Assembly (NCBI GenBank): GCA_002839745.1
Contig: PGYQ01000001.1
Coordinates: forward strand, 16,775-80,774
Direction: 5' to 3'
DNA: 64,000 nt
Origin: Candidatus Kuenenbacteria bacterium HGW-Kuenenbacteria-1
GTDB lineage: Bacteria; Patescibacteriota; Patescibacteriia; UBA2591; PGYQ01
Numbering within the stretch: the stretch's first letter is position 1; each line of letters begins with the position of its first letter. Of this stretch, positions 1 to 64,000 are shown one piece after another. The position numbers and the translations under genes were made by a program. The notes beneath the pieces are model-generated. The model ran no database searches. It had not been told where the DNA came from and was given only the letters and a program-made list of their open reading frames with translations.

Positions 1-5
1 AACAA

Positions 6-539
6 GTGTCACACGAAGGACGTCAATGGTATGTATTACATACTTATTCGGGATATGAAGAAAAAGTTGCTTCTAATCTTAAACAAAGAATAGAATCAAT
101 GAGCATGGAAGATAAAATTTTTAATATTTTAATTCCAACTGAAAAGAAAATAAAATTTAAGGGTGGGAAAAGAAAAACGATAATAGAAAAAATTTTTCCG
201 GGATATGTTTTAATAGAGATGATTGTTACTGATGATTCGTGGTATGTTGTTAGAAATACTCCGTCAGTAACAGGATTTATTGGCACAGGAGTTACGCCTA
301 CACCTATTTCAGAAGAAGAAATAAGGTCTTTGCAAAAACGAATGAAAATAGAAGAGCCAAAATATAAAATTGATGTTAATGTAGATACATTAGTAAAAAT
401 TGTAGACGGACCATTTAAAAATTTTGAAGGTAAAGTTATAGAAATAGATGAAGCTCGTGGGAGAATAAAAGTTTCAATTTCTGTTTTTGGACGAGAAACT
501 CCTGTAGAGTTAGATTTTTTGCAAATTAAAAAAATGTAA
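6..539 (+). CDS. nusG: Transcription termination/antitermination factor NusG (GTG start; 5' end may lie upstream of the window)
   Basis: N-terminal NGN-like WYVLHTYSGYE motif and C-terminal KOW-like region (GKVIEIDEARGRIKVSISVFGRETPVEL); 177 aa. Confidence 0.85.
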   Translation: MSHEGRQWYVLHTYSGYEEKVASNLKQRIESMSMEDKIFNILIPTEKKIKFKGGKRKTIIEKIFPGYVLIEMIVTDDSWYVVRNTPSVTGFIGTGVTPTPISEEEIRSLQKRMKIEEPKYKIDVNVDTLVKIVDGPFKNFEGKVIEIDEARGRIKVSISVFGRETPVELDFLQIKKM

Positions 540-639
540 ATTTTATGCTATATCCGATTAATAGCATAAATCTTGACATATTTCTATTTTAAAATAGAAT
601 TAAGATAGTTATTTTTATTTCAATAAATTAAATAAAATT

Positions 640-1119
640 ATGGCCTTAAAAAAAGATACAATAAAAAAAGAAGAAGTAAAAAAAGAAGATGCTTCTATTC
701 AAGAAGGAGTTTTTTCAATTTTTGAAAATCGAAAATATATTTATGCTATAGGTAGAAGAAAAAGAGCAATAGCGCAAGTACGATATTACGAAAAAGGAAC
801 AGGGAAAATTATAGTTAATAATCAAGATTTTACAAAATATTTTCCATATTTTGTTTGGCAGAAAAATATAACAGATCCATTAACAAAAACTGGAAAGATT
901 GATAAAAGTGATATTTCTGTTTTAGTTAAAGGTGGTGGGAAAAATGGACAATCAGAAAGCATTAGACATGGTTTGTCTCGTATTTTAGTAAAAATTGAAC
1001 AGGAAACTAAACCAATTTTAAGAAAGAGTGGATTTTTAACTCGCGATCCTAGAGAAAAAGAAAGAAAAAAACCAGGTCTTAAAAAAGCTCGTCGCGCTCC
1101 GCAGTGGAAAAAGAGATAA
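640..1119 (+). CDS. rpsI: 30S ribosomal protein uS9
   Basis: GRRKRAIAQVR...GGGKNGQSESIRHGLSRIL...RDPREKERKKPGLKKARRAPQWKKR is the conserved S9 core and C-terminal tail; N-terminal Lys/Glu-rich extension. Confidence 0.85.
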   Translation: MALKKDTIKKEEVKKEDASIQEGVFSIFENRKYIYAIGRRKRAIAQVRYYEKGTGKIIVNNQDFTKYFPYFVWQKNITDPLTKTGKIDKSDISVLVKGGGKNGQSESIRHGLSRILVKIEQETKPILRKSGFLTRDPREKERKKPGLKKARRAPQWKKR

Positions 1120-1252
1120 ATTTTTCATTATGAATTATCAAATTAATCATATTGAATTCGTAAAATGATTATTTAAAGGTAAAAAAATTGTTTGTTGTTA
1201 TAATTTTTCTAAAAAGAGGTTGTATTAAATTAAAAAAATATTAAAATATAAT

Positions 1253-1280
1253 AAAACCTCTTTTAAAAAAGAGGTTTTTT
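1253..1280 (+). terminator. Rho-independent terminator after rpsI
   Basis: aaaacctctttt-aaaaaa-gaggtttttt hairpin followed by T run. Confidence 0.6.
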
Positions 1281-1287
1281 ATATTCT

Positions 1288-1359
1288 GGCCTGGTAGCCA
1301 AGCAGTAAGGCATTGGTCTGCAAAACCAATACGCGTGGGTGCAATTCCCACCCAGGCCT
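1288..1359 (+). tRNA. tRNA-Cys (anticodon GCA)
   Basis: Cloverleaf GGCCTGG/CCAGGCC acceptor, anticodon arm ATTGG-TCTGCAAAA-CCAAT; T-loop reads TGCAATT (atypical G55 in my parse). Confidence 0.75.
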
Positions 1360-1360
1360 T

Positions 1361-1410
1361 AAAAAGTTAAAAGTTAAAAGTTGAAAGTTAAAAGTTGAAA
1401 GTTGAAAATT
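1361..1410. repeat. Heptanucleotide tandem repeat (AAAGTTA/AAAGTTG, about 7 units)
   Basis: aaaaagttaaaagttaaaagttgaaagttaaaagttgaaagttgaaaa directly after tRNA-Cys and abutting the cysS start. Confidence 0.8.
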
Positions 1411-1423
1411 GTATTTATTATTT

Positions 1424-2800
1424 ATGCTTAAAATTTATAACACTTTAACGCGAAAAAAAGAGGAGTTTAAATCAATTAAAAAAAACGAAATTGGACTTTA
1501 TACCTGCGGTCCAACTGTTTATAATTTTGCTCATATTGGTAATTTGCGAACATATATTTTTGAGGATATTTTAAATCGTGTTTTACTTTATAATCATTAT
1601 AAAGTAAAACATGTAATGAATATAACTGATGTTGGGCATTTAACAGGGGATCAAGATATGGGGGAAGATAAATTAGAAAAAGGAGCAAAAAAAGAAAATA
1701 AAACAGTTTGGGAAATTGTGGAATTTTATACTAAGGCATTTAAAGATGATTTAAAATTATTAAATATATTAGAACCTCATATTTGGTGTAAAGCGACTGA
1801 TTACATAAAAGAGCAAATTGATTTAATTAAAATTTTAGAAAAAAAAGGTTATACATATAAGACAAGCGATGGTATTTATTATGATACTTCAAAATTTAAA
1901 GATTATAATAAATTAAGTCATCTTGATTTAGAAACTTTGCAAGAAGGCGCGCGAGTTGAAAAAAATGAAGAGAAAAAAAATCCGACTGATTTTGCTTTAT
2001 GGAAATTTTCGCCCAAAGATTCTAAAAGACAGATGGAGTGGAATTCTACTTGGGGAATTGGTTTTCCTGGTTGGCATATAGAATGTTCGGCAATGAGTTT
2101 AAAACTTTTAGGCGATCAACTTGATATTCATTGTGGCGGGATGGATCATATTAATATTCATCATACAAATGAAATTGCTCAGTCTGAAGTAGCTACTGGG
2201 AAAAAGTTTTTTAATTATTGGATACATGGAGCTTTTTTAAATATTGCTGAAGGGAAAAAAATGGCAAAAAGCAAAGAGAATTTTCTTACATTAGAAAACG
2301 CTTTTATTAAACAAAATATTAACCCCTTGGTTTATAGGTTTTCAGTTTTACAAACGCATTATAGAAAGCCAATGGAATATAGCCAAAATGGAGCGGAAAA
2401 TGCTCAAAATGGGTTAGAGCATTTATATAATCAAATAAAAAAATTAGGCAAAGACATCGGCGATATTGATCATAATTTTAAAGAGAAATTTTTAAAAGCA
2501 GTAAATAATGATTTAAATATGCCACAAGCATTGAGCGTGGTTCAAGAATTATTAAAATCAGATATAGCTAACCAAGATAAATTAAAAACTATTTTAGATT
2601 TTGATAAGGTTTTGGGATTAAATTTGGGGAAAATAAAAATAAATAAAATTCCAAAAGAAATTTTAGATTTAGTTTCTCAACGAGAAAAGGCTCGTAAGAA
2701 AAAAAATTGGCAAAAATCTGATGAAATTCGTCAAGAAATTGAAAAATTGGGTTATCAAGTTGAAGACACAAAACAAGGTTCAAAAATAAATAGCATTTAA
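1424..2800 (+). CDS. cysS: Cysteine--tRNA ligase
   Basis: [16 protein letters not shown]-terminus, [17 protein letters not shown] (HIGH), KMAKSKENF (KMSKS); likely start is the second Met of ORF 1409..2800. Confidence 0.9.
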
Positions 2801-2866
2801 AAAAAGAAATTGTTAAAATTTAATAATTAATTTCTTTAGCGTTTTAATAAACCTAGAGCCTATTTT

Positions 2867-4030
2867 ATGAAAAAAATAATTGCCTTATCTATTATATTTT
2901 TTTGTTTTTTATTATTTCCATTTTCTTTTTCGCAAGCAATTGTCCAAAAAACAGGAGAAAGTATTCGTCTTAATTCAAATGAAATTATTGATGATGATTT
3001 TATTGCTTTCGGACAAAATATAGAAATTAATGGATTAATTAAGGGTGATCTTTTTGTTTTTGCCAAAAATATTACCATCAATGGAAATATTGAAGGAGAT
3101 GTTATTGGTTTTACTCAACAAATTACAATTAATGGAAATGTAAATGGGAATATTAGAATTTTAGGAGAAACTATAAATTTTAATAATCAAATAGATAAAA
3201 ATGTTAATGTTTTGGGACAAAATATTATTTTTTCTGAGAAAAGTAAGATTAAAAAAAATTTATTAATTTTGGGAGAAAGCATTGATGTAAATGGAAAAAT
3301 TGATGGCAATATTTTTGGCAATGGGAAAAAAATTTCTTTGGCCGGAGAAAATAATAAAAATGTTTATTTAAATACAACAGCTCTTGTTTTACAACCTAAA
3401 ACAATTATTAATGGAAATTTAGATTATGTTGCGTCTCAAAAAGCGGAAATAAAATCTGGCGCTCAAATTTTAGGAAAAACTTTGTATAAAATTCCATCCT
3501 TTGAAAAACAAGAAAAAAAATATACTATTGCTTTTTTCTTTTGGAAATTAGTTTCTTTGTTTGGGTTTTTAATTATTGGTTTAATTTTTATTTCTTTATT
3601 TCCTAAGAAAACATTGGAAATAATTAATCAAATTAAAAAAACGCCATGGAAAAATTTAGGCTATGGAATAATTTGTTTTATTGTTGTGCCGATAATCGCG
3701 CTTTTTTTAATTGCTATGCTCATTGGAATTCCATTGGCTTTTATTGGAATGTGTTTATATTTCATCTTTTTATATTTAGCTCAACTTTTTGTTGGTTTAA
3801 CAATTGGCGTAGAAATAGATAAAAAAATTAGAAAACCAAAAGAGATCGTTTTGCCAGCTGGCGAACAAGAACAAAAAAATAATTTAATTTGGCCAATGAT
3901 TTTAGGAATGATTATTTTAATAATTTTATTTAACATTCCTTATTTAGGTTGGGCTTTTAAATTAATAGTTATTTGTATGGGATTGGGAGGAATGATAGGG
4001 ATAGTTAAAAGTTCAAAGTGTAAAGTGTAA
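2867..4030 (+). CDS. Hypothetical secreted/membrane protein with bactofilin-like beta-helical I-x-I-N-G-N-I-x-G-D repeats and C-terminal multi-TM domain
   Basis: Signal peptide MKKIIALSIIFFCFLLF; repeats ITINGNIEGDV/ITINGNVNGNI/IDVNGKIDGNI with ~18-aa period; four hydrophobic helices at C-terminus; last codons are heptamer repeats (KSSKCKV). Confidence 0.5.
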   Translation: MKKIIALSIIFFCFLLFPFSFSQAIVQKTGESIRLNSNEIIDDDFIAFGQNIEINGLIKGDLFVFAKNITINGNIEGDVIGFTQQITINGNVNGNIRILGETINFNNQIDKNVNVLGQNIIFSEKSKIKKNLLILGESIDVNGKIDGNIFGNGKKISLAGENNKNVYLNTTALVLQPKTIINGNLDYVASQKAEIKSGAQILGKTLYKIPSFEKQEKKYTIAFFFWKLVSLFGFLIIGLIFISLFPKKTLEIINQIKKTPWKNLGYGIICFIVVPIIALFLIAMLIGIPLAFIGMCLYFIFLYLAQLFVGLTIGVEIDKKIRKPKEIVLPAGEQEQKNNLIWPMILGMIILIILFNIPYLGWAFKLIVICMGLGGMIGIVKSSKCKV

Positions 4031-4117
4031 AGTTAAAGAAATTTTAAATTTTTCTGTTATCTTAATCGAGGTTATATTTTGGTTTTGACACTCAAATATA
4101 ACAATAATTCTTTGCGC

Positions 4118-4160
4118 GAGAGACCTGTTGAAGACAGTCTTCAACAGGTCAACATTTTTT
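4118..4160 (+). terminator. Perfect 13-bp-stem hairpin plus T run (terminator/attenuator candidate upstream of glgA)
   Basis: gacctgttgaaga-cag-tcttcaacaggtc followed by aacattttttt. Confidence 0.45.
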
Positions 4161-4189
4161 TGCTTATTTTATTTTCTAAAGTTTTTTTT

Positions 4190-5701
4190 ATGAAAAATCA
4201 AATGAAAGTTTTATTTGTAGGAGGGGAGTTGACGCCTATTGCTAAAGTAGGCGGATTAGCTGATGTTATTGGTGCTTTACCAAAGGCATTAAAAAAACTC
4301 GGAGTGGATGTAAAAATTATTATTCCAAAATACGGAATCATTGACGAAAAAAAATATCCTCTAAAAAAAATTGCTAGTGATATAAAAATTCCTTTTTATA
4401 ATCAAGAGGAATTAGTTAATGTTTATTCCTGTTTTTTGCCAGACACTCAAAGACAAGTAGAGGTTTATTTGATTGAAAATTTAAAATATTTAAGTGAGGG
4501 CGAAATTTATTTTACCATTGACGCTTCTTCATCCGGCGCGCTTAATGAATGTCAACGGTTTGTTTTTTTTACCAAATGCGTTGCGGAAATTTTTTTAAAT
4601 AACAAAATAGATTGGCAACCAGATATTTTTCATTGTCATGATTGGCACACTGGATTTTTACCCTTATTAATAAAAATTCAATCTGTTAATTTACAAATGA
4701 AACAAAAAACTTTATTTACAATTCATAATTTTGCTTATCAAGGTAAATATAATCCTCAAGAAATTTTAAAAATGCTTAATTTAAAAGAACAAGATTGGCC
4801 TTGTTTGCGAGAAAGAACAAAAAATCAATTTAAAGATCTCAATGCCGTTCAGCAAGCCATTTTAAACGCAGATTTAATTAATACTGTGAGTCCAACCTAC
4901 GCGCAAGAAATTTTAACCCCAGAATTTGGTGAAAAATTAGAAAATAATTTACAAAAAAGAAAGGCTAATCTTTCTGGTATTCTTAATGGGATTGATGTGG
5001 ATTTTTTTAATCCAGCAACAGATTTAACTTTAATAAAAAATTATGGATTAGAAATGCCTAAAGAAAAAATATTAGAAAATAAAAAAGAAAACAAAGAGTA
5101 TCTTCAAAAAAATTGTAATTTAAAAATTGATTCTAATGTGCCTTTGATTGGTTTAATTTCGCGAGTTGCTGAGCAAAAGGGATTTGATTTAATTATTAAA
5201 ATTTTTGATAAATTAATGGAATTAGATTTACAATTTGTTTTATTAGGCACGGGCGATCCAAAAATGGAAAAAACATTAGCAGAATTGTCTTTAAAATATC
5301 CTGATAAATTTTCTTGTAATCTTAAATTTAATACAAAAGTAGCTCAGCAAATTTATGCTGGTTCGGATATATTTTTAATGCCTTCACATTTTGAACCATG
5401 TGGTTTGGGTCAAATGATTGCCATGCGATATGGAACTACACCAATCGTCAGAGCCTGTGGTGGGCTAAAAGATACAGTTGAAAATTATTCATTACAAACT
5501 ATTCATTATAAATTAGGGATGGGTTTTGTTTTTGAAAAGTATGAAGCAAATGAGATGTTAAATTCAATCAAAGAGGCGTTAGAGATTTATAAAGATAAAA
5601 AGGCTTGGCAAGAAATAATTTTTCATAATATGCGACAAGATTTTTCTTGGGAAAACTCAGCTAAAAAATATTTAGAATTATACAAAAAACTCCTAAAATA
5701 G
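4190..5701 (+). CDS. glgA: Glycogen synthase (ADP-glucose type, GT5)
   Basis: KVGGLADVIGALPKAL signature near N-terminus; HCHDWHTG; start assigned to ATG 4190 (MKNQMKVLFVGGE) rather than ORF start 4079. Confidence 0.85.
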   Translation: MKNQMKVLFVGGELTPIAKVGGLADVIGALPKALKKLGVDVKIIIPKYGIIDEKKYPLKKIASDIKIPFYNQEELVNVYSCFLPDTQRQVEVYLIENLKYLSEGEIYFTIDASSSGALNECQRFVFFTKCVAEIFLNNKIDWQPDIFHCHDWHTGFLPLLIKIQSVNLQMKQKTLFTIHNFAYQGKYNPQEILKMLNLKEQDWPCLRERTKNQFKDLNAVQQAILNADLINTVSPTYAQEILTPEFGEKLENNLQKRKANLSGILNGIDVDFFNPATDLTLIKNYGLEMPKEKILENKKENKEYLQKNCNLKIDSNVPLIGLISRVAEQKGFDLIIKIFDKLMELDLQFVLLGTGDPKMEKTLAELSLKYPDKFSCNLKFNTKVAQQIYAGSDIFLMPSHFEPCGLGQMIAMRYGTTPIVRACGGLKDTVENYSLQTIHYKLGMGFVFEKYEANEMLNSIKEALEIYKDKKAWQEIIFHNMRQDFSWENSAKKYLELYKKLLK

Positions 5702-5712
5702 GAGTTTTTTTG
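5685..5712 (+). terminator. Rho-independent terminator after glgA
   Basis: aaaaactcctaaaataggagttttttt hairpin overlapping the stop codon. Confidence 0.6.
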
Positions 5713-5821
5713 TTAGAAAAGTTTTAAGGAATTTTATTTTTTTAATTTAATATTAGTTCCAAGAGCTTTTATTAATTGAAAAAATGTTGGAAAAGTTTTA
5801 TTAAGTTTGCATATTAAAAAT

Positions 5822-5895
5822 TGGCTCGGGGACAGGGATTCGAACCCCGATCTTAAGGACCAGAACCTGACGTCCTACCATTAGACGATCCCCGA
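5822..5895 (-). tRNA. tRNA-Gln (anticodon CUG) with encoded CCA
   Basis: Minus-strand TCGGGGA...TCCCCGA acceptor, GGGGTTCGAATCCCT T-arm, anticodon loop TTCTGGT; anticodon stem TCAGG/CCTTA has one C-T mismatch. Confidence 0.65.
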
Positions 5896-5972
5896 AAAAA
5901 ATAATTATTTATAAATATTTTTACGATCAAGAGAATTTTTATATTAATGTTTCAAGATAATTTAAATATTTA

Positions 5973-7568
5973 TTATTCTACAATTTTTCCATCAAATACA
6001 TTTAAAATATTATTTAAAAATTTATCTTGATTTTCTTCAAGAAAACCATTTTTTATAGGAAGAATTTCTGTTTTAAGAATAACTTTTTGTTTTAAAATAT
6101 CTTCTAAAATATTTTCAATTATTTCTTTATTTTTTCTATCATTAATTCTTTCCTGATAAAACTTATGTTCAAATCCAATTTGCAATATATTTTCTTTAAA
6201 GGAAAGTAACTCTGTTGTTCTTAAAAAAGTAAAAATAGAATGATTATGTTTTTTAATTTTTTCTAAAATTTTTCCCCATTTTTCTTTAATTTCTTCTAAT
6301 TTAATTTTAGATTCTTTATTTAAGGTTTCAGATTTCAGATTTTCTGTTTCATTATTTTTTGCTTTTCGCTTTTCGCTTTTCGCTTCATTGTTTTCTGGGC
6401 GTACGCAAGGGTATGCCCTTACAAAATTGTTTTTTTGTTCCATTGTTTTATTGTTTTCTTGTTCTATTATTTCATCATTTTCTATAATTTCTAAAATAGC
6501 TATTTCTAATGGCAATTGAATAATATCTGTTTCGCCTAATTCTTTTTGTGTTTTAATTAAAATTTCAATTGCTTTGCTTAATTTTTTTATATTGATTTTT
6601 TCCGTTAATTTTAAAATTTTCTTTTCAATTTCTTTATCCATTTCTTGAGAGAAGTTGTTAAGGTTGAGATCTATTTTTATTAATAAAATTTTTCGCATTA
6701 TTTCAATACAATCATTAATAAAATATTTTAAATCAATCCCTTGTTCTACTAATTTATTAATTAAAATTAAAGTGGCTTTTTTATTGTTTTCAAAAAGATG
6801 TTCTAATAATTCTAAAATTAAATTAAAGTTAGAGTGTGGGAGAATCAATTCGGCTTGTTCAAGATTTATTTCTTTTTCTCCTAAAACTAAAATTTGACCA
6901 AGAAGACTTTCGGCATTTCGAAGATATCCTTGGCTTTGATGAGCGATATTTTTTATAATTTGAGGATCAACTTTTATTTTTTCTAAATCACAAATTTTTT
7001 CTAATTTTTTTGTAATTTCTAAAAAATTAATTTTTTTAAAATTAAATTGTTGGCAACGAGAAATAATTGTTTCTGGGATTTTGTGAATTTCAGTGGTGGC
7101 TAAAATAAAAATAATATGAGCCGGTGGTTCTTCTAAAATTTTTAAAAGAGCGTTAAAAGCGGAAAGAGAAAGCATATGAGCTTCATCAATAATAAAAATT
7201 TTATAATTAAGATTATGAGGGATAAAACGGGAATTTTCAATAATATTTTCTCGAACATTATCTACTCCTGTTTGTGAAGCAGCATCAATTTCCATTATAT
7301 CTAAAGATTTTCCTTCGCTAATTTCATTACAAAAAGTACATTTATTACAAGGTTCTGCATCTTTTTTATTTCTGTTTTTACAATTAATCGCTTTGGCTAA
7401 AAGACGAGCGCAAGTGGTTTTTCCTGTTCCTCTAGGCCCAGAAAATAAATAGGCATGATTAATTTGATTAGTTTTAATTTGATTTTCCAAAGTAATTTTA
7501 ATATGATCTTGACCAACCAAATCTTTAAAAGTTTGTGGTCTATATTTTCGGTAAAGTGTTAAATTCAT
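5973..7568 (-). CDS. dnaX: DNA polymerase III subunit gamma/tau
   Basis: YRKYRPQTFKDLVGQDH...GPRGTGKTT Walker A, zinc module CNKCTFC; C-terminal half carries in-frame heptamer and palindromic insertions. Confidence 0.9.
   Translation of the reverse strand: MNLTLYRKYRPQTFKDLVGQDHIKITLENQIKTNQINHAYLFSGPRGTGKTTCARLLAKAINCKNRNKKDAEPCNKCTFCNEISEGKSLDIMEIDAASQTGVDNVRENIIENSRFIPHNLNYKIFIIDEAHMLSLSAFNALLKILEEPPAHIIFILATTEIHKIPETIISRCQQFNFKKINFLEITKKLEKICDLEKIKVDPQIIKNIAHQSQGYLRNAESLLGQILVLGEKEINLEQAELILPHSNFNLILELLEHLFENNKKATLILINKLVEQGIDLKYFINDCIEIMRKILLIKIDLNLNNFSQEMDKEIEKKILKLTEKINIKKLSKAIEILIKTQKELGETDIIQLPLEIAILEIIENDEIIEQENNKTMEQKNNFVRAYPCVRPENNEAKSEKRKAKNNETENLKSETLNKESKIKLEEIKEKWGKILEKIKKHNHSIFTFLRTTELLSFKENILQIGFEHKFYQERINDRKNKEIIENILEDILKQKVILKTEILPIKNGFLEENQDKFLNNILNVFDGKIVE
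6397..6418. repeat. GC-rich palindromic element (gggcgtacgcaagggtatgccc) inserted in-frame in dnaX
   Basis: Near-identical to the intergenic copy at ~28199-28220 (gggcgtacccttgcgtacgccc); encodes RAYPCVRP in DnaX linker. Confidence 0.6.
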
Positions 7569-7581
7569 AATAAATTTTTAA

Positions 7582-8691
7582 TTAAAAAATTCTTAAAAGT
7601 GCTTTTAAAATTTTTCCACCAAATTTAACGATATCTTGATAAGTGATGATTATAATTAATAGCATTAATAAAGCGAATCCAATACTATGAGTGATATTTT
7701 CTATTTCTTGATTAATTGGTTTTCTTCTAATTTTTTCAATTATTAAAAAAAGTATTCTTCCACCATCTAATGCTGGAAATGGGATAAAATTAATAACTGC
7801 TAAATTTAAAGAAAGTAAGGCGGTAAATTGAAGAATGTAAATAAATCCTAAATTAACCATCTGTTTTGTCATTATAACAATTCCAACAGGTCCAGAAATA
7901 TCTGCTGATAATGTTTGATGAATAATTAAATTTTTAATTAATAAACAAAAGGCTTTAATTATTTCAAAGGTTAAAAAAATGGTTGTTTTGGCTCCTAAAT
8001 AAATGGATTGATGCCAAGAATATGAAATAATTCCAGTACTAACTAATTGAGTACCTATTATTTTTCCATTGACTTTTTCAGAAAATTCTGGATAAATTTT
8101 TTTTTCTAAAAACTTATCTCCTCTTTTAATTTTTATTATGGTTTCTTTTTCAATATTTTTTATATATTTTTGAAATAAAGAAACATCTTCAAATTTTTGT
8201 CCATCTACTTCAGAAATAACATCGCCTAATTGAATTCCTGCTTTTTGAGCTGGAGAGTTTTCTAAAACTGACATAATTTGAATTTGTGGCTGATTGATTT
8301 TTTTTGCTCCTTTAATAGTTTCTTTATTTAATGCTTGTGGAAAACCAATCATAAATCCAATAGAAAATAATATGAATGCTAAAAAAACATTCATGATTAC
8401 GCCAGCAGAAATAATGGCTACTTTTTCTGAAATTTTTTTTGAAACAAAACTATCTTTTTCAGAAGGATTGCCACCTTCATCTCCTTTGATTTTACAAAAT
8501 CCTCCCAAAGGAATCCAATTTAAAGAAAAAAGCGTTCCTGCTTTTTTGATACCAAAAATTCGTGGAGGAAATCCAAAACCAAATTCTTCTACAGTTACAC
8601 CCATTTTTCGAGCAACAAAAAAATGTCCAAATTCATGGACAAGAACCAATAGCCCTAAAATTACAATAAAAACAATAATAGTTAAAAACAT
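7582..8691 (-). CDS. rseP: RIP site-2 metalloprotease RseP with PDZ domain
   Basis: HEFGHFFVARKMGV (HExxH), PDZ segment, LDGG motif near C-terminus, multiple TM helices. Confidence 0.85.
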   Translation of the reverse strand: MFLTIIVFIVILGLLVLVHEFGHFFVARKMGVTVEEFGFGFPPRIFGIKKAGTLFSLNWIPLGGFCKIKGDEGGNPSEKDSFVSKKISEKVAIISAGVIMNVFLAFILFSIGFMIGFPQALNKETIKGAKKINQPQIQIMSVLENSPAQKAGIQLGDVISEVDGQKFEDVSLFQKYIKNIEKETIIKIKRGDKFLEKKIYPEFSEKVNGKIIGTQLVSTGIISYSWHQSIYLGAKTTIFLTFEIIKAFCLLIKNLIIHQTLSADISGPVGIVIMTKQMVNLGFIYILQFTALLSLNLAVINFIPFPALDGGRILFLIIEKIRRKPINQEIENITHSIGFALLMLLIIIITYQDIVKFGGKILKALLRIF

Positions 8692-8726
8692 ATTTAAGAA
8701 ATTAAAAATTATAAATTAAAAATTAA

Positions 8727-9284
8727 TTAGATTGTCATTATTTCTTTTTCTTTTTTTATTTCTATTTCTTTAAGTTTTTCATTATATTCTTCAACAACTT
8801 TATCTAATTCTTTGAAATAATAAAATTTATCATCTTCTGAAATTTGTTTTTCTTGTTCTTGTTTTTGTATTTCTTTTTTTATTTCATCTCTAATTTGTCG
8901 AAAACTTACTCTTGTTTGTTCAAGTTTTTGATGAACTATTTGGACTATTTCTTTTCTTAGTTCTCCTGTCATTGGCGGAATATTTAGTCTAATCATTGTT
9001 CCATCTACTGCGCAAGGAAGATTCAGACTAGATATTGAAATCGATTTTTCAATATCTTTTAAAAGATTTTTATCCCATGGTTGAATAATAATTGTTTTTG
9101 CGTCAGATATATTAATACTAGCTAATTGTTTTAAAGGCATTTGTCCATCATAAGCCTTAATTATTAAATCTTCAACTAGCGCTGGATTAGCTCGGCCAAT
9201 TCTTAATTTTTCTAAATCTTTTTCAAAAAAAATAATTGTTTTTTCAAATTCTGGTTTGTGCGATTCAATCAAATTTAGTTCCAT
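8727..9284 (-). CDS. frr: Ribosome recycling factor
   Basis: 185 aa; RIGRANPALVEDL and overall RRF architecture. Confidence 0.9.
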   Translation of the reverse strand: MELNLIESHKPEFEKTIIFFEKDLEKLRIGRANPALVEDLIIKAYDGQMPLKQLASINISDAKTIIIQPWDKNLLKDIEKSISISSLNLPCAVDGTMIRLNIPPMTGELRKEIVQIVHQKLEQTRVSFRQIRDEIKKEIQKQEQEKQISEDDKFYYFKELDKVVEEYNEKLKEIEIKKEKEIMTI

Positions 9285-9308
9285 AAAAAAATATTAAAAA
9301 ATTAAAAT

Positions 9309-10385
9309 TTATTTTTCCTTGTTTAAACCTGCATAAATTGTTGCGGGAGTTTTAGGATCTATTAATAAAACTTTTACTGCATTTAAAGTAGGTAATTTTT
9401 TAGTGATCCAAGTAATTCCATTATCATTTGTTTTATAAATAGCCCCATTTGTTCCATAATAAATTTCTCTTGAATTTTTAGGATTAACTGCTACAGAATA
9501 AATTTTTACAGTTCCAGGCAAAGATAATAATTTAAAATCTTTCCATGTTTTTCCTCCATCATCGGTTTTTATTAATCCATATGTTGTTGCGAGTAAAAAT
9601 CCTTCTTTTTTGCTTGGATCAAAAGCAATATCAAAAATATTTTTTCCTCCAGCATATTTTTCTAATCCTAAAGTAATGTCTTGCCAATTTTTTCCTTGAT
9701 CCCCAGATCTAAAAATACCCGCATTTACTGTGGTTACATAAAAAATTCGATTATCATAAGGATTTATTAAAATTTTATTTATCTTATTTTTTGTTTCGTT
9801 TTTTTTATTAAAACTTTCTATTGTATTCCAACTTTGTCCTGAATTTAAACTTTGTAAAAGCGCCCCATCGTTTGTTCCTGCATAAATTTTATTAGGATTT
9901 TTCCAATCAATTGCTAAAGATGTAATATATCTTTTATCTTGATTTTCAATAAAAATTTCCTGTAATTTTTTTTCTTGATTAAGTAATTTATAGATTTTAT
10001 TATAATATGCCACATAAATAATATTTTTATTTTTTGGATCAATAGCTATGTCGTTAATTTCCCCTTTTGGAATAAAAATATTATTCCATTCATCTCCTGC
10101 ATTAAAAGTAACAAATAATCCATTTTCTTTGGTTCCTAAATAGATAATTTTAGAATCATCTAAAGAAAAAAACATTTTTGTTAGATTAATCCTGCTAATA
10201 TTTTGTTTTTCTTTTTTATTTTGAGATACTAGAGATGTTTTTTGTTCCCAAGTATTTCCAGCATCAGTTGATTTAAAGATTCCTCCGCTTCCATTTCCGT
10301 TTTTTTCAAAGTTAACTTTAATACACCCCGTCAAAAATAAAGGAATGAACATTAATAAAATAAAAGTAAGTATTTTTTTAAACAT
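9309..10385 (-). CDS. Lipoprotein with BNR/Asp-box repeats (Ycf48-like beta-propeller)
   Basis: Lipobox LTGC; repeated S/T-x-D-x-G-x-T-W motifs (STDAGNTW, SLNSGQSW, SGDQGKNW, TDDGGKTW, TNDNGITW). Confidence 0.55.
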   Translation of the reverse strand: MFKKILTFILLMFIPLFLTGCIKVNFEKNGNGSGGIFKSTDAGNTWEQKTSLVSQNKKEKQNISRINLTKMFFSLDDSKIIYLGTKENGLFVTFNAGDEWNNIFIPKGEINDIAIDPKNKNIIYVAYYNKIYKLLNQEKKLQEIFIENQDKRYITSLAIDWKNPNKIYAGTNDGALLQSLNSGQSWNTIESFNKKNETKNKINKILINPYDNRIFYVTTVNAGIFRSGDQGKNWQDITLGLEKYAGGKNIFDIAFDPSKKEGFLLATTYGLIKTDDGGKTWKDFKLLSLPGTVKIYSVAVNPKNSREIYYGTNGAIYKTNDNGITWITKKLPTLNAVKVLLIDPKTPATIYAGLNKEK

Positions 10386-10395
10386 AATTTAGAAA

Positions 10396-11373
10396 TTATA
10401 AATTTAAGGTGAAGTTTTCAAAAACTAATTTGGGATTTGCGTTGGTAAATAAATATTCTTTGGATTTTTTTATCTTTTTTAAAATTTGAAGTAATTGATT
10501 TTCGTCATAATTTTGAACCAATTCTTTTAGCTCGTTTTCCAAAAAAGAATGAATAATAAATATGTTTAAGGAATTTTTGATTAAAATTAAATCTCTAATT
10601 ATTAAATCCCATTGAGACAGAATATTTTGTAAAATTTTTATATTTTCTAAAAATTCATTTTTAGTAGATAGGGTTTTTTCAATAATTTGAAATTTCTCAT
10701 TTAAATTTTTTTGCGGAAAATTAATAAATTCTCGAATTTGTTTTTTATGTTCTTCTAATAAATTTTGATTTTGAAAAAAAGTAATTGCTAAACCAGGTTT
10801 ATTTATTGAAATTTTTGCTAATTCTAAAGCTTGATTAGCCTCTAAATTAAATTGTTTTTCAAAATAATTGACAATATCTTTTGTTGCAACTGGTAGAAAT
10901 TTTAAAATTTGTGTTCGAGAAATAATTGTTTTGGGAAGTAAATTTGTATTTTCGGCAATCAAAATAAAAATTGTTTTTGGATTTGGTTCTTCTAAAGATT
11001 TAAGAAGACAATTAGCTGCTCCTAAACTTAAAGTTTCGGCTTGATTAATAAGAATAATTTTATATGATCCATGAAAAGAATGTCTAATTAATTTTTCTTG
11101 TAAAAAACGAATTTGTTCAATGGTAATATTTTTTTTATCTTTTTCTTTATTTATAAAATAAACATCCGGATGAGTATTTTTTTCTAAATTTAGACAATGG
11201 ATACATTTTTTGCATTTTTTTTCACATAATATTTCAGATAAAAAATTTTTAGCAATTGTAGTTTTTCCTAAATGCGCTGGACCGCAAAACAAATAAGCAT
11301 GATTTAATTTATCATTTTTAATGCTTTTTTGCAAGAAATAAATAATTTTTTCATGCCCAATGATTGAATTCAT
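10396..11373 (-). CDS. holB: DNA polymerase III delta' subunit (AAA+ clamp-loader)
   Basis: HAYLFCGPAHLGKTTIAKNF Walker A, CxxC zinc module, SRTQ sensor motif. Confidence 0.75.
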   Translation of the reverse strand: MNSIIGHEKIIYFLQKSIKNDKLNHAYLFCGPAHLGKTTIAKNFLSEILCEKKCKKCIHCLNLEKNTHPDVYFINKEKDKKNITIEQIRFLQEKLIRHSFHGSYKIILINQAETLSLGAANCLLKSLEEPNPKTIFILIAENTNLLPKTIISRTQILKFLPVATKDIVNYFEKQFNLEANQALELAKISINKPGLAITFFQNQNLLEEHKKQIREFINFPQKNLNEKFQIIEKTLSTKNEFLENIKILQNILSQWDLIIRDLILIKNSLNIFIIHSFLENELKELVQNYDENQLLQILKKIKKSKEYLFTNANPKLVFENFTLNL

Positions 11374-11379
11374 ATAATT

Positions 11380-12387
11380 TTACTTCGTCGCTAAAATGGC
11401 TCTTTTGTATGATTCTAAGTTTTCTAAAGCGATGCCTGTGCCACGCACGACACAAAGTAGAGCATCATCGGCAACATAAACTGGCACATCAATAGCGCGA
11501 GAAAGAAGTTTATCCATATTTCTTAAAAGAGAACTTCCGCCAGACAAAACAATACCTTTATCAATAACATCTGCGGATAATTCAGGAGGTGTGTCAAAAA
11601 GAACAGATTTCACAGCATTAATAATTTCTGTTAATTCATCTTGAATAGCTACTGTTGCATCATCTGAAGTAATTGTTATGGTTTTAGGTAAACCAGAAAT
11701 TGTATCTCTGCCACGAATTTTCATTTTCAATTTTTCTTCTAAAAATAAAGCTGAACCAATTTGAATTTTAATATTTTCGGTTGTGCGTTCACCAATTGCT
11801 AAATTATATTTTTTTCGAGTATATTCAGCAATTGCGCTATCAAATTTATTTCCACCTAATCGTACTGAAGCATTGGTAACAATGCCACCTAAAGAAATAA
11901 CCGCAATTTCGCTTGTTCCTCCGCCCATATCAACAATCATATGTCCCGAAGCATTGCCAATAGGAATATTTGCGCCAATGGCGGCCGCAATTGGTTCTTT
12001 AATAACATACGCTGCTTTTGCCCCACCAATTAATGTAGCGTCAATTACTGCCCGACGTTCAGTAGAAGTAATTCCAGCTGGTACAGCAACCATTACTTCT
12101 GGTCTAAAAAAATGAATTCCTCCCAAAGCTTTATTAATAAAATATCGCAACATTGCTTCAGTGGTTCTATAATCAGCAATTACCCCGTCTTTGAGAGGCT
12201 TACAAGCAATAATACTATCAGGTGTTCGACCCAACATTTCCTTTGCTTCATCTCCTACAGCTAAAACCTTTTTATCAAAAACAGAAATAGCAACTACAGA
12301 AGGCTCATTAATAACAATTCCTTTTCCTGGAACATAAACCAAAGTATTTGCTGTTCCTAAATCAATGCCAATTTTTTTTATAAACAT
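11380..12387 (-). CDS. mreB: Rod shape-determining actin homolog MreB
   Basis: IGIDLGTANTLVYV phosphate-1, DMGGGTSEIAVIS, canonical MreB length. Confidence 0.9.
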   Translation of the reverse strand: MFIKKIGIDLGTANTLVYVPGKGIVINEPSVVAISVFDKKVLAVGDEAKEMLGRTPDSIIACKPLKDGVIADYRTTEAMLRYFINKALGGIHFFRPEVMVAVPAGITSTERRAVIDATLIGGAKAAYVIKEPIAAAIGANIPIGNASGHMIVDMGGGTSEIAVISLGGIVTNASVRLGGNKFDSAIAEYTRKKYNLAIGERTTENIKIQIGSALFLEEKLKMKIRGRDTISGLPKTITITSDDATVAIQDELTEIINAVKSVLFDTPPELSADVIDKGIVLSGGSSLLRNMDKLLSRAIDVPVYVADDALLCVVRGTGIALENLESYKRAILATK

Positions 12388-12603
12388 AAGATAGAATTTT
12401 TTAAATTTTAAATTTTAAATTATAAAAACGAAAAATATAACTATATATAACATAACTTATTTAATCTATCAAGATAAAAACATTTTAAAATAAATAGATT
12501 ATTAAAATTTGCTTTGTAATTATGTTTATAGTATAATTTTATTAAGAGATTAGGTTTTAAAAATTTAAAATTGTAAAAATTCTCTCTTAATTTTATTTAT
12601 TCT

Positions 12604-14781
12604 ATGTTTAATGCAAAAGATTCTAAAAATAATATTCAAGTTGCGAGTTTTTTAATTAATGATCCCAAATTAACTGAAATATGGGGAAATGTTTATATTG
12701 TTGAGCCTTCAAATGAACGAGAAAGAAAAAGGGGGCAATTAATAATTTTAGCCGCTCTTTCTGATTTTTCTTCTCAAAATCCTCAAAAAGAAATTATTGA
12801 GCGTATTATTAAAGAAATTCAAACTAATTATTATAGTTCAAACATAAACAAAGAAGAGTTAAACATTGAAGAAATATTTGAAGCAACTCTTCAAAAAGCT
12901 AATCAAGAATTTGCTAAAATAATAAGAGTGAGTCAAAGTAATTGGTTCAAAAAAATAAATATATTGGTTGCTGTGGTTAAAAATGAGTTTATTTATTTTG
13001 CTCAAATAGGATCGCTTTTTTCAGCTTTTTTAATTTATGAAGATAAAATAATTGATATTATTGAAAAAGTTAGAGTAAATAATATTTCTATTAATCCTTT
13101 AAAATTATTTTCTTCTATTACTAATGGTTCAATTAGCACTAATAATAATATTTTTTTTACTTCTTCCGGAATTTTTGATTTAATTAGTTCGGAAAAAATA
13201 AAAAAAATTATAAATAATTGGGAAGCTAATTCAGCTATTTCAAAATTTCAAAATCTTCTTAGTAATTCAAAAATTAAAAATATTTTAGCCGGAGTAATAA
13301 TTAAAAATGTTTCATCTGATAAAAAAAATATAATAGAAAATATTGAATTAATTCCAACCAATAATCCTTTATTTGATTTAGCTAAACAAAAAGAAAAAAC
13401 AGATAGAATTCTTAGAGCTTCATTTTTTTCTAAAATTCAAAAAAAATTGTTAAATTTATTTTCTCATTGCATTTCTTGTTTATTTTATTTTTTTAAAAAA
13501 ATATTTATTCATTCAAAAAGAAAATTCTATATACAAAACAGGATTGATTCGTCAGTTAAAAGACAAGAAATACCTAAAGAAATTTCTAATATTTCAACTT
13601 TTCCAAAGAAAAGAAATCTATTATTTATTAGTCATTCTCCTTTTGTGTTAAAATGGATAAATAAATTTAGATCCCTTTCTTATTTTAGTAAAATATTATT
13701 TATTATTTTTTTAATTTTGGCTTTATTTTTTATATCTAGTCTTATTTGGTTAGCTAGAAAACAAAGCAATGACAATGAAATTAAAAAAAATAATCAATTA
13801 ATTGAAAAGATAGAAAATAAACAAAACGCCGTGGGCGCTGCTTTAATTTATAAAGACGAGGAAAAAGCAAAAAAGAATTTAGAAGAAATTTTAAAATTAT
13901 CTAAAGAATTACCAAAAGATTCTCCAGAAAATTTAGCAAAACTTCAAAAAATTCAAAAAGAAACAGAAATTCAGTTAAATAAATTAAGAAATATTATTAG
14001 CATTGATAATCCTTTGATAATTGCTGATTTAAATCTTTTGGATTTTAAAAATAAAAATTTTAATTTAGTTCTTTTAAATCAACAACTTTATTTTTATAAT
14101 CAAGATAATTCAATTTTTAAATTTGATTCTAAAGAAAAAAAGATTTTTTTTGTTTTTAATAATTTGCAGGAAAATAAACAATTTGAAAACGCAAAACAAT
14201 ATGATAAAAATTCTATTTTATTTTACTATAACACTAATGAATTAGCCAAATTTAATGTTTTAAATAAAGATTTAAAATTAATGGGAATTAAATTACCCAT
14301 TAAAACTAATAAAATTAAAGATTTTGTTGTTTATTCTCAAAAAATTTATTCATTAGATTCAGAAAATAATCAAATTTATAAATACAATTCAACTCAAACT
14401 GAAAAAAGTAATTGGATTAAAGATGAACAAATTAATTTAAATGAAGGAGTTTCATTGGCGATTGATGGTTCTATCTATGTTTTAAAATCTAATGGAGAAA
14501 TTTTAAAATTTCTTCAAGGGAAAAAACAAGAGTTTGCTTTAAAAAATCTTGAACCAGCATTAGAAAATCCAACTAAAATTTGGACGGATTTTAATTCTAA
14601 ATACATTTATATTTTAGAACCATCAACTAAAAGAATAATAATTTCTGATAAACAAGGCAAGGTTCAAAAACAATATACTTCTGAAAAATTTATCAAATTG
14701 CAAAATTTTGTTGTTGATGAAGAAAAAAATAAACTTTATATTCTTGCTGATAATAAAGTTTATGAGTTGAAGATTGAATAA
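12604..14781 (+). CDS. Hypothetical 725-aa protein with central TM helix, divergent from mreB
   Basis: No recognisable catalytic motif; single hydrophobic span ILFIIFLILALFFISSLIWLA splits N- and C-terminal domains. Confidence 0.4.
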   Translation: MFNAKDSKNNIQVASFLINDPKLTEIWGNVYIVEPSNERERKRGQLIILAALSDFSSQNPQKEIIERIIKEIQTNYYSSNINKEELNIEEIFEATLQKANQEFAKIIRVSQSNWFKKINILVAVVKNEFIYFAQIGSLFSAFLIYEDKIIDIIEKVRVNNISINPLKLFSSITNGSISTNNNIFFTSSGIFDLISSEKIKKIINNWEANSAISKFQNLLSNSKIKNILAGVIIKNVSSDKKNIIENIELIPTNNPLFDLAKQKEKTDRILRASFFSKIQKKLLNLFSHCISCLFYFFKKIFIHSKRKFYIQNRIDSSVKRQEIPKEISNISTFPKKRNLLFISHSPFVLKWINKFRSLSYFSKILFIIFLILALFFISSLIWLARKQSNDNEIKKNNQLIEKIENKQNAVGAALIYKDEEKAKKNLEEILKLSKELPKDSPENLAKLQKIQKETEIQLNKLRNIISIDNPLIIADLNLLDFKNKNFNLVLLNQQLYFYNQDNSIFKFDSKEKKIFFVFNNLQENKQFENAKQYDKNSILFYYNTNELAKFNVLNKDLKLMGIKLPIKTNKIKDFVVYSQKIYSLDSENNQIYKYNSTQTEKSNWIKDEQINLNEGVSLAIDGSIYVLKSNGEILKFLQGKKQEFALKNLEPALENPTKIWTDFNSKYIYILEPSTKRIIISDKQGKVQKQYTSEKFIKLQNFVVDEEKNKLYILADNKVYELKIE

Positions 14782-14854
14782 TAGAAACAAAAAAACAAAA
14801 AAACAAAGAAACACGAAAACTTAAAAAATTATGAATTTTGAATTAATTTTTTTC

Positions 14855-14945
14855 TGTCATTCCCTCGTAGGCGGGAATCTAGATTAAGATTTTTTTCTAG
14901 ATCCCCGGGTCTCGTCCTCAGAGGACTCGCCCGAGGATGACAAAG
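14855..14945. repeat. GC-rich composite palindromic repeat (tgtcattccctcg...cgaggatgaca family)
   Basis: Nested inverted repeats (ttccc/gggaa, atctaga/tctagat, gtcctc/gaggac); related copy at 36283-36360. Confidence 0.6.
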
Positions 14946-14953
14946 AATTTTTT

Positions 14954-15029
14954 GCGGGTGTAGCTCAATTGGTAGAGCGCTGGTCTCCAAAACCAGAGGT
15001 TCCAGGTTCAAGTCCTGGCTCCCGTGCCA
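14954..15029 (+). tRNA. tRNA-Trp (anticodon CCA)
   Basis: GTAGCTCAATTGGTAGAGC D-arm, CTGGT-CTCCAAA-ACCAG anticodon arm, CCAGG-TTCAAGT-CCTGG T-arm, encoded CCA; one T-T mismatch in acceptor stem. Confidence 0.8.
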
Positions 15030-15063
15030 AAATAATTTTATTTATTTTTTTAATATTTTTTTT

Positions 15064-15675
15064 ATGACAATAGAACATCCGAAAAAAGAAAGAACGCTGG
15101 TTATTATTAAGCCAGATGGCGTTCAACGATCATTAATGGGCGAAATTATTAATCGTTATGAAAGAGTTGGGCTTAAATTAGTAGCTATAAAAATGCTTAT
15201 TCCAAACGTTGAACATATAGAAAAACATTATACCTTGGATCCAAATTGGCGAAGAATTACGGGAGAAAAAACAATAAAAGGATATATAGCTAAAGGGTTA
15301 ACGCCACCATCCGAAGATCCATTTGAAATTACGGCCGTGATTTTAAAAAATTTAAAAACATATATGTCTAGCGGACCAGTAATTGCAATGGTTTGGCAAG
15401 GAGCTCATGTAGTTCAAATTATAAGAAAATTAACTGGCGGAACTGAACCTTTGACATGTGATGTAGGAACAATTCGTGGAGATTTTGTTTTGGATTCATA
15501 TCAAATGACTGATGCTGATGGGCGAGCAATTAGAAATTTAATTCATGCGTCTGGAACAGTGGGAGAAGCCGAAACTGAAATTAATCATTGGTTTAAAAAA
15601 GAAGAAATTATGGATTATCGTTTAGTACAAGAACAAATTTTATATGATGTTAATTTAGATGGGATTAAAGAATAA
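15064..15675 (+). CDS. ndk: Nucleoside diphosphate kinase (with ~45-aa insertion)
   Basis: RTLVIIKPDGVQRSLMGEIINRYERVGLKLVAIKM, catalytic His in NLIHASG. Confidence 0.85.
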   Translation: MTIEHPKKERTLVIIKPDGVQRSLMGEIINRYERVGLKLVAIKMLIPNVEHIEKHYTLDPNWRRITGEKTIKGYIAKGLTPPSEDPFEITAVILKNLKTYMSSGPVIAMVWQGAHVVQIIRKLTGGTEPLTCDVGTIRGDFVLDSYQMTDADGRAIRNLIHASGTVGEAETEINHWFKKEEIMDYRLVQEQILYDVNLDGIKE

Positions 15676-18310
15676 ATTTATGTTTAAAAAAGAAAATAAA
15701 ATAATTGATTTAAGCGCTGAAAGAAAAAAAAGAGAAAAAGAAATAGAAGAAGCAAGAAAAAAAATGAATTTTGGGAATAATTTAAAAGTTGAAATTATAA
15801 AAGAAAAAATTGAAAAAATTTCAAAAAAATCTAAATTGAAAGAGTTTTTTAATTTAATTGGATTTTTAAAAATTAAACGAAAACAAATTAAAGAAAAAAA
15901 ATTAGAACAAAAAGTATCTGAAAAAAATGAACCAATTATAAGAGATCAATCTAAAAAATTACAATTGCTATTAAAACTTTGTAATTCTTTTATTTCAGTG
16001 CCTATTTATCTTTTGGTTTTTTTTATTCCTTTATTTTTTCTTCCTTTTACTTTTGAAATTTTTGAATTTAATAAACAATATTTACTTTGGTTTTTAGTAA
16101 CAATAGCTCTAATAGCTTGGTTAATTAAAATGGCGATTATAAAAAAAGGATTTAAATTTTTGAGAAATCCTTTAAATATTCCTGTTTTAATTTTAATGAT
16201 AATTTTTGCTTTGGCTACTTTTTTTAGTTTAGATAGATATTCTTCAATTTGGGGAGTTTATGGTTGGTTTTCGGGAAATCTTTTAGAGATATTAAGTTTG
16301 GGGATGCTATTTTTTATCATAATTAATAATATTAATGAAACCAATTTAACTATTAATCGTTTAAAGAATGTTTTTTTATGCTCTGGATTTTTTGTTATTT
16401 TAATTAGTTGTCTTTCAATTTTTGGTTTTCTTTCAAAAGGAATAGCGCAAATTTCTTGGTTAAATAATTTCGTATCTGAAATTAATTTATCTAATTTTAA
16501 TTCAATCGGTTCATGGGAAACTTTGAGTATTTATTTAGTAATAATTATTATTTTGATTTTAGGGAAAAAACCGCAAAATTTATTATTTATTATTAATAAT
16601 TACTCATTACTTGTTATTTGTTGTTTATTACTTATAGGAATTAATTTTACTTTGGCATGGATTGTTTTATCAATTACCATAGGATTATTTTTTGTTTTTA
16701 AAATAGTAAAAAAAACAGAAAAAGAAAATAGTTTTAAAATTTATTTAATTAGTATTATTTTTATTATTGCTTTTATTTCTATTTTTTATCCATTAAATAA
16801 ATTTATTAAAATAGATTTAAATAAAGAAGTAAGATTAGAAAATAAAATTAGTTGGCAAATTACTGCTGACACAATAAAGCATCATCCAATTTTAGGCACA
16901 GGCCCAAGCACTTTTATTTATAATTTTTCTAAATATCATTCAGCAGAATTTAATCAAAATAAAAATTGGCAAATTCGTTTTGGAAAAAGTGGAAATTATA
17001 TTTCAGAATTAATAGTAAGTATTGGAATTTTGGGAATTTTGGTTTATTTAATTTTAATGGGAATTTTGTTTAAAAATATTTTTCGTTTACCATTTACCAT
17101 TTATTGTTTTCCGGTATTTTCTCTTTTTATTGCTCAATTTTTTTATCAAGGGAACACGGTTTTAAATTTTTGTTTTTGGTTTTTTCTTAGTCTTTTAATA
17201 GCTGATTATAGAGAAATAAAACCAGAAATTTTTAAATATCAAAAAATTGGATATAAAATTTTAAAAAATGTTCCAGAATTTTCTATTATTTTAAATTTAG
17301 TTATTATTTTAATTTTTTTTATTTTAATAGGAGGAGGTTATTTTGCTGTTCAAAAATATAAAGCAGAAGTGTTAATAAAATATGGGTTAAAATCAAAACA
17401 ACCGATGGAAAATTTTTATGAACAAAAAATTGAAATTTTAAAACAAGCTTTAATTTTAAATAGCGAACAAGTGTATTATCAAATAAATTTAATTCAAGCT
17501 TATTTAGATAAAATTTCAAACGAATCTCTAATTTTAAAAAATCAACAGTCTTATGAAAAAATGAAAGAAACAGTTAGTTTAGGAATTGATCAAATTAAAA
17601 AAGTTCAAAAAATAGCTCCATTTAATATAGAAACAGCAGAAGTTCAAGGGCGGTTTTATAAAGATATTGAAACAATGACAGAAGGAACAATTCCTTTGGC
17701 AATAGAAGGAGTAATCAAGGCTATAGAATTAGAACCCAATAGTCCTGTTTTACATTTAGAATTAGGGAAAATGTATGCAGATTTGGCGGAAAAAAATAAA
17801 GAAAAAGATTTAGAAAAAGAATCTCAAAAAACTATTTTAGAAAAAGAATCTTTTATAGAAAAAATAAAAAAAATGAGTTCATCTGAGTTAATTGCGTTAG
17901 CACAAAAAGAATTTCAAAAAGCTTTAGAATTAAAAAAGAATTTTTGGCCAGCTGAATTATATTTATCTCTTTCTTATGAAAAACAAGGAGACGTCAAAAA
18001 AGCCATTTCTGGTTTAGAAAAAATAACAATAGACTTGGATAAGGAAAAAAAAATTGAACCAATTGTTCTTTTTGAATTAGGTAGACTTTATTTTAATCAA
18101 GAAAAAACAGACGAGGCGATTAAAATATTTCAAATAGCTATTCAAATTTCACCTAATTATTCCAACGCTCTTTATGGTTTAGCAATCGCTTATGAGAAAA
18201 AAGAACTTTACGATCAAGCATCACAAATTTTTCTAAAACTTCAAGAATTAAATCCAAATAACAAAGGAATAGAAAGAAAACTTTTAGAATTAAAAGCAAA
18301 AAATAATTAA
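15659..18310 (+). CDS. O-antigen ligase (Wzy_C)-like polytopic membrane protein with C-terminal TPR repeats
   Basis: More than 10 TM helices followed by TPR-like helical repeats (ALYGLAIAYEKKELYDQASQIFLKLQELNPNN). Confidence 0.6.
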   Translation: MGLKNKFMFKKENKIIDLSAERKKREKEIEEARKKMNFGNNLKVEIIKEKIEKISKKSKLKEFFNLIGFLKIKRKQIKEKKLEQKVSEKNEPIIRDQSKKLQLLLKLCNSFISVPIYLLVFFIPLFFLPFTFEIFEFNKQYLLWFLVTIALIAWLIKMAIIKKGFKFLRNPLNIPVLILMIIFALATFFSLDRYSSIWGVYGWFSGNLLEILSLGMLFFIIINNINETNLTINRLKNVFLCSGFFVILISCLSIFGFLSKGIAQISWLNNFVSEINLSNFNSIGSWETLSIYLVIIIILILGKKPQNLLFIINNYSLLVICCLLLIGINFTLAWIVLSITIGLFFVFKIVKKTEKENSFKIYLISIIFIIAFISIFYPLNKFIKIDLNKEVRLENKISWQITADTIKHHPILGTGPSTFIYNFSKYHSAEFNQNKNWQIRFGKSGNYISELIVSIGILGILVYLILMGILFKNIFRLPFTIYCFPVFSLFIAQFFYQGNTVLNFCFWFFLSLLIADYREIKPEIFKYQKIGYKILKNVPEFSIILNLVIILIFFILIGGGYFAVQKYKAEVLIKYGLKSKQPMENFYEQKIEILKQALILNSEQVYYQINLIQAYLDKISNESLILKNQQSYEKMKETVSLGIDQIKKVQKIAPFNIETAEVQGRFYKDIETMTEGTIPLAIEGVIKAIELEPNSPVLHLELGKMYADLAEKNKEKDLEKESQKTILEKESFIEKIKKMSSSELIALAQKEFQKALELKKNFWPAELYLSLSYEKQGDVKKAISGLEKITIDLDKEKKIEPIVLFELGRLYFNQEKTDEAIKIFQIAIQISPNYSNALYGLAIAYEKKELYDQASQIFLKLQELNPNNKGIERKLLELKAKNN

Positions 18311-18313
18311 AAT

Positions 18314-20356
18314 ATGAATAAATTACTCACAATTTTTATTATTACTTTATTTTTTGGTTTCGCATTTCCAATAATGGCTTTAGTTCCAAATGATACTTAT
18401 TATTCAAAACAATGGTATTTACCGATAATTAAAGCAGATAAGGCTTGGGAAATTGCTAATAATTATTCTTCAGAAATTATTGTCGCTGTTTTAGATGCTG
18501 GTGTTGATATTAATCATCCAGATTTAAAAAATAATATTTGGACTAATCCTAATGAAATAAAAGGAAATGGAATTGATGATGATAAAAATGGTTATATAGA
18601 TGATATTAATGGTTGGGATTTTATTGAAGATTCAAATGATCCAAATCCTAAATTTCTTTCTAAATTTACTAAAGAAGCTATTAATCATGGGACAATAATA
18701 ACTGGAATAATAGCTGCTGAAGGCAATAATAATCAAGGAATAATTGGAATAAGTCCTAAAGCAAAAATTATGTGTTTGCGAGTTTTAAATGAGCAAGGAA
18801 ATGGAAACGACAGTTATATTGCTAAAGCTGTTGATTATGCTGTTAAAAATAAAGCGCGTGTTTTAAATTTAAGTTTTGTTGGAAGTAAAAAATCAGAACA
18901 ATTATCAAAAGCAATTGAACGCGCTTGGAAAGCAGGATTAATTATTGTTACAGCAGCAGGAAATGGTGATAAAAAATCAGAAACTCAAATACAAGGGATA
19001 AATTTAGATGAAATACCTTTATATCCAATTTGTTATAATGAGCAAGAAAATAAAATAATTGGAGTAGGCGCTGTTGACAATAAAGATCAAAAGACAAATT
19101 TTTCCAATTTTGGAAAAAATTATGTGGATATTTCTGCGCCGGGAATTGATTTTTATGGAACTCAGGTTTATAATTCCAATGAAGCGAATTATAAAGAATA
19201 TTATGGAGGATTTTATTCTGGAACTTCAATAGCTGCACCTCAAGTTACAGCAACAGCTGCTTTAATTTGGAGTCAATTTCCAAATTTAACAAATAAAGAA
19301 GTTCAAGATTTTATTTTAGATGGAGTTGATAATATTAGTGAACAAAATCCTGATTATAAAGATAAATTAGGAAAAGGAAGATTAAATGTTTATCAAGCTT
19401 TAAAATTGGCTCAAAGTTCCGAAGAAATTTTAAAAGGTAAAAAAATTTTTATAACATCTGATAAAGACAATAAAGTATATTTTAAAAAATTTAATATTGA
19501 TACTAATTTAAATTATCAACAAATAATTTATAGTCAACATTTTGATGGTGGCATTAATATGGCAATAGGAGATATTGATAAAGATGGAAAAGATGAAATT
19601 GTTACTGGTCCAAATATAGGCGAACCTTTAATAAAAATTTTTGATACAAATGGAAATTTAAAATTTCAATTTTTGGCTTATGATTTAGATTATAATAAAG
19701 GTATTAGTGTGGCAATAGGAGATATTGATGGAGATGGAAAAGATGAAATTATTACTGGTCCTAAGTCAGGCGAACCTTTAATAAAAATTTTTGATACAAA
19801 TGGAAATTTAAAATTTCAATTTTTGGCTTTTAATTCAAAATTTAAAGGCGGGGTTAATATAGCAACAGGCGATATTAATGGTGATAAACGAGATGAATTA
19901 ATTGTTAGTATTGCTTCGCAAGAAAGTTCTTATGTGAGAGTTTATAAATTACAAGAAAATGATTTATATCTTGAATTTCAAACAATGATTTTTAATTCAA
20001 AATTTAAAGGCGGGGTTAATATAGCAACAGGCGATATTAATGGTGACAAACGAGATGAATTAATTGTTAGTATTGCTTCGGAAGAAAGTTCTTATGTAAG
20101 AGTATATAAAATACAAGAAAATGATTTATATTTTGAATTTCAATTTATGGCTTATAGTTTTGATTTTAAAGGTGGGGTTAATATAGCAACAGGCGATATT
20201 GATGAAGACGGAAAAGATGAAATTATTACTAGTCAAAGAGAAGCAGGACAATCAATAGTGAAAATTTTTGATAAAAATGCTAATTTAAAAACCGAATTTA
20301 AATCTTTTGATTCTGAATTTCAAGGAGGAATTAATGTGGCAATTGGTAGTTTGTAG
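18314..20356 (+). CDS. Secreted subtilisin-like serine peptidase (S8) with C-terminal FG-GAP/VCBS-like repeats
   Basis: Signal peptide; catalytic triad motifs DAGVDINHPDL, HGT, GTSIAAPQV; repeated GDIDGDGKDEIITGP units. Confidence 0.85.
   Translation: MNKLLTIFIITLFFGFAFPIMALVPNDTYYSKQWYLPIIKADKAWEIANNYSSEIIVAVLDAGVDINHPDLKNNIWTNPNEIKGNGIDDDKNGYIDDINGWDFIEDSNDPNPKFLSKFTKEAINHGTIITGIIAAEGNNNQGIIGISPKAKIMCLRVLNEQGNGNDSYIAKAVDYAVKNKARVLNLSFVGSKKSEQLSKAIERAWKAGLIIVTAAGNGDKKSETQIQGINLDEIPLYPICYNEQENKIIGVGAVDNKDQKTNFSNFGKNYVDISAPGIDFYGTQVYNSNEANYKEYYGGFYSGTSIAAPQVTATAALIWSQFPNLTNKEVQDFILDGVDNISEQNPDYKDKLGKGRLNVYQALKLAQSSEEILKGKKIFITSDKDNKVYFKKFNIDTNLNYQQIIYSQHFDGGINMAIGDIDKDGKDEIVTGPNIGEPLIKIFDTNGNLKFQFLAYDLDYNKGISVAIGDIDGDGKDEIITGPKSGEPLIKIFDTNGNLKFQFLAFNSKFKGGVNIATGDINGDKRDELIVSIASQESSYVRVYKLQENDLYLEFQTMIFNSKFKGGVNIATGDINGDKRDELIVSIASEESSYVRVYKIQENDLYFEFQFMAYSFDFKGGVNIATGDIDEDGKDEIITSQREAGQSIVKIFDKNANLKTEFKSFDSEFQGGINVAIGSL
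19829..20152. repeat. Near-identical ~162-bp tandem duplication inside the S8 peptidase repeat domain
   Basis: Two consecutive copies encoding FNSKFKGGVNIATGDINGDKRDELIVSIAS[Q/E]ESSYVRVYK[L/I]QENDLY. Confidence 0.6.
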
Positions 20357-20417
20357 AAAATTTTAAATTTGTTATTTTCTAAAAACCTAAAAAAGCTAAT
20401 TTCTAATTTCTATTTTT

Positions 20418-21524
20418 ATGTTTTCTCAAACAAAAGAAATTTTTAAAAAAAATATTTTAGTAACAGGAGGAGCTGGATTTATTGGTTCTCATCTTTGTGA
20501 GGAATTATTAAGATTAGAAAATGTTAATATTATTTGTCTAGATAATTTTTTAACCGGTCTTGAATTAAACATTGATCATCTTTTACAATTTCCTAATTTT
20601 GAATTTATTAAACATGATATTATAGAACCTATAAATTTAGAACTTTTTTTGAATTTAAAAAAATTTAAAATAAAATTAGGAGGGATACAAGAAATTTATC
20701 ATTTAGCTTGTCCTGCATCGCCAAAAGAATATCACAATCATTCAATTGAAACTTTATTGGTTAATTCTTTGGGAGTAAAAAACATTTTAGATTTAGCTAT
20801 TAAATATAAAGCTAAATTATTGCATTGTTCTGATGCGGCTATTTATGGTTCATCGCCATCTGATTTTACTCATCATTTTAAAGAAGAAGAAAAAGGTCAC
20901 GTTAATCCTGTAGGATTGCAAAGTTGTTATAATGAAGGAAAAAGATTTTCTGAGGCAATGGTTGCTAATTATCGACGTAAATTTTGTTTTATGCCAAATG
21001 AGGAAAAAATTAAAATAAGTCCAGAAATTTTTGAACAAATAACTCAAAAAGAAAATTTACAAGAAATTATACCATGGGCTAAAATTGTTCGTATTTTTAA
21101 TACTTATGGACCTCGAATGAAATTAGATGATGGAAGAATTATTCCAGATTTAATCAAACAAGCGATTTCAAATGAGCCAATGATGATTATTCAAAGAAAA
21201 GAAGAAGTAACTTCTTTTTGTTATATAGAAGATATAATAACTGGATTAATCAAAATAATGGATTCAAAAATAGAAGGGCCAATTAATTTAGGTGATCCTA
21301 ATATTTGGACAATTGAAGAAATTGCTGAATTAATCATTAAAATAAGTGGTAGTTCTTCTAAAATAATTTATAAAGAACGCCCTGATTATATGAGTCGAAT
21401 AGGTATACCAAATATTGATAAAGCAAAAAAATTATTAGAGTGGTTTCCAGTAATCTCTTTGACTGATGGGTTAATTAAAACTATTGAAATAATGCGCGCT
21501 AGTCGAATATTAAAACCATTTTAA
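20418..21524 (+). CDS. NAD-dependent sugar-nucleotide epimerase/dehydratase (SDR family)
   Basis: VTGGAGFIGSHL Rossmann motif and overall SDR fold; low-complexity internal insertion. Confidence 0.75.
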   Translation: MFSQTKEIFKKNILVTGGAGFIGSHLCEELLRLENVNIICLDNFLTGLELNIDHLLQFPNFEFIKHDIIEPINLELFLNLKKFKIKLGGIQEIYHLACPASPKEYHNHSIETLLVNSLGVKNILDLAIKYKAKLLHCSDAAIYGSSPSDFTHHFKEEEKGHVNPVGLQSCYNEGKRFSEAMVANYRRKFCFMPNEEKIKISPEIFEQITQKENLQEIIPWAKIVRIFNTYGPRMKLDDGRIIPDLIKQAISNEPMMIIQRKEEVTSFCYIEDIITGLIKIMDSKIEGPINLGDPNIWTIEEIAELIIKISGSSSKIIYKERPDYMSRIGIPNIDKAKKLLEWFPVISLTDGLIKTIEIMRASRILKPF

Positions 21525-21565
21525 ATTTTATAATTTCTAATTTCTTTTTTTTAAAAAGTTATTTT

Positions 21566-22120
21566 ATGTTTGAAATACGTATTCATGGTCGAGGTGGACA
21601 GGGAGCAAAATCATCTGCTCAATTTATTGCCGAAGCGGCCTTAAAAGAAGGAAAATTTATTCAAGCTTTTTCTGAATATGGACCTGAACGATCAGGCGCT
21701 CCTGTTGTTGCTTATGTCCGAATTTCTGATCAAGAAATTAAAACTCATGAACCTGTGATTTGTCCAAGTGTTATTTTGGTTTTAGATGAAACTTTAATAA
21801 AAGCCGTTGATGTAGCTAAGGGATTAAAGAAAGATGGAATTTTAATAATTAATTCATCAAAAAATGCTGATGTTCAATTTCGTCATCTTTTTCAAAATAT
21901 AAAAATTTTAGATGCTTCAAGTATTGCTTTAGAATTTATTGGAAAAGACAAACCCAATACTGCAATGTTGGGCGCATTGGTCAAAATAACGCAAGTAGTA
22001 AAATTAGAAAATTTAATTAAGGTAATTAAAAAACATTTTTTAATTAAAGTGGGGGAGCAAGGTGCTAAAGCAAATATAACAGCAGTAAAGAAAGGATACT
22101 TAAGAAATTATAAATTATGA
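21566..22120 (+). CDS. porC: Pyruvate:ferredoxin oxidoreductase gamma subunit
   Basis: MFEIRIHGRGGQGAKSSAQFIAEAALKEGKFIQAFSEYGPERSGAP matches PorG/PorC N-terminus. Confidence 0.85.
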   Translation: MFEIRIHGRGGQGAKSSAQFIAEAALKEGKFIQAFSEYGPERSGAPVVAYVRISDQEIKTHEPVICPSVILVLDETLIKAVDVAKGLKKDGILIINSSKNADVQFRHLFQNIKILDASSIALEFIGKDKPNTAMLGALVKITQVVKLENLIKVIKKHFLIKVGEQGAKANITAVKKGYLRNYKL

Positions 22121-22149
22121 ATTATAAATTAAATCGTAAATCTAAAATT

Positions 22150-22416
22150 ATGACAAAAAAAACAAAACAAAATTTAATTGGAGGAGTAATTGACAAACCA
22201 GGTTCTTCAAAAGAATGCAAAACAGGAGAATGGAAAACATTTTGTCCGATTTGGAATAAGGAAAAATGTATTCATTGTTTGCAATGCGTTCAATTTTGTC
22301 CAGAAAATTGTATTCCTGTTAAAAATAATAAACGATTAAAAACAAATTTAGACTATTGTAAGGGTTGTGGTATTTGCGCTCAAGTCTGTCCAATTAAAAT
22401 TATTAAAATGAAATAA
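22150..22416 (+). CDS. porD: Pyruvate:ferredoxin oxidoreductase delta subunit (2x[4Fe-4S] ferredoxin)
   Basis: CIHCLQCVQFCPENC and CKGCGICAQVCP cluster motifs; start taken at ATG 22150. Confidence 0.8.
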   Translation: MTKKTKQNLIGGVIDKPGSSKECKTGEWKTFCPIWNKEKCIHCLQCVQFCPENCIPVKNNKRLKTNLDYCKGCGICAQVCPIKIIKMK

Positions 22417-22420
22417 ATTT

Positions 22421-22948
22421 ATGGAAACAATTTTAAATAATGAAAAAGAAAGTGAGTTTAAAGAAGCAAGAGAAATAGCAGTAAAATTTTTTTTGGAAAA
22501 ATTAGGTTTGATTAAAGAATTTAAAGAATTAATAGAAGTTGGGGAGACAACAATAATTAAAGAAGCTGATGTAATTATTTATCAAAATAGTAATAAAAAT
22601 TTAGTAGAAAATATTAGATTAAAAAACATAGAAATGCCTTTTGAAATAGGATTGGGGGATATAGAAGATAGAAAAATAGACAAAACTCATCTTTCTATTG
22701 TGATAGAAGTAGAAGAAAAATTAAAACAAGCAATTCGCGTAAATATATCAGGTTTATTATGGTTAGATAAAAATAAAAAAATAAATCTTGCATTTAATAG
22801 AGAGGAATATGAGAAATCATTATTAGGGTTGCTTGATGCTAAATATTTTCAAGAAACATTAAATCGTTATGAAATTGAAAAATTATGGATGTGCGGAGAA
22901 AAAGAAAATAAAGAAATTTTTGAAAGAATGAAAATTAAATATTTTTAA
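22421..22948 (+). CDS. Hypothetical 175-aa protein inserted between porD and porA
   Basis: No recognisable motif beyond a weak D...EVEEK (possible PD-(D/E)xK-like) arrangement; Glu/Lys rich. Confidence 0.4.
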   Translation: METILNNEKESEFKEAREIAVKFFLEKLGLIKEFKELIEVGETTIIKEADVIIYQNSNKNLVENIRLKNIEMPFEIGLGDIEDRKIDKTHLSIVIEVEEKLKQAIRVNISGLLWLDKNKKINLAFNREEYEKSLLGLLDAKYFQETLNRYEIEKLWMCGEKENKEIFERMKIKYF

Positions 22949-22956
22949 AAATATAA

Positions 22957-24120
22957 ATGAAAAATGAAAAAATAAAATTAAATATTAAAGCATTGACTGG
23001 AGCTGAGGCTGTGGCTGAAGCAATGAGACAAATAAATCCCAGCGTTGTTTCTATTTATCCAATTACTCCTCAAACACCTATTATAGAAAAATTTAGTAAA
23101 TTTGTGGCTAATGGATTGGTTGATTCAGAAATAATTACTGTTGAATCTGAGCATTCAGCAATGAGTGCAGTTGTAGGAGCTCAAGCCAGTGGAGTACGAG
23201 CAATGACTGCCACTTCTTCGCAGGGGTTAGCTTTAATGTGGGAAATTCTTGGAATAGCTAGTGGTTTACGTTTACCAATTGTGATGCCAGTAGTTAATCG
23301 AGCTTTGTCAGCGCCATTAAATATTCATTGCGATCATTCTGATTCAATGGGTTGTCGAGATTTTGGTTGGATACAAATTTATTCAGAAAATAATCAAGAG
23401 GCTTATGAAAATATTTTATTAGCAATGAAAGTGGCTGAGCAAGTAAAATTGCCAGCTATGGTCATGCAGGATGGATTTATTACTTCACATTGCGTGGAAG
23501 CAGTAAAAATTTTACCAGATAAAATTGTTCAAAAATTTTTAGAAAAATATCAGCCAGCGTATTCATTATTAGATATAAAGAATCCTATTACTGTTGGTTC
23601 ATTTATTTCACAGCCATGTTTTTTTGAAATAAAATGTCAGCAAATCAAAGCTATGGAACAAGTGAAAAAAGTTTATTTACAAACTGGAAAAGAATTTTCA
23701 AGAATTACTAAACGAAAATATGAATATTTTGAAAAATATAAATTAGATGATGCTGAGTATGGAATTGTTGTGATGAGTTCTACAGCTGGTACAGTTAAGG
23801 CAGTGGTTGATAAAATGCGAAGTATAGGGTTTAAAGTGGGATTATTAAAACCAATTTTATTTAGGCCATTTCCTTATCAAGAGATAGCGCAAGCCTTAGC
23901 GCATCTTAAAGCAGTTGCCATTTTAGATCGTTCAGTTTCTGTAGGAGCTTTCCCTCCGCTTTACAGCGAAATTGTCAATTGTCAATTGTTAAATGTTAAA
24001 TGTCAAAGTTATATTTTTGGTTTGGGCGGGCAAGATATTTTTGAAAAAGATATTGAAAAAGTTTTTATGGATTTGTTAAATAAAAAAATTAATAAGAAAG
24101 AAATTAAATATATTAAGTAA
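22957..24120 (+). CDS. porA: Pyruvate:ferredoxin oxidoreductase alpha subunit
   Basis: 387 aa, position after porD; contains in-frame heptamer repeat near C-terminus (VNCQLLNVKCQSY). Confidence 0.85.
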   Translation: MKNEKIKLNIKALTGAEAVAEAMRQINPSVVSIYPITPQTPIIEKFSKFVANGLVDSEIITVESEHSAMSAVVGAQASGVRAMTATSSQGLALMWEILGIASGLRLPIVMPVVNRALSAPLNIHCDHSDSMGCRDFGWIQIYSENNQEAYENILLAMKVAEQVKLPAMVMQDGFITSHCVEAVKILPDKIVQKFLEKYQPAYSLLDIKNPITVGSFISQPCFFEIKCQQIKAMEQVKKVYLQTGKEFSRITKRKYEYFEKYKLDDAEYGIVVMSSTAGTVKAVVDKMRSIGFKVGLLKPILFRPFPYQEIAQALAHLKAVAILDRSVSVGAFPPLYSEIVNCQLLNVKCQSYIFGLGGQDIFEKDIEKVFMDLLNKKINKKEIKYIK

Positions 24121-24202
24121 TTATAAATCAAAAACCTGTAACTAGTAATTAGCACAGAAATTAAAATAATTATAATTTTCTAAAAATAGAAAACTAATTT
24201 AT

Positions 24203-25126
24203 ATGGATTTAAAAATATTAACTCAAAAAATTCAAGAACAAAATCGTTTTGTTTGTGGACATCGGACGTGCGCTGGTTGCGCTATTCCAATTATTGTTAG
24301 AACAATTTTGTCTGCCAGTAAAGATCCAGTGGTTGTTGTAAGCGCTACTGGTTGTCTTGAAATAGTTTCTAGCGTTTATCCTCAAACATCGTGGAATGTT
24401 CCATGGATGCACAATGCTTTTGAAAATACTTCTGCGACAATTTCTGGAATTGAATGTGCCTATTCTTTTTTAAAGAAAAAAGGGAAATTAAAAAAGAAAA
24501 TAAATTTTGTTGTTTTTGGCGGAGATGGCGGAACCTATGACATTGGATTGCAATCTTTGTCTGGCGCTTTGGAACGAGGGCATAATTTTGTTTATGTTTG
24601 CTATGACAATGAAGCCTATATGAATACTGGAAATCAACGATCTTCTTCAACGCCATATGGCGCGAGCACGACTACTACGCCAGAAGGAAAAACACATCAT
24701 GGGAAAGAAGTTTTTAAAAAAGATTTAATTAAAATTGTTGCGGCTCATAATATTCCTTATGTTGCTCAATCCGCTGTTCATTATTGGTCTGATTTATATC
24801 AAAAAGCTGAAAAGGCTTTTCAAGTTAATGGTCCGGCAGTGTTAAATGTTTTTTCGCCTTGTCAATTAAATTGGAAATTTCCTTGTGATTTAACAATTCA
24901 AATTTCAAAAATGGCTGTTGAAACTTGTTTGTGGCCTTTGTATGAAATAGAAAATAAACAATATAAATTAAATTATCAACCAAGAGAAAAGTTGCCAGTT
25001 GAAGAATTTTTAAAAATGCAAAAAAGATTCTCCCATCTTTTCAAACCAGAAAATAAAAAAATTATTAAAACAATCCAAGAGAAAGTGGATGAGAAATGGG
25101 AGGAGTTAAGAAATTATAAATTATAA
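24203..25126 (+). CDS. porB: Pyruvate:ferredoxin oxidoreductase beta subunit (TPP-binding)
   Basis: GHRTCAGCAIP and GGDGGTYDIG TPP motifs. Confidence 0.85.
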   Translation: MDLKILTQKIQEQNRFVCGHRTCAGCAIPIIVRTILSASKDPVVVVSATGCLEIVSSVYPQTSWNVPWMHNAFENTSATISGIECAYSFLKKKGKLKKKINFVVFGGDGGTYDIGLQSLSGALERGHNFVYVCYDNEAYMNTGNQRSSSTPYGASTTTTPEGKTHHGKEVFKKDLIKIVAAHNIPYVAQSAVHYWSDLYQKAEKAFQVNGPAVLNVFSPCQLNWKFPCDLTIQISKMAVETCLWPLYEIENKQYKLNYQPREKLPVEEFLKMQKRFSHLFKPENKKIIKTIQEKVDEKWEELRNYKL

Positions 25127-25340
25127 ATTAAGAAACCCCCTTAATCCCCCTTATCAGGGGGACAGAATTGATTAGCCCCTTCGATAAAGAAGTTGGGGAT
25201 TTAATTAGCCCCCTTGATAAAGGGGGTTGGGGGATTTCTTAAAGACAAAAGAAACCCCCTTAATCCCCTTTATCAGGGAGACTTTACGGAAGAAGGATTT
25301 TCAAAATTATTTTTATTTTTTGTAGAACATCCCAACCGTA
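25127..25340. repeat. Cluster of GC-rich palindromic repeats (aaaccccYttaatcYccYttatcagggRgac and attagcccccttgataaagggggttggggg families)
   Basis: Three or more hairpin units; shares tttttatttttttgtagaacatcc block and the tcccYttRtcagggagac unit with 28440-28556; unit also found in-frame at 39436-39476. Confidence 0.65.
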
Positions 25341-25411
25341 TTAGCTATCCTTGCTAAAATTGTAAAAGCTAGTTTAATATCAATTTAAAATTTAAAATTC
25401 ATAATTATTTT

Positions 25412-27022
25412 ATGTACCTCCCAATTATTGGATTAGAAATCCATATACAATTAAAAACCAAATCTAAAATGTTTTGCAGTTGTGATAATTCTGGAGAAAA
25501 TCAACCTCCAAACACAACAATTTGTCCTGTTTGTATGGGATTTCCTGGATCTTTGCCCGTGATAAATAGACAAGCTGTAGAATGGACTATTTTAATGGGT
25601 TTGGCTTTGGATGGAAAAATTGCTGAATTTTCTAAATTTGATCGTAAAAATTATTTTTATCCTGATTTGCCAAAAGGCTATCAGATTTCACAATACGATT
25701 TTCCATTTGTGCAAAATGGATATTTAATTATCCCTGATTTGAATAAAAAAATTCGAATCAATCGGATTCATTTGGAAGAGGATGCGGCGAAATTACAACA
25801 TTCTCAAAATAAAAAATATAGTTTAGTGGATTTTAATCGATCTAGTACGCCATTAATGGAAGTTGTTACTGAGCCAGATTTTAGAACTTCACAAGAAGCA
25901 AAAAATTTTTTGCAAGAATTGAGACTAATTGCGCGTTATCAAGAAATTTCAGATGCTGATATGGAAAAAGGACATTTGCGATGTGATGCCAATATTTCAT
26001 TGATGCCTTTGAAAGAATTGGATGGTATAAATGATTTTGACGCGAAAAAATTTTTAGATAAACTTTATCCGAAAACCGAAATAAAAAATTTAAATTCTTT
26101 TAAGGCAGTTGAGAAAGCATTGGAATATGAAATACGAAGACAAACAAAATTATGGGAGCAAAAGAATCCTCCCAAAGAACAAACAACGCGTGGTTGGGAT
26201 GAAAACAAAGAAATTACAGTAGAACAACGGACAAAAGAGGAAGCACATGATTATCGTTATTTTCCAGAACCGGATTTACCTCCGTTATACATTAAAGAAA
26301 AAAAAGATGATACAAATGATTCATCAAAAATAATTTTAGAACAAATACGATTACAATTAAAAGAATTACCGCAACAAAAAAGAATAAGATTTATGGAAGA
26401 ATATGGATTTACTTTAGATGAAGTAAAAATTTTGACAGAAAATTGCGCCTTATCTTATTACACCGAACAAGTGATTTCTGAATTAAGAGAATGGTTTTTT
26501 TCTTTTGATAAAATTCAAGAAAAACAAAGAGAAAAAGTATGGCAGGAAAATAAAGAAAAATTGCATAAATTAGCGGCAAGTTGGCTAATAAATCGTTTGG
26601 CAAAATATTTATCCAATACGAAAATTAAAATTCCTATTTGTCTTTCTAAAAACGATTTAGAATTTTGGAAAAAACAATCATTAAAAATTTCTCCGGAAAA
26701 TTTTGCCGAGTTATTATGTTTAATTTATAAAAATAAAATTAATCAAATTAATGCGCAAAAAGTTTTAGAAAAAATGTTTAAAACAGGTGCTGATCCATCA
26801 GACATTATGCGAGAACAAGGATTGGAACAGGTGAGTGATGAGATAGAATTAGAAAATTTAGTTAAGAAAGTAATTGAAAATAATTTGGAAATTGTTAAGG
26901 AATATAAAAATGGCAAAGAAAGTGTTTTACAATTTTTAATTGGGCAAGCAATGAAAGAATCAAAAGGCAAAGCCAATCCGCAGATTATAATGGAAATTTT
27001 GAAGAAGATAATAATATTATAA
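25412..27022 (+). CDS. gatB: Asp-tRNA(Asn)/Glu-tRNA(Gln) amidotransferase subunit B
   Basis: MYLPIIGLEIHIQL...CSCDN...PGSLPV N-terminal signature; C-terminal GatB/YqeY domain; 536 aa with insertions. Confidence 0.9.
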   Translation: MYLPIIGLEIHIQLKTKSKMFCSCDNSGENQPPNTTICPVCMGFPGSLPVINRQAVEWTILMGLALDGKIAEFSKFDRKNYFYPDLPKGYQISQYDFPFVQNGYLIIPDLNKKIRINRIHLEEDAAKLQHSQNKKYSLVDFNRSSTPLMEVVTEPDFRTSQEAKNFLQELRLIARYQEISDADMEKGHLRCDANISLMPLKELDGINDFDAKKFLDKLYPKTEIKNLNSFKAVEKALEYEIRRQTKLWEQKNPPKEQTTRGWDENKEITVEQRTKEEAHDYRYFPEPDLPPLYIKEKKDDTNDSSKIILEQIRLQLKELPQQKRIRFMEEYGFTLDEVKILTENCALSYYTEQVISELREWFFSFDKIQEKQREKVWQENKEKLHKLAASWLINRLAKYLSNTKIKIPICLSKNDLEFWKKQSLKISPENFAELLCLIYKNKINQINAQKVLEKMFKTGADPSDIMREQGLEQVSDEIELENLVKKVIENNLEIVKEYKNGKESVLQFLIGQAMKESKGKANPQIIMEILKKIIIL

Positions 27023-27982
27023 AAAATTTGCAATTAATTTTTCAGATTGTTTTTGATTGGAAATCCAATTAATTCGATCGTCTTTTTTAAACCATGTCAT
27101 TTGACGACGAGCATAGCGACGTGTATCGCGTTTAATTAATTCAATTGTCTCATCTAAATTTATTTCATTTCGTAAATACATACCCATTTGTTTATAACCA
27201 ATTCCGCTCATACTTTGTAAATTCCAATTATATTTTTTTGCTAATTCAGTAACTTCTTTTATTAATCCATCTTTAATCATTTGATCAACTCTTTGATTAA
27301 TTTTTTCTAATAATTTTTTTCGATTAGTTTTTATACCTAATTGTAAAACTCTAAATAAGGGTTTATTTTTTTGTCTTTGTTGAGAAAAAAGTTTTCCTTT
27401 AGATAAGCAAACTTCCAAAGCTCTAATAATTCGACGAGCATTATTTTTTTGGACAAATTTTTCAGTTTCAGGATCTAATTTTAATAATTTTTGATAAACT
27501 TTTTCTATACCATATTTTTTAATTTCATTTTCTATTTTTTCTCTTAATTTCGTATTTGGCGGAACTTTAGGAATTTGAAAATTATTAATAATACTAGAAA
27601 TATAAAGTCCAGTGCCACCAACTAGAAATGGTATTTTGCCTTGTTTTTGGATATTTTTAATAATTTTAATTGTCATTTTTTTATATTTAGCCAAACTAAA
27701 TTCTTTATTAGGATTAATAATGTCAATCATATAATGTGGAATGTTGTTGATTATTTGAACTTTGTTGTTTAAACTTTTTACTTTTAATTCTTTGACTTCA
27801 TTTAGACTAAGTTTTTTATTTTTAATTTTATTGGTTCCAATATTCATTTTTTTATAAATTTGTCGCGAATCTGCTGAGACAATCTCGCCATTAAATTTTT
27901 TGGCCAATTTTAAAGCTAACTCGCTTTTACCAGAAGCAGTAGGGCCTAAAATAACAATTAATTGTGGTTTTTTTCTTAACAT
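27017..27982 (-). CDS. miaA: tRNA dimethylallyltransferase
   Basis: LIVILGPTASGKSELALKLAKKF P-loop and SADSRQIYK motif; 3' end overlaps gatB by 6 bp (convergent). Confidence 0.9.
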   Translation of the reverse strand: MLRKKPQLIVILGPTASGKSELALKLAKKFNGEIVSADSRQIYKKMNIGTNKIKNKKLSLNEVKELKVKSLNNKVQIINNIPHYMIDIINPNKEFSLAKYKKMTIKIIKNIQKQGKIPFLVGGTGLYISSIINNFQIPKVPPNTKLREKIENEIKKYGIEKVYQKLLKLDPETEKFVQKNNARRIIRALEVCLSKGKLFSQQRQKNKPLFRVLQLGIKTNRKKLLEKINQRVDQMIKDGLIKEVTELAKKYNWNLQSMSGIGYKQMGMYLRNEINLDETIELIKRDTRRYARRQMTWFKKDDRINWISNQKQSEKLIANFL

Positions 27983-27999
27983 ATTTTTGTATTTAAAAT

Positions 28000-28650
28000 T
28001 ATATTGTTATTTTATTACATTTTAATTTAAAAATCTAATTAAAAGACTGACTGTGGGCGATTACATGGAATCGGCCTACAGGATTTTCCATTGAATTTTT
28101 TTACCATTTTGTAGGGGCGGGTTTTATGCCCGCCCTTTTTTTAGAGACCCTACGTAAAATTGTGTCTGATATAATAAAAATTATTATTGACGTATCCGTA
28201 GGGGCGTACCCTTGCGTACGCCCAGAAATAAAAAACAAATAATTTAATTTAATGGGAAATTTTGTAGGGGCGTATTACAATACGCCCCTACAAAATGCAA
28301 ATTGTTATGCAATACAATTCCGAAATTTTTTTCCTTTTCTTCCTTGCTTCTTTTCTTTTGCTTCTTCTTTTTAGCTAATTTTAGCTACTAGTCCATAGAC
28401 TGTTCTATGGACTAAGAAATTTTATTCCATTCTAAATTCTATTTTTTATTTTTTGTAGAACATCCTAATTGTAGAGTAGTGGGGTAGATGAGAGCCTCTG
28501 CTCTCATCTTTTCAGAAATTAAGAAACCCTCTAAATCTCCCTTGTCAGGGAGACTTTTTAGTAAATATAAAATGCTAAATTGTGTTAAATTATGTTGACA
28601 ATTATGTTAAATTGTGTTTGTAGTTTTTATTATTTTAGATTAAAATATAA
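28000..28650. repeat. Gene-free, GC-enriched region packed with palindromic repeat elements
   Basis: Hairpins gggcgggttttatgcccgccc, gggcgtacccttgcgtacgccc, ttttgtaggggcgtattacaatacgcccctacaaaa (15-bp stem), tagtccatagactgttctatggacta, gatgagagcctctgctctcatc, tctcccttgtcagggaga; copy A of the dispersed motif at 28144-28182. Confidence 0.65.
28144..28182 (+). repeat. Dispersed motif copy A (gagaccctacgtaaaattgtgtctgatataataaaaatt)
   Basis: Matches copies at 37511, 56161, 59804 and inverted copy at 37620. Confidence 0.7.
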
Positions 28651-28715
28651 ATGACTTGTGCGTATTTTTTCATTTTAAACGCACCAAACTAAAGTCAAAA
28701 GGAGGTGACAAAGAA

Positions 28716-29285
28716 ATGAAAAGGGTAATAATGACAATAGTCGTAATAATACTATCTGCTCAGGCAAGAGCAGACAGTATGTTATTTACGACTGACTGGG
28801 TAAGTGGAACCCAGTCGGTTTCCGGTGGCGGTATAGAGTTTAATTGTACCGTCACTGTCGACCCCAGCTCCACGGAAGGATGCTGGGGTGTGGATTTTTA
28901 TGGGAGTTTTGAAGGGCTAACAAACCTTCAATTTCCCATATCAGCGTTTTGCGTTCAGAGCAAAACGCTTTTCGGGATTGGGAATTTATGGGTCCCACCC
29001 GGAAATTCTTTCACATTTTCGTACGAGATGCCTAACTCGTATGAGGCCGTAAGAGGGACCGCCACCTCTTACGCATATGTTCCTGTTCCTATAGGCTTTA
29101 CTCCTGGGTTAATAGACCTAGGGGTTGAGGACTCAGATTCTATTTGGGTCCCTCGATTGCGACCTGTTGGGCAACCACCTAGTGGCAATGCTGTTCCCGA
29201 GCCATGTACAATGGCTCTACTGGGAATAGGCACGGTTGGCTTAGTGGGTCTTAGACAAAAAGGGGGCAGGATAGGCGCTAAATAA
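28716..29285 (+). CDS. Secreted PEP-CTERM-anchored protein, G+C-rich (foreign composition)
   Basis: Strong SD aaggaggtg 8 nt upstream; signal peptide MKRVIMTIVVIILSAQARA; C-terminal VPEP-CTMALLGIGTVGLVGL-RQKGGR is a PEP-CTERM sorting signal; visibly higher G+C than flanks. Confidence 0.6.
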   Translation: MKRVIMTIVVIILSAQARADSMLFTTDWVSGTQSVSGGGIEFNCTVTVDPSSTEGCWGVDFYGSFEGLTNLQFPISAFCVQSKTLFGIGNLWVPPGNSFTFSYEMPNSYEAVRGTATSYAYVPVPIGFTPGLIDLGVEDSDSIWVPRLRPVGQPPSGNAVPEPCTMALLGIGTVGLVGLRQKGGRIGAK

Positions 29286-29290
29286 AAAAA

Positions 29291-29385
29291 CCTCACCATA
29301 TGTGAGGCAAAGGAGGTGATTTTTATTTAAAAAAAGAAGAAAAAATACACGTAGAGAGAAATTCTCCCCAATCTCTACGTGTATT
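29291..29385. terminator. Bidirectional terminator pair between convergent genes
   Basis: cctcaccatatgtgagg hairpin and 14-bp-stem hairpin aatacacgtagaga-N14-tctctacgtgtatt. Confidence 0.55.
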
Positions 29386-29395
29386 AAATTAATAA

Positions 29396-29677
29396 TTAGG
29401 AAAAAAAATCTTCTTCTTTTATATCTGTTACTTTTTGTTCTACTGGATCTATATCTGTTACTTTTTGTTTTAAAGAATCTATATTTTTAAGAATTTCCTC
29501 TAAATTTTTTGCTAAATCATTTAACTCACTCCCACTAAGAGTTTTAAGATTTTCAAGAGTAAATTCATTTTTTTTAATAAAATCTTTAATTATTTTATTA
29601 AAATCTTTAGTGTCAACAATATTATTTTGTTCCCATAAAAGATTGTAACGTTGTCTTTGTTGTTCCTCTTCAGTCAT
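29396..29677 (-). CDS. Hypothetical small acidic coiled-coil protein
   Basis: 93 aa; internal DNA tandem repeat encodes KVTDIDPVEQKVTDIKEED. Confidence 0.35.
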   Translation of the reverse strand: MTEEEQQRQRYNLLWEQNNIVDTKDFNKIIKDFIKKNEFTLENLKTLSGSELNDLAKNLEEILKNIDSLKQKVTDIDPVEQKVTDIKEEDFFS

Positions 29678-29739
29678 ATAAAATATTTTTTTAAAAATAA
29701 AATTATTTTAATAATAACAATTTTTTAAAAAAAGTCAAG

Positions 29740-30897
29740 TTAATTTTTGTTTATTATCTCATTTAAAATTTTCCATCTTTTCTTTTTTTCTTCTTTAGAA
29801 ACATCATTTTTTAATTTAAAGGCGACGGTTTCTGCACGAGGGGAATATTGAGAAATAAAGGCTTTGTTAAATTTTATTTTTTTACATAATTTAACAGTGT
29901 TTTCAAATTGTTTTTTTGTTTCTCCAGGAAAACCAACAATAATATCAGTGGAAATAAAAATTTTTGGTATTTTTTTACGAATTTTTTGAACAAGATTTAA
30001 ATAATTTTTAACTGTATATTTTCGATTCATTTTTTTAAGAATTTCATTATCGCCTGATTGGACTGGTAAATGGAGTTCTTTTTTTATTTTTTCGCATTTT
30101 GCCATTGTGTTAATCAGTTCATTAGACATATCTTTTGGATGAGAAGTCATAAAAGAAATTTTAAAATCACCAGAAATTTCATTAATCATTTTTAACAAAG
30201 AAGGAAAATTTATAAATTTTGATTTTTTAGATGTAGTTTTGACATTTGACATTTGACATTTGACATTTGACTTGTAGCTATTTACATTTTGTCCCAGCAA
30301 AATAATCTCTTTGCGTTCTTTTTTAATTAAATTTTTTATCTCTTTTAAAATTTCTTCTGAAGACCGTGAAATTTCTCGTCCGCGAGTGTATGGAACAATG
30401 CAATATGAACAAAAATTATTACATCCCGTCATAATCGGAACATAAGCAATAGTTTTATTGGAATAGCTTGGTTTAATATGAAAATAATTAGCGGAATTTA
30501 TTTTTCCAAAAGGATTAAGGGATTCTTTGACTTTGTTTGATGGACTATCGGACTTCGTTTGAAATGACAAAAGAATTGATTTTAGTTGTGATAATTCTCG
30601 TATGTCAAAAATTAAATCCACTTTATTTTTAAATTTTTTTTTGTCTTTTTTTAAAATACAACCAGTAAGCGCAATAATTAAAGATGGGTTTTTCTTTTTT
30701 AATTTAGCAAAATTTTTCTCTTGTCCAAAAATTCGATCAATTGCTTTTTGTTTAACAGAACAGCAGTTAATCAATATTAAATTAGCTTTATTTTCATCTA
30801 AAGTAGGCTGATATTTCATTTTTTCTAAAACAGTTGTAATTCGTTCGGAGTCAGAAATATTCATCTGACATCCAAATGTGATAATTTTATAAAACAT
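29740..30897 (-). CDS. miaB: Radical-SAM methylthiotransferase (MiaB/RimO family)
   Basis: N-terminal MTTase domain (ITFGCQMN), radical SAM CNNFCSYCIVP; adjacent to miaA; carries in-frame GACATTT x4 insert (SNVKCQMSNVK); no obvious TRAM domain. Confidence 0.7.
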   Translation of the reverse strand: MFYKIITFGCQMNISDSERITTVLEKMKYQPTLDENKANLILINCCSVKQKAIDRIFGQEKNFAKLKKKNPSLIIALTGCILKKDKKKFKNKVDLIFDIRELSQLKSILLSFQTKSDSPSNKVKESLNPFGKINSANYFHIKPSYSNKTIAYVPIMTGCNNFCSYCIVPYTRGREISRSSEEILKEIKNLIKKERKEIILLGQNVNSYKSNVKCQMSNVKTTSKKSKFINFPSLLKMINEISGDFKISFMTSHPKDMSNELINTMAKCEKIKKELHLPVQSGDNEILKKMNRKYTVKNYLNLVQKIRKKIPKIFISTDIIVGFPGETKKQFENTVKLCKKIKFNKAFISQYSPRAETVAFKLKNDVSKEEKKKRWKILNEIINKN

Positions 30898-30906
30898 AAA
30901 TAAAAT

Positions 30907-32034
30907 TTATTGAATTATTATTTCTATATGGTTTTTAATTTTTGGAATTCTTTTTACCCAAAAAGGAGAAAATTTTATTTCTGTTTTTTTAATTCCTTGA
31001 AATTGACTAAAATATTCCTCTATTTCTATTTTTTTTAAACCAATTAATTTGTTTTTATTTAAAATTTCTGATTCTGAATTTAAAGTAGATATTCCTTCTA
31101 AATGAACTTTAATCAAAGCTTCTTTGGTTTTAGAATTATATTGTTCAACTGAATAAGTAAAATTTTGTAAAGGATTAACTAATTTTTGATAAGTATAAAT
31201 TTTTTCTAAAAGTTTAGTTTTAGCTTTTGCTAGTAATTTTTCTTTATCAAAAATAATTGCGGTAATTTTTAATTTAATTCCTAAATTAAATTCATCTTTT
31301 TGTTCTCCAATTTCAACATCTTTTTTTGTTTCTATAATTTCAGAAACAAAAAGACAGGGGATTAAATGATTTTTTTCATTTTCTAGCGCAAATGGTTCAT
31401 CAATTGCTTTTTGAATTTTTTGTAAAATTCTTTTTTTTAATTCATCCGTGGCATTTTTAATATTTTCTTTGGTAACAATTTTATTTTTTTTAATACTTTT
31501 TTTTATTGGTTTATTGCTTTGAGCATAAATTTGATCTTGTATTTGTTTAGGAAGTCCGGGAATAATAAAATGAATTTCTGATTGAGAAATTTCACTTTCT
31601 TTTCCTGGTTGATCAGCATAAATTTCAACTTCAATTTTTCCATTAGAAGGAACATATGCATCGTTTTTAATACGATATAAAATATTATCTGGAGAAAGAA
31701 GGCGAGTTGTAGCAATTAAACGGCGATCAATGGAAGTTTGGTTAAAAATTGTTGCTTTTCCAATAGCTCGTGTTTCTATTTCTGTGTTAGTTTCTTGAGA
31801 AGGGAAAGTGTCTTGTTCTTCTTCAAAAGTTTCAGAAAAATTAACTAAAAACTCATTTGAATTTTTAGAATCAATAATTTCTTTTGCCAAAATAGTAAAA
31901 TCTATTTCATTTTTTTGAGAATCAGGATAAATAAAAATCATTGCTTTTGTAAAAGAAAAATAAATAATAACTAAAATTAAAAGAGTTGTGAATGCGATAA
32001 AAGAAATACTTATTTTTTTAAGAAGCTGATCCAT
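30907..32034 (-). CDS. Hypothetical protein with N-terminal signal-anchor
   Basis: TM segment ISFIAFTTLLILVIIYFSF; no recognisable motif. Confidence 0.4.
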   Translation of the reverse strand: MDQLLKKISISFIAFTTLLILVIIYFSFTKAMIFIYPDSQKNEIDFTILAKEIIDSKNSNEFLVNFSETFEEEQDTFPSQETNTEIETRAIGKATIFNQTSIDRRLIATTRLLSPDNILYRIKNDAYVPSNGKIEVEIYADQPGKESEISQSEIHFIIPGLPKQIQDQIYAQSNKPIKKSIKKNKIVTKENIKNATDELKKRILQKIQKAIDEPFALENEKNHLIPCLFVSEIIETKKDVEIGEQKDEFNLGIKLKITAIIFDKEKLLAKAKTKLLEKIYTYQKLVNPLQNFTYSVEQYNSKTKEALIKVHLEGISTLNSESEILNKNKLIGLKKIEIEEYFSQFQGIKKTEIKFSPFWVKRIPKIKNHIEIIIQ

Positions 32035-32330
32035 ATAATGAAAAATGAAAATTAATAATCAGATATTATCATACTTTTTCTCATATTTCAAATTATGTCA
32101 AAGTAATGTCAAAGCAATTTAGAAATGTCATACCTTGATAAATTAATTAAGTTAAAAGTTGAAAGTTAAATGTTATAATTTCTTAAGAATAATTAGAAAA
32201 TTTTGATTTGACATTTTTTAAATCCGTGTTTTAATTAAAATTAATTTTAAACAGATAAAATTGATTTAATAATACGAAAACAGTTCGTATATAAACGAGT
32301 TAGACGAAATAATTTTTTTATCTCAATAAT

Positions 32331-32672
32331 ATGGAAACAATTTTTGACGAAATTTTTAAAGCGCTTGGGTACTTGTTTATAGCGGGTATAGTTTACTTTG
32401 CATGGAAAACAGCAAACGACAACGCAACGGGCGGTAAATATAAAACTGTTTTATGGAAAGGTTTTTTATGGTGCGCTGGCATAGCTTTATTTGCAAGCAT
32501 AACCTTGGGAAATCCTACTTGCGAAGAACGCTCTGATCCTGTTTATGGTGGTTGTGAGCAATATGCTGATGATGGTTATGAACCAACTACTGAACAGAGA
32601 GCGGCAAAATTTGCTTATTTCATGACATTGCTATATATACCGGTAGTAATTGGCGCTTTAAAAAAGAGATAA
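32331..32672 (+). CDS. Small G+C-rich membrane protein with Cys-containing extracytoplasmic loop
   Basis: Two or three TM helices, CEERSDPVYGGCEQYADDGYEP loop; composition unlike flanks; sits in a 1.1-kb gene-poor, repeat-rich gap. Confidence 0.4.
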   Translation: METIFDEIFKALGYLFIAGIVYFAWKTANDNATGGKYKTVLWKGFLWCAGIALFASITLGNPTCEERSDPVYGGCEQYADDGYEPTTEQRAAKFAYFMTLLYIPVVIGALKKR

Positions 32673-32861
32673 AAAAAATTACATCGTCTAACACGGCATA
32701 TCTGCAAGAGCTAAAGCCACATTTCGCCACTCTAATTAAAATAATAATGGATGTGGCGAAACGTCAGATACGCCGAAACGTTATGTAAAATAGCCAGAAA
32801 TTTTTTTTATTTTTATTTATCTCGTTAAAAAATCTTACCTTGCTTACTTTTTCTAATAAGG

Positions 32862-32895
32862 TTTATTTATCGGCAAATTTAGATTGCCGATTTTT
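32862..32895 (+). terminator. Hairpin plus T run (terminator candidate)
   Basis: tcggcaaatttagattgccga followed by ttttttttat. Confidence 0.4.
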
Positions 32896-33159
32896 TTTAT
32901 TTTTGCTATAATCCACTTTGGATTACGAAATGTAATTTAAGAAAGCGCCAAATGCAAAATTATAAATCCTAATCCGCTAGCTGGCGGACTTAAAAAAGTT
33001 GAAAGTTAAAAGTTAAAAGTTAAAAGTTATTGTATTCGTTTTGCTCATAAATAATAATAAAATTATTTGGTGCGAAGTAACACCTTAATTAAAAATTTAT
33101 AATTTCTTGCAAAGTATCTATTTTATTTATAATTTATAATTTAAAATTTATAATTTCTT

Positions 33160-35691
33160 ATGTATTCTCATCAAAAAATTGAAAAAAAGTGGCAGGAGAT
33201 TTGGGAGAAAAACCAATCTCATAAAACAAAAAGCGCTTCAAAAAAGAAAAAATTTTTTTGTCTTGATATGTTTCCCTATCCTTCTGGCGAGGGATTACAT
33301 GTGGGACATTTGCGAGGATATTCTTATTCAGACGCAATTGCCAGAAAGAAAAAAATGGAAGGGTATAATGTCCTGCATCCAATGGGCTGGGACGCTTTTG
33401 GTTTACCAGCTGAAAATTTTGCTTTAAAACATGGGGTTCATCCTATTGAAAGTACTAAAAAAAATATAGCTAATATTAAAAAACAACTTGAAGCTTCGGG
33501 ATTTATGTATGATTGGACACGAGAAATTAATTCTTCTTCTTTAGAATATTATCAATGGACGCAATGGTTATTTTTACAATTATACAAAAATGGATTAGCT
33601 TACAGAAAAGAAGCACCAGTCAATTTTTGTCCTTCTTGTGAAGCCAGCTTAGCTAATGAAGAAGTGGTGGATGGGAAATGTGAACGATGTGGAACATTGA
33701 CAATTAAAAAAAATTTAAAACAATGGTTTTTTAAAATTACAAAATATGCTGATCAATTAGTTGATGATTTAAAAGTTTTGGATTGGCCGGAAAAAGTTAA
33801 AACAATGCAAAAAAATTGGATTGGCCGTAGTTTTGGAACAGAATTTTTTATGGAGATTTTACATGGAGAAAAGGGTGTAATGGAATCAGAAAATATTGAT
33901 AAATTTACTCAACAACGATTAAAAATTAATTTAAATGAAACAGTAAAAATAAAGGTTTATACAACTCGCATTGATACTATTTTTGGAATTACTTATGTTG
34001 TTTTGGCGCCAGAACATCCTTTGGTTCCTTATTTAACTACTCAAGAATATAAAGATGATATAGAAAAATATGTAGAAAAAACGAGAGATGCTTCAGAAAT
34101 TGAAAGAACTTCACAAGAAAAAGAAAAAACTGGCGTTTTTACTGGTTCCTATGCGACGAATCCTGTTAATGGCGCCAAGGTTCCGATTTGGATTGCTGAT
34201 TATGTTTTGTTTGAATATGGCACTGGCGCGATTATGGCTGTGCCAGCTCATGATGAACGAGATTTTATTTTTGCTAAAAAATATGACTTGGAAATTATTG
34301 AGGTAATAAAATCAGAGGATAAACAATCTTCTATTGAAAATTGCGCTTTTATTGATGATGGAATTTTAATAAGCTCGGGAGAATTTGATCAATTGTCATC
34401 GGTTGTAGCGCGAGAAAAAATTACTCAATGGTTAGAAAATCAGGGTTTGGGATTTGGAACAAAAAAATATAAAATCAGGGATTGGCTTATTTCTCGACAA
34501 CGATATTGGGGAGCACCAATACCAATTATTTATTGTAATCAATGTGGAGAAATTCCAGTTTTGGAAGAAAATTTGCCAATTAAATTACCAGAAAATATTC
34601 AAAATTTTAGCCCCACAGCGGATGGAAGATCTCCATTGGCTAGTGTTAAAGAATTTATTGAAACAAAATGTCCTTATTGTGGAGGATATGCCGAAAGAGA
34701 AACAGACACAATTTCTCAATGGGTATGTTCTTCCTGGTATTTTACTCGATATGCTGATTCAAAAAATTCAAAAGAAATTTTTAATAAGAAAAAAGTAAAT
34801 CATTGGTTGCCGGTTGATTTGTATATTGGTGGTGTGGAGCATGCAATTTTACATTTACTTTACGCGCGATTTTTTACAAAGGTGATGCGTGATTTAAAAT
34901 TAATAGAATTCAGCGAGCCATTTATTCATCTTTTTAATCAAGGAATGATTTATTATAAAGGAAAAAAAATGAGTAAATCCAAAGGCAATGTTGTTAACCC
35001 AGATGAATTTTTTGAAAAATATGGCGCTGATACGATGCGAGTTTATGAACTTTTTATGGGACCTGCTGAACAAGATGTTGAATGGAATGATCAAGGCGTG
35101 ATTGGAGCAAATCGATTTTTGCAAAAAGTTTGGAAAATCGTTGAAAATTCCGTAAACACGAATCCTTGTGGTTGTTTAGAAAATAAAACAATAGAACAAT
35201 GTAAAAACTTAAAAGTATTGGAACGACTGACTCATCAAACAATAAAAAAAGTGACTGAAGATATTGAGGCTTTTAAATTTAACACAGTAATTAGCTGTTT
35301 AATGGAATACACGAATTCAATTTTTAATAATAAGTTTAAAGTTCAAAAAGAATATGTTGAAATTTTATTAAAATTGCTTGCGCCGATTGCACCTCATATT
35401 TGTGAGGAATTATGGCACAAACTACATCCAGAGCTTTTTGAAAAAGAAAGTATTTTTGACCAAAAATGGCCTAAATATGACGCTGATTTAATTATAAATG
35501 AAAAATTTGAATTGGTAGTTCAAATTAATAGTAAAGTAAGGTGTAGTATAGAAGTAGAAAAAAATATTTCTGAGGCTGAAGCAAAAGAATTGGCTTTGAA
35601 AAATGAAAAAACAAAAAAATGGATTTCAGAAGAATCTAAAATTAAAAAAATTATCTTTGTTCCTGGGAAATTAATTAATATTGTGATTTAA
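33160..35691 (+). CDS. leuS: Leucine--tRNA ligase
   Basis: PYPSGEGLHVGHLRGY (HIGH), KMSKSKGN, CP1 editing and zinc modules (CPSCEASL, CERCG). Confidence 0.9.
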   Translation: MYSHQKIEKKWQEIWEKNQSHKTKSASKKKKFFCLDMFPYPSGEGLHVGHLRGYSYSDAIARKKKMEGYNVLHPMGWDAFGLPAENFALKHGVHPIESTKKNIANIKKQLEASGFMYDWTREINSSSLEYYQWTQWLFLQLYKNGLAYRKEAPVNFCPSCEASLANEEVVDGKCERCGTLTIKKNLKQWFFKITKYADQLVDDLKVLDWPEKVKTMQKNWIGRSFGTEFFMEILHGEKGVMESENIDKFTQQRLKINLNETVKIKVYTTRIDTIFGITYVVLAPEHPLVPYLTTQEYKDDIEKYVEKTRDASEIERTSQEKEKTGVFTGSYATNPVNGAKVPIWIADYVLFEYGTGAIMAVPAHDERDFIFAKKYDLEIIEVIKSEDKQSSIENCAFIDDGILISSGEFDQLSSVVAREKITQWLENQGLGFGTKKYKIRDWLISRQRYWGAPIPIIYCNQCGEIPVLEENLPIKLPENIQNFSPTADGRSPLASVKEFIETKCPYCGGYAERETDTISQWVCSSWYFTRYADSKNSKEIFNKKKVNHWLPVDLYIGGVEHAILHLLYARFFTKVMRDLKLIEFSEPFIHLFNQGMIYYKGKKMSKSKGNVVNPDEFFEKYGADTMRVYELFMGPAEQDVEWNDQGVIGANRFLQKVWKIVENSVNTNPCGCLENKTIEQCKNLKVLERLTHQTIKKVTEDIEAFKFNTVISCLMEYTNSIFNNKFKVQKEYVEILLKLLAPIAPHICEELWHKLHPELFEKESIFDQKWPKYDADLIINEKFELVVQINSKVRCSIEVEKNISEAEAKELALKNEKTKKWISEESKIKKIIFVPGKLINIVI

Positions 35692-35759
35692 TTAAATAAT
35701 TAAATAAATTTACTTATCATATGGACTCTTTATATTTCAAAATATAAAAATGAAAGGCG

Positions 35760-36254
35760 GTGAAAATTATGGAAGATAATAAAAATTTAGAAACAGGCTG
35801 TTGCCCAAAATTTAATCCAGAACCATGGAATGACAAAGAAATTGTTTGGGAAAATAAATTATTTGTTAAAGATTGTGTAAAAAGTTTTTTTCATATCCCA
35901 TTAAATTTTGGCAAGATTATGACGAAAAATATGGAAAAGATTAAATTAGCAAATGTTTTTGATTCTGAAATGATTGTAATGACAGATGAAAAATCTTTAT
36001 GGGGTAGCGATGTTTATATTTCAGTTAGCAAGGACGCGCCTGAATTAGAAATAGTAAAAATATCCGGAACATTTTTAACCAAGGTTTTTGAAGGGTCTTA
36101 TAAAAATATGGGTAATTGGATTAAAGAGATGCAAGGTTTTGTTAAATCAAAAGAAAAAGAGATTAAAAAAATGTTCTTTTTCTATACCACCTGTCCCAAA
36201 TGCGCTAAGATATATGGCAAAAATTACACGGTTATTTTAGTGCAAATTAAATAA
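35760..36254 (+). CDS. Hypothetical protein with C-terminal CPKC zinc-ribbon-like motif
   Basis: GCCPKFNPEPW near N-terminus, TTCPKCAKIYG near C-terminus; no family assignment. Confidence 0.4.
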   Translation: MKIMEDNKNLETGCCPKFNPEPWNDKEIVWENKLFVKDCVKSFFHIPLNFGKIMTKNMEKIKLANVFDSEMIVMTDEKSLWGSDVYISVSKDAPELEIVKISGTFLTKVFEGSYKNMGNWIKEMQGFVKSKEKEIKKMFFFYTTCPKCAKIYGKNYTVILVQIK

Positions 36255-36282
36255 TTTACTTTGAATTACAAAACTCTCTATT

Positions 36283-36360
36283 TTGTCATTCCTTCGATGG
36301 CAATTAGAAATTTATTTAGTCCATGGACCAGTCTATGGACTATTGGCTAAAATTAGCAAT
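36283..36360. repeat. Palindromic repeat related to 14855-14945 and 28370-28420 elements
   Basis: ttttgtcattccttcgatggc and tagtccatggaccagtctatggacta / ggctaaaattagc units. Confidence 0.55.
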
Positions 36361-36512
36361 TTTAAATTTATAAACAAGAAAATAAAATTTTAAACTGTAT
36401 TATTTTTAATATGTTAACATAATATAAATTTTTATATTGAAAGGTGTATTTTTTTGAAGTCACCTTCGTATTTTGTAGTAGAAGGGAAAAATATTAAAAT
36501 CTAAAAAATATT

Positions 36513-36647
36513 ATTTTACGGTGTGTTGACTAATAGACTCTATATTTCGATCAAATTCACCGATAAAACTTGGTTGTGTGGCAAGGCTTTTGGCTGGGGC
36601 GATTATTCTTATTTCGTCGCCTTTTTTAAGTTTTTCTGGAGTCATAT
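36513..36647 (-). pseudogene. N-terminal 44-aa remnant of an LD-carboxypeptidase (S66/LdcA-like) gene
   Basis: MTPEKLKKGDEIRIIAPAKSLA matches the LdcA N-terminal GD-x-I-x-IIAPSS motif, then stops; nothing coding downstream. Confidence 0.4.
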
Positions 36648-36649
36648 TG

Positions 36650-37539
36650 TTATTTTAATAATTTATTTTTAAAGTTAAATCCAAAATTTTTAGGACTAAA
36701 TAGTTTTAATCCTTTAGGTGTTCGCCATAATTTGCAACATTTTTTTCCAAAAACTTTCACCTTTTTATCTAAGGAAATATCACTATTATATAAAGGATAA
36801 TTATTAATATCTGTACATATAATTAAATCGGGGCAAGTCAGGATTATTTTTTTATTAATCCAAAATAGGAGATATTCATTTTTAATAAACAATCGTCCTT
36901 CTGAGTTTATATTTTTAATCCTAATATCTTTAGTAATAAACCCATTCTTTTCTTTTTCTTTTATAGAAGAAACTGTTCCTTCATATAATAATTTTAATTC
37001 TTCATTTTTAAAAGATCATTAAAATTATTAGAATTAATAATTTTGCCAATTTTCAAAGCTTCTGACACAGTGCCGGTTTCTATTTTCTTTTCCAAAGTTT
37101 TTTTAGAAAAAGGGTAACCCACAACAAAAGTTTTTTCTTTAGAAAAAGTTCGCAAAATTCTTTCCTCTTCTTTAAAAGAAATTGATTTAGTAAAAATTGC
37201 TATATTGCCTTCTGTTCCAACTAAAACAAGAGGTGTTCTATTTAGTTTAAAGAGACTAATTGTTTCCAAAAAAATTTCCGGAGCAGACTTTCCACCTACA
37301 AAATCTGCATCAACAATTGGTAATTTTAATTCTGAAGCTATAAAAAAAGCAGATGCTAACGAAGTTGGACCAATTTCTACTGGGATTATTCCTTTTACCT
37401 TCTTTCCTAAATAATTTAATAATTCTTTAACTCCTTTTTTAATATAAGTTACAGGATCAATGTCTTTTATGGATGATCCTACCCCAAAGGCCGTGATAAA
37501 TAAATAAAGAGAGACCCTACATAAAATTGTGTCTGGCAT
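36650..37539 (-). pseudogene. Hypothetical gene split by a -1/+2 frameshift at ~36995 (ORFs 36994..37539 and 36650..36892 are contiguous in shifted frames)
   Basis: Reading frame of ORF 36650..36892 stays open upstream to overlap the last codons of ORF 36994..37539 at an A/T homopolymer; N-terminal codons come from dispersed motif copy B. Confidence 0.45.
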
Positions 37540-37646
37540 AGTAAAAATGTATAATTAATTTTGTCATAATAGTTAAAGTGTTTTAATAATAAATTTAATA
37601 TTTATTCTAGATAAAAAAAGCTAGACACACTTTTATGAACGGTCCC
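37511..37646. mobile_element. MITE-like unit: dispersed motif copy B (37511-37549, direct) and diverged inverted copy B' (37620-37646) about 100 bp apart
   Basis: gagaccctacataaaattgtgtctggcatagtaaaaatg vs reverse-complement gggaccgttcataaaagtgtgtctagc. Confidence 0.45.
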
Positions 37647-37779
37647 TTTTTTTTTTCGCCATTGGACAATCCCAATCCGTTGGCATCTCATCCACCTCCG
37701 AGACCTTTTGCCATGGGGGTAAAAGATCGGGAACCCTCATTGCGATCCATGTTTTTAGATCGTCTTTTTTTATTTTCAT
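37602..37779 (-). CDS. Small (~58 aa) G+C-rich ORF with strong SD, homologous at its 3' end to the IS-remnant ORF at 56150 (coordinates approximate)
   Basis: aaggagg-N7-ATG; ...DCPMAKKKGTVHKSVSS parallels ...CSPRLQKKKETLHKIISG at 56150; likely a decayed transposase-associated fragment rather than a functional gene. Confidence 0.3.
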
Positions 37780-37990
37780 TTTTTTCCTCCTTAAAAATAG
37801 AATAGAATTTTTCCTTTTCAGAAATAAAAAATCCCTTCTGAAAAGGGATTGAGCGTGAAGAATAAAAATTTAAACAAAACCAATCACAACCAATCTCTTT
37901 TCAAAAGAATTGATTGTGATGATGTATATAAATATTATTTTTTATTAAAGCTTGTCGCATATATTTTAAAATAAAAATTTTTAGTCTTAC

Positions 37991-38110
37991 CGTGTTAACA
38001 CGATGGAATTAGTACTCTAAAAATTATTTTGTTGGAGCATTAGTTTTTAGAAAAATAATTTAAAGAGGATTGAATTTTTAAATATTTAATTTTCTCACTG
38101 TGTTAACACA
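37991..38110. promoter_or_regulatory. Two 12-bp perfect palindromes cGTGTTAACACg / tGTGTTAACACa spaced 108 bp apart, upstream of the P-type ATPase
   Basis: 37991-38002 and 38099-38110; operator-like dyads in an otherwise AT-rich 0.4-kb leader. Confidence 0.4.
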
Positions 38111-38407
38111 ATAAAGAATATAAAAAATAAATTATTTTAAATCTATATATTTATATATACTTATTTTATAAAAATTGTCAAATTTTTTTTCCACAGGCGT
38201 CAAAAAAACAATTAACATTTAATTTGGGGGTACGATACTCAAACATAACGACACTTAAATATAAAAAATGGACAGGAGGATAATTTTACATTATTATATA
38301 AAAAATAAAATGAATTAAATTTTTAATAAAAAGAATATGACTAATTCGGGAGTTGAACTTCTGACATTGGCATACGCTATTATTTAACGATATTTTAATT
38401 ATTTTTT

Positions 38408-40870
38408 ATGCAACATCAAGGATTAAAAGAAAATGAAATTAAAAAATTAAGAGAAAAATTTGGGGAAAATTCTTTGCCAGCTGAAAAACAATTTTCTTTT
38501 ATAACAATTTTTTTCTCGCAATTTAAAAGTCCATTGATTTATATTTTATTTTTTGTCGGGCTGATTTCTTTATTTTTCAAAGAATATATTGACGCTGTTT
38601 TAATCGTTTTAGTTGGTTTATTTAACGCTTTGCTCGGTTTTTTTCAAGAATATAACAGTCAAAAAACCTTGGTTGCTTTAAAAAATATTATTAAACCTAA
38701 AGCGCTTGTTATTAGAGATGGTTGCAGAAAACAGATTGAAGCCAAAGAATTAGTGCCTGGTGATTTGGTTATTATTGGTTCTGGAGATAAAATTCCAGCT
38801 GACGGTGAATTGATTGAGAGTTTAAATTTGTTAGTTAATGAAGCGATTTTAACTGGCGAAGATGAGGCTGTTGCTAAAAAGTTAACTGATAATAAGTTGT
38901 TTATGGGCGCTACTGTTATTTGGGGTAATGGCATTATGAAAATTAGCAAAATTGGTCTTGATACTGAAATTGGTAAAATTGGTTCTAGTATAGTTGAAAT
39001 AAAAGAAAGTAAAACCCCAATACAAGTCGCGTTAGATAAATTCGCTAAAAATTTGTTATTTATAATTTTTATAATTTGTTTAATAATTTTTATTACTGGC
39101 GTGCTTTATCAGGAAAATTTTTGGGCAATGCTTAGAACCTCAATAGTGCTGTCAGCGGCTGCCATACCAGAAGGTTTACCAGTTGCTATTACTATTATTT
39201 TAACTTTGGGCATGAGACGAGTTTTAATTAAGAAAGGTTTAGTTAGAAAACTTTTATCAATTGAAACATTAGGATCAACTTCTGTAATTTGCGTTGATAA
39301 AACAGGAACATTAACTGAAGGAATTATGAAAGTTGTTAAGTCTGATTTTTTTGATAACGACAAGGCATTTTTGGCTTTAACATTGGTTAATAATCAGCGG
39401 ATGAATTTAGAAATAGCTCTTTGGGATTATGTAAGGAAAAATCCCTCTAACCCCCTTTATCAAGGGGGGACTGCTCAAGATCCACAGGAAATTTTTAACA
39501 GTCACTTGAGAATTTACGAAGAGCCGTTTGATAGCGAGAAAAAATACGCTTTAAGCATTAATAAAATAAATAATAAAAATACAGCTTTTGTTTTAGGAGC
39601 GCCGGAAATTGTTTTATCGTTTTGTCAATTATCAGCTCAAGAGTCAGTTGATACTTTAAAAAAAATAGATGATTGGGCCAGCAAGGGTTTACGGATTTTG
39701 GGAGTTGGTTTTAAAGAAAAAGGGGAGTTAAAAGAAAAAAAAGATTTTGTATGGTTAGGTTTGGTAGCAGTTGAAGATCCTTTGCGTTCAGGCGCTAAAG
39801 AGGCTATAGAACAAGCCATGCAAGCTGGTATTAAAATTAAAATTATTACAGGAGATCATAGCAAGACAGCTGAAAAAGTCGCTAGAAATTTAGGTTTTAA
39901 AATTGGACCAAACAATATTTTGTCAGGCAATGAGCTTGGCATGATTTCTGATCAAGAATTAAAAGACAGAATAGATGATATTATTTTATTTAGTCGTGTT
40001 TTGCCTCATCAAAAATTAAAAATAGTAGAAGCTTTGCAAGCTAAAAAAGAAATTATCGCTATGACTGGCGATGGAGTTAATGATGCTCTTGCTTTAAAAA
40101 AAGCGGATATTGGAGTAGTTATGGGCGCTGGTGCTGAAGTGGCAAAAGAAGTCGGGGATTTGATTTTATTAGACAATAATTTTAAAACCATTTTAACAGC
40201 TGTAGAAGAGGGCCGTTTAATTTTTTCTAATATCAAAAAGGTTGTTGCTTATGCCTTATCTAACGCTTTTGTTGAAATTGTTTTGATATTTGGAGCAATA
40301 ATACTTAATTTTCCTTTGCCATTAACAATAGCTCAAATAATATGGATTCAGCTTATTTGCGATGGTCCTCCTGATATTATATTAGGTTTTGAACCTAAGG
40401 ATAGAGATTTAATGAAAGAAAAGCCTATTGATAATAAAAAAGATGGTTTTTTATCTAAGTCTGTTATGTTTTTAATTATTGCTGTAAGTTTAAGCATTGG
40501 CTTATTAACTTTATTTTTATTCTGGTATTTTTATAATAGAACCAATAGTTTAATTTTAGCTCAAACTATTGCTTTTACTAGTGTTGCTTTTGTTGGTTTG
40601 TTTTATATTTTTTCTTTTAAAAATCTTTCTAAACCTTTATTTAAAATAAATAATTTCTTTGGTAATAAATATCTATTATGGAGCGTGCTTTACGGTTTTG
40701 TGTTAATTTTCGTCGCTTTATATGTTCCAGCTTTAAATAAAATTTTAAACACTGTTCCTCTTAATTTTTTTCACTGGCTGTTTGTTTTAGGGATTGCTAT
40801 TATTTCAATTTTGATTATTGAGATATTCAAGTTTTTTTTAATAAAAAAACAATTAGTATTAAAAATTTAA
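38408..40870 (+). CDS. P-type cation-transporting ATPase (P2-type, Ca2+/Mg2+-like)
   Basis: CVDKTGTLTEG phosphorylation motif, TGDGVNDALALKKADIGV hinge, 8-10 TM helices. Confidence 0.85.
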   Translation: MQHQGLKENEIKKLREKFGENSLPAEKQFSFITIFFSQFKSPLIYILFFVGLISLFFKEYIDAVLIVLVGLFNALLGFFQEYNSQKTLVALKNIIKPKALVIRDGCRKQIEAKELVPGDLVIIGSGDKIPADGELIESLNLLVNEAILTGEDEAVAKKLTDNKLFMGATVIWGNGIMKISKIGLDTEIGKIGSSIVEIKESKTPIQVALDKFAKNLLFIIFIICLIIFITGVLYQENFWAMLRTSIVLSAAAIPEGLPVAITIILTLGMRRVLIKKGLVRKLLSIETLGSTSVICVDKTGTLTEGIMKVVKSDFFDNDKAFLALTLVNNQRMNLEIALWDYVRKNPSNPLYQGGTAQDPQEIFNSHLRIYEEPFDSEKKYALSINKINNKNTAFVLGAPEIVLSFCQLSAQESVDTLKKIDDWASKGLRILGVGFKEKGELKEKKDFVWLGLVAVEDPLRSGAKEAIEQAMQAGIKIKIITGDHSKTAEKVARNLGFKIGPNNILSGNELGMISDQELKDRIDDIILFSRVLPHQKLKIVEALQAKKEIIAMTGDGVNDALALKKADIGVVMGAGAEVAKEVGDLILLDNNFKTILTAVEEGRLIFSNIKKVVAYALSNAFVEIVLIFGAIILNFPLPLTIAQIIWIQLICDGPPDIILGFEPKDRDLMKEKPIDNKKDGFLSKSVMFLIIAVSLSIGLLTLFLFWYFYNRTNSLILAQTIAFTSVAFVGLFYIFSFKNLSKPLFKINNFFGNKYLLWSVLYGFVLIFVALYVPALNKILNTVPLNFFHWLFVLGIAIISILIIEIFKFFLIKKQLVLKI
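39436..39476. repeat. GC-rich palindromic element inserted in-frame in the P-type ATPase
   Basis: aaaaatccctctaaccccctttatcaaggggggactgc matches intergenic family at 25141-25170, 25255-25285, 28520-28556; encodes NPSNPLYQGGTAQ. Confidence 0.65.
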
Positions 40871-40911
40871 CTTTTTTTGTTTTTTTATATTTTTGATATA
40901 TTATAATAAAT

Positions 40912-41328
40912 ATGATAAAAAACAAAATTTTATTTTGGAAAAATTTATTTTTTTCACCGCTTTTTTTATTTTTAGGAATAATTATTTTAACATCCTATTT
41001 TTTTTCTGTAGGCAAAGAAACCTATAAACATTATAAAATTAATAAAGAAATAGAAGGTTTAAAACAAGAAATAAAAAATTTGGAAGAAAAAAAAATACAA
41101 AGCAAAGAACTAATTCAATATTTAAAAACAGAATCTTTTCAAGAAAGGCAAGCTCGATTAGAATTAGGAATGAAAAAACAGGATGAAGATGTGGTAATTT
41201 TGCCTACGATTATTCCAAAAGAAATAGAAGAAAAAAATGAATTTGTAAATATTGATTTTGAAAGAAATAAAAAAGATGATCAAAAAATTATTAATCCTAT
41301 TAAATGGTGGAAATATTTTTTAAAATAA
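40912..41328 (+). CDS. FtsB/DivIC-like septum formation initiator (TM plus coiled coil)
   Basis: N-terminal TM helix followed by EIEGLKQEIKNLEEKK coiled coil. Confidence 0.5.
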   Translation: MIKNKILFWKNLFFSPLFLFLGIIILTSYFFSVGKETYKHYKINKEIEGLKQEIKNLEEKKIQSKELIQYLKTESFQERQARLELGMKKQDEDVVILPTIIPKEIEEKNEFVNIDFERNKKDDQKIINPIKWWKYFLK

Positions 41329-41339
41329 TTCTTTAATTT

Positions 41340-42098
41340 ATGATAGATAATAATCAACAAAAAGAAAAACAAGCCAAATGGAGAGAAATAATATTAAATA
41401 TAATAAAAGAAAAATCAAATTTTCCAAAACAAATTCAAAAAAAAGAGGGGATTGTAGAAAATAAAAAAGAAATTAAAAAAATTAAAATTAAAAAACCCAA
41501 AACAAAAAGGAATATATATAAATTAGTAGTATTTATTTTTTTGGCTATTATTTGGTTTTTAATTTCTTTTGGGATTGGGTTGTATAAATATAATTGGGAT
41601 AGCGAAACGATAATTAAAATAACTCGAATTATTCCTTATCCAGCGATAATAATTAAAAATAAAGAAATAAACAATTATAAATTAATAAAGTATTCTGAAT
41701 TTCAAGAAAATTTTAAAGCAACTAAACTTTTTTTTCAAAAACAAAAACAAGCTGATTCAACTTTTCAAATTCTTTCTGATAAAATTTTAAAAGAAAATAT
41801 TTCAGAAATGATGATAGAAGATTATTTTATTTTTGAAACTCTTAAAAAAAATAGAGTGATCATTAAAAAAGAAGAGGTAGATAATAAAATTCAAGAAATT
41901 ATTAAACAAGTGGGTTCTGAACAACAATTTGAAAAAATAGTAAAAAATTTATATAATTGGGATTTAACTCAATTTAAAGAAAAAGCAATTAAACAAATGA
42001 TTTCGCAAGAAAAAATAGAAAAGGTAATTGCTCCAAAAAAATTAAGAGAATGGTTGAATGAACAATTAAAAACAATAAAAATTTATAAATTTATTTAA
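41340..42098 (+). CDS. Hypothetical membrane-anchored protein (SurA-N/PpiD-like chaperone domain possible)
   Basis: Single TM LVVFIFLAIIWFLISFGIGL then Lys/Glu-rich helical domain. Confidence 0.35.
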   Translation: MIDNNQQKEKQAKWREIILNIIKEKSNFPKQIQKKEGIVENKKEIKKIKIKKPKTKRNIYKLVVFIFLAIIWFLISFGIGLYKYNWDSETIIKITRIIPYPAIIIKNKEINNYKLIKYSEFQENFKATKLFFQKQKQADSTFQILSDKILKENISEMMIEDYFIFETLKKNRVIIKKEEVDNKIQEIIKQVGSEQQFEKIVKNLYNWDLTQFKEKAIKQMISQEKIEKVIAPKKLREWLNEQLKTIKIYKFI

Positions 42099-42261
42099 AT
42101 AAATTTATATAATTAAAAAACATTGGAAGCAAGTTTAGTTATTTGGATATTTTAAATTGGGACAAAGTTTTTGAAATTTTGTCAATATATTGCAACAAAA
42201 GAATGAACAAAAAATAAGAGTAAAGAGTAAGAAGTATTTGAAAAAATTTAAAAATATTAAA

Positions 42262-43293
42262 ATGAAAAAGATTATAAAAAAATTTGCAAAAGATTTTAAA
42301 GAACGAATCAGTTTTAGAAAATACGCAATATTTTTTTTGGCTTTAGTTATTTTAAGTTCACCATTTGTTATTGAATATTTTAAATTATTAAAGCCAATCA
42401 TTTTAAAACCTTCTTTAGCAAAACAGGTTTTATTTATTGAACCAGAAGAAAAAGAAGCGCCTATTTTAAGAGAAATTGAAAAAGCTCAAAAATCAATTAA
42501 TTTAGAAATGTATCTTTTATCTGATAAAAAAATTATTCAAGCCTTAAAAGATGCGAAAAAACGAGGAGTAGAAATAAAAATAATTTTAGAAAAAAATCCT
42601 TACAATTTAGAATGGTTTAATAAAAAAATTTTTAAAGAATTAAAAGAGGTTGGGATACAAACCCAATGGAGTAATTCTGAATTTAGCCTTACTCATAGCA
42701 AATTTATGATTATTGACGATCAAAAGGCGATTATTATGACTTGCAATTTTACTTATTCCGGGCTTAATAATAGTCGTGATTTTGGTTTAATTAATTTTGA
42801 TTTAAAAGATGTGTTGGAAATAAAAAAATTATTTGAAGCTGATTGGCAGAAAGAATCATTTTTTTCTTCTCGCCCAAATTTAGTTATTAGTCCGATTAAT
42901 TCTCGTTTTAAATTAGAAAGTCTAATTAAAAACGCAAAATCAGAAATTTTAATTGCTACTGAAATAATGAAAGATCAAAGTATACAAGAGCTTTTAATAA
43001 AGGCACAAAAAAATGGAGTGCAAGTTAAAATTCTTTTAGCTGATATTAAAACGGGCGAGATTAACAGAGATACTGGAAAGTATTTTCAAACACAGAATAT
43101 GCAAGTGAAGTATTTGCAAAAACCGTTTTTGCATGCTAAAATTATGATTATTGATAATAAAATTTTATATTTAGGATCAATTAATTTTTCTTCCGCATCA
43201 ATGGATGAAAATCGAGAATTAGGAATTTTGTTGGTAAATAAAGCCTTAATTCAACAAGTTAGAGATGTTTTTGAAAAAGATTGGACAATATAA
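42262..43293 (+). CDS. Phospholipase D-family protein with two HKD motifs
   Basis: LTHSKFMIIDDQ and LHAKIMIIDNKILYLGSINFS (HxKx4D x2); start chosen at MKKIIKK (ATG 42262), N-terminal TM. Confidence 0.75.
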   Translation: MKKIIKKFAKDFKERISFRKYAIFFLALVILSSPFVIEYFKLLKPIILKPSLAKQVLFIEPEEKEAPILREIEKAQKSINLEMYLLSDKKIIQALKDAKKRGVEIKIILEKNPYNLEWFNKKIFKELKEVGIQTQWSNSEFSLTHSKFMIIDDQKAIIMTCNFTYSGLNNSRDFGLINFDLKDVLEIKKLFEADWQKESFFSSRPNLVISPINSRFKLESLIKNAKSEILIATEIMKDQSIQELLIKAQKNGVQVKILLADIKTGEINRDTGKYFQTQNMQVKYLQKPFLHAKIMIIDNKILYLGSINFSSASMDENRELGILLVNKALIQQVRDVFEKDWTI

Positions 43294-43426
43294 TTTAATT
43301 ATTAGAAGGATGTTTGGTAATATTAATAATATAAATTATAATAAGGAAGTGATTTTTAAAAAAGGATTTGATTTAGTTTTTAAAAATAATTTTTAATTTA
43401 ATTTTTAATTTTTAATTTTGTTTTTT

Positions 43427-43645
43427 ATGACAACAATTATTCATGAAAGAGAAAAGTGTATTGGTTGCGGAGCTTGCGCGGCTTTGTGTTCAGAGTATTG
43501 GGAAATGGCAGATGACGGAAAATCTTTATTAAAAGGAGCAAATAAAAATCCAGAAACAGGAAATAATGAGCTTGAAATACAAGATTTAGGATGTAATGGA
43601 AATATAGAAGAATCTTGTCCAGCTCTTTGCATTCATATTAAATAA
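43427..43645 (+). CDS. Small [4Fe-4S] ferredoxin
   Basis: CIGCGACAALC and CPALCIH cluster motifs. Confidence 0.7.
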   Translation: MTTIIHEREKCIGCGACAALCSEYWEMADDGKSLLKGANKNPETGNNELEIQDLGCNGNIEESCPALCIHIK

Positions 43646-43652
43646 AAAGATT

Positions 43653-44606
43653 ATGTTTTCTTTAAAACAATTAATTAATAATTTTTTAGAATATCTTGAA
43701 ATAGAAAAAAATCGTAGTCCAAAAACAATTAGAAATTATAAATTTTATTTAGAAAGATTTCTTAATTGGGCAAAGGAACCAAAACCAGAAGAAATTAATT
43801 TAGAAATGATTCGTCAATATCGGCTTTGGCTAAATCGATTTCAAAATTTAAGAGCAGAAGGTTTAAAAAAAGATACTCAAAATTATCATTTAATTGCTTT
43901 GCGTTCTTTTTTAAAATATCTCTCTAAAAGAGATATTCAAAGCTTATCTTCTGAAAAAATTGAATTAGCTAAAGTTTCTGAAAGATCAATAGAGTTTTTA
44001 GAAGGAAAAGATTTAGAAAATTTTTTGGAAGCACCATTCAAAGTTCAAAGTTCAAAATTCAAAGTTCAAAGTAAAAGAAAATTTGACCTCATTCAATTGA
44101 GAGATAAGGCAATTTTAGAATTATTTTTTTCTACTGGATTGCGAGTTTCTGAATTAATTAAATTAACTAAGGAACAAATTAATTTAGATAAAGATGAGTT
44201 TACAGTTCGAGGTAAAGGGAATAAACTAAGGATTATTTTTTTATCTCAGCAAGCTAAGTATTGGTTAAAAAAATATTTAGAAGCTAGAAATGATATGGAA
44301 ATTATTTTATTTATTAGGCATGATAAATTATCAAAAAATAAACAAATAAATAATTTAACTCCAAGAAGTATTCAGCGTCTTGTAAAAAAATATGCTAAAA
44401 TAGCCGGGATTACAAAAGAGATAACTCCTCACACAATCCGTCATAGTTTTGCTACAGATCTTTTAACAACTGGAGCTGATATACGTTCAGTGCAAGCTTT
44501 ATTAGGACACGCGTCTATTACAACGACTCAAATTTATACCCATGTAACAGATAAACATTTAAAAGAAGTTTATAGCGCTTTTCATGACAAAAGACGAAAA
44601 AAATAA
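43653..44606 (+). CDS. Tyrosine site-specific recombinase (XerC/XerD family)
   Basis: RHSFATDLLTTGADIRSVQALLGHASITTTQIYTHV catalytic R-H-R-Y region; carries in-frame heptamer repeat (FKVQSSKFKVQSK). Confidence 0.85.
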   Translation: MFSLKQLINNFLEYLEIEKNRSPKTIRNYKFYLERFLNWAKEPKPEEINLEMIRQYRLWLNRFQNLRAEGLKKDTQNYHLIALRSFLKYLSKRDIQSLSSEKIELAKVSERSIEFLEGKDLENFLEAPFKVQSSKFKVQSKRKFDLIQLRDKAILELFFSTGLRVSELIKLTKEQINLDKDEFTVRGKGNKLRIIFLSQQAKYWLKKYLEARNDMEIILFIRHDKLSKNKQINNLTPRSIQRLVKKYAKIAGITKEITPHTIRHSFATDLLTTGADIRSVQALLGHASITTTQIYTHVTDKHLKEVYSAFHDKRRKK

Positions 44607-44653
44607 AGAAATTATAATTATTAAAATTTTCTTTTAAAAATTTTTACTTATTT

Positions 44654-44728
44654 GCCCTCGTAGTTCAGCGGATAGAACACCAGCCTTCTAAGCTGGTTAC
44701 GTAGGTTCGATTCCTGCCGAGGGCACCA
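44654..44728 (+). tRNA. tRNA-Arg (anticodon UCU)
   Basis: GCCCTCG/CGAGGGC acceptor, CCAGC-CTTCTAA-GCTGG anticodon arm, GGTTCGATTCC T-arm, encoded CCA. Confidence 0.8.
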
Positions 44729-44730
44729 TT

Positions 44731-44770
44731 TTATAATTTATAATTTATAATTTATAAATTATAAATTATA
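44731..44770. repeat. Heptanucleotide tandem repeat (TTATAAT/TTATAAA, about 6 units)
   Basis: ttataatttataatttataatttataaattataaattata immediately after tRNA-Arg. Confidence 0.8.
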
Positions 44771-44851
44771 TTTTTTTTGCATTTTGCATTTTTTTAAAAA
44801 TAAGTTATAATAACTATTATATTTTTATTTTTCTTTTTTTTATTTTAAAAT

Positions 44852-46144
44852 ATGTTATCAAAAATTTTTCAAAAATTAATTCAAATTTTCAAAATCCGTG
44901 ATTTACGAAAGAGTATTCTTTTTGTTTTAGCAATGTTAATAGTTTTCAGAATTGCCGCGCATATTCCTTTAACTGGAGTTGATTTGGAAAGTTTAAAAAG
45001 ATTTTTTACGCAAAATGAAATTTTGGGTTTTATGAATCTTTTAACTGGCGGAGGCATGAGCAATTTTTCTTTAGTGGCTTTGGGCGTTGGGCCTTACATC
45101 ACAGCTTCAATTATTATTCAACTTTTAACAATGATTGTTCCTAGTTTAGAAGAATTAGCCAAAGAAGGCGAGGCAGGATATCATAAAATTAATCAATACA
45201 CTCGTTTATTAGCTGTGCCTATGGCTGCTTTACAATCTTATGGAATGATTGTTTTGCTTTCTAATTCATCAGGACAAAAAATTATTTCTAATTTAGGTAT
45301 CTGGCAATTAAGTTCAATGATTATTACTATGACTGCTGGTTGCGTATTTTTAATGTGGTTGGGTGAATTAATTTCAGAAAAAAAAATAGGCAATGGAATA
45401 TCCTTGATAATTTTTGCTGGAATTGTTTCTGGCTTACCTTCAGTTTTACAACAAACAGTCGTTAGTTTTGATTCAACGAAATTTGTTAATTTATTAATTT
45501 TTATTATCCTAGGATTAATCACTGTTGCAGGAGTAGTTATTATTACTGAAGGGCAAAGGAATATTCCTATTTCTTATGCACGTCGAGTAAGAGGTAACAA
45601 AATGTATGGGGGAGCGAGTACTTATTTGCCTTTGCGCGTAAATCAAGCGGGAATGATTCCAATTATTTTTGCCATTTCTATTGTTTTATTTCCGCCAATC
45701 GTTGCTCAACTTTTAATGAAATTTCAAATTGGATGGCTTAAAGTTCCAGCTGAATTTATTTATACCATTTTTCAACCCAGCCATTATTTTTATGGCATAG
45801 CTTATTTTGTTTTAGTGGTCGCTTTTACATATTTTTATACTGCTGTTGTTTTTCATCCTCAAAAAATAGCTGAAAATCTTCAAAAACAAGGTGGGTTTAT
45901 TTTAGGAATTAGACCTGGCAAACCAACATCTCAATATATAAGCAATGTTTCACAAAGAATTATGTTAGCTGGCGCTACTTCTTTGGGAATTATTGCTATT
46001 CTTCCTTTAATTACTGGGCCTATTTTTGAAATTAGATCTATTGCTTTAGGAGGCGCTGGTTTATTAATTATTGTGAGTGTAGTTCTTGAAACAATAAAAC
46101 AAATTGAGTCTCAATTAACGATGAGGGAATATGAAGGACTTTAA
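44852..46144 (+). CDS. secY: Preprotein translocase SecY
   Basis: 10 TM helices; conserved segments GVGPYITASIIIQLL and ISLIIFAGIVSGLP. Confidence 0.9.
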   Translation: MLSKIFQKLIQIFKIRDLRKSILFVLAMLIVFRIAAHIPLTGVDLESLKRFFTQNEILGFMNLLTGGGMSNFSLVALGVGPYITASIIIQLLTMIVPSLEELAKEGEAGYHKINQYTRLLAVPMAALQSYGMIVLLSNSSGQKIISNLGIWQLSSMIITMTAGCVFLMWLGELISEKKIGNGISLIIFAGIVSGLPSVLQQTVVSFDSTKFVNLLIFIILGLITVAGVVIITEGQRNIPISYARRVRGNKMYGGASTYLPLRVNQAGMIPIIFAISIVLFPPIVAQLLMKFQIGWLKVPAEFIYTIFQPSHYFYGIAYFVLVVAFTYFYTAVVFHPQKIAENLQKQGGFILGIRPGKPTSQYISNVSQRIMLAGATSLGIIAILPLITGPIFEIRSIALGGAGLLIIVSVVLETIKQIESQLTMREYEGL

Positions 46145-46222
46145 AAAAATATTTGTTTGAAGGTTTAAATTATAAAGCATAAATAAATATAATTTAAAAA
46201 TAATTAAAATTTAAAGAAAAAT

Positions 46223-46252
46223 TTTTATGCGCTATTGGCGCATTTTTATATT
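46223..46252 (+). terminator. Terminator candidate after secY
   Basis: atgcgctattggcgcat hairpin followed by T-rich run. Confidence 0.45.
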
Positions 46253-46269
46253 TTAAAAATCTTTTTAAT

Positions 46270-47229
46270 ATGAAAAATATGTATGATGTTATTATTATTG
46301 GCGCTGGAGCAGCTGGAATGACAGCAGCTATTTATACCAGTCGTAGAATGTTAAAAACCTTAGTTATTAGCAAAGATTTGGGCGGTCAAGCATCTTTAGC
46401 TACAGAAGTAGAAAATTATCCCGGATTTGATGAGGCTATTTCTGGTTTTAAAATAATGCAAAAATTTAATCAACAGGCACGAAAATTTGGCGTAGAATTT
46501 ATTTTTGATGAAGTGGAGGAAATTAAACCAGAAAATGATTTTTTTGAGATTAAAACTAATACTCAAAATTATCAAACCAAATCGGTAATTTTGGCTTTTG
46601 GTTTAACTCCTCGTGATCTTGATGTTCCTGGGGAAGAAAAATTTAAAGGCAAAGGGGTTTCTTATTGCGCTACTTGTGACGCTTTGTTTTATAAAGATAA
46701 AAATGTGGCCGTAATTGGTGGAGGCAATGCCGCTTTAGATGCAACTTTACTTTTATCAAAAATTGCCAAAAAGGTTTATTTAGTTCATCGTCGAAATGAG
46801 TTTAAAGGAGATGAAATATTAATTCAAAAAATTAAGGAACAAAAAAATATTCAGTTTGTTTTAAATTCAACAATTAAAGAAATTAAAGGGGCTGAATTTG
46901 TGAAATCAATTATTGTTAATAAAATAGATAAAGAAAATGAAGAAGAAATTGAAGTGAATGGTGTTTTTGCGGAAGTTGGGTATGAAGTAAAAGCGGATTT
47001 TATTAAAAATTTAGTTAATTTAGATGAAAAAAATCAGGTTATTACAAATAAAAATTGTGAAACTTCATTGTCGGGAATTTTTGCTGCTGGCGATGCGACA
47101 GATATTTTGTATAAACAGATAATTATTTCTGCTGGTGAAGGAGCCAAAGCGGCTTTAAGCGCTTATAAATATATTCAAGAAAAAGGAGGTAAAAATTGTA
47201 TTAATTTAGACTGGGGAGCTAAAAAATAA
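46270..47229 (+). CDS. trxB: Thioredoxin-disulfide reductase
   Basis: [21 protein letters not shown] motif, CATCDA redox-active Cxx[14 protein letters not shown] motif. Confidence 0.85.
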
Positions 47230-47240
47230 TTTTTTAGTTT

Positions 47241-50200
47241 TTGGTAAAATTTAGAATAATGATTTTTTTAAATAAACAAACATTAAAAAATAATTTAAAA
47301 AAAATTGTTGGCGCTGTTATCTATAATAGAGGGGTTAATTATTTTAATTCAAAATATGTTAAAAAAATTGAGGTGTTATCAAATAATTTTTCAGAAAATA
47401 TTAAAATTATAGGTGACATAAAAGGTTCTTTTAAAAATTTTTATAAAAGTAATATATTTTTTGATTTAGAAAAAAATGAATTTAGTAGATTTAGTTGCTC
47501 ATGTCCATGTTATGAAGAATGTAAACATTGCGTAGCATTGGGATTGGAATTTATTGATGTTTATTTTGAATTTTTAGATCAAAAAGAATTACAAAATTTT
47601 AATGGAAATATTTCTTTTTTAAGAGATAATTTAACAAGATGGATTAATAAAGATGAAAAACAAAAAAAGAAATTGGGTTTAATAGAACAAAAAGCAAGAA
47701 CTTTTTTTGATAAAAAAAATCAAGAAAAACAAACTAAATTTAAAGAATTTTTAAAAAAATTTCCGCTTTTGTCAAACAAACAAATTCAAATTAAAGAAAA
47801 AATAAAATCTTCAAAATTTGAAATTGAAAATTATCATATTATTTTGGATTTTAATGAGAATAAAAGGATATATGCTAAAATTAAAAAAGATAGGCAAATT
47901 TCGTATTATGATTCAAATATTAAACCTTCTGAAATATTAAAGCATAAAAAAAAATTAACTCAGCCACAAATTGAATTAGTTGAATTTTTGAAAGAAGAAT
48001 ATCTTTGGAAGGATAATATTGATTATGAAAAATTTTTTATTTTACTCAGAGATTCAAAAATTAAAATTTATAGAGAGCAGGAAAAAAATAAATTATTTTT
48101 TGGAGATATTTCTGAAAAATTAAAAGTAGAATTATTTATAAAAAAAGAAAAAAATAAATATTTTGATTGGATAAAAAAAGATTTTATTTTTAAATTAAAT
48201 AAGTTTGATTTTTCTACAGAAAGAGTTATTTTTTTTATTGGAAAAGAAAATTTAATTATTATTAATATTATCAGCGGAAACATTAGTTTTTATAAATTGT
48301 CTAAAAAATTAATTGAAATAATTTCTCAAATTAGCACAAAAGAAATGTATGATTATGTTATAAAAGAATATAAATATCCATTTGAATTTAAATTAACAGA
48401 AAATGAAATTATTGATTTAAATTCAATTATTAAAGATATAAAAATATATTTTGATTTAAAAACAACGAAACAATTAGCAGATAAAAATTTTAAAATTAAA
48501 AAATTTAATAAAGCAGAACCTTATATTTTAGTGGACTATAAAGAAGAAAAGAATTTTTTAAAAATAAAAGCAACAATTGATTATGAATTTTGCAAAGTAA
48601 ATGTTTCTGATACAGTTTGTAGTTATTATCAAAATCAAAAAATTTTTTTTAAGAGAAAAATTAATGAAAATTTTATTGATTATTTTATTAAAGATAAGTA
48701 TATAATTAAAATTGATGAAGAAAATATTTTTTATACTAAAGCGAATAAAAAAAAAGAATTAGAGTTTTTTCAAAAATTTTATGGAAATTATGGATTTAAT
48801 AAAAAAGTAGAATGCGAAAGAAAAAACGAAAAAGATATTTTTAAATATTTTAGTAAATATTGGGAAGATATTAAAAAAATTGGTTATAAAATAGAATTTA
48901 TTGGTGATAAATTTGAGCTTGTTGAAGAAAATTTTAATGCGGATTTTAATGTTAATCTTGACGAAGAAAATGGTTTGCTTGCTTTTGATGTAAATTGTTA
49001 TTGTGCAAAGGGCAAAATTAATTTAGATGATTTAAAAAATTATATTAAAAATAAAAAAGAATATATAAAAATAGCAGATGGTCAAATGTTGAAAATTAGT
49101 AATTATGAAGAATTAGAGCGATTTATTATGATGTTGGAAAGTTTTTATAGAAAAGAAAAAGATCATTTTGAAGGAGGACTTTATCATGCTCCAGAATTAA
49201 AAAATATTTTTACTAGTTCAAAATATTACAATACTAAAGTTGAAGAAAGTTTTAATAAATTTATTCAAGAGGCTCAAACAGGTAAACCAGTAAAAAAAAT
49301 AAAAATATTAGAGCAATATAAAAAAATTTTACGAGATTATCAAAAAGAGGGGATTGATTGGTTTTATTTTTTGCGTAAGTATCATTTTGGTGGAATTTTA
49401 GCTGATGATATGGGTTTAGGAAAAACTTTGCAAACTTTAATTTTAATTCAACTTGAAAAAATTAAAAACAAACCTTCAATTGTGATATGTCCTAAAACTT
49501 TACTTTATAATTGGGAAAGCGAAGTAAAAAAATTTGTTCCTAAAATAAAAACAATAATTTTTGATGGCTTACCAATAGAACGTGAACAAAAAATTAAAAA
49601 TTTTAAAAAATATGATTTAATTATTACTTCTTATGCTACCTTGCAAAAAGATTTAGAAAAATATAAAGAAGAAAAAATTAAATTTAATTATTGTATTTTA
49701 GATGAAGCTCAATTTATTAAAAATCATTCCACTAAAAATGCTCAAATGGTTAAAAAGATTGATGCTGATTATAGATTGGCCTTGACTGGCACACCTTTAG
49801 AAAATAATGTATCTGAAATTTGGTCAATTTTTGATTTTTTAATGCCAGGATTTTTAGGTTCTTATAAACTTTTTGTTGAAAAATTTCAAAATCCAATAAT
49901 GAAACGAAATAATCTTCAAACATTAGATAATCTTCGTAAAAAAATTAGTTGTTTTATGCTTAGGCGAACCAAAAAAGAGGTTTTAAAAGAATTGCCTTCT
50001 AAAATTGAACAAATAACACATTGTCATTTGGAATCTTCTCAGAGTATTTTATACCAAGAAATTTTAGTAAATGTAAAAAGTCAAATTTTTGAAATAGTAA
50101 AGGAAAAAGGTTTTGCTAAATCGCAAATTCATATTTTAGCTGGGTTAACCAAATTAAGGCAAGTTTGTAATCATCCAGTACTTTTACTTAAAGATAAAGA

Positions 50201-50723
50201 TTATACCAAATATGAATCAGCTAAATTAAATATTTTTCTTGAATTAATTAATGAAATTGTTTTAGCTAAACGAAAGGTTTTGGTTTTTAGTCAATTTACA
50301 AAAATGTTGGATATTTTGGTTGAAGAATTAAAAAAGAATAAAATCAATTATTCTTATTTATCTGGTAAAACAAAAAATAGACAAGAGATTGTTAAGGATT
50401 TTAATGAAAGCAACAAAAAACAGGTTTTTCTTATTAGTTTAAAAGCTGGAGGAACTGGATTAAATTTAACTTCAGCTGATAATGTAATTATTTTTGATCC
50501 TTGGTGGAATCCAAGTGTAGAAATTCAAGCGATTGATAGAACACATAGAATTGGACAAAAAAATTCTGTAAATGTTTATAGATTAATTACCAATGGAACT
50601 ATTGAAGAAAAAATTGTTGATTTGCAAAAAAGAAAACAATTTTTGTCTGATAGTTTAATAGGAGAAAGTCAAGATTTATTTAAAAAATTAACATGGGAAG
50701 ATGTTAAAGGATTATTTGAATAA
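47241..50723 (+). CDS. SNF2-family DEAD/DEAH helicase with N-terminal SWIM zinc finger
   Basis: SWIM CSCPCYEECKHC; ADDMGLGKTLQT (motif I), DEAQFIKN (motif II), helicase-C segment FLISLKAGGTGLNLTSADNVIIFDPWWNP...DRTHRIGQ. Confidence 0.8.
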   Translation: MVKFRIMIFLNKQTLKNNLKKIVGAVIYNRGVNYFNSKYVKKIEVLSNNFSENIKIIGDIKGSFKNFYKSNIFFDLEKNEFSRFSCSCPCYEECKHCVALGLEFIDVYFEFLDQKELQNFNGNISFLRDNLTRWINKDEKQKKKLGLIEQKARTFFDKKNQEKQTKFKEFLKKFPLLSNKQIQIKEKIKSSKFEIENYHIILDFNENKRIYAKIKKDRQISYYDSNIKPSEILKHKKKLTQPQIELVEFLKEEYLWKDNIDYEKFFILLRDSKIKIYREQEKNKLFFGDISEKLKVELFIKKEKNKYFDWIKKDFIFKLNKFDFSTERVIFFIGKENLIIINIISGNISFYKLSKKLIEIISQISTKEMYDYVIKEYKYPFEFKLTENEIIDLNSIIKDIKIYFDLKTTKQLADKNFKIKKFNKAEPYILVDYKEEKNFLKIKATIDYEFCKVNVSDTVCSYYQNQKIFFKRKINENFIDYFIKDKYIIKIDEENIFYTKANKKKELEFFQKFYGNYGFNKKVECERKNEKDIFKYFSKYWEDIKKIGYKIEFIGDKFELVEENFNADFNVNLDEENGLLAFDVNCYCAKGKINLDDLKNYIKNKKEYIKIADGQMLKISNYEELERFIMMLESFYRKEKDHFEGGLYHAPELKNIFTSSKYYNTKVEESFNKFIQEAQTGKPVKKIKILEQYKKILRDYQKEGIDWFYFLRKYHFGGILADDMGLGKTLQTLILIQLEKIKNKPSIVICPKTLLYNWESEVKKFVPKIKTIIFDGLPIEREQKIKNFKKYDLIITSYATLQKDLEKYKEEKIKFNYCILDEAQFIKNHSTKNAQMVKKIDADYRLALTGTPLENNVSEIWSIFDFLMPGFLGSYKLFVEKFQNPIMKRNNLQTLDNLRKKISCFMLRRTKKEVLKELPSKIEQITHCHLESSQSILYQEILVNVKSQIFEIVKEKGFAKSQIHILAGLTKLRQVCNHPVLLLKDKDYTKYESAKLNIFLELINEIVLAKRKVLVFSQFTKMLDILVEELKKNKINYSYLSGKTKNRQEIVKDFNESNKKQVFLISLKAGGTGLNLTSADNVIIFDPWWNPSVEIQAIDRTHRIGQKNSVNVYRLITNGTIEEKIVDLQKRKQFLSDSLIGESQDLFKKLTWEDVKGLFE

Positions 50724-50739
50724 AAATTAATATTAATAT

Positions 50740-51846
50740 TTGTTTAATTTTATTTTTATGAATGACTTAAAATATTGGGTTGCTTTTTCATATTTGTCGG
50801 AAATTGGAAGCGCGCGTTTTCAAAAGCTTTTAAATTATTTCAAAAGTTTAGAAAAGGCATGGACAGCTGGTGTTAGTGAATTAGAAAAAGCTGGAATAGA
50901 AAATAAAATAGCAGAAAGAATAATTTTAAAACGCAAGCAAATAAATCCTGACGAAAAAATGGAAAAATGCGAAAAAGAAAATATTCGAGTCATTACTTTT
51001 AATGATCCGCAATATCCAAAATTACTCAAAGAAATTAATAGTTTTCCTGCTTTGTTATTTTATAAGGGAAATTTTCAAAGACAAGATGAATTTAGTTTAG
51101 CCATTATAGGAACTCGAAAAATGAGTCTTTATGGAAAACAGATTATTGTGGAAATTATTAGAGATTTAGTTCAAACTAATTTGGTTATTGTTTCTGGATT
51201 GGCAAGAGGAGTAGATACATTGGCACATCAAATTACTCTTGAATTTGCAGGTCGGACGATTGCTGTTTTGGGTTCTGGACTAAATGAAAAAAATATTTAT
51301 CCTTTTGAAAATAAAGCTTTAGCTCAAAAAATTGTTGAACAAAATGGACTTTTACTTTCTGAATATCCACCAGAAACTTTTCCTCAAAAATATTTTTTTC
51401 CATATCGTAATCGAATTGTCGCTGGTTTAACCTTGGGAACTTTAGTTATTGAAGCGCCTGAAAGAAGCGGAGCATTAATTACGGCTCGTTATGCTTTGGA
51501 ACAAGGTCGTGAAATATTTGCTGTTCCAGGAAATGTTCATAGTTTAAATTCTGTTGGTTGTAATAATTTGATTAAAATGGGAGGCAAATTAGTAAATAAT
51601 GCCAATGATATTTTAGATGCGTTGAATTTTGTTCGAACAGTTAAGCCGATTGTTCGAAAAGTTATTAAACCATCCAATAAAGAAGAGGCTGAATTGTTAA
51701 AATATTTATCTGAAGAACCAATTCATGTTGACAAATTGATTGAATTTTCTAAACTTAGTCCAACTGATATAAATAGCGTTTTGACAATGATGGAAATAAA
51801 TGGCAAGATAAAACACTTAGGAGGGATGTATTATATTTTAGGGTAG
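50740..51846 (+). CDS. dprA: DNA processing protein A (DprA/Smf)
   Basis: SGLARGVDTLAHQ Rossmann-fold motif, C-terminal winged-helix-like tail. Confidence 0.85.
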   Translation: MFNFIFMNDLKYWVAFSYLSEIGSARFQKLLNYFKSLEKAWTAGVSELEKAGIENKIAERIILKRKQINPDEKMEKCEKENIRVITFNDPQYPKLLKEINSFPALLFYKGNFQRQDEFSLAIIGTRKMSLYGKQIIVEIIRDLVQTNLVIVSGLARGVDTLAHQITLEFAGRTIAVLGSGLNEKNIYPFENKALAQKIVEQNGLLLSEYPPETFPQKYFFPYRNRIVAGLTLGTLVIEAPERSGALITARYALEQGREIFAVPGNVHSLNSVGCNNLIKMGGKLVNNANDILDALNFVRTVKPIVRKVIKPSNKEEAELLKYLSEEPIHVDKLIEFSKLSPTDINSVLTMMEINGKIKHLGGMYYILG

Positions 51847-51877
51847 TTTTATATTTTTTAATAAAAATTAAAAAATT

Positions 51878-54079
51878 ATGATTTTAATTATTGTGGAATC
51901 GCCAACTAAGGCAAAAACAATTGAAAAATTTTTAGGTTCTTCTTATAAATTAGAATCTTCTTTTGGGCATATTCGTGATTTGCCAAAAAAAGAGATGGGG
52001 ATTGAAATAGAAAATAATTTTAAACCAAAATATGTAATTCCTGACAAGGCTAAAAAAAAGGTGGGTGAATTAAAAATGATTGTTAAAAAAGTTGATTCAA
52101 TTATTTTGGCAACTGACGAAGACAGAGAAGGGGAGGCGATTGCTTGGCATTTAACACAAGCCTTAAATTTAAAAAATAAAAAAGTTGAAAGAATTGTTTT
52201 TCACGAAATTACTAAAGAAGCAATTTTAAATGCCTTAAAAGCTCCTCAAAAAATTGACATAAATCTTGTTGATGCGCAACAAGGTCGACGAATTTTAGAT
52301 CGTCTAGTTGGTTATGAGTTGTCTCCTTTTTTATGGAAAAAAGTAGCTCGCGGTCTTTCAGCTGGTCGAGTCCAATCAGTGGCTGTTCGTTTAATTGTTG
52401 ATAGAGAAAGAGAAATTGAAGCTTTTAAATCAGAAGAATATTGGACTGTTGAAGCAAGGCTTCAACAGAAAATTCTAAATTCTAAATTTGAAACTGAATT
52501 TTTGGCAATGTTAATAAAAAAAGACAAGAAGACTATTTCAAAATTGGAAATTAAAACAAAAGAAGAAGCTGATAAAATTTTAAAAGATTTAGAAGAAGCA
52601 AAATACAAAATAATTGATATTAAAAAAAGAGAAATTAAAAAAAATCCAAACGCGCCATTTATTACTTCTACTCTTCAGCAAGAAGCAAATCATAAATTGG
52701 GTTTTTCCGCAAAGCAAACAATGATGATTGCTCAACAACTTTATGAAGGAATTGGATTAGGTAAAGAAGGCTCAGTTGGTTTGATTACTTATATGCGCAC
52801 AGATTCTTTTAATCTGGCGGAAAATTTTTTAGAAAAAACTCAAAATTATATTAAAGAAAATTTTGGATCAGAATATGCTTTGGAACAATATCGTAGATTT
52901 AAAATTAAATCTAAATTATCTCAAGAGGCGCATGAAGCCATTAGGCCCACTGAAATTATTAGATCTCCTGAGATGGTAGAAGCATTTTTAGATAAAAATC
53001 AATTTAAATTATATCAATTAATTTGGCGACGAACATTGGCGTGTCAAATGAAGGAAGCGATTTTTGATTCTACTTCTGTGGATATTGAAGCTAAAAATTA
53101 TATTTTTAGAGCCAGTGGTTCTATAATAAAATTTGATGGATTTCTTAAAATTTATCCGTCAAAGACCGAAGAAAATATTTTACCGTCGTTAGAAATTAAT
53201 GAAATTTTAGCTTTGAATAAATTAATTTCCAATCAACATTTTACTCAACCGCCAGGTCGGTACAATGAAGCCACTTTAATTAAAGCCTTGGAAGAAAATG
53301 GGATTGGTCGTCCTTCAACTTACGCGCCAACGATCAGCACAATTGTTGAACGAAATTATATTATTAAAGAAAATAAATATTTGAAACCTACTGATATTGG
53401 AATTTTAGTCAACGATTTACTTGTTGAACATTTTCCTAAAATTGTGGATATTAAATTTACTGCTCAAATGGAAAACAATTTAGATGAAGTAGCACAAGGA
53501 AAAGTAAAATGGCAACCAATAATTAAAGAATTTTATGATCCGTTTAAAAAAAATCTTATACAAAAAGAAAAAGAGGTTTCAAAAAAAGCATTAACAGAAA
53601 AAGAGAGTGATGAAAAATGTGATAAATGTGACAAACCAATGATTATAAAAGTGGGTCGTTTTGGCAAGTTTTTGGCTTGTACAGGATTTCCTGATTGTAA
53701 AAACACAAAGCCATTAGAAAAAGATTTGAGAGAAATGGAATTGTCTAATGAAAAATGTGATAAATGTGGCGCAGATATGATTATTAAACATGGTCGATTT
53801 GGAGCATTTCTTTCTTGTTCAAAATATCCAGAATGCAAAAACATAAAATCAATTAAAAAATCAACAGGTGTAAAATGTCCTCAATGTAATAAAGGCGAGA
53901 TTGTTGAAAAAAAATCAAAAAAAGGTGGTCGCACTTTTTATGCTTGTGATCAATATCCTAATTGTAAATTTGCTCTTTGGCAAAAACCAGTTAATCAAAA
54001 ATGCGACAAATGTGGGAGTTTAATGGTCATGGCAAAAGATGACGAAAAGAGATGTAGCAATAAAGAGTGTAAAATATAA
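51878..54079 (+). CDS. topA: DNA topoisomerase I with C-terminal C4 zinc ribbons
   Basis: TOPRIM N-terminus (ILIIVESPTKAKTIEKFLG), active-site Tyr region (TYMRTDS), three CDKCD..C..C zinc ribbons. Confidence 0.9.
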   Translation: MILIIVESPTKAKTIEKFLGSSYKLESSFGHIRDLPKKEMGIEIENNFKPKYVIPDKAKKKVGELKMIVKKVDSIILATDEDREGEAIAWHLTQALNLKNKKVERIVFHEITKEAILNALKAPQKIDINLVDAQQGRRILDRLVGYELSPFLWKKVARGLSAGRVQSVAVRLIVDREREIEAFKSEEYWTVEARLQQKILNSKFETEFLAMLIKKDKKTISKLEIKTKEEADKILKDLEEAKYKIIDIKKREIKKNPNAPFITSTLQQEANHKLGFSAKQTMMIAQQLYEGIGLGKEGSVGLITYMRTDSFNLAENFLEKTQNYIKENFGSEYALEQYRRFKIKSKLSQEAHEAIRPTEIIRSPEMVEAFLDKNQFKLYQLIWRRTLACQMKEAIFDSTSVDIEAKNYIFRASGSIIKFDGFLKIYPSKTEENILPSLEINEILALNKLISNQHFTQPPGRYNEATLIKALEENGIGRPSTYAPTISTIVERNYIIKENKYLKPTDIGILVNDLLVEHFPKIVDIKFTAQMENNLDEVAQGKVKWQPIIKEFYDPFKKNLIQKEKEVSKKALTEKESDEKCDKCDKPMIIKVGRFGKFLACTGFPDCKNTKPLEKDLREMELSNEKCDKCGADMIIKHGRFGAFLSCSKYPECKNIKSIKKSTGVKCPQCNKGEIVEKKSKKGGRTFYACDQYPNCKFALWQKPVNQKCDKCGSLMVMAKDDEKRCSNKECKI

Positions 54080-54094
54080 ATTATTTATTTTTTT

Positions 54095-55105
54095 ATGTCT
54101 CAAGCGCAATTACAAAAATTTATTGCATTTTTGCAAAAACAAAAATATTCTGTTTTTGGGTTGTTTGAAGAAAATGAAATAATAAAAATTAAACCAATTT
54201 TAAACCCTAAAAAATTTAAATTATTAGGAAAGTTTTCTTTTTATTCATTTAAGAAATTTTTTCTTTTTTCAAAAGAAATTTTATTTAATTTTAAAAAAAA
54301 TCGTTTAATAAAAAATAAAGACATTATCTTAAAACAAGCCTTATTAGGAATGAGCATTTTTGATCTCAAGGCTTTGATACTTTATAATAATGTCTTTGAA
54401 AAAGATTGTTATTATCAACAAAGAAAAAAAAATACGCTTGTTATTGGGCAAAGCATTATGCTTTCGGATGAAAAAACTTTTCAAATTTGGGAAGATAAAT
54501 ATGAGGAAGATATTTTAGAACATTTACATTTTGATATTTTTTTAGGAATAATAAATAAGTCTTTAGTTCAATCTTCCATGGGTTCTAAAAAAATAAAGTA
54601 CAAAGTTTTTACTGGAACAATAATTGGTCAAGAAATTTTAGATAAATTTGGATTTAAAGATTATGAACATATTCAATTTGCTGGACCAATTAAAGAAGAA
54701 GGATTGGATTTGGAAATGGTTAAAATTAAAGATGCGATGAAAAAAAATTATAAATCTGAAATTTGGGAAGAATTAGGAAAAAAATGTATTGAATGTGGAA
54801 AATGTTCCTTGGTTTGTCCGACATGTTTTTGTTTTAATATTTATGATCAAATGGATTTAGAAAAAAATAAAGGACAAAGAGTACAATGTTGGGCAAGTTG
54901 TTTTTATCAAGAATTTTCAGAAATTGCTGGAGGATATAAATTTTTAGATAGTACAGCTAAAAGAATTTATAATTGGTATTATCATAAATTTGTCCGAATT
55001 CCTGAGGAATATAGTTTTTCTGGATGCGTTGGTTGCGGTCGTTGCATCAAGGTTTGTCCTGCAGGAATTAATATTAGAGAAACATTGGAAAAAATTAAAA
55101 AATAA
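54095..55105 (+). CDS. 4Fe-4S cluster protein, AsrA/HydB-like electron-transfer subunit
   Basis: CIECGKCSLVCPTCFC and CVGCGRCIKVCP motifs; paired with downstream FAD/NAD subunit. Confidence 0.5.
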   Translation: MSQAQLQKFIAFLQKQKYSVFGLFEENEIIKIKPILNPKKFKLLGKFSFYSFKKFFLFSKEILFNFKKNRLIKNKDIILKQALLGMSIFDLKALILYNNVFEKDCYYQQRKKNTLVIGQSIMLSDEKTFQIWEDKYEEDILEHLHFDIFLGIINKSLVQSSMGSKKIKYKVFTGTIIGQEILDKFGFKDYEHIQFAGPIKEEGLDLEMVKIKDAMKKNYKSEIWEELGKKCIECGKCSLVCPTCFCFNIYDQMDLEKNKGQRVQCWASCFYQEFSEIAGGYKFLDSTAKRIYNWYYHKFVRIPEEYSFSGCVGCGRCIKVCPAGINIRETLEKIKK

Positions 55106-55135
55106 ATATACGGGGTTCAACCTTGTCAAATTTTT

Positions 55136-55957
55136 ATGAAAAATATTTATCAATCCAAAACAGCTATTATTAAAAATATTAAAACCCAAACCAAAGAGGT
55201 TAAACTTTTTACTTTGCAATTTAAAAAAAAGAAAGATCAAAAAGATTTTTTCTTTACCCCAGGTCAATTTATAGAAGTTGGGATATTGGGTTTTGGCGAA
55301 GCGCCTTTTGCTATATGTTCTTCAAATGTAAACGTAGATTTTTTTCAAATTTGTGTTCGAAAAGCGGGACAATTGACAATAAAATTACATTCTCTTAAAA
55401 TTAATGACGAGATTCAAATTAGAGGACCTTATGGAAATGGTTTTCCTAAAATTGAAAATTCAACAACAAATTTGCTTTTGATTGGTGGTGGGATAGGGTT
55501 GGTACCTTTGAGATCAATTATTAAAACAATACAAGATCAAAAACAAAATATAAAAAATAAAATTATTCTTTTTTATGGAGTGAAAGATTATAATGAACTT
55601 TTATTTAAAGATGAATATAAGCAATGGGAAAAATTTTTAGATTTACATATTGTTCTTAACAAACCAGATTTAAAATGGAAAGGCGACATAGGTTTAATCA
55701 CTGTCTTATTTGATAATGTAAAATTGGCAAATGGTTATTTGTCTTTACAAGCATTTCTTTGCGGTCCTCCAATAATGTATAAATTTGTTGTTCAAAAGTT
55801 AAAAGAATTAAATATTCCAGATGAAAATATTTTTTTATCTTTAGAGCGTCGGATGCATTGCGGAGTTGGAATTTGTCAGCATTGTGCCATTGGTTCACGA
55901 TATGTTTGTAAAAATGGTCCAGTATTTAATTACGCGGAAATAAAAAATAGCTTATAG
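55136..55957 (+). CDS. FAD/NAD(P)-binding oxidoreductase with C-terminal [2Fe-2S] site (AsrB/HydG/PyrK-like)
   Basis: FNR-like fold (LLLIGGGIGLVPL), C-terminal C-x8-C-x2-C cluster (CGVGICQHCAIGSRYVCKNGPVF). Confidence 0.6.
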   Translation: MKNIYQSKTAIIKNIKTQTKEVKLFTLQFKKKKDQKDFFFTPGQFIEVGILGFGEAPFAICSSNVNVDFFQICVRKAGQLTIKLHSLKINDEIQIRGPYGNGFPKIENSTTNLLLIGGGIGLVPLRSIIKTIQDQKQNIKNKIILFYGVKDYNELLFKDEYKQWEKFLDLHIVLNKPDLKWKGDIGLITVLFDNVKLANGYLSLQAFLCGPPIMYKFVVQKLKELNIPDENIFLSLERRMHCGVGICQHCAIGSRYVCKNGPVFNYAEIKNSL

Positions 55958-55974
55958 CTTGTAGAAAATAAATT

Positions 55975-56007
55975 AAATTTTAAAATTGAAAATTGAAAAT
56001 TAATTTT
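55975..56007. repeat. Heptamer-type tandem repeat (AAATTTT/AAATTGA units) preceding tRNA-Leu
   Basis: aaattttaaaattgaaaattgaaaattaattttt. Confidence 0.6.
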
Positions 56008-56008
56008 T

Positions 56009-56093
56009 GCCCAGGTGGTGAAATTGGTATACACGCTAGGTTAAGGACCTAGTACCGTGAGGTGTGGAGGTTCAAGTCCTCTCCTGGGCACCA
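56009..56093 (+). tRNA. tRNA-Leu (class II, long variable arm); anticodon loop reads TTAAGGA so anticodon AAG in my parse
   Basis: GCCCAGG/CCTGGGC acceptor, GGTGGTGAAATTGGTATACAC D-arm typical of tRNA-Leu, CTAGG-TTAAGGA-CCTAG anticodon arm, long variable arm, TTCAAGT T-loop, encoded CCA. Confidence 0.75.
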
Positions 56094-56149
56094 AATTGGA
56101 TTTCGTGATTTTTTGCGGGTGGAAGCAGAGGTTTGCTCGCCCCGCCTGC

Positions 56150-56334
56150 AGAAAAAAAAGGAGACCCTACATAAAATTATTTCTGGTATTCGGATTTCTT
56201 CCGAGCATGCTATCGCTGGCATTAAAAGATTGCGAATTGTAACTGACAAATTTAGGAATAAAACAAATAAATTTAATGATAAGGTTATGTTTTTAGCTTG
56301 TGGACTCTGGAATTATCAATTAAAATATTGCTAA
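56150..56334 (+). pseudogene. C-terminal ~60-aa remnant of an IS4/IS5-superfamily DDE transposase
   Basis: ...KETLHKIISGIRISSEHAIAGIKRLRIVTDKFRNKTNKFNDKVMFLACGLWNY: E-x7-K/R spacing and IAxIKRxRIxxDxFRNxxxxFxxxxxLAcxLxN pattern typical of DDE_Tnp_1 C-termini; N-terminal ~250 aa absent; embeds dispersed motif copy C (56161-56190). Confidence 0.5.
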
Positions 56335-56389
56335 TTCCAAAATTTATAAGGATAGTCTATCTTATTGAGTTATTCCGCAACTAGTTTAA

Positions 56390-57478
56390 TTATCTTTTTT
56401 TAATATCACCAGTTAAATTAAAGGTCTTATTTTTAGCCATCGAGAGAAACCGGCTTGCTGTTTTGCCTATTTCATCGCTGATATATTTTGCATTGCTATA
56501 TTGCGAGGGGTAGCCGACTAATTCCATAAAGCCGACACCGCTTACTTTTTTATTTTCAAACAAACCTTCCACGCGAAGCGGTCCCTCCCAATAGTTAATC
56601 GAACCAAATAGCATTTCCTGATTTTCAATTTTTGCCGTTAGGTTTAAATCAATATTTTTTGCCGGCATTTTGATTTTCCATGCCAATGGATAAACCGCCT
56701 TGCTCTTTGGACTTGTCCATCGTTCGTCCAAAGGAGTAATCTCGACTTCCTGATAATGTTCTTGGTGGTTATCCGCATAAGAAATATCCGCAAAGTAAGT
56801 TTTCACCTTGCCGTCATCATATAATCCGCAAACCATTTCTGTTTTATTGTCCAATTGCACCGAAAACCAATCCCATTTATCCTTGGAGTAACTCGCGTCC
56901 GCCCATTGATGATCCATCCACGATTTGCCGGTAACATCTATCCATTTGCCCTTAATTTTTATTCTGCCCTCTGTCTTTAAGTTAGTTAATGAATAGTAAT
57001 AGGTAGTTTTGGAATGGAGATCAAGGTATCCTTTTCCGCCCTCAAGCAGTGGCTTTTTAGTTGAAGTCAAAATTAAATCAATATCCTCGTTTTTTATGTG
57101 ATATGTTGATTCGCCGGTTTTTTCAATAACGCAGTTGGTATAACCGTTTTTGATTTCTGGATTAAGATAATTTATATAAAGCAGGGGCTTGGAAAAACTA
57201 TCGTCAGAAATGACAGAAAATGGGGCTATTCTATGGTGAAAACTTTTATGCTTTAAATCCGAAACAAGGGAATGAGAAAAATAAGATGTTTTAAGCGGTA
57301 TCTTGCTTAAAAATGGAATTTTTACTTTTTTAACATCCACTTTAAAAAAGCAATCCATAAAAGAATATCCGTTGCCGTCCTTGTCTTTTAAGTGACCGTT
57401 AAAATACCACCACTCAATTATGTAATTATGTCCTGATTCGTCTGCTGGGAATTTTATTGGTTTATATTCTTTATGCAT
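56390..57478 (-). CDS. AttH/CrtC-like lipocalin-fold predicted hydrolase (COG5621-like), G+C-rich
   Basis: NYIIEWWYFNGHL and GKSWMDHQWA motifs characteristic of the CrtC/AttH family. Confidence 0.55.
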   Translation of the reverse strand: MHKEYKPIKFPADESGHNYIIEWWYFNGHLKDKDGNGYSFMDCFFKVDVKKVKIPFLSKIPLKTSYFSHSLVSDLKHKSFHHRIAPFSVISDDSFSKPLLYINYLNPEIKNGYTNCVIEKTGESTYHIKNEDIDLILTSTKKPLLEGGKGYLDLHSKTTYYYSLTNLKTEGRIKIKGKWIDVTGKSWMDHQWADASYSKDKWDWFSVQLDNKTEMVCGLYDDGKVKTYFADISYADNHQEHYQEVEITPLDERWTSPKSKAVYPLAWKIKMPAKNIDLNLTAKIENQEMLFGSINYWEGPLRVEGLFENKKVSGVGFMELVGYPSQYSNAKYISDEIGKTASRFLSMAKNKTFNLTGDIKKR

Positions 57479-57504
57479 AAAACTATTTTTAAATTATAGA
57501 AGCA

Positions 57505-57699
57505 TTATGAGACGCTCCATTTTGTTATCGTAAACAATTTTAGTAATGGAGCGTCTGAAATGCTTTTATTGATTGAAGGGTGGCTTTTTTCTGACCATGC
57601 CCACCAAAGATAACCGCCAATGGCTATAACGGCGATTATTGCTATTCCAATTGTTGTTGGACTTGACCAATCTATGTTTGTTAGAAAATTTGTTGGCAT
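57505..57699 (-). CDS. Small hydrophobic membrane protein (64 aa)
   Basis: One TM helix TIGIAIIAVIAIGGYLWWAW; island cargo. Confidence 0.35.
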   Translation of the reverse strand: MPTNFLTNIDWSSPTTIGIAIIAVIAIGGYLWWAWSEKSHPSINKSISDAPLLKLFTITKWSVS

Positions 57700-57744
57700 A
57701 ATTTTACATCCTTTCTAATTAATCTATAAAACCCTTGAGGCGGG

Positions 57745-57960
57745 CTAATCCTCGACTTTTTTTGATTTTTTATATTCCTTTTCCCAAATAGGATCAAAAA
57801 CCTTAGCTAAATCTTTGTCATAATTTATCATTTTTTTGTTATATTCCTTGTCTTGCAAGGCCTGCTTTGCCGACTCATCAATAGGTTCAGGTTTATCTTC
57901 GTCAATAAATTCTCTCATTTTTTTATAATTTTTACTTTGAACTTGTTTTTTCAGTTTCAA
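57745..57960 (-). CDS. Hypothetical small charged protein (71 aa)
   Basis: ORF only; overlaps upstream 70-aa ORF by 29 nt. Confidence 0.3.
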   Translation of the reverse strand: MKLKKQVQSKNYKKMREFIDEDKPEPIDESAKQALQDKEYNKKMINYDKDLAKVFDPIWEKEYKKSKKVED

Positions 57961-58144
57961 AATTCTTTAAGAATAATTTGGTAGCTTCGATTTCTGCCTG
58001 ATTTCCGACCTTTATTATTTTTTCTATAATTTCCCACTGCTCATCTCGGTATTTTTTACCTTTGATTTTGCCGTGAAAATTATCCAACACCAACATTTCA
58101 AACTCGTTGATGTGTTTTACTAATTTTGAATTTGTTTCTATCAT
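57932..58144 (-). CDS. Hypothetical small protein (70 aa)
   Basis: ORF only; possible two-gene module with 57745..57960. Confidence 0.3.
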   Translation of the reverse strand: MIETNSKLVKHINEFEMLVLDNFHGKIKGKKYRDEQWEIIEKIIKVGNQAEIEATKLFLKNFETEKTSSK

Positions 58145-58316
58145 AAGTTTATTTATTTAATTTTTTAGTCAAAGTGTCCAAACTTATAATTAAATATATT
58201 TGAATATATCGGCCCAAATAAAATAAGATGCACTTCAACAGCAAGATATTTTGTGGCGATATTAAAACGTCCATCCTTATCTAGCCTTCTGACAGATACG
58301 GGTATTTGAATACTTT

Positions 58317-58865
58317 TCAAAAAATCGAATTTCTCAATTCTCTGCCTATCCTTAAAACGTAATCGTGGTCTTCGGCTAATTTAATTTTTTCATCAAAGCC
58401 ACCTATTAATTGATGGACTTCTTTCTTGGCAAAGATACAAAAACCTGGCGCATGAGAAAACCTTTTTTTAGTTGCCTGAAAATATAAATTAACTGCGCCA
58501 TGCAAAAACTTATCTATTTTTCTGTCGCTCAAGGGATTAATCAAACAAGAAGCGGAAGAAAGAGTTGAACCGTTAATTTCTTTAACAGCCTTCTCTAAAA
58601 AATCAGGCGGTAAAATTACATCAGCGTCTAAAAACAATAGCCACTCACCACGAGCAACCTTAGCGCCATTATTACGACCGCAAGCCGGCAATCCGCCCCC
58701 AACCACTTTTGCTCCGCTTTTTAAAGCAATCAAGCGTGTAGTATCAGTTAAATTATTGTCGGCCACAATAATTTCAAAATCTTTAAATACCTGATCTTTA
58801 AGAGATTTTAAAAGATGCGGTAAAAATTTTTCTTCGTTGAAAGTTGGAATAACAATGCTTAACAT
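58317..58865 (-). CDS. Family 2 glycosyltransferase (short, 182 aa)
   Basis: MLSIVIPTFNEEKFLPHLLKSL N-terminus and LFLDADV (DxD) motif. Confidence 0.7.
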   Translation of the reverse strand: MLSIVIPTFNEEKFLPHLLKSLKDQVFKDFEIIVADNNLTDTTRLIALKSGAKVVGGGLPACGRNNGAKVARGEWLLFLDADVILPPDFLEKAVKEINGSTLSSASCLINPLSDRKIDKFLHGAVNLYFQATKKRFSHAPGFCIFAKKEVHQLIGGFDEKIKLAEDHDYVLRIGRELRNSIF

Positions 58866-58876
58866 AAATTTATGAT

Positions 58877-59464
58877 TTAAAATAAAATCGTAACAATTTG
58901 ATTAGATACTTTTTCAGAGTCAATTTTTTTATTTAAAAAAGAATACTCCAAAAGTAATCCGTCCATCATACCAGTAAGCAAAGATGTTAATAATCGACTA
59001 TCAACTTTTTTATTTAATTTTTTGCTTGAAAAAACTTCCTCTATCACTGGCTGAATTACATTAGCAACCTGTTCTCTTAATTTTTCGGTTCGCTTTGTTA
59101 TTTTAGAGTCAGCTGGCGAAAGTTTTACAACTAAAGCCTTGATAAGATTTTTTTCCTTAAAACCAAAATCTAAATAATTTTTAATTATTTTGTGCAATTT
59201 TTTATCAACCGCAGTTTCGCTTAATGCTTGAGTAAGGGTTAGATTTAAATCATTAAAAACATTATCAATCACTTTTCCATAGATTTCTGCTTTGCCGGTG
59301 AAATGATAATAAAGCGCAGCTTTGGTAATATTTAATTTTTTTGCAATATCATTCATTGAAACACCCAAATAGCTATATTCAGAAAAAAACTTACGGGCTG
59401 TATTAATGATGTGATTCTTGGTGTCTTGAATAACACCCTCAGATTTTTTTGCAATTATTTCCAT
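58877..59464 (-). CDS. TetR/AcrR-family transcriptional regulator
   Basis: N-terminal HTH ARKFFSEYSYLGVSMNDIAKKLNITKAALYYHF. Confidence 0.8.
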   Translation of the reverse strand: MEIIAKKSEGVIQDTKNHIINTARKFFSEYSYLGVSMNDIAKKLNITKAALYYHFTGKAEIYGKVIDNVFNDLNLTLTQALSETAVDKKLHKIIKNYLDFGFKEKNLIKALVVKLSPADSKITKRTEKLREQVANVIQPVIEEVFSSKKLNKKVDSRLLTSLLTGMMDGLLLEYSFLNKKIDSEKVSNQIVTILF

Positions 59465-59486
59465 ATTTTTTATAATTTTATTATTG

Positions 59487-59510
59487 TATACTTACCACTC
59501 GGTAAGTATA
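59487..59510. promoter_or_regulatory. Perfect palindrome TATACTTACC-ACTC-GGTAAGTATA immediately upstream of tetR start (candidate TetR operator)
   Basis: 10-bp arms, 4-bp spacer, 23 bp from the tetR ATG on the minus strand. Confidence 0.55.
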
Positions 59511-59803
59511 TCAGAAAGGATAAATATCTGTCAAGCAAAAATTTACAAAGACGATAATATTTGTTAAACTTATAATTAAGAAATAGTTTTAGGCGGCGCG
59601 CCAGCTTTGCTGGCACGAAAAATTGCGGCGGCGAAAAAAGAAGCGGCGAAAGCGAGGGCGGGCAAAAATTCCTTCCTCCCAACCCTCTTCCTTTTTGCCC
59701 GCCCGAGCGTTCGGTTTCGGTTCTGCTACGCGAAACGCGGCAATCAGTCAGTTTCGTTCAAAAAAAAGGTTCGCGCATTTTCAAACAATGGGCACCAAAT
59801 TGG

Positions 59804-59825
59804 AGACCCTACAAAAAAAATTATA
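59804..59825 (+). repeat. Dispersed motif copy D (gagaccctacaaaaaaaatta) fused to the tRNA-3'-end direct repeat
   Basis: Same 11-nt core gagaccctaca as copies A/B/C. Confidence 0.6.
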
Positions 59826-59901
59826 CACATTCTTGATAAATTTTAAAAATTTGATATTATATAAAAAATAAGTAATTTATTTATTTTTATAATTAATTTT
59901 T

Positions 59902-60909
59902 ATGCAAAAAGAATTAAAAACGTCAGATAAAAACAAGGCTACTTTTGAAGCGATTTCTCAAATTAAAGAACGCTTTGGTGAAGGATCAATTATGAAATTA
60001 GGTGAATCTAAAACAATGAAAGTAGAAACAATTCCTACTGGTTGTCTTTCTTTAGATATTGCCTTGGGAGTGATGGGTGTTCCTAGAGGACGAATAACGG
60101 AAATTTTTGGTTTGGAAGCTTCAGGGAAAACAACTTTAACTCAACATATAATTGCTGAGGTTCAAAAACAAGGCGGAATAGCTGCTTTTATTGATGCTGA
60201 ACACGCTCTTGATCCAGAATATGCTAAAAAAATAGGAGTTAATATTGATGAACTTTTAATTTCTCAGCCAGACACAGGAGAACAGGCTTTGGAAATTGTT
60301 GAAACATTAGTTCGTTCTAATGGTATTGATGTAATTGTAATTGATTCTGTTGCCGCGTTAACACCAAAAGCTGAAATAGAAGGGGAAATGGGAGATTCGC
60401 ATATGGGCTTGCAGGCAAGATTAATGAGTCAGGCTTTAAGAAAATTAACAGCAATTGTGAGTAAAACAAAAACTGCGGTAATTTTTATTAATCAAGTAAG
60501 AATGAAAATTGGGGTATTTTTTGGAAATCCAGAAACCACGACTGGTGGTATGGCTTTAAAATTTTATTCTTCAGTTCGAATTGAAGTGAGAAAAGCAGTA
60601 CAAATTAAACAAGCGGAGAAAATTATTGGTAATCGAGTTAAAGCTAAAATAGTTAAAAATAAAGTTGCCGCTCCTTTTAAAGTTTGTGAATTTGATATAA
60701 TGTATAATGAAGGAATTTCTATTACCGGTGATCTTTTAGATTTAGGAGTAGAACATAAAGTGATTTCTAAAACAGGAAATTCTTATTCTTTTAAAGAAAC
60801 AAAATTAGGTGTTGGTCGTGAAGTAACAAAGAATTTTTTAAAAGAAAATTCTAAATTACAAAAAGAAATTAGAGAGGAAATTTTAAAAACCATAAAAGAT
60901 GAATTATAA
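59902..60909 (+). CDS. recA: Recombinase RecA
   Basis: [17 protein letters not shown] Walker A, L1/L2 loop regions, 335 aa. Confidence 0.95.
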
Positions 60910-60945
60910 ATTATAAATTTAAAATTAATTTTATTTGTAAATTTT

Positions 60946-61371
60946 ATGTCCAATCGTCATTTAGCGCGGTCTATTATTTTGCAAACACTTTATCAATGGG
61001 ATTTTAATGAAGAGAAAAATGAACAAATACTAGTTATTTTAAATAATAATTTAAAAAATTTTGCTTCAGAAATTAATAATCAAGATTTTATAGAAAAAAT
61101 AATAAATGGAATTATTAAAAATATAAAAGAAATAAATCAATGTATTCAAAAATATGCACCCGAATGGCCAATCGAAAATATTACCGTTGTTGATCGCAAT
61201 GTTTTAAGAATAGGAATTTATGAACTTATTTTTTCTTCTGAAGTTCCTCCCAAAGTAGCTATTAATGAAAGTATAGAATTAGCAAAAACATTTGGCGGGG
61301 ATTCTTCTGGAAAATTTGTTAGTGGTGTTTTAGGCGCTCTTTATAAGGATAATTTTGAAAATAAAAAATGA
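60946..61371 (+). CDS. nusB: Transcription antitermination factor NusB
   Basis: [18 protein letters not shown]-terminus and all-helical 141-aa size. Confidence 0.8.
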
Positions 61372-62072
61372 AAAAAAATTTATCTGAATTAGAAAAAAAA
61401 ATAAATATAATTTTTAAAAATAAGGATTTATTAAAACAAGCTTTAATTCATCGGTCTTATTTAAATGAAAATCCAAATTTTTCTTTAGGACATAATGAAC
61501 GTTTAGAATTTTTAGGAGACGCTGTTTTAGAATTAGTTGTCACAGAATTTTTATATATTTTGTATCCAAATAAACCAGAAGGAGAATTAACTAATCTTAG
61601 AGCAAGTTTAGTAAATTCTCAAATGCTTTCTGAATTGGCCTTTGAACTTGATTTAGATGAATATATTTTTTTAAGCAGAGGAGAAGCGCAAGAAAATTCA
61701 AAAGGAAAAGCGCGACGTTATATTTTAGCTAATGCAGTAGAAGCTTTAATCGGAGCTATTTATTTAGATCAAGATTACAAGAAAACAAAGAAATTTATTG
61801 AAAAATATTTTTTAGTAAAATTACCTGAAATTTTAATTCAAAAAACTTACATTGATCCAAAAAGTAAATTTCAAGAAATTGCGCAAGAAAAGGAAAAGGT
61901 AACTCCTTTTTATAAAGTTTTAAAAGAAACTGGGCCTGATCACGCCAAACATTTTCAAATAGGGGTTTATTTAGAAGAAGAATTAATAGCTAAAGGAGAA
62001 GGAGAGTCTAAACAAGAAGCGCAAGTAAGCGCGGCAAAAGAAGCTTTAAAGTTAAAGAAGTGGGAATATTAA
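61368..62072 (+). CDS. rnc: Ribonuclease III
   Basis: [20 protein letters not shown] signature and C-terminal dsRBD. Confidence 0.9.
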
Positions 62073-62117
62073 ATAAAAATTAAAAGTTTATAATTTAATT
62101 AAGGTAATATTTAAAAT

Positions 62118-62148
62118 AAAAACTGATCTTAAAAAGGGTCAGTTTTAA
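62118..62148 (+). terminator. Terminator candidate after rnc
   Basis: aaaactga-tcttaaaaaggg-tcagtttt hairpin. Confidence 0.5.
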
Positions 62149-62185
62149 AATTGTCAAAAAGATATAAATTTAGTATACTTATTTT

Positions 62186-62947
62186 ATGTGTAAAATAATT
62201 TCAATTGTTAATCAAAAAGGTGGAGTAGGAAAAACAACAACTGCTGTTAATTTAGGGGCTTTTTTAGCAAAATTAGGAAAATCTGTTTTATTAATTGATT
62301 TTGATCCCCAAGGCAATGCCTCTTCGGGCACAGGAATTGAATGTAAAAACAAAGAAAAAGGAGTTTATGAAGTTTTGATAGGAAAAAAAATATTTAAAGA
62401 AATAATTCAACCAACTTTTTTTTCTAATTATTATGTTGCTCCATCCAATGAGTCTTTAGCTGGCGCGACAATAGAATTAATTAATTTAAAAGACAGAGAA
62501 TTTTGTTTAGCAAAAGCTATTTTAGAAATTAAAAATAATTATGATTATATTATTATTGATTGCCCGCCATCTCTTTGTCTTTTAACAATCAATGCTTTAA
62601 TGGCGACAGATAAAATTTTAATTCCAGTTCAAGCTGAATATTATGCCTTAGAAGGTTTAGCACAACTTTTAAAAACAATTAATCTTGTTCAAAAAAATTT
62701 AAAACCAGAGTTAGAAATTTTAGGGGCAGTGATTACAATGTATGACAAAAGAAATAAATTATCTGAAGCTGTTTTGCAGGAACTTCATCAACATTTTCCT
62801 TATAAAATTTTTCAATCAATTATTCCTCGATCAGTAAGATTAGCTGAAGCTCCTAGTTTTGGACAGACAATTTTACAGTTTGATCCAATTTCAAAAGGAG
62901 CTGAAGCTTATGAAAAATTGGCCATGGAAATTTTAGATGCATTTTAA
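62186..62947 (+). CDS. parA: Chromosome partitioning ATPase ParA/Soj
   Basis: KGGVGKTTTAVNLGAFLA deviant Walker A. Confidence 0.9.
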   Translation: MCKIISIVNQKGGVGKTTTAVNLGAFLAKLGKSVLLIDFDPQGNASSGTGIECKNKEKGVYEVLIGKKIFKEIIQPTFFSNYYVAPSNESLAGATIELINLKDREFCLAKAILEIKNNYDYIIIDCPPSLCLLTINALMATDKILIPVQAEYYALEGLAQLLKTINLVQKNLKPELEILGAVITMYDKRNKLSEAVLQELHQHFPYKIFQSIIPRSVRLAEAPSFGQTILQFDPISKGAEAYEKLAMEILDAF

Positions 62948-63866
62948 TATTTTAAAAGCTAATGCTATTTTTATTATGAAACATTTAGGACGTGGATTAG
63001 GAGCTTTAATTCCTAATCAAAATATTTCTCAAAAAAATTTTAAAAAAGAAAAAAAATCTTCTGATTATTTTAATTTTGATCAAAAAGAAAAAAATCAAAA
63101 TGGTGTTTTTGAAATATTAATAGAAAAAATTAAAAAAAATTCCAAACAACCTAGACAAAATTTTAATCCCGAGGCAATGGAAGAATTGGTTGATTCTATT
63201 TTAGAGCATGGAATTTTACAACCCTTGGTGGTTAGTAAAGACAAAGAGCAGGGATTTTTTGAATTAATTGCTGGCGAAAGAAGATTAAGAGCATCTCAGA
63301 TAGCTGGATTAAAAACCGTGCCAGTAGTAGTTCAAAAAGTAAATGCGTCAAAAAAATTACAATTGGCTTTGGTAGAAAATATCCAAAGACAAAATTTAAA
63401 TCCTGTTGAAGAAGCGCGAGCCTATCAAAGATTAATAGATGAATTTCATTTAACACAAGAAGAAGTTGCAAAAAAAGTGGGCAAGAATCGAGCGACGATC
63501 GCTAATATTTTAAGAGTTTTGATTTTGCCAAAAAAAATTCATGAGGCTTTGATTTTAGGTAAAATTAGTTTAGGGCATGCAAAAATAATTTTAGGTTTAA
63601 ATAATCCCAATGAGCAATTAAAACTTTTTGAAAAAATTCTTTTAAACGAATTAAGTGTGAGAGCAGTAGAAAATATAAAAAAGAAAAGCAAGCAAATTAA
63701 AAAAAATATTTTATTAGACCCTAATTTAAAAGAAAAAGAAGAAAATTTAAGAGAAACCTTAGGAACAAAAGTTAAAATTTTACCTCAAGAAAAGGGTGGA
63801 CAAATTATTATTGAATATTATTCAGACGAGGAATTGATTGAAATAGTAAAAAAAATAGTTAAATAA
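62937..63866 (+). CDS. parB: Chromosome partitioning protein ParB/Spo0J
   Basis: ELIAGERRLRASQIAGL ParB box and HTH. Confidence 0.9.
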   Translation: MHFNILKANAIFIMKHLGRGLGALIPNQNISQKNFKKEKKSSDYFNFDQKEKNQNGVFEILIEKIKKNSKQPRQNFNPEAMEELVDSILEHGILQPLVVSKDKEQGFFELIAGERRLRASQIAGLKTVPVVVQKVNASKKLQLALVENIQRQNLNPVEEARAYQRLIDEFHLTQEEVAKKVGKNRATIANILRVLILPKKIHEALILGKISLGHAKIILGLNNPNEQLKLFEKILLNELSVRAVENIKKKSKQIKKNILLDPNLKEKEENLRETLGTKVKILPQEKGGQIIIEYYSDEELIEIVKKIVK

Positions 63867-63868
63867 AT

Positions 63869-64000
63869 ATGTCAAAATTAAGCAAAAAACTTATCTCTCA
63901 ACAAATAGGGCAGGGAATAATTGAACATTTGCATTTTAAAACACAAGAACAAGAGGTTCAAAAAGTAATAGAAAAAATTATAGAATTACAATCAAATGTC
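63869..64000 (+). CDS. Partial ORF (N-terminal 44 aa, continues beyond window)
   Basis: ATG at 63869, open to window end (MSKLSKKLISQQIGQG...). Confidence 0.3.
   Translation, partial: MSKLSKKLISQQIGQGIIEHLHFKTQEQEVQKVIEKIIELQSNV

Follow-up and report, generated by a model that had tools for sequence, protein, structure and literature searches.

Heptanucleotide tandem arrays in 64 kb of Candidatus Kuenenbacteria HGW-Kuenenbacteria-1, probable products of a lineage-specific period-7 process filtered by selection

The stretch of DNA analysed here, called the window throughout, is 64 kb of Candidatus Kuenenbacteria HGW-Kuenenbacteria-1 with 27% GC; our array counts refer to these 64 kb rather than to the whole genome. 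The host is a groundwater CPR bacterium with an ultra-small genome. Gene identities were assigned with Pfam, and they agree with those named in the first-pass annotation of the window. Tandem arrays were called with TRF and with our own period scanner, and were set against two null models, 30 dinucleotide-preserving shuffles and, for exact runs, an order-3 Markov model. The window has 25 arrays of 7-nt units, with 2.4-6.6 copies per array.

The tRNA-Cys gene (1288-1359) is separated from the cysS ATG (1424) by a spacer filled with 6.6 copies of AAAAGTT/AAAGTTG (1362-1411), and the entire spacer from the frr stop (8727) to the start of an rseP-like gene (8691), both genes on the minus strand, consists of about four imperfect copies of AAATTAA (8699-8726). 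Arrays lie shortly upstream of the start codons of mreB (TTTTAAA, 3.3 copies, 12399-12421, 11 nt upstream of the start at 12387, minus strand), an epimerase gene (CTAATTT, 2.4 copies, 20396-20412, 5 nt upstream of the start at 20418) and gatB (AATTTAA, 2.6 copies, 25382-25399, 12 nt upstream of the start at 25412). The leuS gene has two such arrays: five copies of AAAGTTG/AAAGTTA 130 nt upstream (32995-33029) and 4.6 copies of ATTTATA (33125-33156) that end 3 nt before the ATG (33160) and have TATAAT at each unit junction. A divergent intergenic region (32035-32330) contains 3.9 copies of AAGTTAA/AAGTTGA (32149-32175), and 3.3 copies of TTTAATT (43397-43419) lie in intergenic DNA upstream of xerC. 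Upstream of secY, 5.9 copies of TTTATAA (44730-44770) begin 2 nt past tRNA-Arg (44654-44728) and are followed directly by 2.6 copies of TTTTGCA (44775-44792), and 2.9 copies of AAAATTG (55982-56001) end 7 nt before tRNA-Leu (56009). A special association with tRNA genes, three of the five of which abut arrays, was considered and rejected, since the adjacency is forced by the short spacers, which would measure ~14-65 nt if the arrays were taken out.

Other arrays, on the plus strand, run across gene boundaries. AAATTAT in 3.9 copies (22105-22131) takes in the ATG of porD (delta, 22117) as well as the stop of porC (gamma, 22120), and 2.9 copies of the same unit (25111-25130) contain the porB stop (25126); these two junctions had been described correctly in the first-pass annotation. 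We find further boundaries of this kind at the recA stop (60909), inside 2.6 copies of AATTATA (60902-60919), at the extreme 3' end of a DUF8173/bactofilin-like ORF (end 4030), whose stop codon lies inside 2.7 copies of AAAGTGT (4015-4033), and at the porA start codon (22957), overlapped by 2.4 copies of AAATGAA (22955-22971).

The remaining arrays lie within genes. Two of them, on the minus strand, are in dnaX, between Pfam domains, in the linker from domain III to the C-terminal domain: 2.4 copies of TCTGAAA in the sense reading (6326-6342), and 3.6 copies of the stop-free unit GAAAAGC, also sense (6361-6385), which code for EAKSEKRKAK. A loop in PorA domain II is encoded by 2.6 copies of AATTGTC and then two of AAATGTT (23970-24003, plus strand), giving NCQLLNVKCQ. 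In miaB, 4.9 perfect sense copies of TGTCAAA (30238-30271, minus strand) code for SNVKCQMSNVK in the hypervariable loop after GQNVNSY, and in xerC 5.1 copies of TTCAAAG with one mismatch (44037-44072, plus strand) code for FKVQSSKFKVQS in the interdomain linker. Three plus-strand arrays are short and may be chance: ATTTATT (2.4 copies, 16578-16594) and TTTACCA (2.6 copies, 17086-17103) within a Wzy/TPR membrane protein gene, and AAATTCT (2.7 copies, 52470-52488) within topA. The peptides quoted earlier for dnaX, porA (as VNCQLLNVKCQ), miaB and xerC are right, and all 15 positions listed earlier carry a period-7 tandem array, with coordinates off by a few bases at most, except that within 32095-32175 period 7 is found in 32149-32175, while 32095-32118 has period 11.

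The abundance of these arrays is far above what composition gives. The scanner counted 24 period-7 arrays (25 including that at 32149), or 0.375 per kb, against a shuffle mean of 0.83 and maximum of 3, and found 0-3 arrays at each of periods 4-6 and 8-14. There are 19 exact runs of 2.6 copies or more (0.18 expected under the Markov model) and seven of three copies or more (0.0 expected), while exact runs of all periods but 7 are at Markov expectation; over periods 4-15, only 7 is enriched. No period-7 array was found in 63 kb of Clostridium loci at 26-27% GC, and 1.08 Mb of non-CPR loci gave five (0.0046 per kb), ~80-fold below the window. It could be argued that the arrays are due to chance, low-complexity composition or assembly artefacts, given a GC content of 27%, shortest arrays (~2.5 copies, 17-19 nt) that are each near chance, and ~16 exact two-copy heptamers expected under the Markov model. 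First, however, the arrays outnumber those of shuffles and Markov models 30- to 100-fold, and do so at period 7 only. Second, equally AT-rich controls are without arrays. Third, three independent assemblies agree at shared arrays, and fourth, arrays stay in frame within conserved genes. That reading is already refuted, and we give it practically no weight: the heptamer arrays of the window are real, specific to period 7, and beyond composition.

The arrays are very unevenly placed with respect to genes. Intergenic DNA and the 30 nt next to gene ends make up 17.5% of the window and hold 17 of the 25 (p = 3e-8); CDS interiors, the other 82.5%, hold eight, a depletion of ~10-fold. The first-pass annotation stressed that arrays are retained in essential genes; this holds in that in-frame arrays are present in dnaX, porA, miaB and xerC, but must be qualified by the depletion of CDS interiors as a whole. 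There are more than 20 different units in the window and more than 50 among 77 arrays, and no flanking sequence is conserved among the arrays compared. Some units recur, AAATTAT or its complement in five window arrays and AAAGTTR in three to four, and AAAAG-Y-Y-related units occur in several species. A stop-containing unit is found in 14 of 15 non-coding arrays, while the long interior arrays have stop-free units. When only arrays above 20 nt are counted, lengths of 31-37 nt are found for 11 of the 14 in CDS interiors and for nine of the 34 in non-coding DNA (p = 0.0013), the interior range being that expected if only a net gain of 21 nt survives. Interior arrays, with their stop-free units, their ~5 copies and their restriction to permissive loops and linkers, are the signature of a frame-preserving filter, not of a switch.

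We propose, at a probability of about two in three, that the arrays are heptanucleotide simple-sequence repeats produced by slippage or duplication at period 7, in a process specific to the lineage, and filtered by selection. A mutational process particular to the lineage would add and remove DNA in a 7-nt register, the generating step most likely being slipped-strand mispairing or short tandem duplication during replication; it would act on any local heptamer, and selection would filter the products afterwards. Arrays in spacers and at gene ends would be free to expand or contract. Most AT-rich units hold a stop codon, so that three or more copies should give a stop in all three frames, and for this reason the four genes that end inside an array would be insensitive to copy number. 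To survive within a gene, an array would need a tolerant loop or linker, a unit that is stop-free in any frame, and a net change that is a multiple of three; by this rule three units make 21 nt, or seven residues, and hence 7-residue-periodic peptides. The recurrent units TTTATAA/AAATTAT (which has TATAAT) and AAAGTTG (which has TTGAAA) were probably amplified from the commonest spacer motifs, promoter-like boxes. Counting against this explanation, some units recur beyond the prediction from purely random seeds, both in the window and, as (CTAAAAG)n, in the relative L110 (described below). Moreover, if an array in an essential gene grew to five copies one unit at a time, the intermediate lengths would shift the frame; the explanation therefore has to assume events of several units.

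Comparison with relatives, whose loci bear L labels here, shows that the heptamer trait is lineage-specific and patchy. The closest relatives, pooled, have 53 period-7 arrays in 85.5 kb (range 0.4-1.7 arrays per kb), with 11 arrays at period 8 and at most four at any other period, and the more distant CysS relatives L089-L106, a group that includes L096 at 28% GC, have one array in 282 kb. Copy number turns over between related genomes: the array at the porB 3' end has 2.9 copies here, ~6 in L107 and ~1 in L108, relatives at 88-90% nucleotide identity, and the MiaB loop array has 4.9 copies here and 3.3-4.9 in L081, L085 and L087, and is absent in L083. When length polymorphism was sought in two other assemblies of the host, L112 (from JGI) and L113 (from Logan), all 10 shared arrays were identical; these assemblies differ from the window only by an indel of 1 nt, a single mismatch and, near 37.6 kb, an unrelated variant of 57 nt. 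The earlier suggestion of active microsatellites is thus borne out by the differences between related genomes. The consensus assemblies of the same organism show no length variation, and this constancy counts against our own explanation. A 70-bp (10 x 7) difference upstream of rpmA between L083 and L084, the same organism in two samples, was dismissed as a scaffold N run, an artefact. The array between tRNA-Cys and cysS was sought in the closest CysS relative, L088, which has no tRNA and no synteny there, so that the site is not comparable. Protein clusters at 90% identity for eight array-bearing or neighbouring proteins were all singletons, except that of PorB.

The sharp patchiness among fairly close relatives (0.4-1.7 versus ~0.004 arrays per kb) might instead reflect a dedicated, non-replicative burst mechanism, for example a specialised polymerase, primase or reverse transcriptase, or the footprint of a recombinase, that adds several 7-nt units at once and only in some Patescibacteria. 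The ~5 copies of interior arrays, implying multi-unit events, and the strict period specificity, with only a minor excess at period 8, would suit it. However, the units are local and diverse, which means that no single template was used, array flanks are not conserved, no candidate gene was identified, and ordinary slippage with selection can give the same lengths. We consider such a mechanism improbable.

Among the in-gene arrays, that of miaB (TCAAATG in the register used for the orthologues) is the most informative to compare. The first-pass annotation took identical insertions in distant relatives as a mark of ordinary low-complexity linkers, and this is seen in part: the array recurs in orthologues 55-73% identical, with copy number and purity that vary among the orthologues carrying it, while relatives ~70% identical are without it (e.g. 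L083/P0006, P0003-P0010), and in closer relatives unrelated periodic peptides replace the SNVKCQ segment. Between orthologues 55-57% identical, the array DNA is better kept than neutral decay would permit. This is a further point against our explanation, as it requires that the array be constrained, be homogenised continually, or have arisen repeatedly from one shared seed. Selection at the protein level for the SNVKCQ peptide or a heptad-like structure was considered and is unlikely: the segments are short (11-12 residues), they occupy variable loops, and closer relatives have other peptides in their place. The XerC linker array amounts to a ~13-aa insertion relative to distant orthologues, and the linker varies in length among relatives. 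The idea of an encoded insertion fails at porA, where there is no net insertion relative to orthologues. In dnaX, whose linker is not alignable, the arithmetic of +7 and +14 nt would fit a putative pair of mutually compensating frameshifts in the two arrays.

The in-CDS arrays could also be read as contingency loci that turn genes ON and OFF by phase variation, in the manner of the neuO repeats (AAGACTC). A gain or loss of one or two 7-nt units would switch the frame, as it does in neuO (PMC13001214), and the perfect 4.9 copies in miaB would fit. Yet the host genes dnaX, porA, miaB and xerC are single-copy housekeeping genes; the arrays are short (at most 5.1 copies), mostly imperfect, and placed mid-gene in loops or linkers rather than at the 5' end; they are in frame in every assembly and relative examined; and CDS interiors are ~10-fold depleted of arrays. 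The contingency reading is already disfavoured, and we think it highly improbable.

A regulatory role has more to be said for it in the spacers. The SD motif is absent in 49 of 50 genes, and many genes have TATAAT 8-12 nt before the ATG; in nine window genes an array ends within 16 nt of the start codon or overlaps it, in spacers that are very short (12.7% of the window). In the relative L110 (GCA_016209005.1), seven of 13 arrays are (CTAAAAG)n, all in sense orientation, five of them ending 5-9 nt before an ATG (14 called genes) and one lying directly before a tRNA. Intergenic arrays may therefore be viewed as selected, putative cis-regulatory modules, of promoter or leader, whose copy number would tune expression in an SD-less host; (TTTATAA)n bears one TATAAT per unit, and the literature offers parallels in the role proposed for the Beggiatoaceae TAACTGA repeats (PMC4679880) and in H. 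influenzae hmw1A/hmw2A (PMC2651432). This reading is compatible with a slippage origin, to which it would add a function without replacing it. On the other hand, units differ from gene to gene in the window, in spacers so short an array is bound to adjoin a tRNA, a stop or a start, the AAATTAT family is found both with and against the direction of the gene that follows, the porB-end array has ~1, 2.9 or 6 copies without obvious consequence, and the same process strikes CDS loops, where regulation is implausible. We regard a regulatory role as possible, though unlikely. More doubtful is a combination in which a lineage-specific factor makes the arrays in multi-unit bursts and an SD-less, largely leaderless expression system has recruited those in spacers as its main promoter or leader modules; if this were true, hypermutable 7-nt repeats would tune gene expression across the genome, with (CTAAAAG)n of L110 and the TATAAT-bearing (TTTATAA)n here as examples.

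Returning to slippage or duplication under selection, the best reading of the window arrays is as a further case of heptanucleotide simple-sequence repeats, a phenomenon known from Mrázek (2007), the cyanobacterial STRR and the TAACTGA repeats of Beggiatoaceae. In many prokaryotes the long SSRs are most often heptanucleotide repeats, with polymerase slippage the proposed cause (Mrázek et al. 2007, summarised in PMC4679880 and PMC4692102); in the LSSRs of Mrázek, Guo & Shah (2007), 7 is favoured among units of 5-11 nt, phylogenetic distribution is sporadic, and repeats with units not divisible by 3 lie mostly outside coding DNA. The window arrays are like these in being head-to-tail 7-nt units in excess over their own composition and specific to length 7, in lying mainly outside CDS interiors, and in varying in copy number between species. 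The earlier examples, from Burkholderia, Xanthomonas, Actinobacteria and cyanobacteria, come mostly from GC-rich or large genomes, whereas ours are from an ultra-small CPR genome at 27% GC, with many A/T-rich units. In the literature searched, we found no report of heptamer repeats in Patescibacteria.

The cyanobacterial STRR units are reportedly CCCCAGT, TTGGTCA and CAACAGT. Like the STRRs of Calothrix/Nostoc and the GGGAATC and GGGGAYT repeats of Xanthomonas/Nostoc (PMC4692102), our arrays are in part intergenic and differ in length from one related genome to the next, but those families have a few defined, G-rich units, some forming G-quadruplexes (PMC4692102), whereas ours are diverse and A/T-rich; the window has no tandem pair of any of these five units. 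The TAACTGA repeats of marine Beggiatoaceae, some cyanobacteria and Bacteroidetes consist of two to six tandem heptamers, mostly just upstream of starts and in sense orientation (PMC4679880), a picture that the (CTAAAAG)n arrays of L110 resemble. Both there and here the unit contains stop codons, and in ORFs codes for a 7-residue-periodic peptide (PMC4679880). In that system, though, one unit is dominant and related heptamers are rarely repeated (PMC4679880), unlike the diversity here, and TAACTGA itself occurs in the window as nine single copies and never in tandem.

In neuO, AAGACTC repeats in the 5' coding region allow the protein to be made only if the copy number is divisible by 3 (PMC13001214), the same arithmetic that shapes our in-CDS arrays, and 7-bp promoter repeats at H. 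influenzae hmw1A/hmw2A tune expression by copy number (PMC2651432). These share the 7-nt unit with our arrays, but are single loci in surface or virulence genes, with 3-53 and 13-38 copies and demonstrated ON/OFF populations (PMC13001214, PMC2651432), whereas here there are at most 6.6 copies, dozens of loci, housekeeping genes, and no OFF alleles in the consensus assemblies. Borg tandem repeats, which give rise to disordered regions in proteins (PMC9879509), are likewise rapidly evolving, locally born repeats that add low-complexity peptide segments; their in-ORF units, unlike ours, are multiples of 3, much longer, and carried on archaeal extrachromosomal elements.

This lineage would be an unusually clean test bed for the origin of such repeats, with tiny genomes and ~100-fold differences in heptamer density among related lineages at similar GC, and the diversity of units means that sequence-specific binding is no confounder. 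We know of only one explanation on offer for the preference for 7 nt, namely the 7-nt footprint of the replicative polymerase. Why bacteria prefer tandem repeats of this unit length has been a standing question since the 2007 survey, and the determinant could emerge if the repair and replication genes of Patescibacteria were profiled phylogenetically against their heptamer density. The effects of the arrays reach the annotation, alignment and phylogenomics of CPR genomes: they create lineage-specific 7-residue-periodic insertions in the conserved MiaB, XerC and DnaX, set the C-termini of PorB, PorC and RecA, and probably also break short-read assemblies. Housekeeping genes hold about one third of the arrays, inside them or at their ends.

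A simple period scanner found 24 period-7 arrays in the window (25 with the one at 32149), the shortest of which, at 17-19 nt, are near chance when taken one by one; the same scanner found only 0 to 3 arrays for each of the periods 4-6 and 8-14. In 30 dinucleotide-preserving shuffles of the window the mean was 0.83 period-7 arrays and the maximum 3. When exact runs were counted against an order-3 Markov model, we observed 42 period-7 runs of at least 2 copies against 16.5 expected, 19 of at least 2.6 copies against 0.18, and 7 of at least 3 copies against 0.0; all other periods matched expectation except period 6, which has a codon-related excess. The window is 27% GC, and its proteins match those of Candidatus Kuenenbacteria bacterium HGW-Kuenenbacteria-1, a Patescibacteria/CPR metagenome-assembled genome, at 100% identity (its source contig is 156,768 nt). 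These counts confirm what the first-pass annotation observed, and the heptamer excess is not an effect of composition. Period-7 tandem arrays were found by our scans at all 15 sites it had named, although in the range 32095-32175 only 32149-32175 has period 7. The focal array (1361-1410; AAAAGTT/AAAGTTG, 6.6 copies) occupies the spacer from tRNA-Cys (1288-1359) to the cysS start. Pfam supports the gene names used here (DnaX, PorA/B/C/D, MiaB, an XerC-type tyrosine recombinase, CysS, RecA and TopA), weakly so for the bactofilin/DUF8173 protein.

Chance is excluded by both null models and by the AT-rich Clostridium loci described below, and artefact by the agreement of other assemblies of the window organism at the arrays. 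At the shared arrays, two other consensus assemblies, L112 (JGI) and L113 (Logan), are identical to the window. L112 does have ~57 nt more than the window at 37609-37619 (L112 166-213), a population or assembly variant unconnected with the heptamers; the rest of the 17.9-kb overlap shows one mismatch and one 1-nt indel.

We applied the one scanner throughout to 64 kb of the window genome (0.375 arrays per kb) and to ~0.5 Mb of relatives, the closest of which were found through MiaB, CysS, PorA and PorB homology. Densities were high at L088 (CysS 78% identical; 6 arrays in 9.1 kb, 0.66 per kb), L081 (4 in 5.1 kb, 0.79), L109 (5 in 12.8 kb, 0.39), the Kuenenbacteria locus L110 (GCA_016209005.1; 13 in 15.8 kb, 0.83), L111 (7 in 4.1 kb, 1.7) and L107 (2 in 2.2 kb, 0.91). 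L005 (Paceibacterota) and L007 (Microgenomates) are enriched too, though they belong to other Patescibacteria groups. Pooling ten enriched loci (L005, L007, L081, L085, L087, L088, L107 and L109-L111) gives 53 arrays in 85.5 kb (0.62 per kb), with L005 and L007 taken in because they were enriched and the other eight picked by homology. Among 18 further CysS-relative loci (L089-L106, 41-69% identical, L096 having 28% GC) there was 1 array in 282 kb (0.0035 per kb), among 73 MiaB loci of non-CPR bacteria 5 in 1.08 Mb (0.0046 per kb), and in three Clostridium loci of 26-27% GC none in 63 kb. Because array densities differ so among these sets, the heptamer trait is lineage-specific and patchy within Patescibacteria. 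Period 8 was the runner-up in the pooled ten, a minor excess of 11 arrays in 85.5 kb versus 6 in the 1.08 Mb of controls.

Arrays are depleted from CDS interiors. Of the window, 12.7% is intergenic, 4.7% is gene edge (≤30 nt from an end) and 82.5% is CDS interior; 17 of the 25 arrays are intergenic or at edges and 8 are interior (binomial p=3e-8). Arrays hold the ends of four genes (porC, porB, recA and the DUF8173/bactofilin-like gene) and the starts of two (porD and porA). Since 7 is coprime to 3, three successive units cover all three frames, and a unit with a stop codon therefore places a stop in every frame. Units containing stops are found in 14 of 15 non-coding arrays; the long interior arrays have stop-free units (miaB TGTCAAA, xerC TTCAAAG, dnaX GAAAAGC, porA AATTGTC). 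A filter that passes only a net +21 nt (three units, seven residues) predicts that interior arrays should cluster at 31-37 nt. Comparing only arrays >20 nt among the 77 from the window and ten related loci, where gene calls for the related loci were crude (ORFs of at least 80 aa, ATG starts only), we found this length in 11 of 14 interior versus 9 of 34 non-coding arrays (Fisher p=0.0013).

Orthologous sites show turnover. The MiaB array encodes SNVKCQMSNVK in a loop that follows the invariant GQNVNSY motif and is hypervariable in length and sequence. Its TCAAATG array has 4.9 perfect copies in the window, 3.3 copies in L081 (MiaB 73% identical to that of the window), 4.9 copies with one substitution in L085 (55%) and 4.9 with three in L087 (57%), and is absent from L083 (70%); the insertion is thus shared by three relatives, but not in identical form and not by all. 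Other relatives have unlike periodic peptides in this loop, such as KFKIQNSKFK. The XerC array lies within the interdomain linker and is a ~13-residue insertion relative to distant orthologues; relatives ~80% identical have diverged K.Q-periodic peptides of unequal lengths. In DnaX, both arrays fall in the stretch that separates two Pfam domains, domain III and the C-terminal domain. The PorA period-7 segment is no insertion: its loop equals the orthologue loops or is 3 residues shorter, and relatives 84-86% identical have related peptides there. The PorA of L111 (P0134) has an additional C-terminal insertion, FQISNIKLQIL, from an AAATTTC array. The clearest evidence for rapid copy-number turnover is the porB 3' end, where AAATTAT is present in 2.9 copies in the window, ~6 in L107 (90% nucleotide identity) and ~1 in L108 (88%). 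Arrays also lie at the extreme ends of short contigs (L107 2156-2192, L087 6666-6692, L111 3095-3112), a sign that they may interrupt assembly from short reads.

A known precedent for switching is the neuO tract, which is phase-variable and ON only at copy numbers divisible by 3 (PMC13001214). Phase variation of the housekeeping genes here is disfavoured, as their short arrays sit in loops in the middle of the gene and keep the frame in every assembly and relative examined. The observed specificity for period 7, the patchy distribution among lineages, the variety of units, the filters on position and frame and the turnover at orthologous sites most likely reflect a lineage-specific mutational process that gains or loses DNA in 7-nt register, working on local sequence, with products that would then be filtered by selection. 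The generating step would be the one usually invoked for such repeats, slippage during replication or the tandem duplication of short segments; slippage itself, and whatever favours a 7-nt unit, we infer. Inside genes the events were probably multi-unit, because single steps would lead through versions of essential genes that are out of frame. A dedicated mechanism that acts in bursts is a less probable source; no candidate gene for one was found.

More than 50 different units occur among the 77 arrays, which counts against a sequence-specific binding site or template. Recurrent units in the window are AAATTAT or its complement (five arrays) and AAAGTTR (three or four), and AAAAG-Y-Y units are present in L007, L087, L088 and L110. 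Only 1 of 50 window genes has a Shine-Dalgarno-like motif, and many have TATAAT 8-12 nt 5' of the ATG, suggesting SD-independent initiation on leaderless or very short-leader mRNAs. Each unit of (TTTATAA)n contains one TATAAT and each unit of (AAAGTTG)n one TTGAAA; the preferred seeds of recurrent units may thus have been common promoter-like spacer motifs.

Promoter repeats are known at hmw (PMC2651432), and spacer arrays could similarly tune promoters or leaders, a role that would be compatible with a mutational origin. The SD-less setting favours it, as does L110, where (CTAAAAG)n makes up 7 of 13 arrays (~15.7-15.8 kb; the seventh counted from the array listing). Six are at 4569-4589, 5802-5833, 6717-6740, 13512-13543, 15040-15064 and 15424-15440; five of the (CTAAAAG)n arrays stop 5-9 nt 5' of an ATG and one lies immediately 5' of a tRNA, all sense-oriented, and reverse-complement copies lie just 5' of a minus-strand gene. 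A neutral slippage model does not account well for such predominance of a single, uniformly oriented unit. Against a regulatory role are the diverse units, the AAATTAT family in both orientations, the very short spacers and the number of copies at the 3' end of porB, which varies.

Among long simple sequence repeats (LSSRs), those with heptanucleotide units form the most abundant class in many prokaryotes, and a polymerase-footprint slippage hypothesis has been offered for them (Mrázek et al. 2007, as cited in PMC4679880 and PMC4692102). Named families include the cyanobacterial STRRs and G-rich GGGAATC and GGGGAYT repeats (PMC4692102) and the Beggiatoaceae TAACTGA repeats, which lie 5' of start codons (PMC4679880). 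The window arrays show every testable defining feature of the general class, but their units are those of none of these families, and we found no report of heptamer repeats in CPR/Patescibacteria in the literature searched. They therefore belong to the known heptanucleotide LSSR class.

Other features lie nearby. Just 3' of porB, 25130-25283 holds a cluster of 33-34-nt direct repeats rich in GC (C5/G5), in a genome otherwise of 27% GC, an imperfect 27-nt inverted repeat and two copies of the 17-mer AAACCCCCTTAATCCCC (a third, weak match is at 28524). It has no Rfam match at gathering score, and may be a structured RNA, terminator cluster or REP-like element; at this place L107 (~90% identical) has a gene (1812-2171) with a 23S rRNA intervening-sequence protein domain (PF05635). 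The 150- and 162-bp tandem repeats at 19553-20204 (84-92% identical) are an ordinary in-frame protein-domain repeat with no relation to the heptamers, within a 680-aa ORF (18314-20356) for which the JGI record gives Peptidase_S8 and weak FG-GAP-type matches. Within the por operon, a 175-aa ORF without a Pfam match (22421-22948) separates porD and porA. Directly 3' of porA, the Kuenenbacteria relatives L109 (8975-9429) and L110 (5753-6747) have an uncalled 0.45-1 kb stretch, which in L110 carries several heptamer arrays and an apparent tRNA (judged by eye); the next called gene in both is an epimerase, so their operon architecture is unlike that of the window.

Follow-up and report, generated by a model that had tools for sequence, protein, structure and literature searches.

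GTAG-tagged REPs and REPINs are mobilized by RAYT (Y1) transposases (Di Nocera et al. 2013, PMC3733652; Bertels and Rainey 2011, PMC3116915). Other described systems with which the present locus can be compared are MITE and foldback elements, such as imperfect palindromes of the Correia and ERIC-like type, IS5-family elements, and tRNA-targeted genomic islands. Here, we describe a short motif that is dispersed through a window of 64,000 nt, the whole stretch of DNA that was analyzed, from Candidatus Kuenenbacteria bacterium HGW-Kuenenbacteria-1, a CPR/Patescibacteria MAG from groundwater. The G+C content of the window is about 27%, and the RecA and MiaA proteins that it encodes show 100% identity to those of HGW-Kuenenbacteria-1. 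In our preferred reading, to which we give somewhat less than even confidence, the motif forms the terminal repeat of a small, lineage-specific, noncoding family of MITE/REPIN-like foldback elements in this organism.

Flanking DNA of the source contig, which was reached via proteins encoded in the window, added 9.4 kb on the left and 9.9 kb on the right, for about 83 kb in total. Chance levels were taken from 40 first-order Markov simulations of the window. Furthermore, we compared three assemblies of the same population (JGI 3300029891, ENA ERZ27239245, and Logan SRR3546457), which in their overlaps are 100% identical to the window except at one site, the foldback between motif copies B and B'. 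Wider scans covered JGI metagenome contigs (with a 20-mer), one genome per GTDB species (with an 18-mer), and IMG/VR; the source genome is absent from all of these collections.

An earlier note on this DNA had reported five dispersed copies of the motif. All five exceed chance expectation, and they are located as follows.

28144 to 28181, plus strand: motif copy A, 161 nt upstream of the divergent miaA start
37511 to 37539, plus strand: motif copy B, which serves as the reference and forms the foldback's left outer end
37622 to 37646, minus strand: motif copy B', the right outer end of the foldback, followed by T10
56161 to 56189, plus strand: motif copy C, whose left ~14 nt match the motif consensus and which is IS sequence from position 19
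59803 to 59824, plus strand: motif copy D, GAGACCCTACAAAAAAAATTAT, 98 nt upstream of recA

The 25-mer GAGACCCTACATAAAATTGTGTCTG is matched exactly by B at 37511, with one mismatch by A at 28144, and with two mismatches by C at 56161, where none would be expected. The inverted copy B' differs from it at five positions (20/25 identity). Across the 40 simulated windows, the mean number of matches to the 25-mer with six or fewer mismatches was 0.0, as was that of the exact 11-mer. This 11-mer, GAGACCCTACA, is what copy D retains without change (none expected), followed by AAAATTAT after a 2-nt length difference. Copy D is thus real, with its start at 59803 instead of the 59804 first given. In addition, a profile search of the flanks recovered a sixth copy, E (GAGACCCTACATAAAATTT; L018 5141-5159), which is on the minus strand at a distance of about 4.2 kb from the left end of the window; the same search of the 9.9 kb to the right of the window recovered none.

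The copies have a characteristic asymmetry. All six share an 18-nt core, GAGACCCTACATAAAATT, and all six have a sharp 5' edge at GAGACC. On the 3' side, similarity ends variably, after 19 nt in E, about 22 nt in D, 26 to 29 nt when A or B is compared with C (29 nt for A, 26 nt for B), and about 38 nt when A is compared with B. Given these figures, the size of ~26 to 45 bp initially proposed is fair. Beyond the motif, A and B have in common the non-IS sequence ATARTAAAAAT, and A, B, and B' share a continuation that differs from the IS sequence found at C. Every copy is intergenic or lies at the edge of a pseudogene. Scans of the JGI metagenome, GTDB-species, and IMG/VR collections with 18- to 20-mers returned only isolated chance matches in unrelated organisms, none of which could be extended, and because of this the family seems to be confined to this lineage. 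Rfam searches at gathering and permissive thresholds returned tRNAs and sub-threshold noise only, with no match to a noncoding RNA.

The positions of the copies could suggest a regulatory DNA site, that is, a promoter element or operator, and a conserved promoter had been named beforehand as the alternative account of the motif. Specifically, the copies are intergenic or at a pseudogene edge, D lies just upstream of recA, A and E each precede the start of a divergent gene, miaA or tsaC/sua5, by 161 to 162 nt, and a TG-n-TATAAT sequence follows B. However, a consensus scan placed no sigma-70-like site on the motif, and none of the predicted sites makes use of it. The distance from the motif to a -10-like hexamer varies between copies (e.g., A versus B), and C and E face convergent genes. 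A promoter-like TTGATA-N17-TATTAT for recA lies downstream of D, with a similar one in relatives that are free of the motif, and the motif itself is absent from related genomes. We consider a regulatory role very unlikely.

Copies B and B' form an inverted pair.

37511 to 37646, no strand assigned: B..B' foldback; the window has a 136-nt version, the JGI and ENA assemblies a 192-nt version

The earlier suggestion that B and B' make up a MITE-like inverted pair holds up: the 136-nt segment is predicted to form a long hairpin (DNA fold z -4.0), and the 192-nt version is an imperfect palindrome (fold z -6.2) whose arms can be aligned past the motif, for about 90 nt in all (p 0.03). Each of the two inverted arms is about 95 nt long, with the motif as its outermost 25 nt. 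The two versions differ by 56 nt, which are extra in the spacer (37600-37610) of the JGI and ENA contigs (L020 and L029) and are bounded by short ATAA(T)AAAA repeats. Over about 45 kb of comparison with the JGI contigs, this indel is the only structural difference from the window; the remaining differences are a single mismatch and a single gap. In the ENA assembly, contig ERZ27239245 k141_15246 (L029 1-137) carries the 3' end of an IS256-family transposase gene (Zn-binding variant) joined at the center of the palindrome, at about 37583. The join indicates a polymorphic and probably recent IS256-family insertion. The JGI and ENA assemblies both break at the foldback, which this insertion explains.

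Like MITE and foldback elements, B..B' is 136 to 192 nt long, AT-rich, and noncoding, its terminal inverted repeats are better conserved than its interior, solo ends occur elsewhere, and it is tied to gene disruption. Unlike MITEs, it has no target-site duplication (its flanks read ...ATAAAGA|GAGACC and GGTCCC|TTTTTTTTTT), it is the single complete copy seen, with one full-length foldback and four solo ends in about 83 kb, and no parent IS with ends matching the motif was found within that span.

The left end of the foldback abuts a damaged gene.

36650 to 37503, minus strand: DUF917 (S-Me-THD-like) pseudogene, with a frameshift near 36994 and the first ~55 codons missing, its truncation abutting B

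DUF917 homologues are about 340 aa long and align from residue 54 to 57, with homology in the window beginning at 37503. Because the homology starts so far into the protein, the ATG within the motif is not the true start, and the motif marks the point of truncation. The proposal that the motif supplies the start codon of the gene at 36650..37539 is therefore not borne out, and the annotated "start codon" of 36994-37539 is an artifact. On the far side of the foldback, tblastn and a profile of homologue N-termini detected no remnant of the DUF917 N-terminus. The sequence directly to the right of B' (37647-37790) has a G+C content of about 50% and no Pfam, transposase, or DUF917 match. We considered whether this stretch is the missing N-terminus, which would make B..B' a simple insertion, and rejected the idea as unproven; the likeness was a by-eye "GSRSF..GLGGG" only and was not significant by tblastn or profile. 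Within the same region, the G+C-rich ORF at 37633-37779 has no Pfam match and no transposase match, and the stretch at 37602-37779 that had been described as homologous to a transposase is the B' motif and an A-run read in frame.

A second line of evidence connects the motif with hairpins of the GTAG type, most of which are clustered beside copy A.

28111 to 28137, plus strand: GTAG-type REP-like hairpin, directly 5' of copy A and followed by T7; fold z -3.8
28198 to 28225 and 28259 to 28296, near copy A: REP-like hairpins; fold z -3.1 and -9.2
6392 to 6422, minus strand: REP-like hairpin of the GTAG type
59656 to 59704, plus strand: GGGCGGGC...GCCCGCCC hairpin of the GTAG type, about 100 nt 5' of D; z -4.5

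The three GC-rich hairpins beside A begin with GTAGGGGCG, and the consensus of the hairpins is ATTTT-GTAGGGGCG...CGCCCCTAC-AAAAT. In the DNA folds, which are strong, GTAG is left unpaired at the 5' end of the hairpins at 28111 and 28198, and pairing is complete in the third. Such folding agrees with how GTAG-tagged REPs have been defined (Di Nocera et al. 2013, PMC3733652). On the opposite strand, the motif reads AATTTTAT-GTAGGG-TCTC, and in D it reads TTTTTTTT-GTAGGG-TCTC. Consequently, the tag ATTTT(N0-2)GTAGGG is common to the motif and to the REP hairpins at 28111, 28264, 28291 (minus strand), and 6422 (minus strand). GTAGGG occurs at nine sites in the window: four in REP hairpins, four in motif copies, and one in background. 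Directly 5' of the motif, copies A, C, and B' each have a homopolymer run of 7 nt or more (P about 1.6e-5), and GC hairpins adjoin the motif at A, where the hairpin carries the tag, and at C, where it does not. A hairpin beside B' was not significant (z -1.5).

As in GTAG REPs and REPINs, the motif has a GTAG(GG) tag after ATTTT, is intergenic, occurs once as an inverted doublet that makes a long hairpin, and is otherwise found as solo copies. Unlike those elements, the 25-mer has no stem-loop (-1.0 kcal/mol, z -0.9), for which reason it is not a canonical REP, and about 83 kb holds few copies and no RAYT. The position of the tag also differs, being at the outer 3' end of each motif arm versus 5' of the stem in REPs. 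A tblastn search of the window together with L008 and L018 (83 kb) found no RAYT gene. A related Kuenenbacteria contig encodes a RAYT-like Y1 transposase (L016 4325-4933; NCBIfam REP_Tyr_transpos, E 1.7e-17, which is below the curated cutoff), and this gene is flanked by AGGGGACWGTCCCCT hairpins. Because of that gene and its hairpins, REP/RAYT-type systems may exist in this CPR lineage.

Several other observations concern repeats in the same DNA. One of the GTAG hairpins is a perfect 38-nt palindrome, the GTAG hairpin with a trailing T7 scores as an intrinsic terminator, and a related species has a GTAG hairpin 25 nt upstream of recA (L015 924-955). A second family of hairpin repeats, AAGAAACCCCCTTAATCCCCCTTATCAGGGGGAC, is found at 25125-25163, 25244-25282, 28516-28554, and 39431-39469. 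A 151-nt repeat with 91% identity links 25192-25340 to L018 1555-1704, about 7.7 kb left of the window. The arms of a 50-nt inverted repeat (28374-28423 and 36308-36357; 86% complementary) bracket some 8 kb between A and B, and each arm contains a AGTCCATAGAC...GTCTATGGACT hairpin. Short intergenic arrays of AAAGTT/AAAAGTT occur at 1372-1414, 4003-4045, 32997-33039, and 44042-44084, one of them directly after tRNA-Cys. Finally, the ORF at 28656-29285, in a G+C-rich patch by the REP cluster, has a PEP-CTERM sorting motif (Pfam E 1.5e-4) and looks foreign.

The motif had originally been linked to decayed transposases, and at copy C this link is real.

56171 to 56390, plus strand: remnant of an IS5-family (DDE_Tnp_4) element, comprising the last 54 transposase codons (stop at 56332-56334) and the right end

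The ORF at 56062-56334, which had been read as the C-terminus of an IS4/IS5-like DDE transposase, matches the C-terminal third of Pfam DDE_Tnp_4 (positions 99-158 of 158, E 5e-5). Its database relatives are all short fragments, one of which lies within a near-complete element, L001, from a groundwater metagenome (about 2327-3384). This element encodes HTH_Tnp_4 and DDE_Tnp_4 domains with one in-frame stop, and the best NCBIfam match of its transposase is transpos_IS5_4. When the 307-aa L001 transposase was used as a tblastn query, residues 254 to 307 aligned at 56170-56331 (E 1e-25, 83% aa identity), and this was the only significant match in the window, L008, L018, and L020. At the DNA level, 56171-56390 is 83.7% identical to L001 3164-3383, past the stop codon and into the right inverted repeat, with which the right end of the remnant, ...CCGCAACTAGTTTA, aligns. 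The region thus corresponds by homology to the 3' 220 bp of an IS5-family element (transpos_IS5_4), with the right inverted repeat and the C-terminal part of the transposase gene; of the left end and the first ~250 codons, nothing remains. Judged by homology, then, C is joined to a genuine IS5-family remnant consisting of the last ~220 bp of such an element.

Within C itself, IS homology starts at about 56167-56171, and the IS has no counterpart of the leftmost ten bases, GAGACCCTAC. Where the two sources can be told apart, C agrees with the motif to about nt 14 and with the IS from nt 19. Because of this switch, C looks chimeric, joined in a common A(A/G)AATT patch, and we tentatively read it as a chimera of the motif with a truncated IS.

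What holds at C does not extend to the rest of the family. For A, B, B', D, and E, and likewise for another 20 kb of the genome, no traces of transposase or IS DNA beyond 29 nt were detected. The proposed link between motif and transposase fragments thus stands for C and is not supported for the other copies. The ends of the L001 element, TAGACTTGTTG... and ...CAACCAGTCTA (TAGACTKGTTG), show no resemblance to the motif in either orientation (p 0.12 to 0.9) and differ from the ends of the foldback. In the register of the junction, B agrees with the IS interior at 14 of 20 positions and A at 12 of 20, and a shuffled B arm reaches 15 to 17 of 20 somewhere on the IS. Since shuffled sequence scores as high, the likeness of A and B to the IS interior is AT-rich background. 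Relative to IS5-family elements, therefore, the likeness is limited to copy C, and the motif is neither an IS terminus nor demonstrably part of the coding sequence, contrary to the earlier note's view that it marks the ends or internal remnants of one degenerate IS family. Two further candidates were rejected: an inverted motif copy near the right end of the IS was not significant, and a reading of copy A as a REP-invaded copy of the whole IS 3' fragment rested on a patch, AAAACAAATAA-TTTAAT (p 0.01), but colinear alignment past the motif was not significant.

The same junction gives rise to the main rival of the preferred reading, which we rank below it and regard as possible though rather unlikely. 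Under this alternative, all motif copies would descend from a single junction at which an IS5-family copy, truncated at about codon 250, was fused to ...GAGACC(CTAC), with later deletion of the IS. In keeping with such descent, C runs continuously from the motif into 220 nt of IS, and a direct count without gaps, starting at CTACAT, gives 16 identities to the L001 IS in 20 positions. Of 11 positions in the IS-derived stretch of C, A and B share 8, somewhat above chance, and, like the IS, E has ATT-TTTCA and D has ATTAT. The 8/11 agreement and the ATT-TTTCA of E therefore keep this rival alive. It is weakened, however, by the lack of detectable IS DNA beyond 29 nt at A, B, B', D, and E, by A and B scores against the IS (12 to 14 of 20) that fall within the shuffled range, and by the different continuation of A, B, and B' after the motif. 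Moreover, no way is known for a 5'-truncated fragment without its left inverted repeat to disperse, and one fixed edge combined with one variable edge is unlike one-ended transposition.

Copies C and D also lie close to a duplicated piece of a tRNA gene.

56009 to 56093, plus strand: tRNA-Leu(AAG), whose last 9 nt, together with 7 downstream nt (56085-56100), recur at 59789-59804
56101 to 56160, plus strand: GC-rich hairpin with a terminal A8, separating the tRNA-derived repeat from C, with GGA on both sides; z -2.4
59789 to 59804, plus strand: second, exact copy of the 16-bp tRNA-Leu-derived direct repeat

The 16-bp repeat TGGGCACCAAATTGGA is exact at 56085 and 59789, and its second copy overlaps the start of D, as expected from the initial description of D as abutting a tRNA-derived repeat. 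At the right copy, the motif (D) follows the repeat immediately; at the left copy, the motif (C) follows past a 58- to 60-nt hairpin insert. Were that insert removed, a 3.7-kb segment (56101-59788) would be flanked by an imperfect direct repeat of about 36 nt. The segment has a G+C content of 32 to 35% and encodes a CrtC/AttH-like lipocalin protein, a truncated GT2 glycosyltransferase, and a TetR regulator; no integrase was found among its ORFs. Relatives have other genes upstream of recA, and because the neighborhoods of RecA and MiaA relatives are rearranged, no empty site can be defined. Like tRNA-targeted genomic islands, the locus has the 3' end of tRNA-Leu duplicated around a GC-richer accessory segment, with the motif adjoining both repeats. 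Unlike such islands, it has no integrase, only 9 nt of the tRNA are repeated, and the motif also occurs at tRNA-free loci.

One could accordingly imagine the motif as the att-like core site of an integrase that inserted the 3.7-kb segment by tRNA-Leu, in which case the other copies would be secondary sites or scars. The 16-bp repeat does run into the motif at D, and at C as well if the GGA-bounded hairpin insert is removed, and a recombination site would likewise show a conserved core between flanks that are unrelated. In addition, the window encodes a Xer-like tyrosine recombinase (43653-44606). Yet the segment itself has no integrase, A, B, and E have no adjacent tRNA-like sequence, the motif lacks dyad symmetry of the dif or att-core type, and the longer homology between the arms of B and B' would be left unexplained. 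On balance, we regard an att-like core as improbable. The Xer-like gene (Phage_int_SAM_1 and Phage_integrase domains) lies immediately upstream of tRNA-Arg (44654-44728).

Taken together, our results are most consistent with a family of MITE/REPIN-like foldback elements for which the motif is the terminal repeat. This reading was favored because the copies have a sharp 5' edge with variable 3' decay, one pair forms a foldback, and the continuation shared by A and B is not IS sequence. It was also favored because the tag accounts for eight of the nine GTAGGG sites, homopolymers and GC hairpins lie alongside, the foldback is polymorphic, and a relative encodes a RAYT-like protein. In addition, the IS ends are unlike the motif, the likeness of A and B to the IS is at chance level, and C is split between motif and IS. 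Counted against it were the single foldback in about 83 kb, the lack of a target-site duplication, the 25-mer without a stem-loop, the lack of a RAYT in 83 kb, the lack of the motif in the other scanned genomes and metagenomes, and the 8/11 agreement in the IS-derived part.

If the motif is the end of such an element, the B..B' foldback would be its only complete member, and A, C, D, and E would be solo or truncated ends. The element would presumably be nonautonomous and mobilized in trans, possibly by a RAYT-type Y1 transposase. Its copies may, in addition, have served as substrates for illegitimate recombination. One copy, downstream of tRNA-Leu, may have recombined with a nearby IS5-family element over a short AAATT-type patch to give C, and the IS would have lost its first three quarters in this event. 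The element at B would mark the deletion of the 5' end of the DUF917 gene. The copies could thus have acted as breakpoints in the truncation of a gene, the truncation of an IS, and an insertion next to tRNA-Leu.

A more ambitious proposal is that the motif and the GTAG hairpins together form a live REPIN/RAYT-type system, or a new foldback-MITE system, in which a Y1 transposase or other recombinase reads the terminal tag. We think this doubtful. Were it true, the copies would drive gene truncation, the shuffling of an island by tRNA-Leu, and the capture of IS fragments in a very small genome. Most likely, the repeat is ordinary genomic debris, a known kind of feature and not a new system or mechanism.

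Even so, the findings have uses for annotation. The ORF of 71 to 90 codons at 56062-56334 (71 aa in the JGI record) is better labeled as an IS relic, and contigs can be seen to break at motif and foldback sites. More generally, if the preferred reading is correct, these repeats would mark the sites of gene truncation, of IS breakage, and of the insertion of an accessory segment next to a tRNA gene. A reduced CPR genome would then have its own nonautonomous repeat families, consisting of GTAG hairpins along with a foldback that bears a related tag, which would be a modest addition to what is known of the spread of REP-like elements outside Proteobacteria.

Follow-up and report, generated by a model that had tools for sequence, protein, structure and literature searches.

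The DNA analyzed here, henceforth referred to as the window, is a 64,000-nucleotide stretch from Candidatus Kuenenbacteria HGW-1, a member of the CPR/Patescibacteria with 27% GC. A further ~9.4 kb on its upstream side and ~8 kb on its downstream side were added, bringing the coverage of this genome to 81 kb. An 820-residue P-type cation ATPase is encoded in the window with all of its domains intact, and a GC-rich hairpin repeat, family A, lies within its reading frame. The family A unit is ~30 nt long, has the consensus AACCCCC-TWAAT-CCCCCTTATCAGGGGG-AC, and is ordered as a C-block, a short loop (often TAA or TAG), a C-arm, a loop and a G-arm. On the minus strand the unit reads GTCCCCC-TGATAA-GGGGG-ATTAA-GGGGGTT, and three of its six reading frames are open. 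Five clear copies and one degenerate copy are distributed over two intergenic nests in the window, in addition to the ATPase copy.

25134-25163, plus strand: family A unit, subtype A1, 8 nt past the stop codon of ORF 24203-25126
25175-25202, minus strand: family A unit, degenerate, AAATCCCCAACTTCTTTATCGAAGGGGC
25208-25237, minus strand: family A unit, subtype A2, left arm of the inverted dimer 25208-25282
25253-25282, plus strand: family A unit, subtype A1, right arm of the inverted dimer 25208-25282
28525-28554, plus strand: family A unit, subtype A1, with the compensated stem CTCCC/GGGAG
38408-40870, plus strand: host gene, P-type (Ca2+-type) cation ATPase, 820 aa
39440-39471, plus strand: family A unit inside the ATPase ORF, hairpin CCCCCTT-TATC-AAGGGGG

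Every repeat reported in the first-pass annotation of the window was located, with slightly shifted coordinates; the units at 25175-25202 and 25208-25237 had been missed. The annotation had also called for additional genomic copies beyond chance, and these were found. The family A core pattern matched the window nine times compared to 0.30 matches expected from shuffled sequence, and none of 100 shuffles reached nine. The GTARGGGCR pattern of a second family, family B, matched five times (0.21 expected). Six strict GC-rich hairpins were observed where 0.05 were expected, and five of the six belong to family A or family B. Searching the 81 kb with nhmmer returned seven clear family A units, one of which is coding. 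The inverted doublet at 25208-25282, including its spacer CTTAAAGACAAAAG, was found again 33 kb away in the same genome (L153, 1611-1687). The ~80-nt doublet, which contains no ORF, is therefore itself a repeated unit.

At Rfam gathering thresholds the window matched five tRNAs only, and 18 related loci matched no family. Permissive scans returned sub-threshold hairpin look-alikes only (microRNA families and others), and a RAGATH-25 match to the repeats was rejected as non-specific (15-16 bits vs a threshold of 49, covering 20 of 50 positions). A CRISPR assignment was also rejected: the units do not form regular arrays with unique spacers, and the sole tandem case (L049) has identical "spacers". 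A TGTC-type dimer, true to type and separate from families A and B, is present at 14855-14945 of the window. The palindromic repeat classes in this genome number at least three.

The in-frame insertion in the P-type ATPase

The first-pass annotation described a repeat that sits in the ATPase ORF without breaking the frame, and this description holds. The net insertion is 27 nt (39443-39469), encoding the nine residues PSNPLYQGG, and the frame continues across it as N-PSNPLYQGG-TAQ. The closest relative of the ATPase copy is the intergenic unit at 25208-25237, to which it is identical at 28 of 30 positions with a single gap of 1 nt; 20 consecutive positions, AACCCCCTTTATCAAGGGGG, match exactly. 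In a 23-sequence alignment of ATPase orthologues, PSNPLYQGG is replaced by a clean nine-residue gap in all 22 other proteins, among them four relatives at 82-85% identity. The empty site is also visible in the DNA of three relatives (L001, L002 and L003). The inserted residues are thus a lineage-specific indel, the outcome that had been proposed as a check on the insertion.

The insert is located in the nucleotide-binding domain, between helices 333-344 and 359-365. Residues 346-356 have pLDDT values below 50 in the AlphaFold model, where they form a coil joining the two helices. Alignment to LMCA1, obtained in a full-length search, places the insertion site in a variable segment of the N domain; a PDB search with a 140-aa N-domain fragment gave no match. 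The insert occupies this low-confidence coil.

A GTAG-tagged repeat family and its copy in dnaX

Family B is a GTAG-tagged REP, a class usually ascribed to RAYT (Y1/HUH) transposases. Its members are palindromes with stems of 7-10 bp and loops of 2-7 nt, carry a terminal GTAG at one end, and are repeated, mostly extragenic and clustered at 28.1-28.3 kb. The family B motif GTAGGGGCG occurs at 28111, 28198 and 28264, and on the minus strand at 28291. Folding energies range from -15 to -27 kcal/mol, with z-scores of -2.9 to -9.5. No Y1/RAYT transposase was identified among the 10 unassigned window ORFs scanned.

5973-7568, minus strand: host gene dnaX (DNA polymerase III gamma/tau)
6397-6422, minus strand: family B copy in dnaX, in frame, encoding FVRAYPCVRPE, with the tag decayed to GTAA and one stem mismatch
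28111-28135, plus strand: family B GTAG-REP, intergenic, followed by a run of T
28198-28223, plus strand: family B GTAG-REP, intergenic, closest to the dnaX copy
28264-28291, unstranded: family B GTAG-REP, intergenic, perfect palindrome GTAGGGGCGTAttacaaTACGCCCCTAC, -27 kcal/mol, z = -9.5

A second palindrome, unrelated to the first, had been noted in frame within dnaX and matched to an intergenic hairpin. Both observations were reproduced: the dnaX copy, which carries GTAAGGGCA, shares ACCCTTGCGTACGCCCAGAA with the copy at 28198-28223, and families A and B are treated here as unrelated. Within DnaX, the insert falls in the hypervariable linker that separates domain III from DnaX_C. Since this linker is too variable to align, independent insertions in relatives were used in place of an empty site. 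In-frame GTAG-REP copies were found in the same dnaX linker of two other Kuenenbacteria, L149 (two copies) and L150, while a third, L151, has none in dnaX and four in intergenic DNA. Further family B copies are present in contigs of related Kuenenbacteria. The earlier description of the host genes as essential stands for dnaX; of the two genes only dnaX is clearly essential, and the claim is not carried over to the ATPase.

Family A in other genomes and its association with DUF559

Genome and metagenome scans were conducted with patterns derived from the window and covered genomes other than HGW-Kuenenbacteria-1 itself; their matches document where family A occurs and are not a measure of its abundance across taxa. 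Among the matches listed, which include metagenome copies, family A is nearly unchanged in many phyla at 31-69% GC. The flank AACCCCCTnAAT, which was outside the search pattern, is conserved among these matches in Poribacteria, Nitrospinota, Nitrospirales, Omnitrophota, Chloroflexota, Zixibacteria, cyanobacteria and CPR. Likewise outside the search pattern, the pairing position of the 3' arm forms C:G in 62 of the matches listed and T:A in 16, and is mismatched in three (p = 7.5e-14). This covariation indicates that the hairpin is probably under selection. Inverted doublets also occur in Nitrospina, Zixibacteria and CPR loci. Other in-frame copies were identified in Mpl ligase (L213 and L229) and in MurB (L174 and L215); in the Mpl of L213, 45 residues stand where PDB 3EAG has nine. 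A phage origin was rejected, as a viral scan that gave 23 loci yielded the full 30-mer in only ~5 copies at four of them, the remainder being unrelated terminator-like hairpins. A literature search with the repeat sequence string returned silver-nanocluster papers as its sole matches.

An initial clustering of neighboring genes gave an empty result because Poribacteria paralogues dominated. When the clustering was limited to ORFs within 1.2 kb of a unit and metagenome loci were added, DUF559 emerged. PF04480 (DUF559) was confirmed for eight ORFs neighboring family A units. The units bracket these ORFs as inverted terminal modules, and in many cases the ORF runs to its end within a repeat. Of 14 DUF559 ORFs, nine have a C/G-arm hairpin no more than 100 nt away on each side, compared to 33 of 1151 other ORFs at the same loci (odds ratio 61, p = 7e-11). 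For 13 DUF559 genes picked by protein homology alone (plasmids, CPR), seven have flanking inverted repeats of 21-107 nt, while a comparison set of 58 window genes showed no flanking inverted repeat longer than 19 nt. Clear flanking repeats are lacking at 5 of 14 and 6 of 13 DUF559 genes in the two sets. The geometry also varies, the hairpin being outermost at some loci and the C-block at others; the architecture of the flanks is conserved and their sequence is lineage-specific. The E. coli K-12 DUF559 gene, ycjD, has a canonical TMECO/BoxC element ~190 nt downstream.

Neither a DUF559 ORF nor a Y1 transposase was detected in the 81 kb covered, and a trans-acting enzyme in this organism is therefore only putative. 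Proteins of this genome were absent from the 120 DUF559 homologues listed out of 1021 matches.

Origin of the repeats and comparison with known systems

The window contains gene-less copies of two unrelated palindromic families, the family A copies probably being non-autonomous derivatives of a DUF559 cassette. Both families would multiply within the genome; most copies sit in intergenic nests at 25.1-25.3 kb and 28.1-28.6 kb, and a copy would occasionally enter coding DNA. Survival there would require a length that is a multiple of three, no stop codon in frame and a host protein that tolerates the added loop. Two such survivors are present, one in a disordered loop of the N domain of the ATPase and one in the DnaX linker, which is unstructured; the hairpin would be kept for purposes of the element and not of the host protein. 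In other bacteria, family A units are the inverted terminal modules of a ~0.5-kb cassette with a DUF559 (Vsr-like PD-(D/E)XK) endonuclease as its sole gene; the solo units and the ~80-nt inverted doublet of the window would derive from such a cassette. Spread may proceed by endonuclease-initiated breaks followed by copying or repair and not by clean cut-and-paste; the ATPase site lacks a target-site duplication, and the codons on either side of its insert are replaced. The link to DUF559 is statistical; we infer from the data as a whole that DUF559 is the mobilizing enzyme, and likewise the manner of copying. Copy number and presence/absence patterns suggest that the repeats are actively mobile.

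It is conceivable, and somewhat unlikely, that no dedicated enzyme is involved and that host processes copy the repeats. Stable hairpins or triplexes could provoke replication slippage or template switching, and illegitimate recombination or gene conversion from an intergenic copy are further routes. DUF559 would then merely reside in repeat-rich unstable DNA or be cargo between two repeats. The ATPase site shows no target-site duplication, its flanking bases differ from those of the relatives at 5 of 12 and 7 of 9 positions within a gene that is otherwise ~90% identical; recombination or repair fits these features as well as any dedicated enzyme. The absence of DUF559 and RAYT genes from the 81 kb and the variable arrangement of repeats around DUF559 point in the same direction, as does the work of Holder et al. 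(2015), who tied such motifs to local instability and found no mobility genes (PMC4666352). Host processes alone, however, do not account for the recurrence of almost the same 30-mer in distant phyla at 31-69% GC, nor for the 61-fold enrichment, at a single small gene family, of repeats on both flanks, nor for DUF559 ORFs that end inside the repeat.

A further alternative, which we regard as unlikely, is that DUF559 is a host repair or defense nuclease that acts on the repeats without mobilizing them, for instance through mismatch repair within them or resolution of the structures they form. The adjacent repeats would then serve as substrates of the nuclease or as sites of its regulation. Among PD-(D/E)XK enzymes, DUF559 falls in the Vsr clade; in Caulobacter, a DUF559 protein acts as a Vsr-like nuclease linked to a methylated motif; and conserved architecture with lineage-specific sequence is the expectation for a protein co-evolving with its site. 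A compact gene between inverted repeats, with an ORF running into the repeat, is nevertheless the signature of a selfish cassette and not of a housekeeping gene. Doublets without the gene exist, only 3377 of 5426 E. coli genomes carry the ycjD region in full, and the same fold is found in a homing endonuclease of a phage group I intron (PDB 3r3p, PMC3424549).

That the ATPase hairpin was selected by the host, as a translational pause or mRNA stability element, or is a chance look-alike of the intergenic repeats, is highly improbable. The hairpin is stable (-13.7 kcal/mol) and lies at a domain-internal loop, where pausing could conceivably aid folding, but its folding energy is unexceptional against shuffled sequences (z = -0.78). 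Its identity to the intergenic copy extends to the non-hairpin C-block, none of the 22 orthologues carries it, and the number of core-pattern matches excludes chance. An assembly or binning artefact has a negligible probability: the source is a metagenome-assembled genome whose contigs can be mis-joined at short repeats, but the ATPase with its insert is recorded identically, as the same 820-aa protein, in NCBI, JGI, ENA and Logan assemblies and is therefore not an assembly artefact, overlapping JGI and ENA contigs show no mismatches to the window over 11 kb and 12.6 kb, and the insert is only 27 nt within a collinear ORF.

CPR genomes are small and often described as streamlined, and two of at least three palindromic classes in this one have altered proteins of conserved genes. 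In-frame repeats supply lineage-specific surface loops at little cost and can mislead annotation and alignment. Family A, a repeat of this CPR genome, recurs with almost the same bases in Poribacteria, Nitrospinota, cyanobacteria and others, and this cross-phylum identity implies either horizontal spread or a conserved recognition machinery.

By its sequence, family A is a short-stem member of the BoxC/PIT/"intrastrand triplex motif" architecture. Holder et al. (2015) described a three-block intrastrand triplex motif at loci that are unusually unstable, found no transposase or integrase nearby, and did not detect triplex formation in vivo (PMC4666352). The published occurrences of TMECO come from 262 proteobacterial genomes, and within E. 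coli K-12 the motif is "always intergenic" (PMC4666352). Family A has the same three blocks on one strand with loops of 1-6 nt, corresponding to the C-stem, 3-6 nt loop, G-stem, short second loop (TTA in type A) and G-stem of TMECO. The two also share single units and inverted pairs, high conservation, a widespread and patchy distribution, and the lack of an assigned function. The TMECO consensus is CCCTCNCCC N3-6 GGGNGAGGG N3 GGGNGAGGG with 9-nt stems, whereas the stems of family A are homopolymers of 5-7 nt (C5-7/G5-7, as in CCCCC/GGGGG); family A is therefore not a TMECO member and belongs to the same architectural class only. Unlike TMECO, family A extends to CPR and a wide range of other phyla and can lie in frame within genes. 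It is statistically linked to DUF559; the published work on TMECO found no associated mobility gene.

More tentatively, a minimal selfish element with DUF559 as its sole gene may stand behind BoxC/PIT/"triplex-motif" repeats in general, family A among them, the repeats being its terminal modules and derivatives that lack the gene. If so, they would represent an unrecognized class of selfish element across bacteria, parallel to REP/RAYT with a different enzyme fold; DUF559/YcjD would gain a role; and the origin, spread and local genome instability of these repeats would be explained. Such elements can remodel conserved proteins by in-frame insertion, as in the ATPase here and in Mpl and MurB elsewhere. 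The DUF559 link makes the origin of these repeats a testable question, for which E. coli ycjD and its adjacent BoxC are a direct experimental system.

REP/RAYT "REPtrons" and REPINs (Nunvar 2010; Bertels and Rainey 2011, PMC3116915) resemble both families. Family B shares the terminal GTAG, the 7-10 bp GC stem, the short loop and the clustering of GTAG REPs. The family A doublet is similar in form to a REPIN: its two units are inverted, separated by a short spacer, and recur together as one block. A gene between inverted family A units is similar in form to a REPtron or TIRtron. In contrast to REP/RAYT systems, no RAYT was present among the window ORFs scanned, and the gene linked to family A encodes a PD-(D/E)XK endonuclease and not an HUH tyrosine transposase. 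Family A also differs from CGTC-tagged REPs, which have a CGTC or TGTC tag, an AT-starting stem of 8-9 bp, a 4-5 nt loop and a CCA-like tail, while its own tag is mostly AGTC and its 5-7 bp stems start with C.

Rickettsia palindromic elements reportedly occur in frame in conserved genes and add peptide segments on protein surfaces (Ogata et al., 2000). RPE-1 is ~100-150 bp long. The repeats described here share with RPEs in-frame insertion into conserved genes of a small AT-rich genome, a likeness of behavior only, and their host is a free-living or episymbiotic CPR organism as opposed to an alphaproteobacterial endosymbiont. RPE-4 and RPE-6 are CGTC-type REPs (PMC3733652). Di Nocera, De Gregorio and Rocco (2013) documented GTAG and CGTC REPs that lie in frame inside genes of several phyla, with an enrichment in genes for replication and repair, in a survey that included no CPR genome (PMC3733652); the basic phenomenon is therefore already known. 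The first-pass annotation had regarded the behavior as Rickettsia-like and new for such genomes. The same survey shows that it is not special to Rickettsia (PMC3733652), and no report of in-frame repeat insertion in CPR/Patescibacteria was found in the literature searched.

IS-derived MITEs (Correia, Nezha, Chunjie) are short, non-autonomous elements with two terminal inverted repeats from which the gene has been deleted, and AT-rich fungal mitochondria contain mobile GC clusters and double-hairpin elements. Like these, the repeats of the window are GC-rich hairpins that spread in AT-rich genomes and are occasionally inserted in frame into coding DNA. In contrast to MITEs, no target-site duplication was seen at the ATPase site, the parent cassette of family A carries no recognized transposase, DUF559 not being known as one, and family A also spreads as single half-elements of 27-30 nt.

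Repeat families in the window

All of the repeat elements cited in the first-pass annotation were confirmed in the window sequence, where GC-rich hairpins are conspicuous because the background is 27% GC. The family A unit is ~30 nt long and consists of a C-block (AACCCCC), a linker (TTAAT or TAAAT), a hairpin (CCCCCT-TATC-AGGGGG) and a final AC.

Family A units in the window, identified by sequence match
25134-25163, plus strand, unit
25175-25202, minus strand, degenerate unit, previously overlooked
25208-25237, minus strand, unit, previously overlooked
25253-25282, plus strand, unit
28525-28554, plus strand, unit
39440-39471, plus strand, unit within the ATPase ORF

The repeats exceed chance, with nine matches to the family A core pattern in the window versus 0.30 expected and five matches to the family B tag versus 0.21. 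Strict perfect GC-rich hairpins number six versus 0.05 in shuffles, and all except one belong to family A or B. The minus-strand unit at 25208-25237 is identical to the ATPase copy at 28 of 30 positions, including an exact run of 20 nt. An inverted doublet of units (25208-25282) is repeated, spacer included, at a distance of ~33 kb within this genome (L153 1611-1687). Family B, GTAGGGGCG...CGCCCC(TAC), is a GTAG-tagged REP by the published definition, as seen in its tag, stem, loop and clustering; its intergenic copies have folding energies of -15 to -27 kcal/mol.

TGTC-tagged (CGTC-superfamily) REPs form a third repeat superfamily of this genome, found as an inverted dimer at 14855-14945 (TGTCATTCCCTCGTAGGCGGGAATCTAGA ... 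TCTAGATCCCCGGG...GAGGATGACA), immediately upstream of the tRNA at 14954-15026, and as a decayed copy at ~36284-36307 (TGTCATTCCTTCGATGGCAATTAG). The fourth palindromic type is TAGTCCATAGAC-tgt-TCTATGGACTA, whose two copies share the flanks GCTAATTTTAGC and lie in opposite orientation (28374-28423 and 36308-36357; 86% complementarity over 50 nt). The short repeat TTATTTTTTGTAGAACATCCYAAYYGTA occurs once per repeat nest, at 25318 and 28451. The ORF adjoining the nest at 28.1-28.6 kb (28656-29285) encodes 209 aa including a PEP-CTERM motif and has 46% GC versus 27% for the genome; it may be horizontally acquired DNA that carried repeats in. At 36650-37750, two ORF fragments with matches to the N-terminal and C-terminal domains of an S-Me-THD-like protein, together with a GC-rich stretch (37677-37748), have the appearance of a pseudogene. 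Upstream of recA, an internally complementary stretch of 167 nt (59583-59749; 57% GC) contains no ORF that is credible, matches nothing in Rfam, and could be an undescribed non-coding RNA. The 680-aa ORF at 18314-20356 encodes a repeat protein with recently duplicated units, its 150-162-nt tandem repeats (19484-20297) being up to 93% identical. Intergenic heptamer tandem runs of AAAGTTN and ATTATAA types occur at many gene boundaries.

Heptamer tandem runs
First group: 1372-1414, 4003-4045, 32997-33039, 44042-44084
Second group: 8684-8727, 22090-22133, 44732-44775, 60886-60929

In-frame copies in the ATPase and dnaX genes

At the P-type ATPase insert, the peptide PSNPLYQGG lies opposite an exact 9-residue gap in 22 of 22 orthologues by protein alignment. 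These include four relatives at 82-85% identity, three of which carry the empty site (GTTAAAAARCAAAA...) in their DNA; the net gain is 27 nt. Comparison with the relatives' DNA revealed no target-site duplication, and the insert flanks (12 bases 5' and 9 bases 3') diverge from the relatives far more than the rest of the gene. These nucleotide comparisons suggest either that the insertion was imprecise and repair-like or that the flanks diverged afterwards. The insert-bearing ORF is full length and retains every P-type ATPase domain. An AlphaFold model (23-sequence input; mean pLDDT 69.8) predicts residues 346-356 to be a low-confidence coil in the nucleotide-binding domain, between helices 333-344 and 359-365, and alignment to Listeria LMCA1 places the insert site in a length-variable segment. 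The gap in all orthologues and the predicted coil agree with the proposed lineage-specific, in-frame indel in a loop. The insert-bearing protein is recorded identically in four independent data sources, overlapping contigs show zero mismatches to the window, and the database entries for the ATPase and DnaX of this genome are hypothetical proteins at 100% identity.

The family B copy in dnaX (6397-6422, minus strand) is located in the linker from domain III to the C-terminal domain. Its presence was verified, but an empty site could not be defined because the linker cannot be aligned between relatives. Independent evidence comes from other Kuenenbacteria: one MAG (L149) has two GTAG-REP copies in the dnaX linker, encoding the peptide NNFVGATLARQ twice; L150 has a single copy there (peptide RGVLQYAPT), and L151 has none in dnaX and four intergenic copies.

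The first-pass annotation regarded such behaviour as well described for Rickettsia RPEs and, to its knowledge, not for this kind of AT-rich small genome. The behaviour is already known, since REPs wholly within ORFs have been listed in several phyla, many in DNA synthesis or repair genes, and Rickettsia RPE-4 and RPE-6 have been equated with CGTC REPs (PMC3733652). A literature search found no report of in-frame REP-type repeats in CPR. The observation and its interpretation hold, and the in-frame repeats of the window are a new CPR instance of known REP-type repeat behaviour.

Family A across bacteria

Genomes (one per species) were scanned with a 19-nt pattern seeded from the window. Among the genome matches listed, the 11 bases upstream of the core are conserved though outside the pattern, and the consensus is AACCCCCT[A/C/T]AATCCCCCTT[A/G]TCAGGGGGAC. 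At least dozens of copies in Poribacteria are among these matches, as are copies in Nitrospinota, Nitrospirales, Omnitrophota, Chloroflexota, Zixibacteria, Geobacter, cyanobacteria and other CPR. Metagenomes were scanned with the 5' half of the unit alone, and the matches listed lie on contigs of 31-69% GC. A complementary 3' arm was present in 81 of 115 distinct copies among them; being outside the search pattern, this arm provides an unbiased covariation test, in which the listed stems paired C:G in 62 cases and T:A in 16 and were mismatched in 3 (p = 7.5e-14). Inverted doublets occur in several phyla.

In the Mpl ligase of a 60% GC bacterium (L213), three tandem units account for 45 residues in place of 9 residues of the solved Neisseria enzyme, and one copy is present in each of two MurB genes (L174 and L215). 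This Mpl (murein peptide ligase) gene and that of a second metagenome contig (L213 5022-6494 and L229 2569-4005; 57-60% GC) contain 2-3 in-frame tandem units between the conserved motifs GVSARL and FFVIEADEYD. In Poribacteria (loci L014, L015, L032 and L080), the 30-mer is nested in a ~120-nt repeat with ends AGGACTTACGCA / TGCGTAAGTCCT, present in many copies per genome and at times in tandem.

DUF559 genes and known triplex-motif repeats

Clustering of ORFs within 1.2 kb of units at ~240 loci identified one recurrent small protein, DUF559 (PF04480). DUF559 is bracketed by inverted units at 14 loci of 34-68% GC; its ORF often ends inside a unit, and at one locus (L156) its stop codon is the TAA of the unit linker. 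Hairpins of C- and G-arms within 100 nt on both sides accompany 9 of the 14 DUF559 ORFs versus 33 of 1151 other ORFs from the same repeat-enriched loci (odds ratio 61, p = 7e-11). A second sample of 13 DUF559 genes was picked by protein homology alone, from ten plasmid or chromosome records (Deinococcus, cyanobacteria, Alpha-, Beta- and Gammaproteobacteria) and from Shapirobacteria-type CPR. Flanking inverted repeats of 21-107 nt were found in 7 of these 13, and none above 19 nt in 58 window genes; the repeats are lineage-specific in sequence and all of the three-block architecture. The arrangement at DUF559 genes is non-uniform. No DUF559 or Y1 transposase gene was found in 81 kb of the HGW-Kuenenbacteria-1 genome.

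In the ycjD region of E. coli K-12 (L290 5040-5840), part of the 3' end of this DUF559 gene is duplicated downstream of it; beyond the duplicate, ~190 nt downstream of the gene, lies a canonical type A BoxC/TMECO, a coincidence with an estimated chance expectation of ~0.005 (23 TMECOs in 4.6 Mb). The whole region is present in 3377 of 5426 complete E. coli genomes (62%). An unrelated palindrome with a 17-bp stem lies upstream of ycjD.

Family A runs C-block, loop, C-arm, loop, G-arm, which on the opposite strand reads C-stem, G-stem, G-stem, the architecture of BoxC/PIT/'intrastrand triplex motif' repeats. It is of the same architectural class and not a member, because it departs from the TMECO consensus of E. 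coli. In E. coli K-12 the triplex motif is reported to be always intergenic, and transposase or integrase was reportedly never found close to the motif (PMC4666352). Family A also occurs within ORFs. No follow-up naming an endonuclease was found in the literature on triplex repeats, and the titles and abstracts listed for 22 of the 25 papers mentioning DUF559 give no link to flanking repeats. The present analysis adds that family A belongs to the BoxC/PIT-like class and occurs across bacteria, and that this class is strongly associated with DUF559 endonuclease genes, apparently an unreported link. We infer an enzymatic role of DUF559 with family A-type repeats; the association suggests a partnership resembling that of REPs and RAYTs, with a different enzyme.

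Follow-up and report, generated by a model that had tools for sequence, protein, structure and literature searches.

The question raised by this locus is whether the G+C-rich stretch of ca. 3.7 kb lying between a tRNA-Leu gene and recA in Candidatus Kuenenbacteria bacterium HGW-Kuenenbacteria-1 was brought in by site-specific integration into the tRNA gene, as an earlier note on this DNA had claimed, or arose in some other way. The window is the whole stretch of DNA that was analysed (64,000 nucleotides); positions are counted from its first letter. The boundaries are marked by the following features:

56009–56093, plus strand: tRNA-Leu(AAG), CCA encoded; landmark of the presumed insertion (ARAGORN; Rfam tRNA, 55 bits, E = 3e-10)
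56085–56100, plus strand: 16-bp direct repeat, left copy (exact match)
59789–59804, plus strand: 16-bp direct repeat, right copy (exact match)

The repeat TGGGCACCAAATTGGA was matched exactly twice in the 64-kb window (56085–56100 and 59789–59804, both on the plus strand) and still twice when up to 2 mismatches were allowed; 0.02 matches were expected from shuffles, and the scatter over many unrelated positions that had been named as counter-evidence was not seen. Its description as the 3' end of tRNA-Leu holds in part: the pair is exact, and the left copy is composed of the last 9 nt of the gene (TGGGC, discriminator A and CCA; ARAGORN, Rfam) and 7 nt of downstream sequence. The island starts 7 nt past the end of tRNA-Leu (56009–56093), and 3,688 bp (56101–59788) lie between the repeat copies. 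The genes of the island and the tetR promoter are given below; homologous operons of other bacteria are designated L094–L103.

56390–57478, minus strand: AttH/CrtC-like protein with two lipocalin domains, 362 aa, intact (Pfam CrtC, 6e-30; Lipocalin_9, 7e-29)
57505–57699, minus strand: small membrane protein, 64-aa ORF, first ca. 45 aa conserved (62% identity to a 45-aa ORF of L094/L096)
57745–57960, minus strand: radical SAM/SPASM relic, last ca. 61 codons only (tblastn with the 493-aa L100 radical-SAM protein)
57932–58144, minus strand: 70-aa ORF in place of the deleted radical-SAM gene, GC backbone-like (ORF list)
58317–58865, minus strand: family-2 glycosyltransferase (GT2), 182 aa (Pfam Glycos_transf_2, 9e-24)
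58877–59464, minus strand: TetR-family repressor, 195 aa (Pfam TetR_N, 4e-13; TetR_C_4 (YsiA-like), 1e-4)
59487–59534, minus strand: tetR promoter overlapping an operator palindrome (promoter scan, 11/12 matches)

The calls made earlier for the three larger proteins were borne out by these profile matches (CrtC and Lipocalin_9 for the lipocalin fold, Glycos_transf_2 on the 182-aa and TetR_N on the 195-aa protein). Both lipocalin-like domains of the 362-aa protein lie above the Pfam gathering scores (105.6 bits vs cut-off 22.5; 101 vs 26.2; PF07143 and PF17186), and the protein matched PDB 2ICH, 'putative AttH' (1e-24). The two-domain arrangement is that of AttH (Agrobacterium att locus) and the carotenoid 1,2-hydratase CrtC, whereas identity to plasmid-borne AttH/CrtC proteins is only about 27%; no carotenoid genes were found near the attH-like gene, and no signal peptide was evident. 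For the GT2, the top NCBIfam match was TIGR04283 (6e-24, under its cut-off); the protein is 81% identical to the 181-aa GT2 adjoining tetR in L100. TetR is 71–73% identical to the tetR products of L094, L097 and L101. The three small ORFs noticed earlier, one of them membrane, hold as such, and one of them is more precisely the radical-SAM relic: residues 432–492 of the 493-aa L100 protein, assigned to radical SAM by Pfam, align to 57930–57751 (tblastn; 52% identity, E = 1e-13). The translation of the 64-aa ORF shows one hydrophobic helix, and its L094/L096 counterpart sits between tetR and attH; the 70-aa ORF gave no Pfam or NCBIfam match, and its counterpart is absent from L094–L101.

Sliding-window GC and tetranucleotide analysis upheld the G+C enrichment over the backbone: GC 34.0% in 56101–59788 vs 26.8% elsewhere in the window, a value that no other 3.7-kb window reaches (mean over windows 27.3%, sd 2.5); strongest tetranucleotide outlier at its size in the window, z = 3.0; GC3 37% (AttH-like gene) and 29% (GT2) vs 15.9 ± 5.5% (42 backbone ORFs), tetR being just 1.2 sd over the backbone. 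The segment 56101–59788 is compositionally foreign and spans exactly the distance from repeat copy to repeat copy, a conclusion that these data support.

Operons homologous to the cargo were found across many Patescibacteria and other bacteria (70–88% protein and 76–84% DNA identity), in the order tetR, optional GT2 and radical SAM, small membrane protein, attH-like gene, patatin, with ca. 35% GC in hosts of 27% to 42% GC. AttH-like homologues occur in many lineages at 70–88% identity, those of 84–88% in genomes with 37–42% GC. DNA homology with L094, L100 and L101 (76–84%) is limited by the attH stop codon and position 59585; for the attH-like gene it amounts to 80–84% and ceases at the stop codon. 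In contrast, backbone identities outside Kuenenbacteria are ≤60% for the FAD/NAD protein and ≤81% for RecA. With L094–L103 the island has in common a conserved tetR, operator/promoter, small membrane ORF and attH-like gene, and with L097 and L100 also the succession tetR, GT2, radical-SAM gene; unlike them, it lacks patatin (no trace by tblastn), retains only the 61-codon radical-SAM relic and carries the additional 70-aa ORF. The cargo is, as judged from its sequence, a degraded copy of a widely exchanged TetR-controlled operon. The L094, L100 and L101 operons showed neither conserved ends nor tRNA-derived direct repeats in 8 kb of flank on each side, nor an integrase within the 8 kb fetched on each side. 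Separately, an HTH_17 (excisionase-type) ORF was observed 7 kb upstream of the L101 operon.

These comparisons bear on the reading that nothing was inserted at all, i.e., that these are vertically inherited Kuenenbacteria genes of unusual composition and that the repeat is coincidental. It could draw on the failure to find a colinear empty site and on the GC3 of tetR, only 1.2 sd above the backbone, but is very improbable: the chance expectation for the repeat is only 0.02 matches, the island lies further out in composition than any other stretch of its size in the window, its cargo DNA is 76–84% identical to that of organisms with 37–42% GC whereas backbone proteins reach ≤60% outside the lineage, and no island genes were found on the retrieved recA or FAD/NAD contigs of relatives (L084–L093).

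The tetR promoter consists of −35 TTGACA (59534–59529) and −10 TATACT (59510–59505). The perfect palindrome reported earlier at 59487–59510 was confirmed as TATACTTACC-ACTC-GGTAAGTATA; a site of the type ACTTACC-GAGT-GGTAAGT occurs once in the window and is kept together with the −35 hexamer upstream of tetR in four loci (window, L094, L100 and L101), the L100 operator differing by one arm base. TetR would bind ACTTACC-N4-GGTAAGT, which overlaps the −10 hexamer of the tetR promoter, and the operon would presumably be released when TetR binds a ligand, possibly lipid-like. The AttH-like lipocalin-fold enzyme, which normally goes with a patatin phospholipase, would act on lipids. Of the TetR-controlled cell-surface or lipid-modifying module proposed earlier, the TetR control is thus supported by promoter and operator in four independent loci; lipid handling is favoured over cell-surface glycosylation because the unit elsewhere pairs with a patatin-like phospholipase.

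Outside the cargo, the island ends in two non-coding segments:

56101–56160, no strand: left terminal GC-rich segment with T-run, hairpin GCGGG...CCCGC and A-run (sequence)
59585–59788, no strand: right terminal GC-rich (56%) segment with hairpin (match to the L100 module extends no further than 59585)

The left segment resembles L100 4313–4337, upstream of the homologous tetR, over 56132–56158 (local score 30; null maximum 23). The hairpin of the right one, GCGGGCAAAAA-N23-TTTTTGCCCGC (arms 59647–59668 and 59692–59713), matches L100 4245–4291 (score 43; null maximum 25); this segment gave no Rfam match and its ORFs no Pfam match. Folding of the right segment was no better than that of shuffles (z = −1.1 and −0.2). 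Both terminal pieces are similar to sequence flanking the L100 module, and the foreign DNA accordingly extends as far as the two repeat copies. An insertion of foreign DNA, 56101–59788, at the tRNA-Leu 3' end is regarded as likely.

The means of insertion is less readily assigned. No integrase or recombinase domain was found in ORFs of the island, as had been stated before, or of its terminal regions (Pfam, NCBIfam), and GGAGACCCTACA, a further repeat that was overlooked in the earlier note (copies at 56160 and 59802), brings an insertion sequence (IS) into consideration:

56160–56389, plus strand: IS5-family element, internally deleted (Pfam DDE_Tnp_4, NCBIfam NF033581)
59802–59821, plus strand: stump of the IS terminal repeat, GGAGACCCTACAAAAAAAATT, outside the island and followed by the recA promoter (motif search; four-copy alignment)

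In the former, the left terminal repeat (56160–56190) is fused to the last ca. 55 transposase codons (56173–56334). The fragment 56137–56334 corresponds to the C-terminus of DDE_Tnp_4 (positions 99–158 of 158, E = 5e-5, slightly under the gathering score) and the remnant to positions 229–284 of 285 of the IS5-family model NF033581; it is 79% identical to residues 252–307 (the last 56) of the 307-aa transposase P0361. The IS4/IS5-type remnant of the earlier note can accordingly be placed in the IS5 family by NF033581 and the identity to P0361. The C-terminal ca. 55 residues, including the R-x-x-x-E region, are shared with that family, whereas ca. 250 codons are missing and the right terminal repeat is absent (neither it nor an intact transposase was found, and no full-length parent was recovered); the element is derived from the family, is no functional member of it and cannot be autonomous. 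The terminal-repeat motif has 4 copies in the window vs 0.15 expected; it was also located at 28143 (solo), at 37510 and, inverted, at 37617. The last two delimit a 138-bp MITE (37510–37647) that truncates an S-Me-THD gene, the same ca. 30-bp terminal repeat building this MITE as in IS5-family MITE derivatives.

The IS5-family element marking both ends might itself have brought or rearranged the cargo, no integrase having ever been involved; the duplicated unit would be a ca. 25–35-bp 'tRNA end + IS terminal repeat', its left copy split by a 57-bp GGA-flanked hairpin insert. This course of events is unlikely. It accounts for the position of GGAGACCCTACA, which at 59802 adjoins the repeat and at 56160 is set off from it by the 57-bp insert with its GGA flanks. 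The motif is the end of a true mobile element (138-bp MITE at 37510/37617, solo copy at 28143), the integrase is absent, and one Logan contig stops within the remnant, at 56361, as a multicopy IS would lead one to expect (the five contigs that carry the island are all identical, and at least some may share one sequencing run). A composite transposon is, however, not what the arrangement presents: the left IS remnant lies inside the repeat and the right stump outside, and the repeat therefore cannot be the target-site duplication of such an element; no short target duplication flanks 56160 and 59821. IS5-family elements generate 2–4-bp duplications, and the repeat has 14–16 bp. The 57-bp segment does not look like a separate insertion, its resemblance being to the foreign flank of L100, and intact transposase and right terminal repeat were not found. 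The layout, finally, is that of a 57-bp segment and the IS after the left repeat and of the IS stump directly after the right repeat; homologous crossover in IS copies would have sent the 57-bp segment to the right end, the reverse of the order seen, and the crossover is therefore placed inside the 14–16-bp repeat.

From this layout of repeats and IS pieces, site-specific integration followed by decay is favoured. Against it stand the missing integrase, the homologous operons without conserved ends, tRNA-derived repeats or integrase in the flanks fetched, and the empty site and circular junction that were not found. Further, an equally oriented copy of one IS terminal repeat lies 0–60 bp from each copy of the 16-bp repeat, an unexplained coincidence unless the IS prefers sites just past hairpins, and a typical att core would take in more of the tRNA than 9 nt.

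In the relatives L109–L112 the FAD/NAD gene is likewise followed by a tRNA-Leu, there with anticodon GAG; the position after this oxidoreductase gene is conserved and, in the relative, without any island (L104–L115 were judged for island genes by gene tables only). The island was absent upstream of recA in the retrieved relatives (RecA 87–92% identical). The region upstream of recA differs in all four relatives examined, for which reason the proposed comparison with an empty site where tRNA-Leu is followed directly by recA is unworkable; the DNA past tRNA-Leu differs again. Neither an empty site nor a circular junction was found, the metagenome collection scanned being also without this species itself. 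Such variability 3' of tRNA-Leu and 5' of recA in every relative examined marks a rearrangement hot spot and would suit illegitimate, microhomology-mediated joining at a synteny breakpoint, with the 14–16-bp repeat as microhomology or repair duplication and no mobility system, as would the homologous operons elsewhere, which have no recognisable mobile-element ends. That an exact microhomology of 16 bp should by chance fall on the classic att target, the 3' end of a tRNA, is nevertheless improbable, and microhomology is normally not left duplicated on both sides of an insert; this origin is considered quite unlikely.

For the preferred reading, integration and decay, the following course may be proposed. 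The horizontally acquired 56101–59788 would have entered immediately 3' of the resident tRNA-Leu gene by crossover within the 14–16-bp TGGGCACCAAATTG[GA], common to the incoming DNA and the tRNA 3' end; the likeliest agent would be a site-specific (tyrosine-type) recombinase, lost since. After arrival, an IS5-family element would have inserted 60 bp in from the end next to the tRNA, and deletions would then have taken patatin, the greater part of both the radical-SAM gene and the IS and, presumably, the recombinase gene, the last perhaps through the IS. Recombinase-mediated insertion, taken by itself, is put forward tentatively, at somewhat under even chances; for the whole (recombinase insertion at tRNA-Leu, lipid-operon cargo, later decay), which is the best explanation, the chances are about even. 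Of the integration into a tRNA gene claimed earlier, the foreign segment, the repeats and the tRNA 3' site thus stand, whereas the role of an integrase is not shown, neither the gene nor a remnant of it having been found in the island; the claimed decay is seen in the loss of patatin, the radical-SAM gene cut to 61 codons and the internally deleted IS.

Compared with tRNA-associated islands of the tyrosine-recombinase type (e.g., P4-like), the islet has in common with them the location at a tRNA gene 3' end, flanking direct repeats that include the tRNA terminus, a composition unlike the host genome, accessory cargo and IS debris; unlike them, it has no integrase gene adjoining an att site and no excisionase, measures only 3.7 kb, has 9 nt of the repeat in the tRNA, and its cargo, where it occurs in other genomes, shows no sign of being borne by such elements. 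The locus is probably an ordinary decayed genomic islet of known kind, with a cargo that probably serves lipid handling. A wider possibility, held to be rather unlikely, is that the tetR-(GT2-radical SAM)-small membrane protein-attH-patatin unit is a self-contained lipid-handling cassette of ca. 35% GC which, having no recombinase of its own, circulates among Patescibacteria and unrelated bacteria of 27–42% GC and enters tRNA-adjacent, IS-rich hot spots; it would give lipid scavenging or remodelling to cells unable to make fatty acids, and the copy in the window would then be a dying one.

The interval 56101-59788 (3,688 bp), lying between two copies of a 16-bp direct repeat 3' of a tRNA-Leu gene, is a degraded tRNA-associated genomic islet; the tRNA was located as follows.

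56009-56093, tRNA-Leu(AAG), called by ARAGORN and Rfam

The repeat, TGGGCACCAAATTGGA, was found at exactly two sites in the 64 kb, 56085 and 59789 (0.02 matches expected from shuffles; count unchanged with two mismatches allowed). The earlier note had taken all 16 nt for the 3' end of the tRNA; this applies to 9 nt, the last of the tRNA-Leu, the other 7 nt lying beyond the gene. The elevated G+C content was borne out: 34.0% GC was obtained for the island vs 26.8% elsewhere in the window (genome ~27%), the maximum among all same-size windows (mean 27.3%, sd 2.5), and the island was the top tetranucleotide outlier (z = 3.0); GC3 was 37% for the attH-like gene and 29% for the GT2 gene vs 15.9 ± 5.5% in backbone ORFs (n = 42). 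The island genes are on the minus strand within a plus-strand region, and the GC skew is inverted there. Two other retrieved contigs, whose assemblies may share reads with the window, were identical to it base for base where they overlap, and one spans the entire island, which is therefore not an assembly accident. The tRNA-Leu at 56009-56093 has the anticodon AAG vs GAG in the tRNA at the same position of a relative (L110, 5394-5480), and the anticodon stems of the two differ by compensatory changes; A34 is unusual for bacterial tRNA-Leu and is normally confined to tRNA-Arg(ACG).

Between the repeats and the region of cargo homology, two non-coding pieces were delimited.

56101-56160, left GC-rich non-coding piece, 60 bp, between left repeat and cargo homology
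59585-59788, right GC-rich non-coding piece, ~200 bp, between cargo homology and right repeat

Both are similar to GC-rich sequence that flanks tetR on its upstream side in L100, a homologous locus of another bacterium: a 47-nt hairpin GCGGGCAAAAA-loop-TTTTTGCCCGC is shared with that flank (score 43, null maximum 25), and a 27-nt terminal piece matches it with score 30 (null maximum 23). Foreign DNA therefore seems to reach both repeat copies, where the earlier note had set the island boundaries. The hairpin, with a C/T-rich loop of 23-25 nt, lies upstream of tetR both in the window (59658-59702) and in L100 (4245-4291) and, judged by its loop, points the opposite way with respect to tetR in one of the two loci, which suggests a small palindromic element that may sit either way round. 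Structured RNA was rejected for the terminal pieces: Rfam at E ≤ 1 matched the tRNA only, and folding of 59575-59800, either strand, was no better than that of shuffles. Pfam gave no match to an integrase fragment or other protein relic in 59470-59871.

The genes that had been called in the island (transposase remnant, AttH-like protein, GT2 and TetR) were all confirmed by Pfam. Hundreds of homologues of the AttH-like protein (60-88% identity) were found in very diverse lineages, including Paceibacterota, Buchananbacteria, Lloydbacteria, Moranbacteria, Saccharibacteria and a 4-Mb non-CPR contig; the backbone FAD/NAD protein adjoining the tRNA shows 75-79% identity in Kuenenbacteria and ≤60% outside, and RecA, among the most conserved of proteins, ≤81% outside the genus-level group. 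The contexts of the best attH matches revealed a recurrent unit of tetR (195 aa), optional genes, attH (365 aa) and a patatin-like phospholipase (278 aa), the optional part being either a 45-aa membrane ORF or GT2 (181 aa) plus radical SAM/SPASM (493 aa). DNA identity of the island to these loci was 76-84%; on one side homology breaks off precisely at the attH stop codon (56389-56393), on the other at 59585, upstream of tetR; its limits among the other loci are the patatin stop and a point ~50 nt before tetR. The unit is therefore an operon that lacks conserved mobile ends. Its composition is ~35% GC in hosts of 27% or 42% GC (35-37% in L094, L097/L100 and L101, with flanks of 37-42%; 34% in the 27%-GC genome of the window), a composition that looks cassette-specific and independent of the host.

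The copy in the island is damaged: of patatin no trace was found, and the radical-SAM gene is a relic, the 71-aa "small ORF" being its last 61 codons. The operon's conserved small membrane protein is represented by the 64-aa membrane ORF; the 70-aa ORF was without counterpart in the homologous loci. Carriage of the cargo on phages or plasmids was rejected, no viral relative being found and plasmid AttH/CrtC proteins being only ~27% identical; nothing relevant was found in the literature on the tetR-attH-patatin operon or on tRNA islands in Patescibacteria. Further observations on the operon: in L097/L100 (5117-7347) the short GT2 (181-182 aa; window 58317-58865) has the 493-aa radical SAM/SPASM protein as its partner, and the best NCBIfam match of the GT2, below cut-off, is TIGR04283, an arsenosugar-biosynthesis glycosyltransferase related to MftF; the L097 copy of GT2 carries a frameshift (151 aa), and in that locus the radical-SAM gene and attH are separated by an IS200-type Y1_Tnp gene. 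In L101 a MacB/FtsX-ABC exporter pair follows the operon, and an HTH_17 (excisionase-type) ORF and a 1261-aa protein without Pfam domain (1-171, 177-3962) lie ~7 kb upstream; in L101 the operon may form part of a larger mobile element.

Of the promoter matches in the region, the strongest (minus strand; -35 TTGACA, -10 TATACT) drives tetR, and its -10 box is overlapped by the palindrome 59487-59510, reported earlier as perfect and found to be so. Upstream of tetR, L094, L100, L101 and the window have in common the -35 hexamer and ACTTACC-GAGT-GGTAAGT, set in sequence that otherwise varies; a site of this type occurs once in the window. The arrangement has the standard layout of a putatively autoregulated TetR repressor. 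The C-terminal domain of TetR gave weak matches to YsiA/FadR-type fatty-acyl-binding regulators; because of these and of the patatin partner, a lipid-related role is the best guess at cargo function.

A second repeat, GGAGACCCTACA, was located at 56160, 60 bp inside the left 16-bp repeat, and at 59802, sharing the final three bases of the right one. It is part of a ~30-bp motif, AGAGACCCTACATAAAATTGTGTCTGG, present in four plus-strand copies in the window vs 0.15 expected; one of these forms, with an inverted partner, the following element.

37510-37647, MITE-like element, 138 bp, with ~31-bp terminal inverted repeats (AGAGACCCTACATAAAATTGTGTCTGGCATA and inverted partner, 24/31 match)

This identifies the motif as the terminal repeat of a mobile element. 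An S-Me-THD-type gene (ORF 36994-37539, minus strand) loses its 5' part to the MITE-like element; its match to the S-Me-THD_N profile (PF06032) starts only at position 67, so that the gene appears truncated at the N-terminus. The terminal repeat at 56160 is joined to the final ~55 codons of a transposase of the IS5 family (Pfam DDE_Tnp_4, positions 99-158 of 158; NCBIfam NF033581, positions 229-284 of 285; 79% identical to the C-terminus of a 307-aa transposase). A right terminal repeat of this remnant was looked for and not found; the element is an internally deleted IS with no detectable right end. A Logan contig of the same genome ends at 56361, inside the remnant, as expected for multicopy sequence. 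At 59802 just an IS stump of 11-20 bp is left, followed by the recA promoter. Three of the four terminal-repeat copies come after a GC hairpin or the tRNA end. A solo copy (28143-28173) lies among GC-rich hairpins (GTAGGGGCG...); ~550 bp downstream is the sole other GC3 outlier of the window, ORF 28716-29285 (48% GC, GC3 42%; PEP-CTERM-tailed secreted protein), probably another foreign gene.

With X = TGGGCACCAAATTG as the repeat unit, the observed order is tRNA-X, 57-bp foreign hairpin, IS remnant, attH ... tetR, foreign GC-rich DNA, X, IS stump, recA. It would result if a circular molecule with X, the 57-bp segment, IS and cargo recombined with a chromosome carrying tRNA-X, IS stump and recA, the crossover falling within X, the sole site that would yield this order. 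A crossover within the IS copies would place the 57-bp segment on the right, contrary to the observed order; an IS-related origin is a rival of lower probability. Site-specific, recombinase-mediated integration is tentatively favoured, though unproven, since the order needs a crossover in X, X is too short for RecA-dependent recombination, and X coincides with the classical tRNA att target. The recombinase would have been lost afterwards: no integrase remnant was found in the island, and island integrases usually lie where the IS sits here, which is also where patatin disappeared. Three findings weaken this case: the IS terminal repeats lie near both X copies, which has no explanation unless the IS prefers sites right after hairpins; no tRNA-derived direct repeats were found around the homologous operons of L094 and L100; and no empty site was found.

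The window's RecA is 100% identical to that of the Candidatus Kuenenbacteria bacterium HGW-Kuenenbacteria-1 record. In relatives whose RecA is 87-92% identical, recA-nusB(-rnc) is retained, and the gene upstream of recA differs in each (truncated LepA-like; HD-domain; 426-aa after ruvX; Y1_Tnp); only ~30 nt before the start codon could be aligned for the right boundary. This DNA is a rearrangement hot spot. In four such Kuenenbacteria contigs (L084, L085, L091, L113) recA-nusB is mostly kept, the Y1_Tnp case having a 107-aa ORF, and several carry IS genes (DDE_3, Y1_Tnp, rve_3). A relative that keeps Fer4, FAD/NAD and tRNA-Leu continues with unrelated minus-strand genes. Island genes were absent by tblastn from the recA contigs tested and from the gene tables of other relatives' contigs, which fits lineage-specific gain, with no clean empty site: synteny was lacking among GTDB species representatives (best RecA matches ≤78% identical), and in closer relatives the DNA upstream of recA and downstream of tRNA-Leu differed each time. 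A metagenome scan for the predicted empty-site junction (containing CTCTCCTGGGCACCAAATTGGAGACCCTACA; the predicted circular junction contains TTTTCAAACAATGGGCACCAAATTGGATTTCGTGATTTT) and the IS terminal repeat gave zero matches and, the species itself being unrecovered, carries no weight. From the earlier note, a foreign, decayed, tRNA-adjacent, TetR-controlled module thus stands; its integrase mechanism is unproven, with neither integrase remnant nor empty site found.

The island, where genes were gained at a tRNA gene and then decayed, is routine. It does show that foreign operons are acquired and then eroded even by a very small and AT-rich Patescibacteria genome, part of the erosion being done by IS5-type elements. 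Of more interest, as a by-product, is the widely exchanged tetR-attH-patatin operon. Its proteins are 70-88% identical between lineages that share only ~78% RecA identity, an unusually high conservation that makes the operon a candidate horizontally traded lipid-handling module; these organisms are thought to depend on host lipids, and the conserved operator offers a direct experimental handle on the operon.
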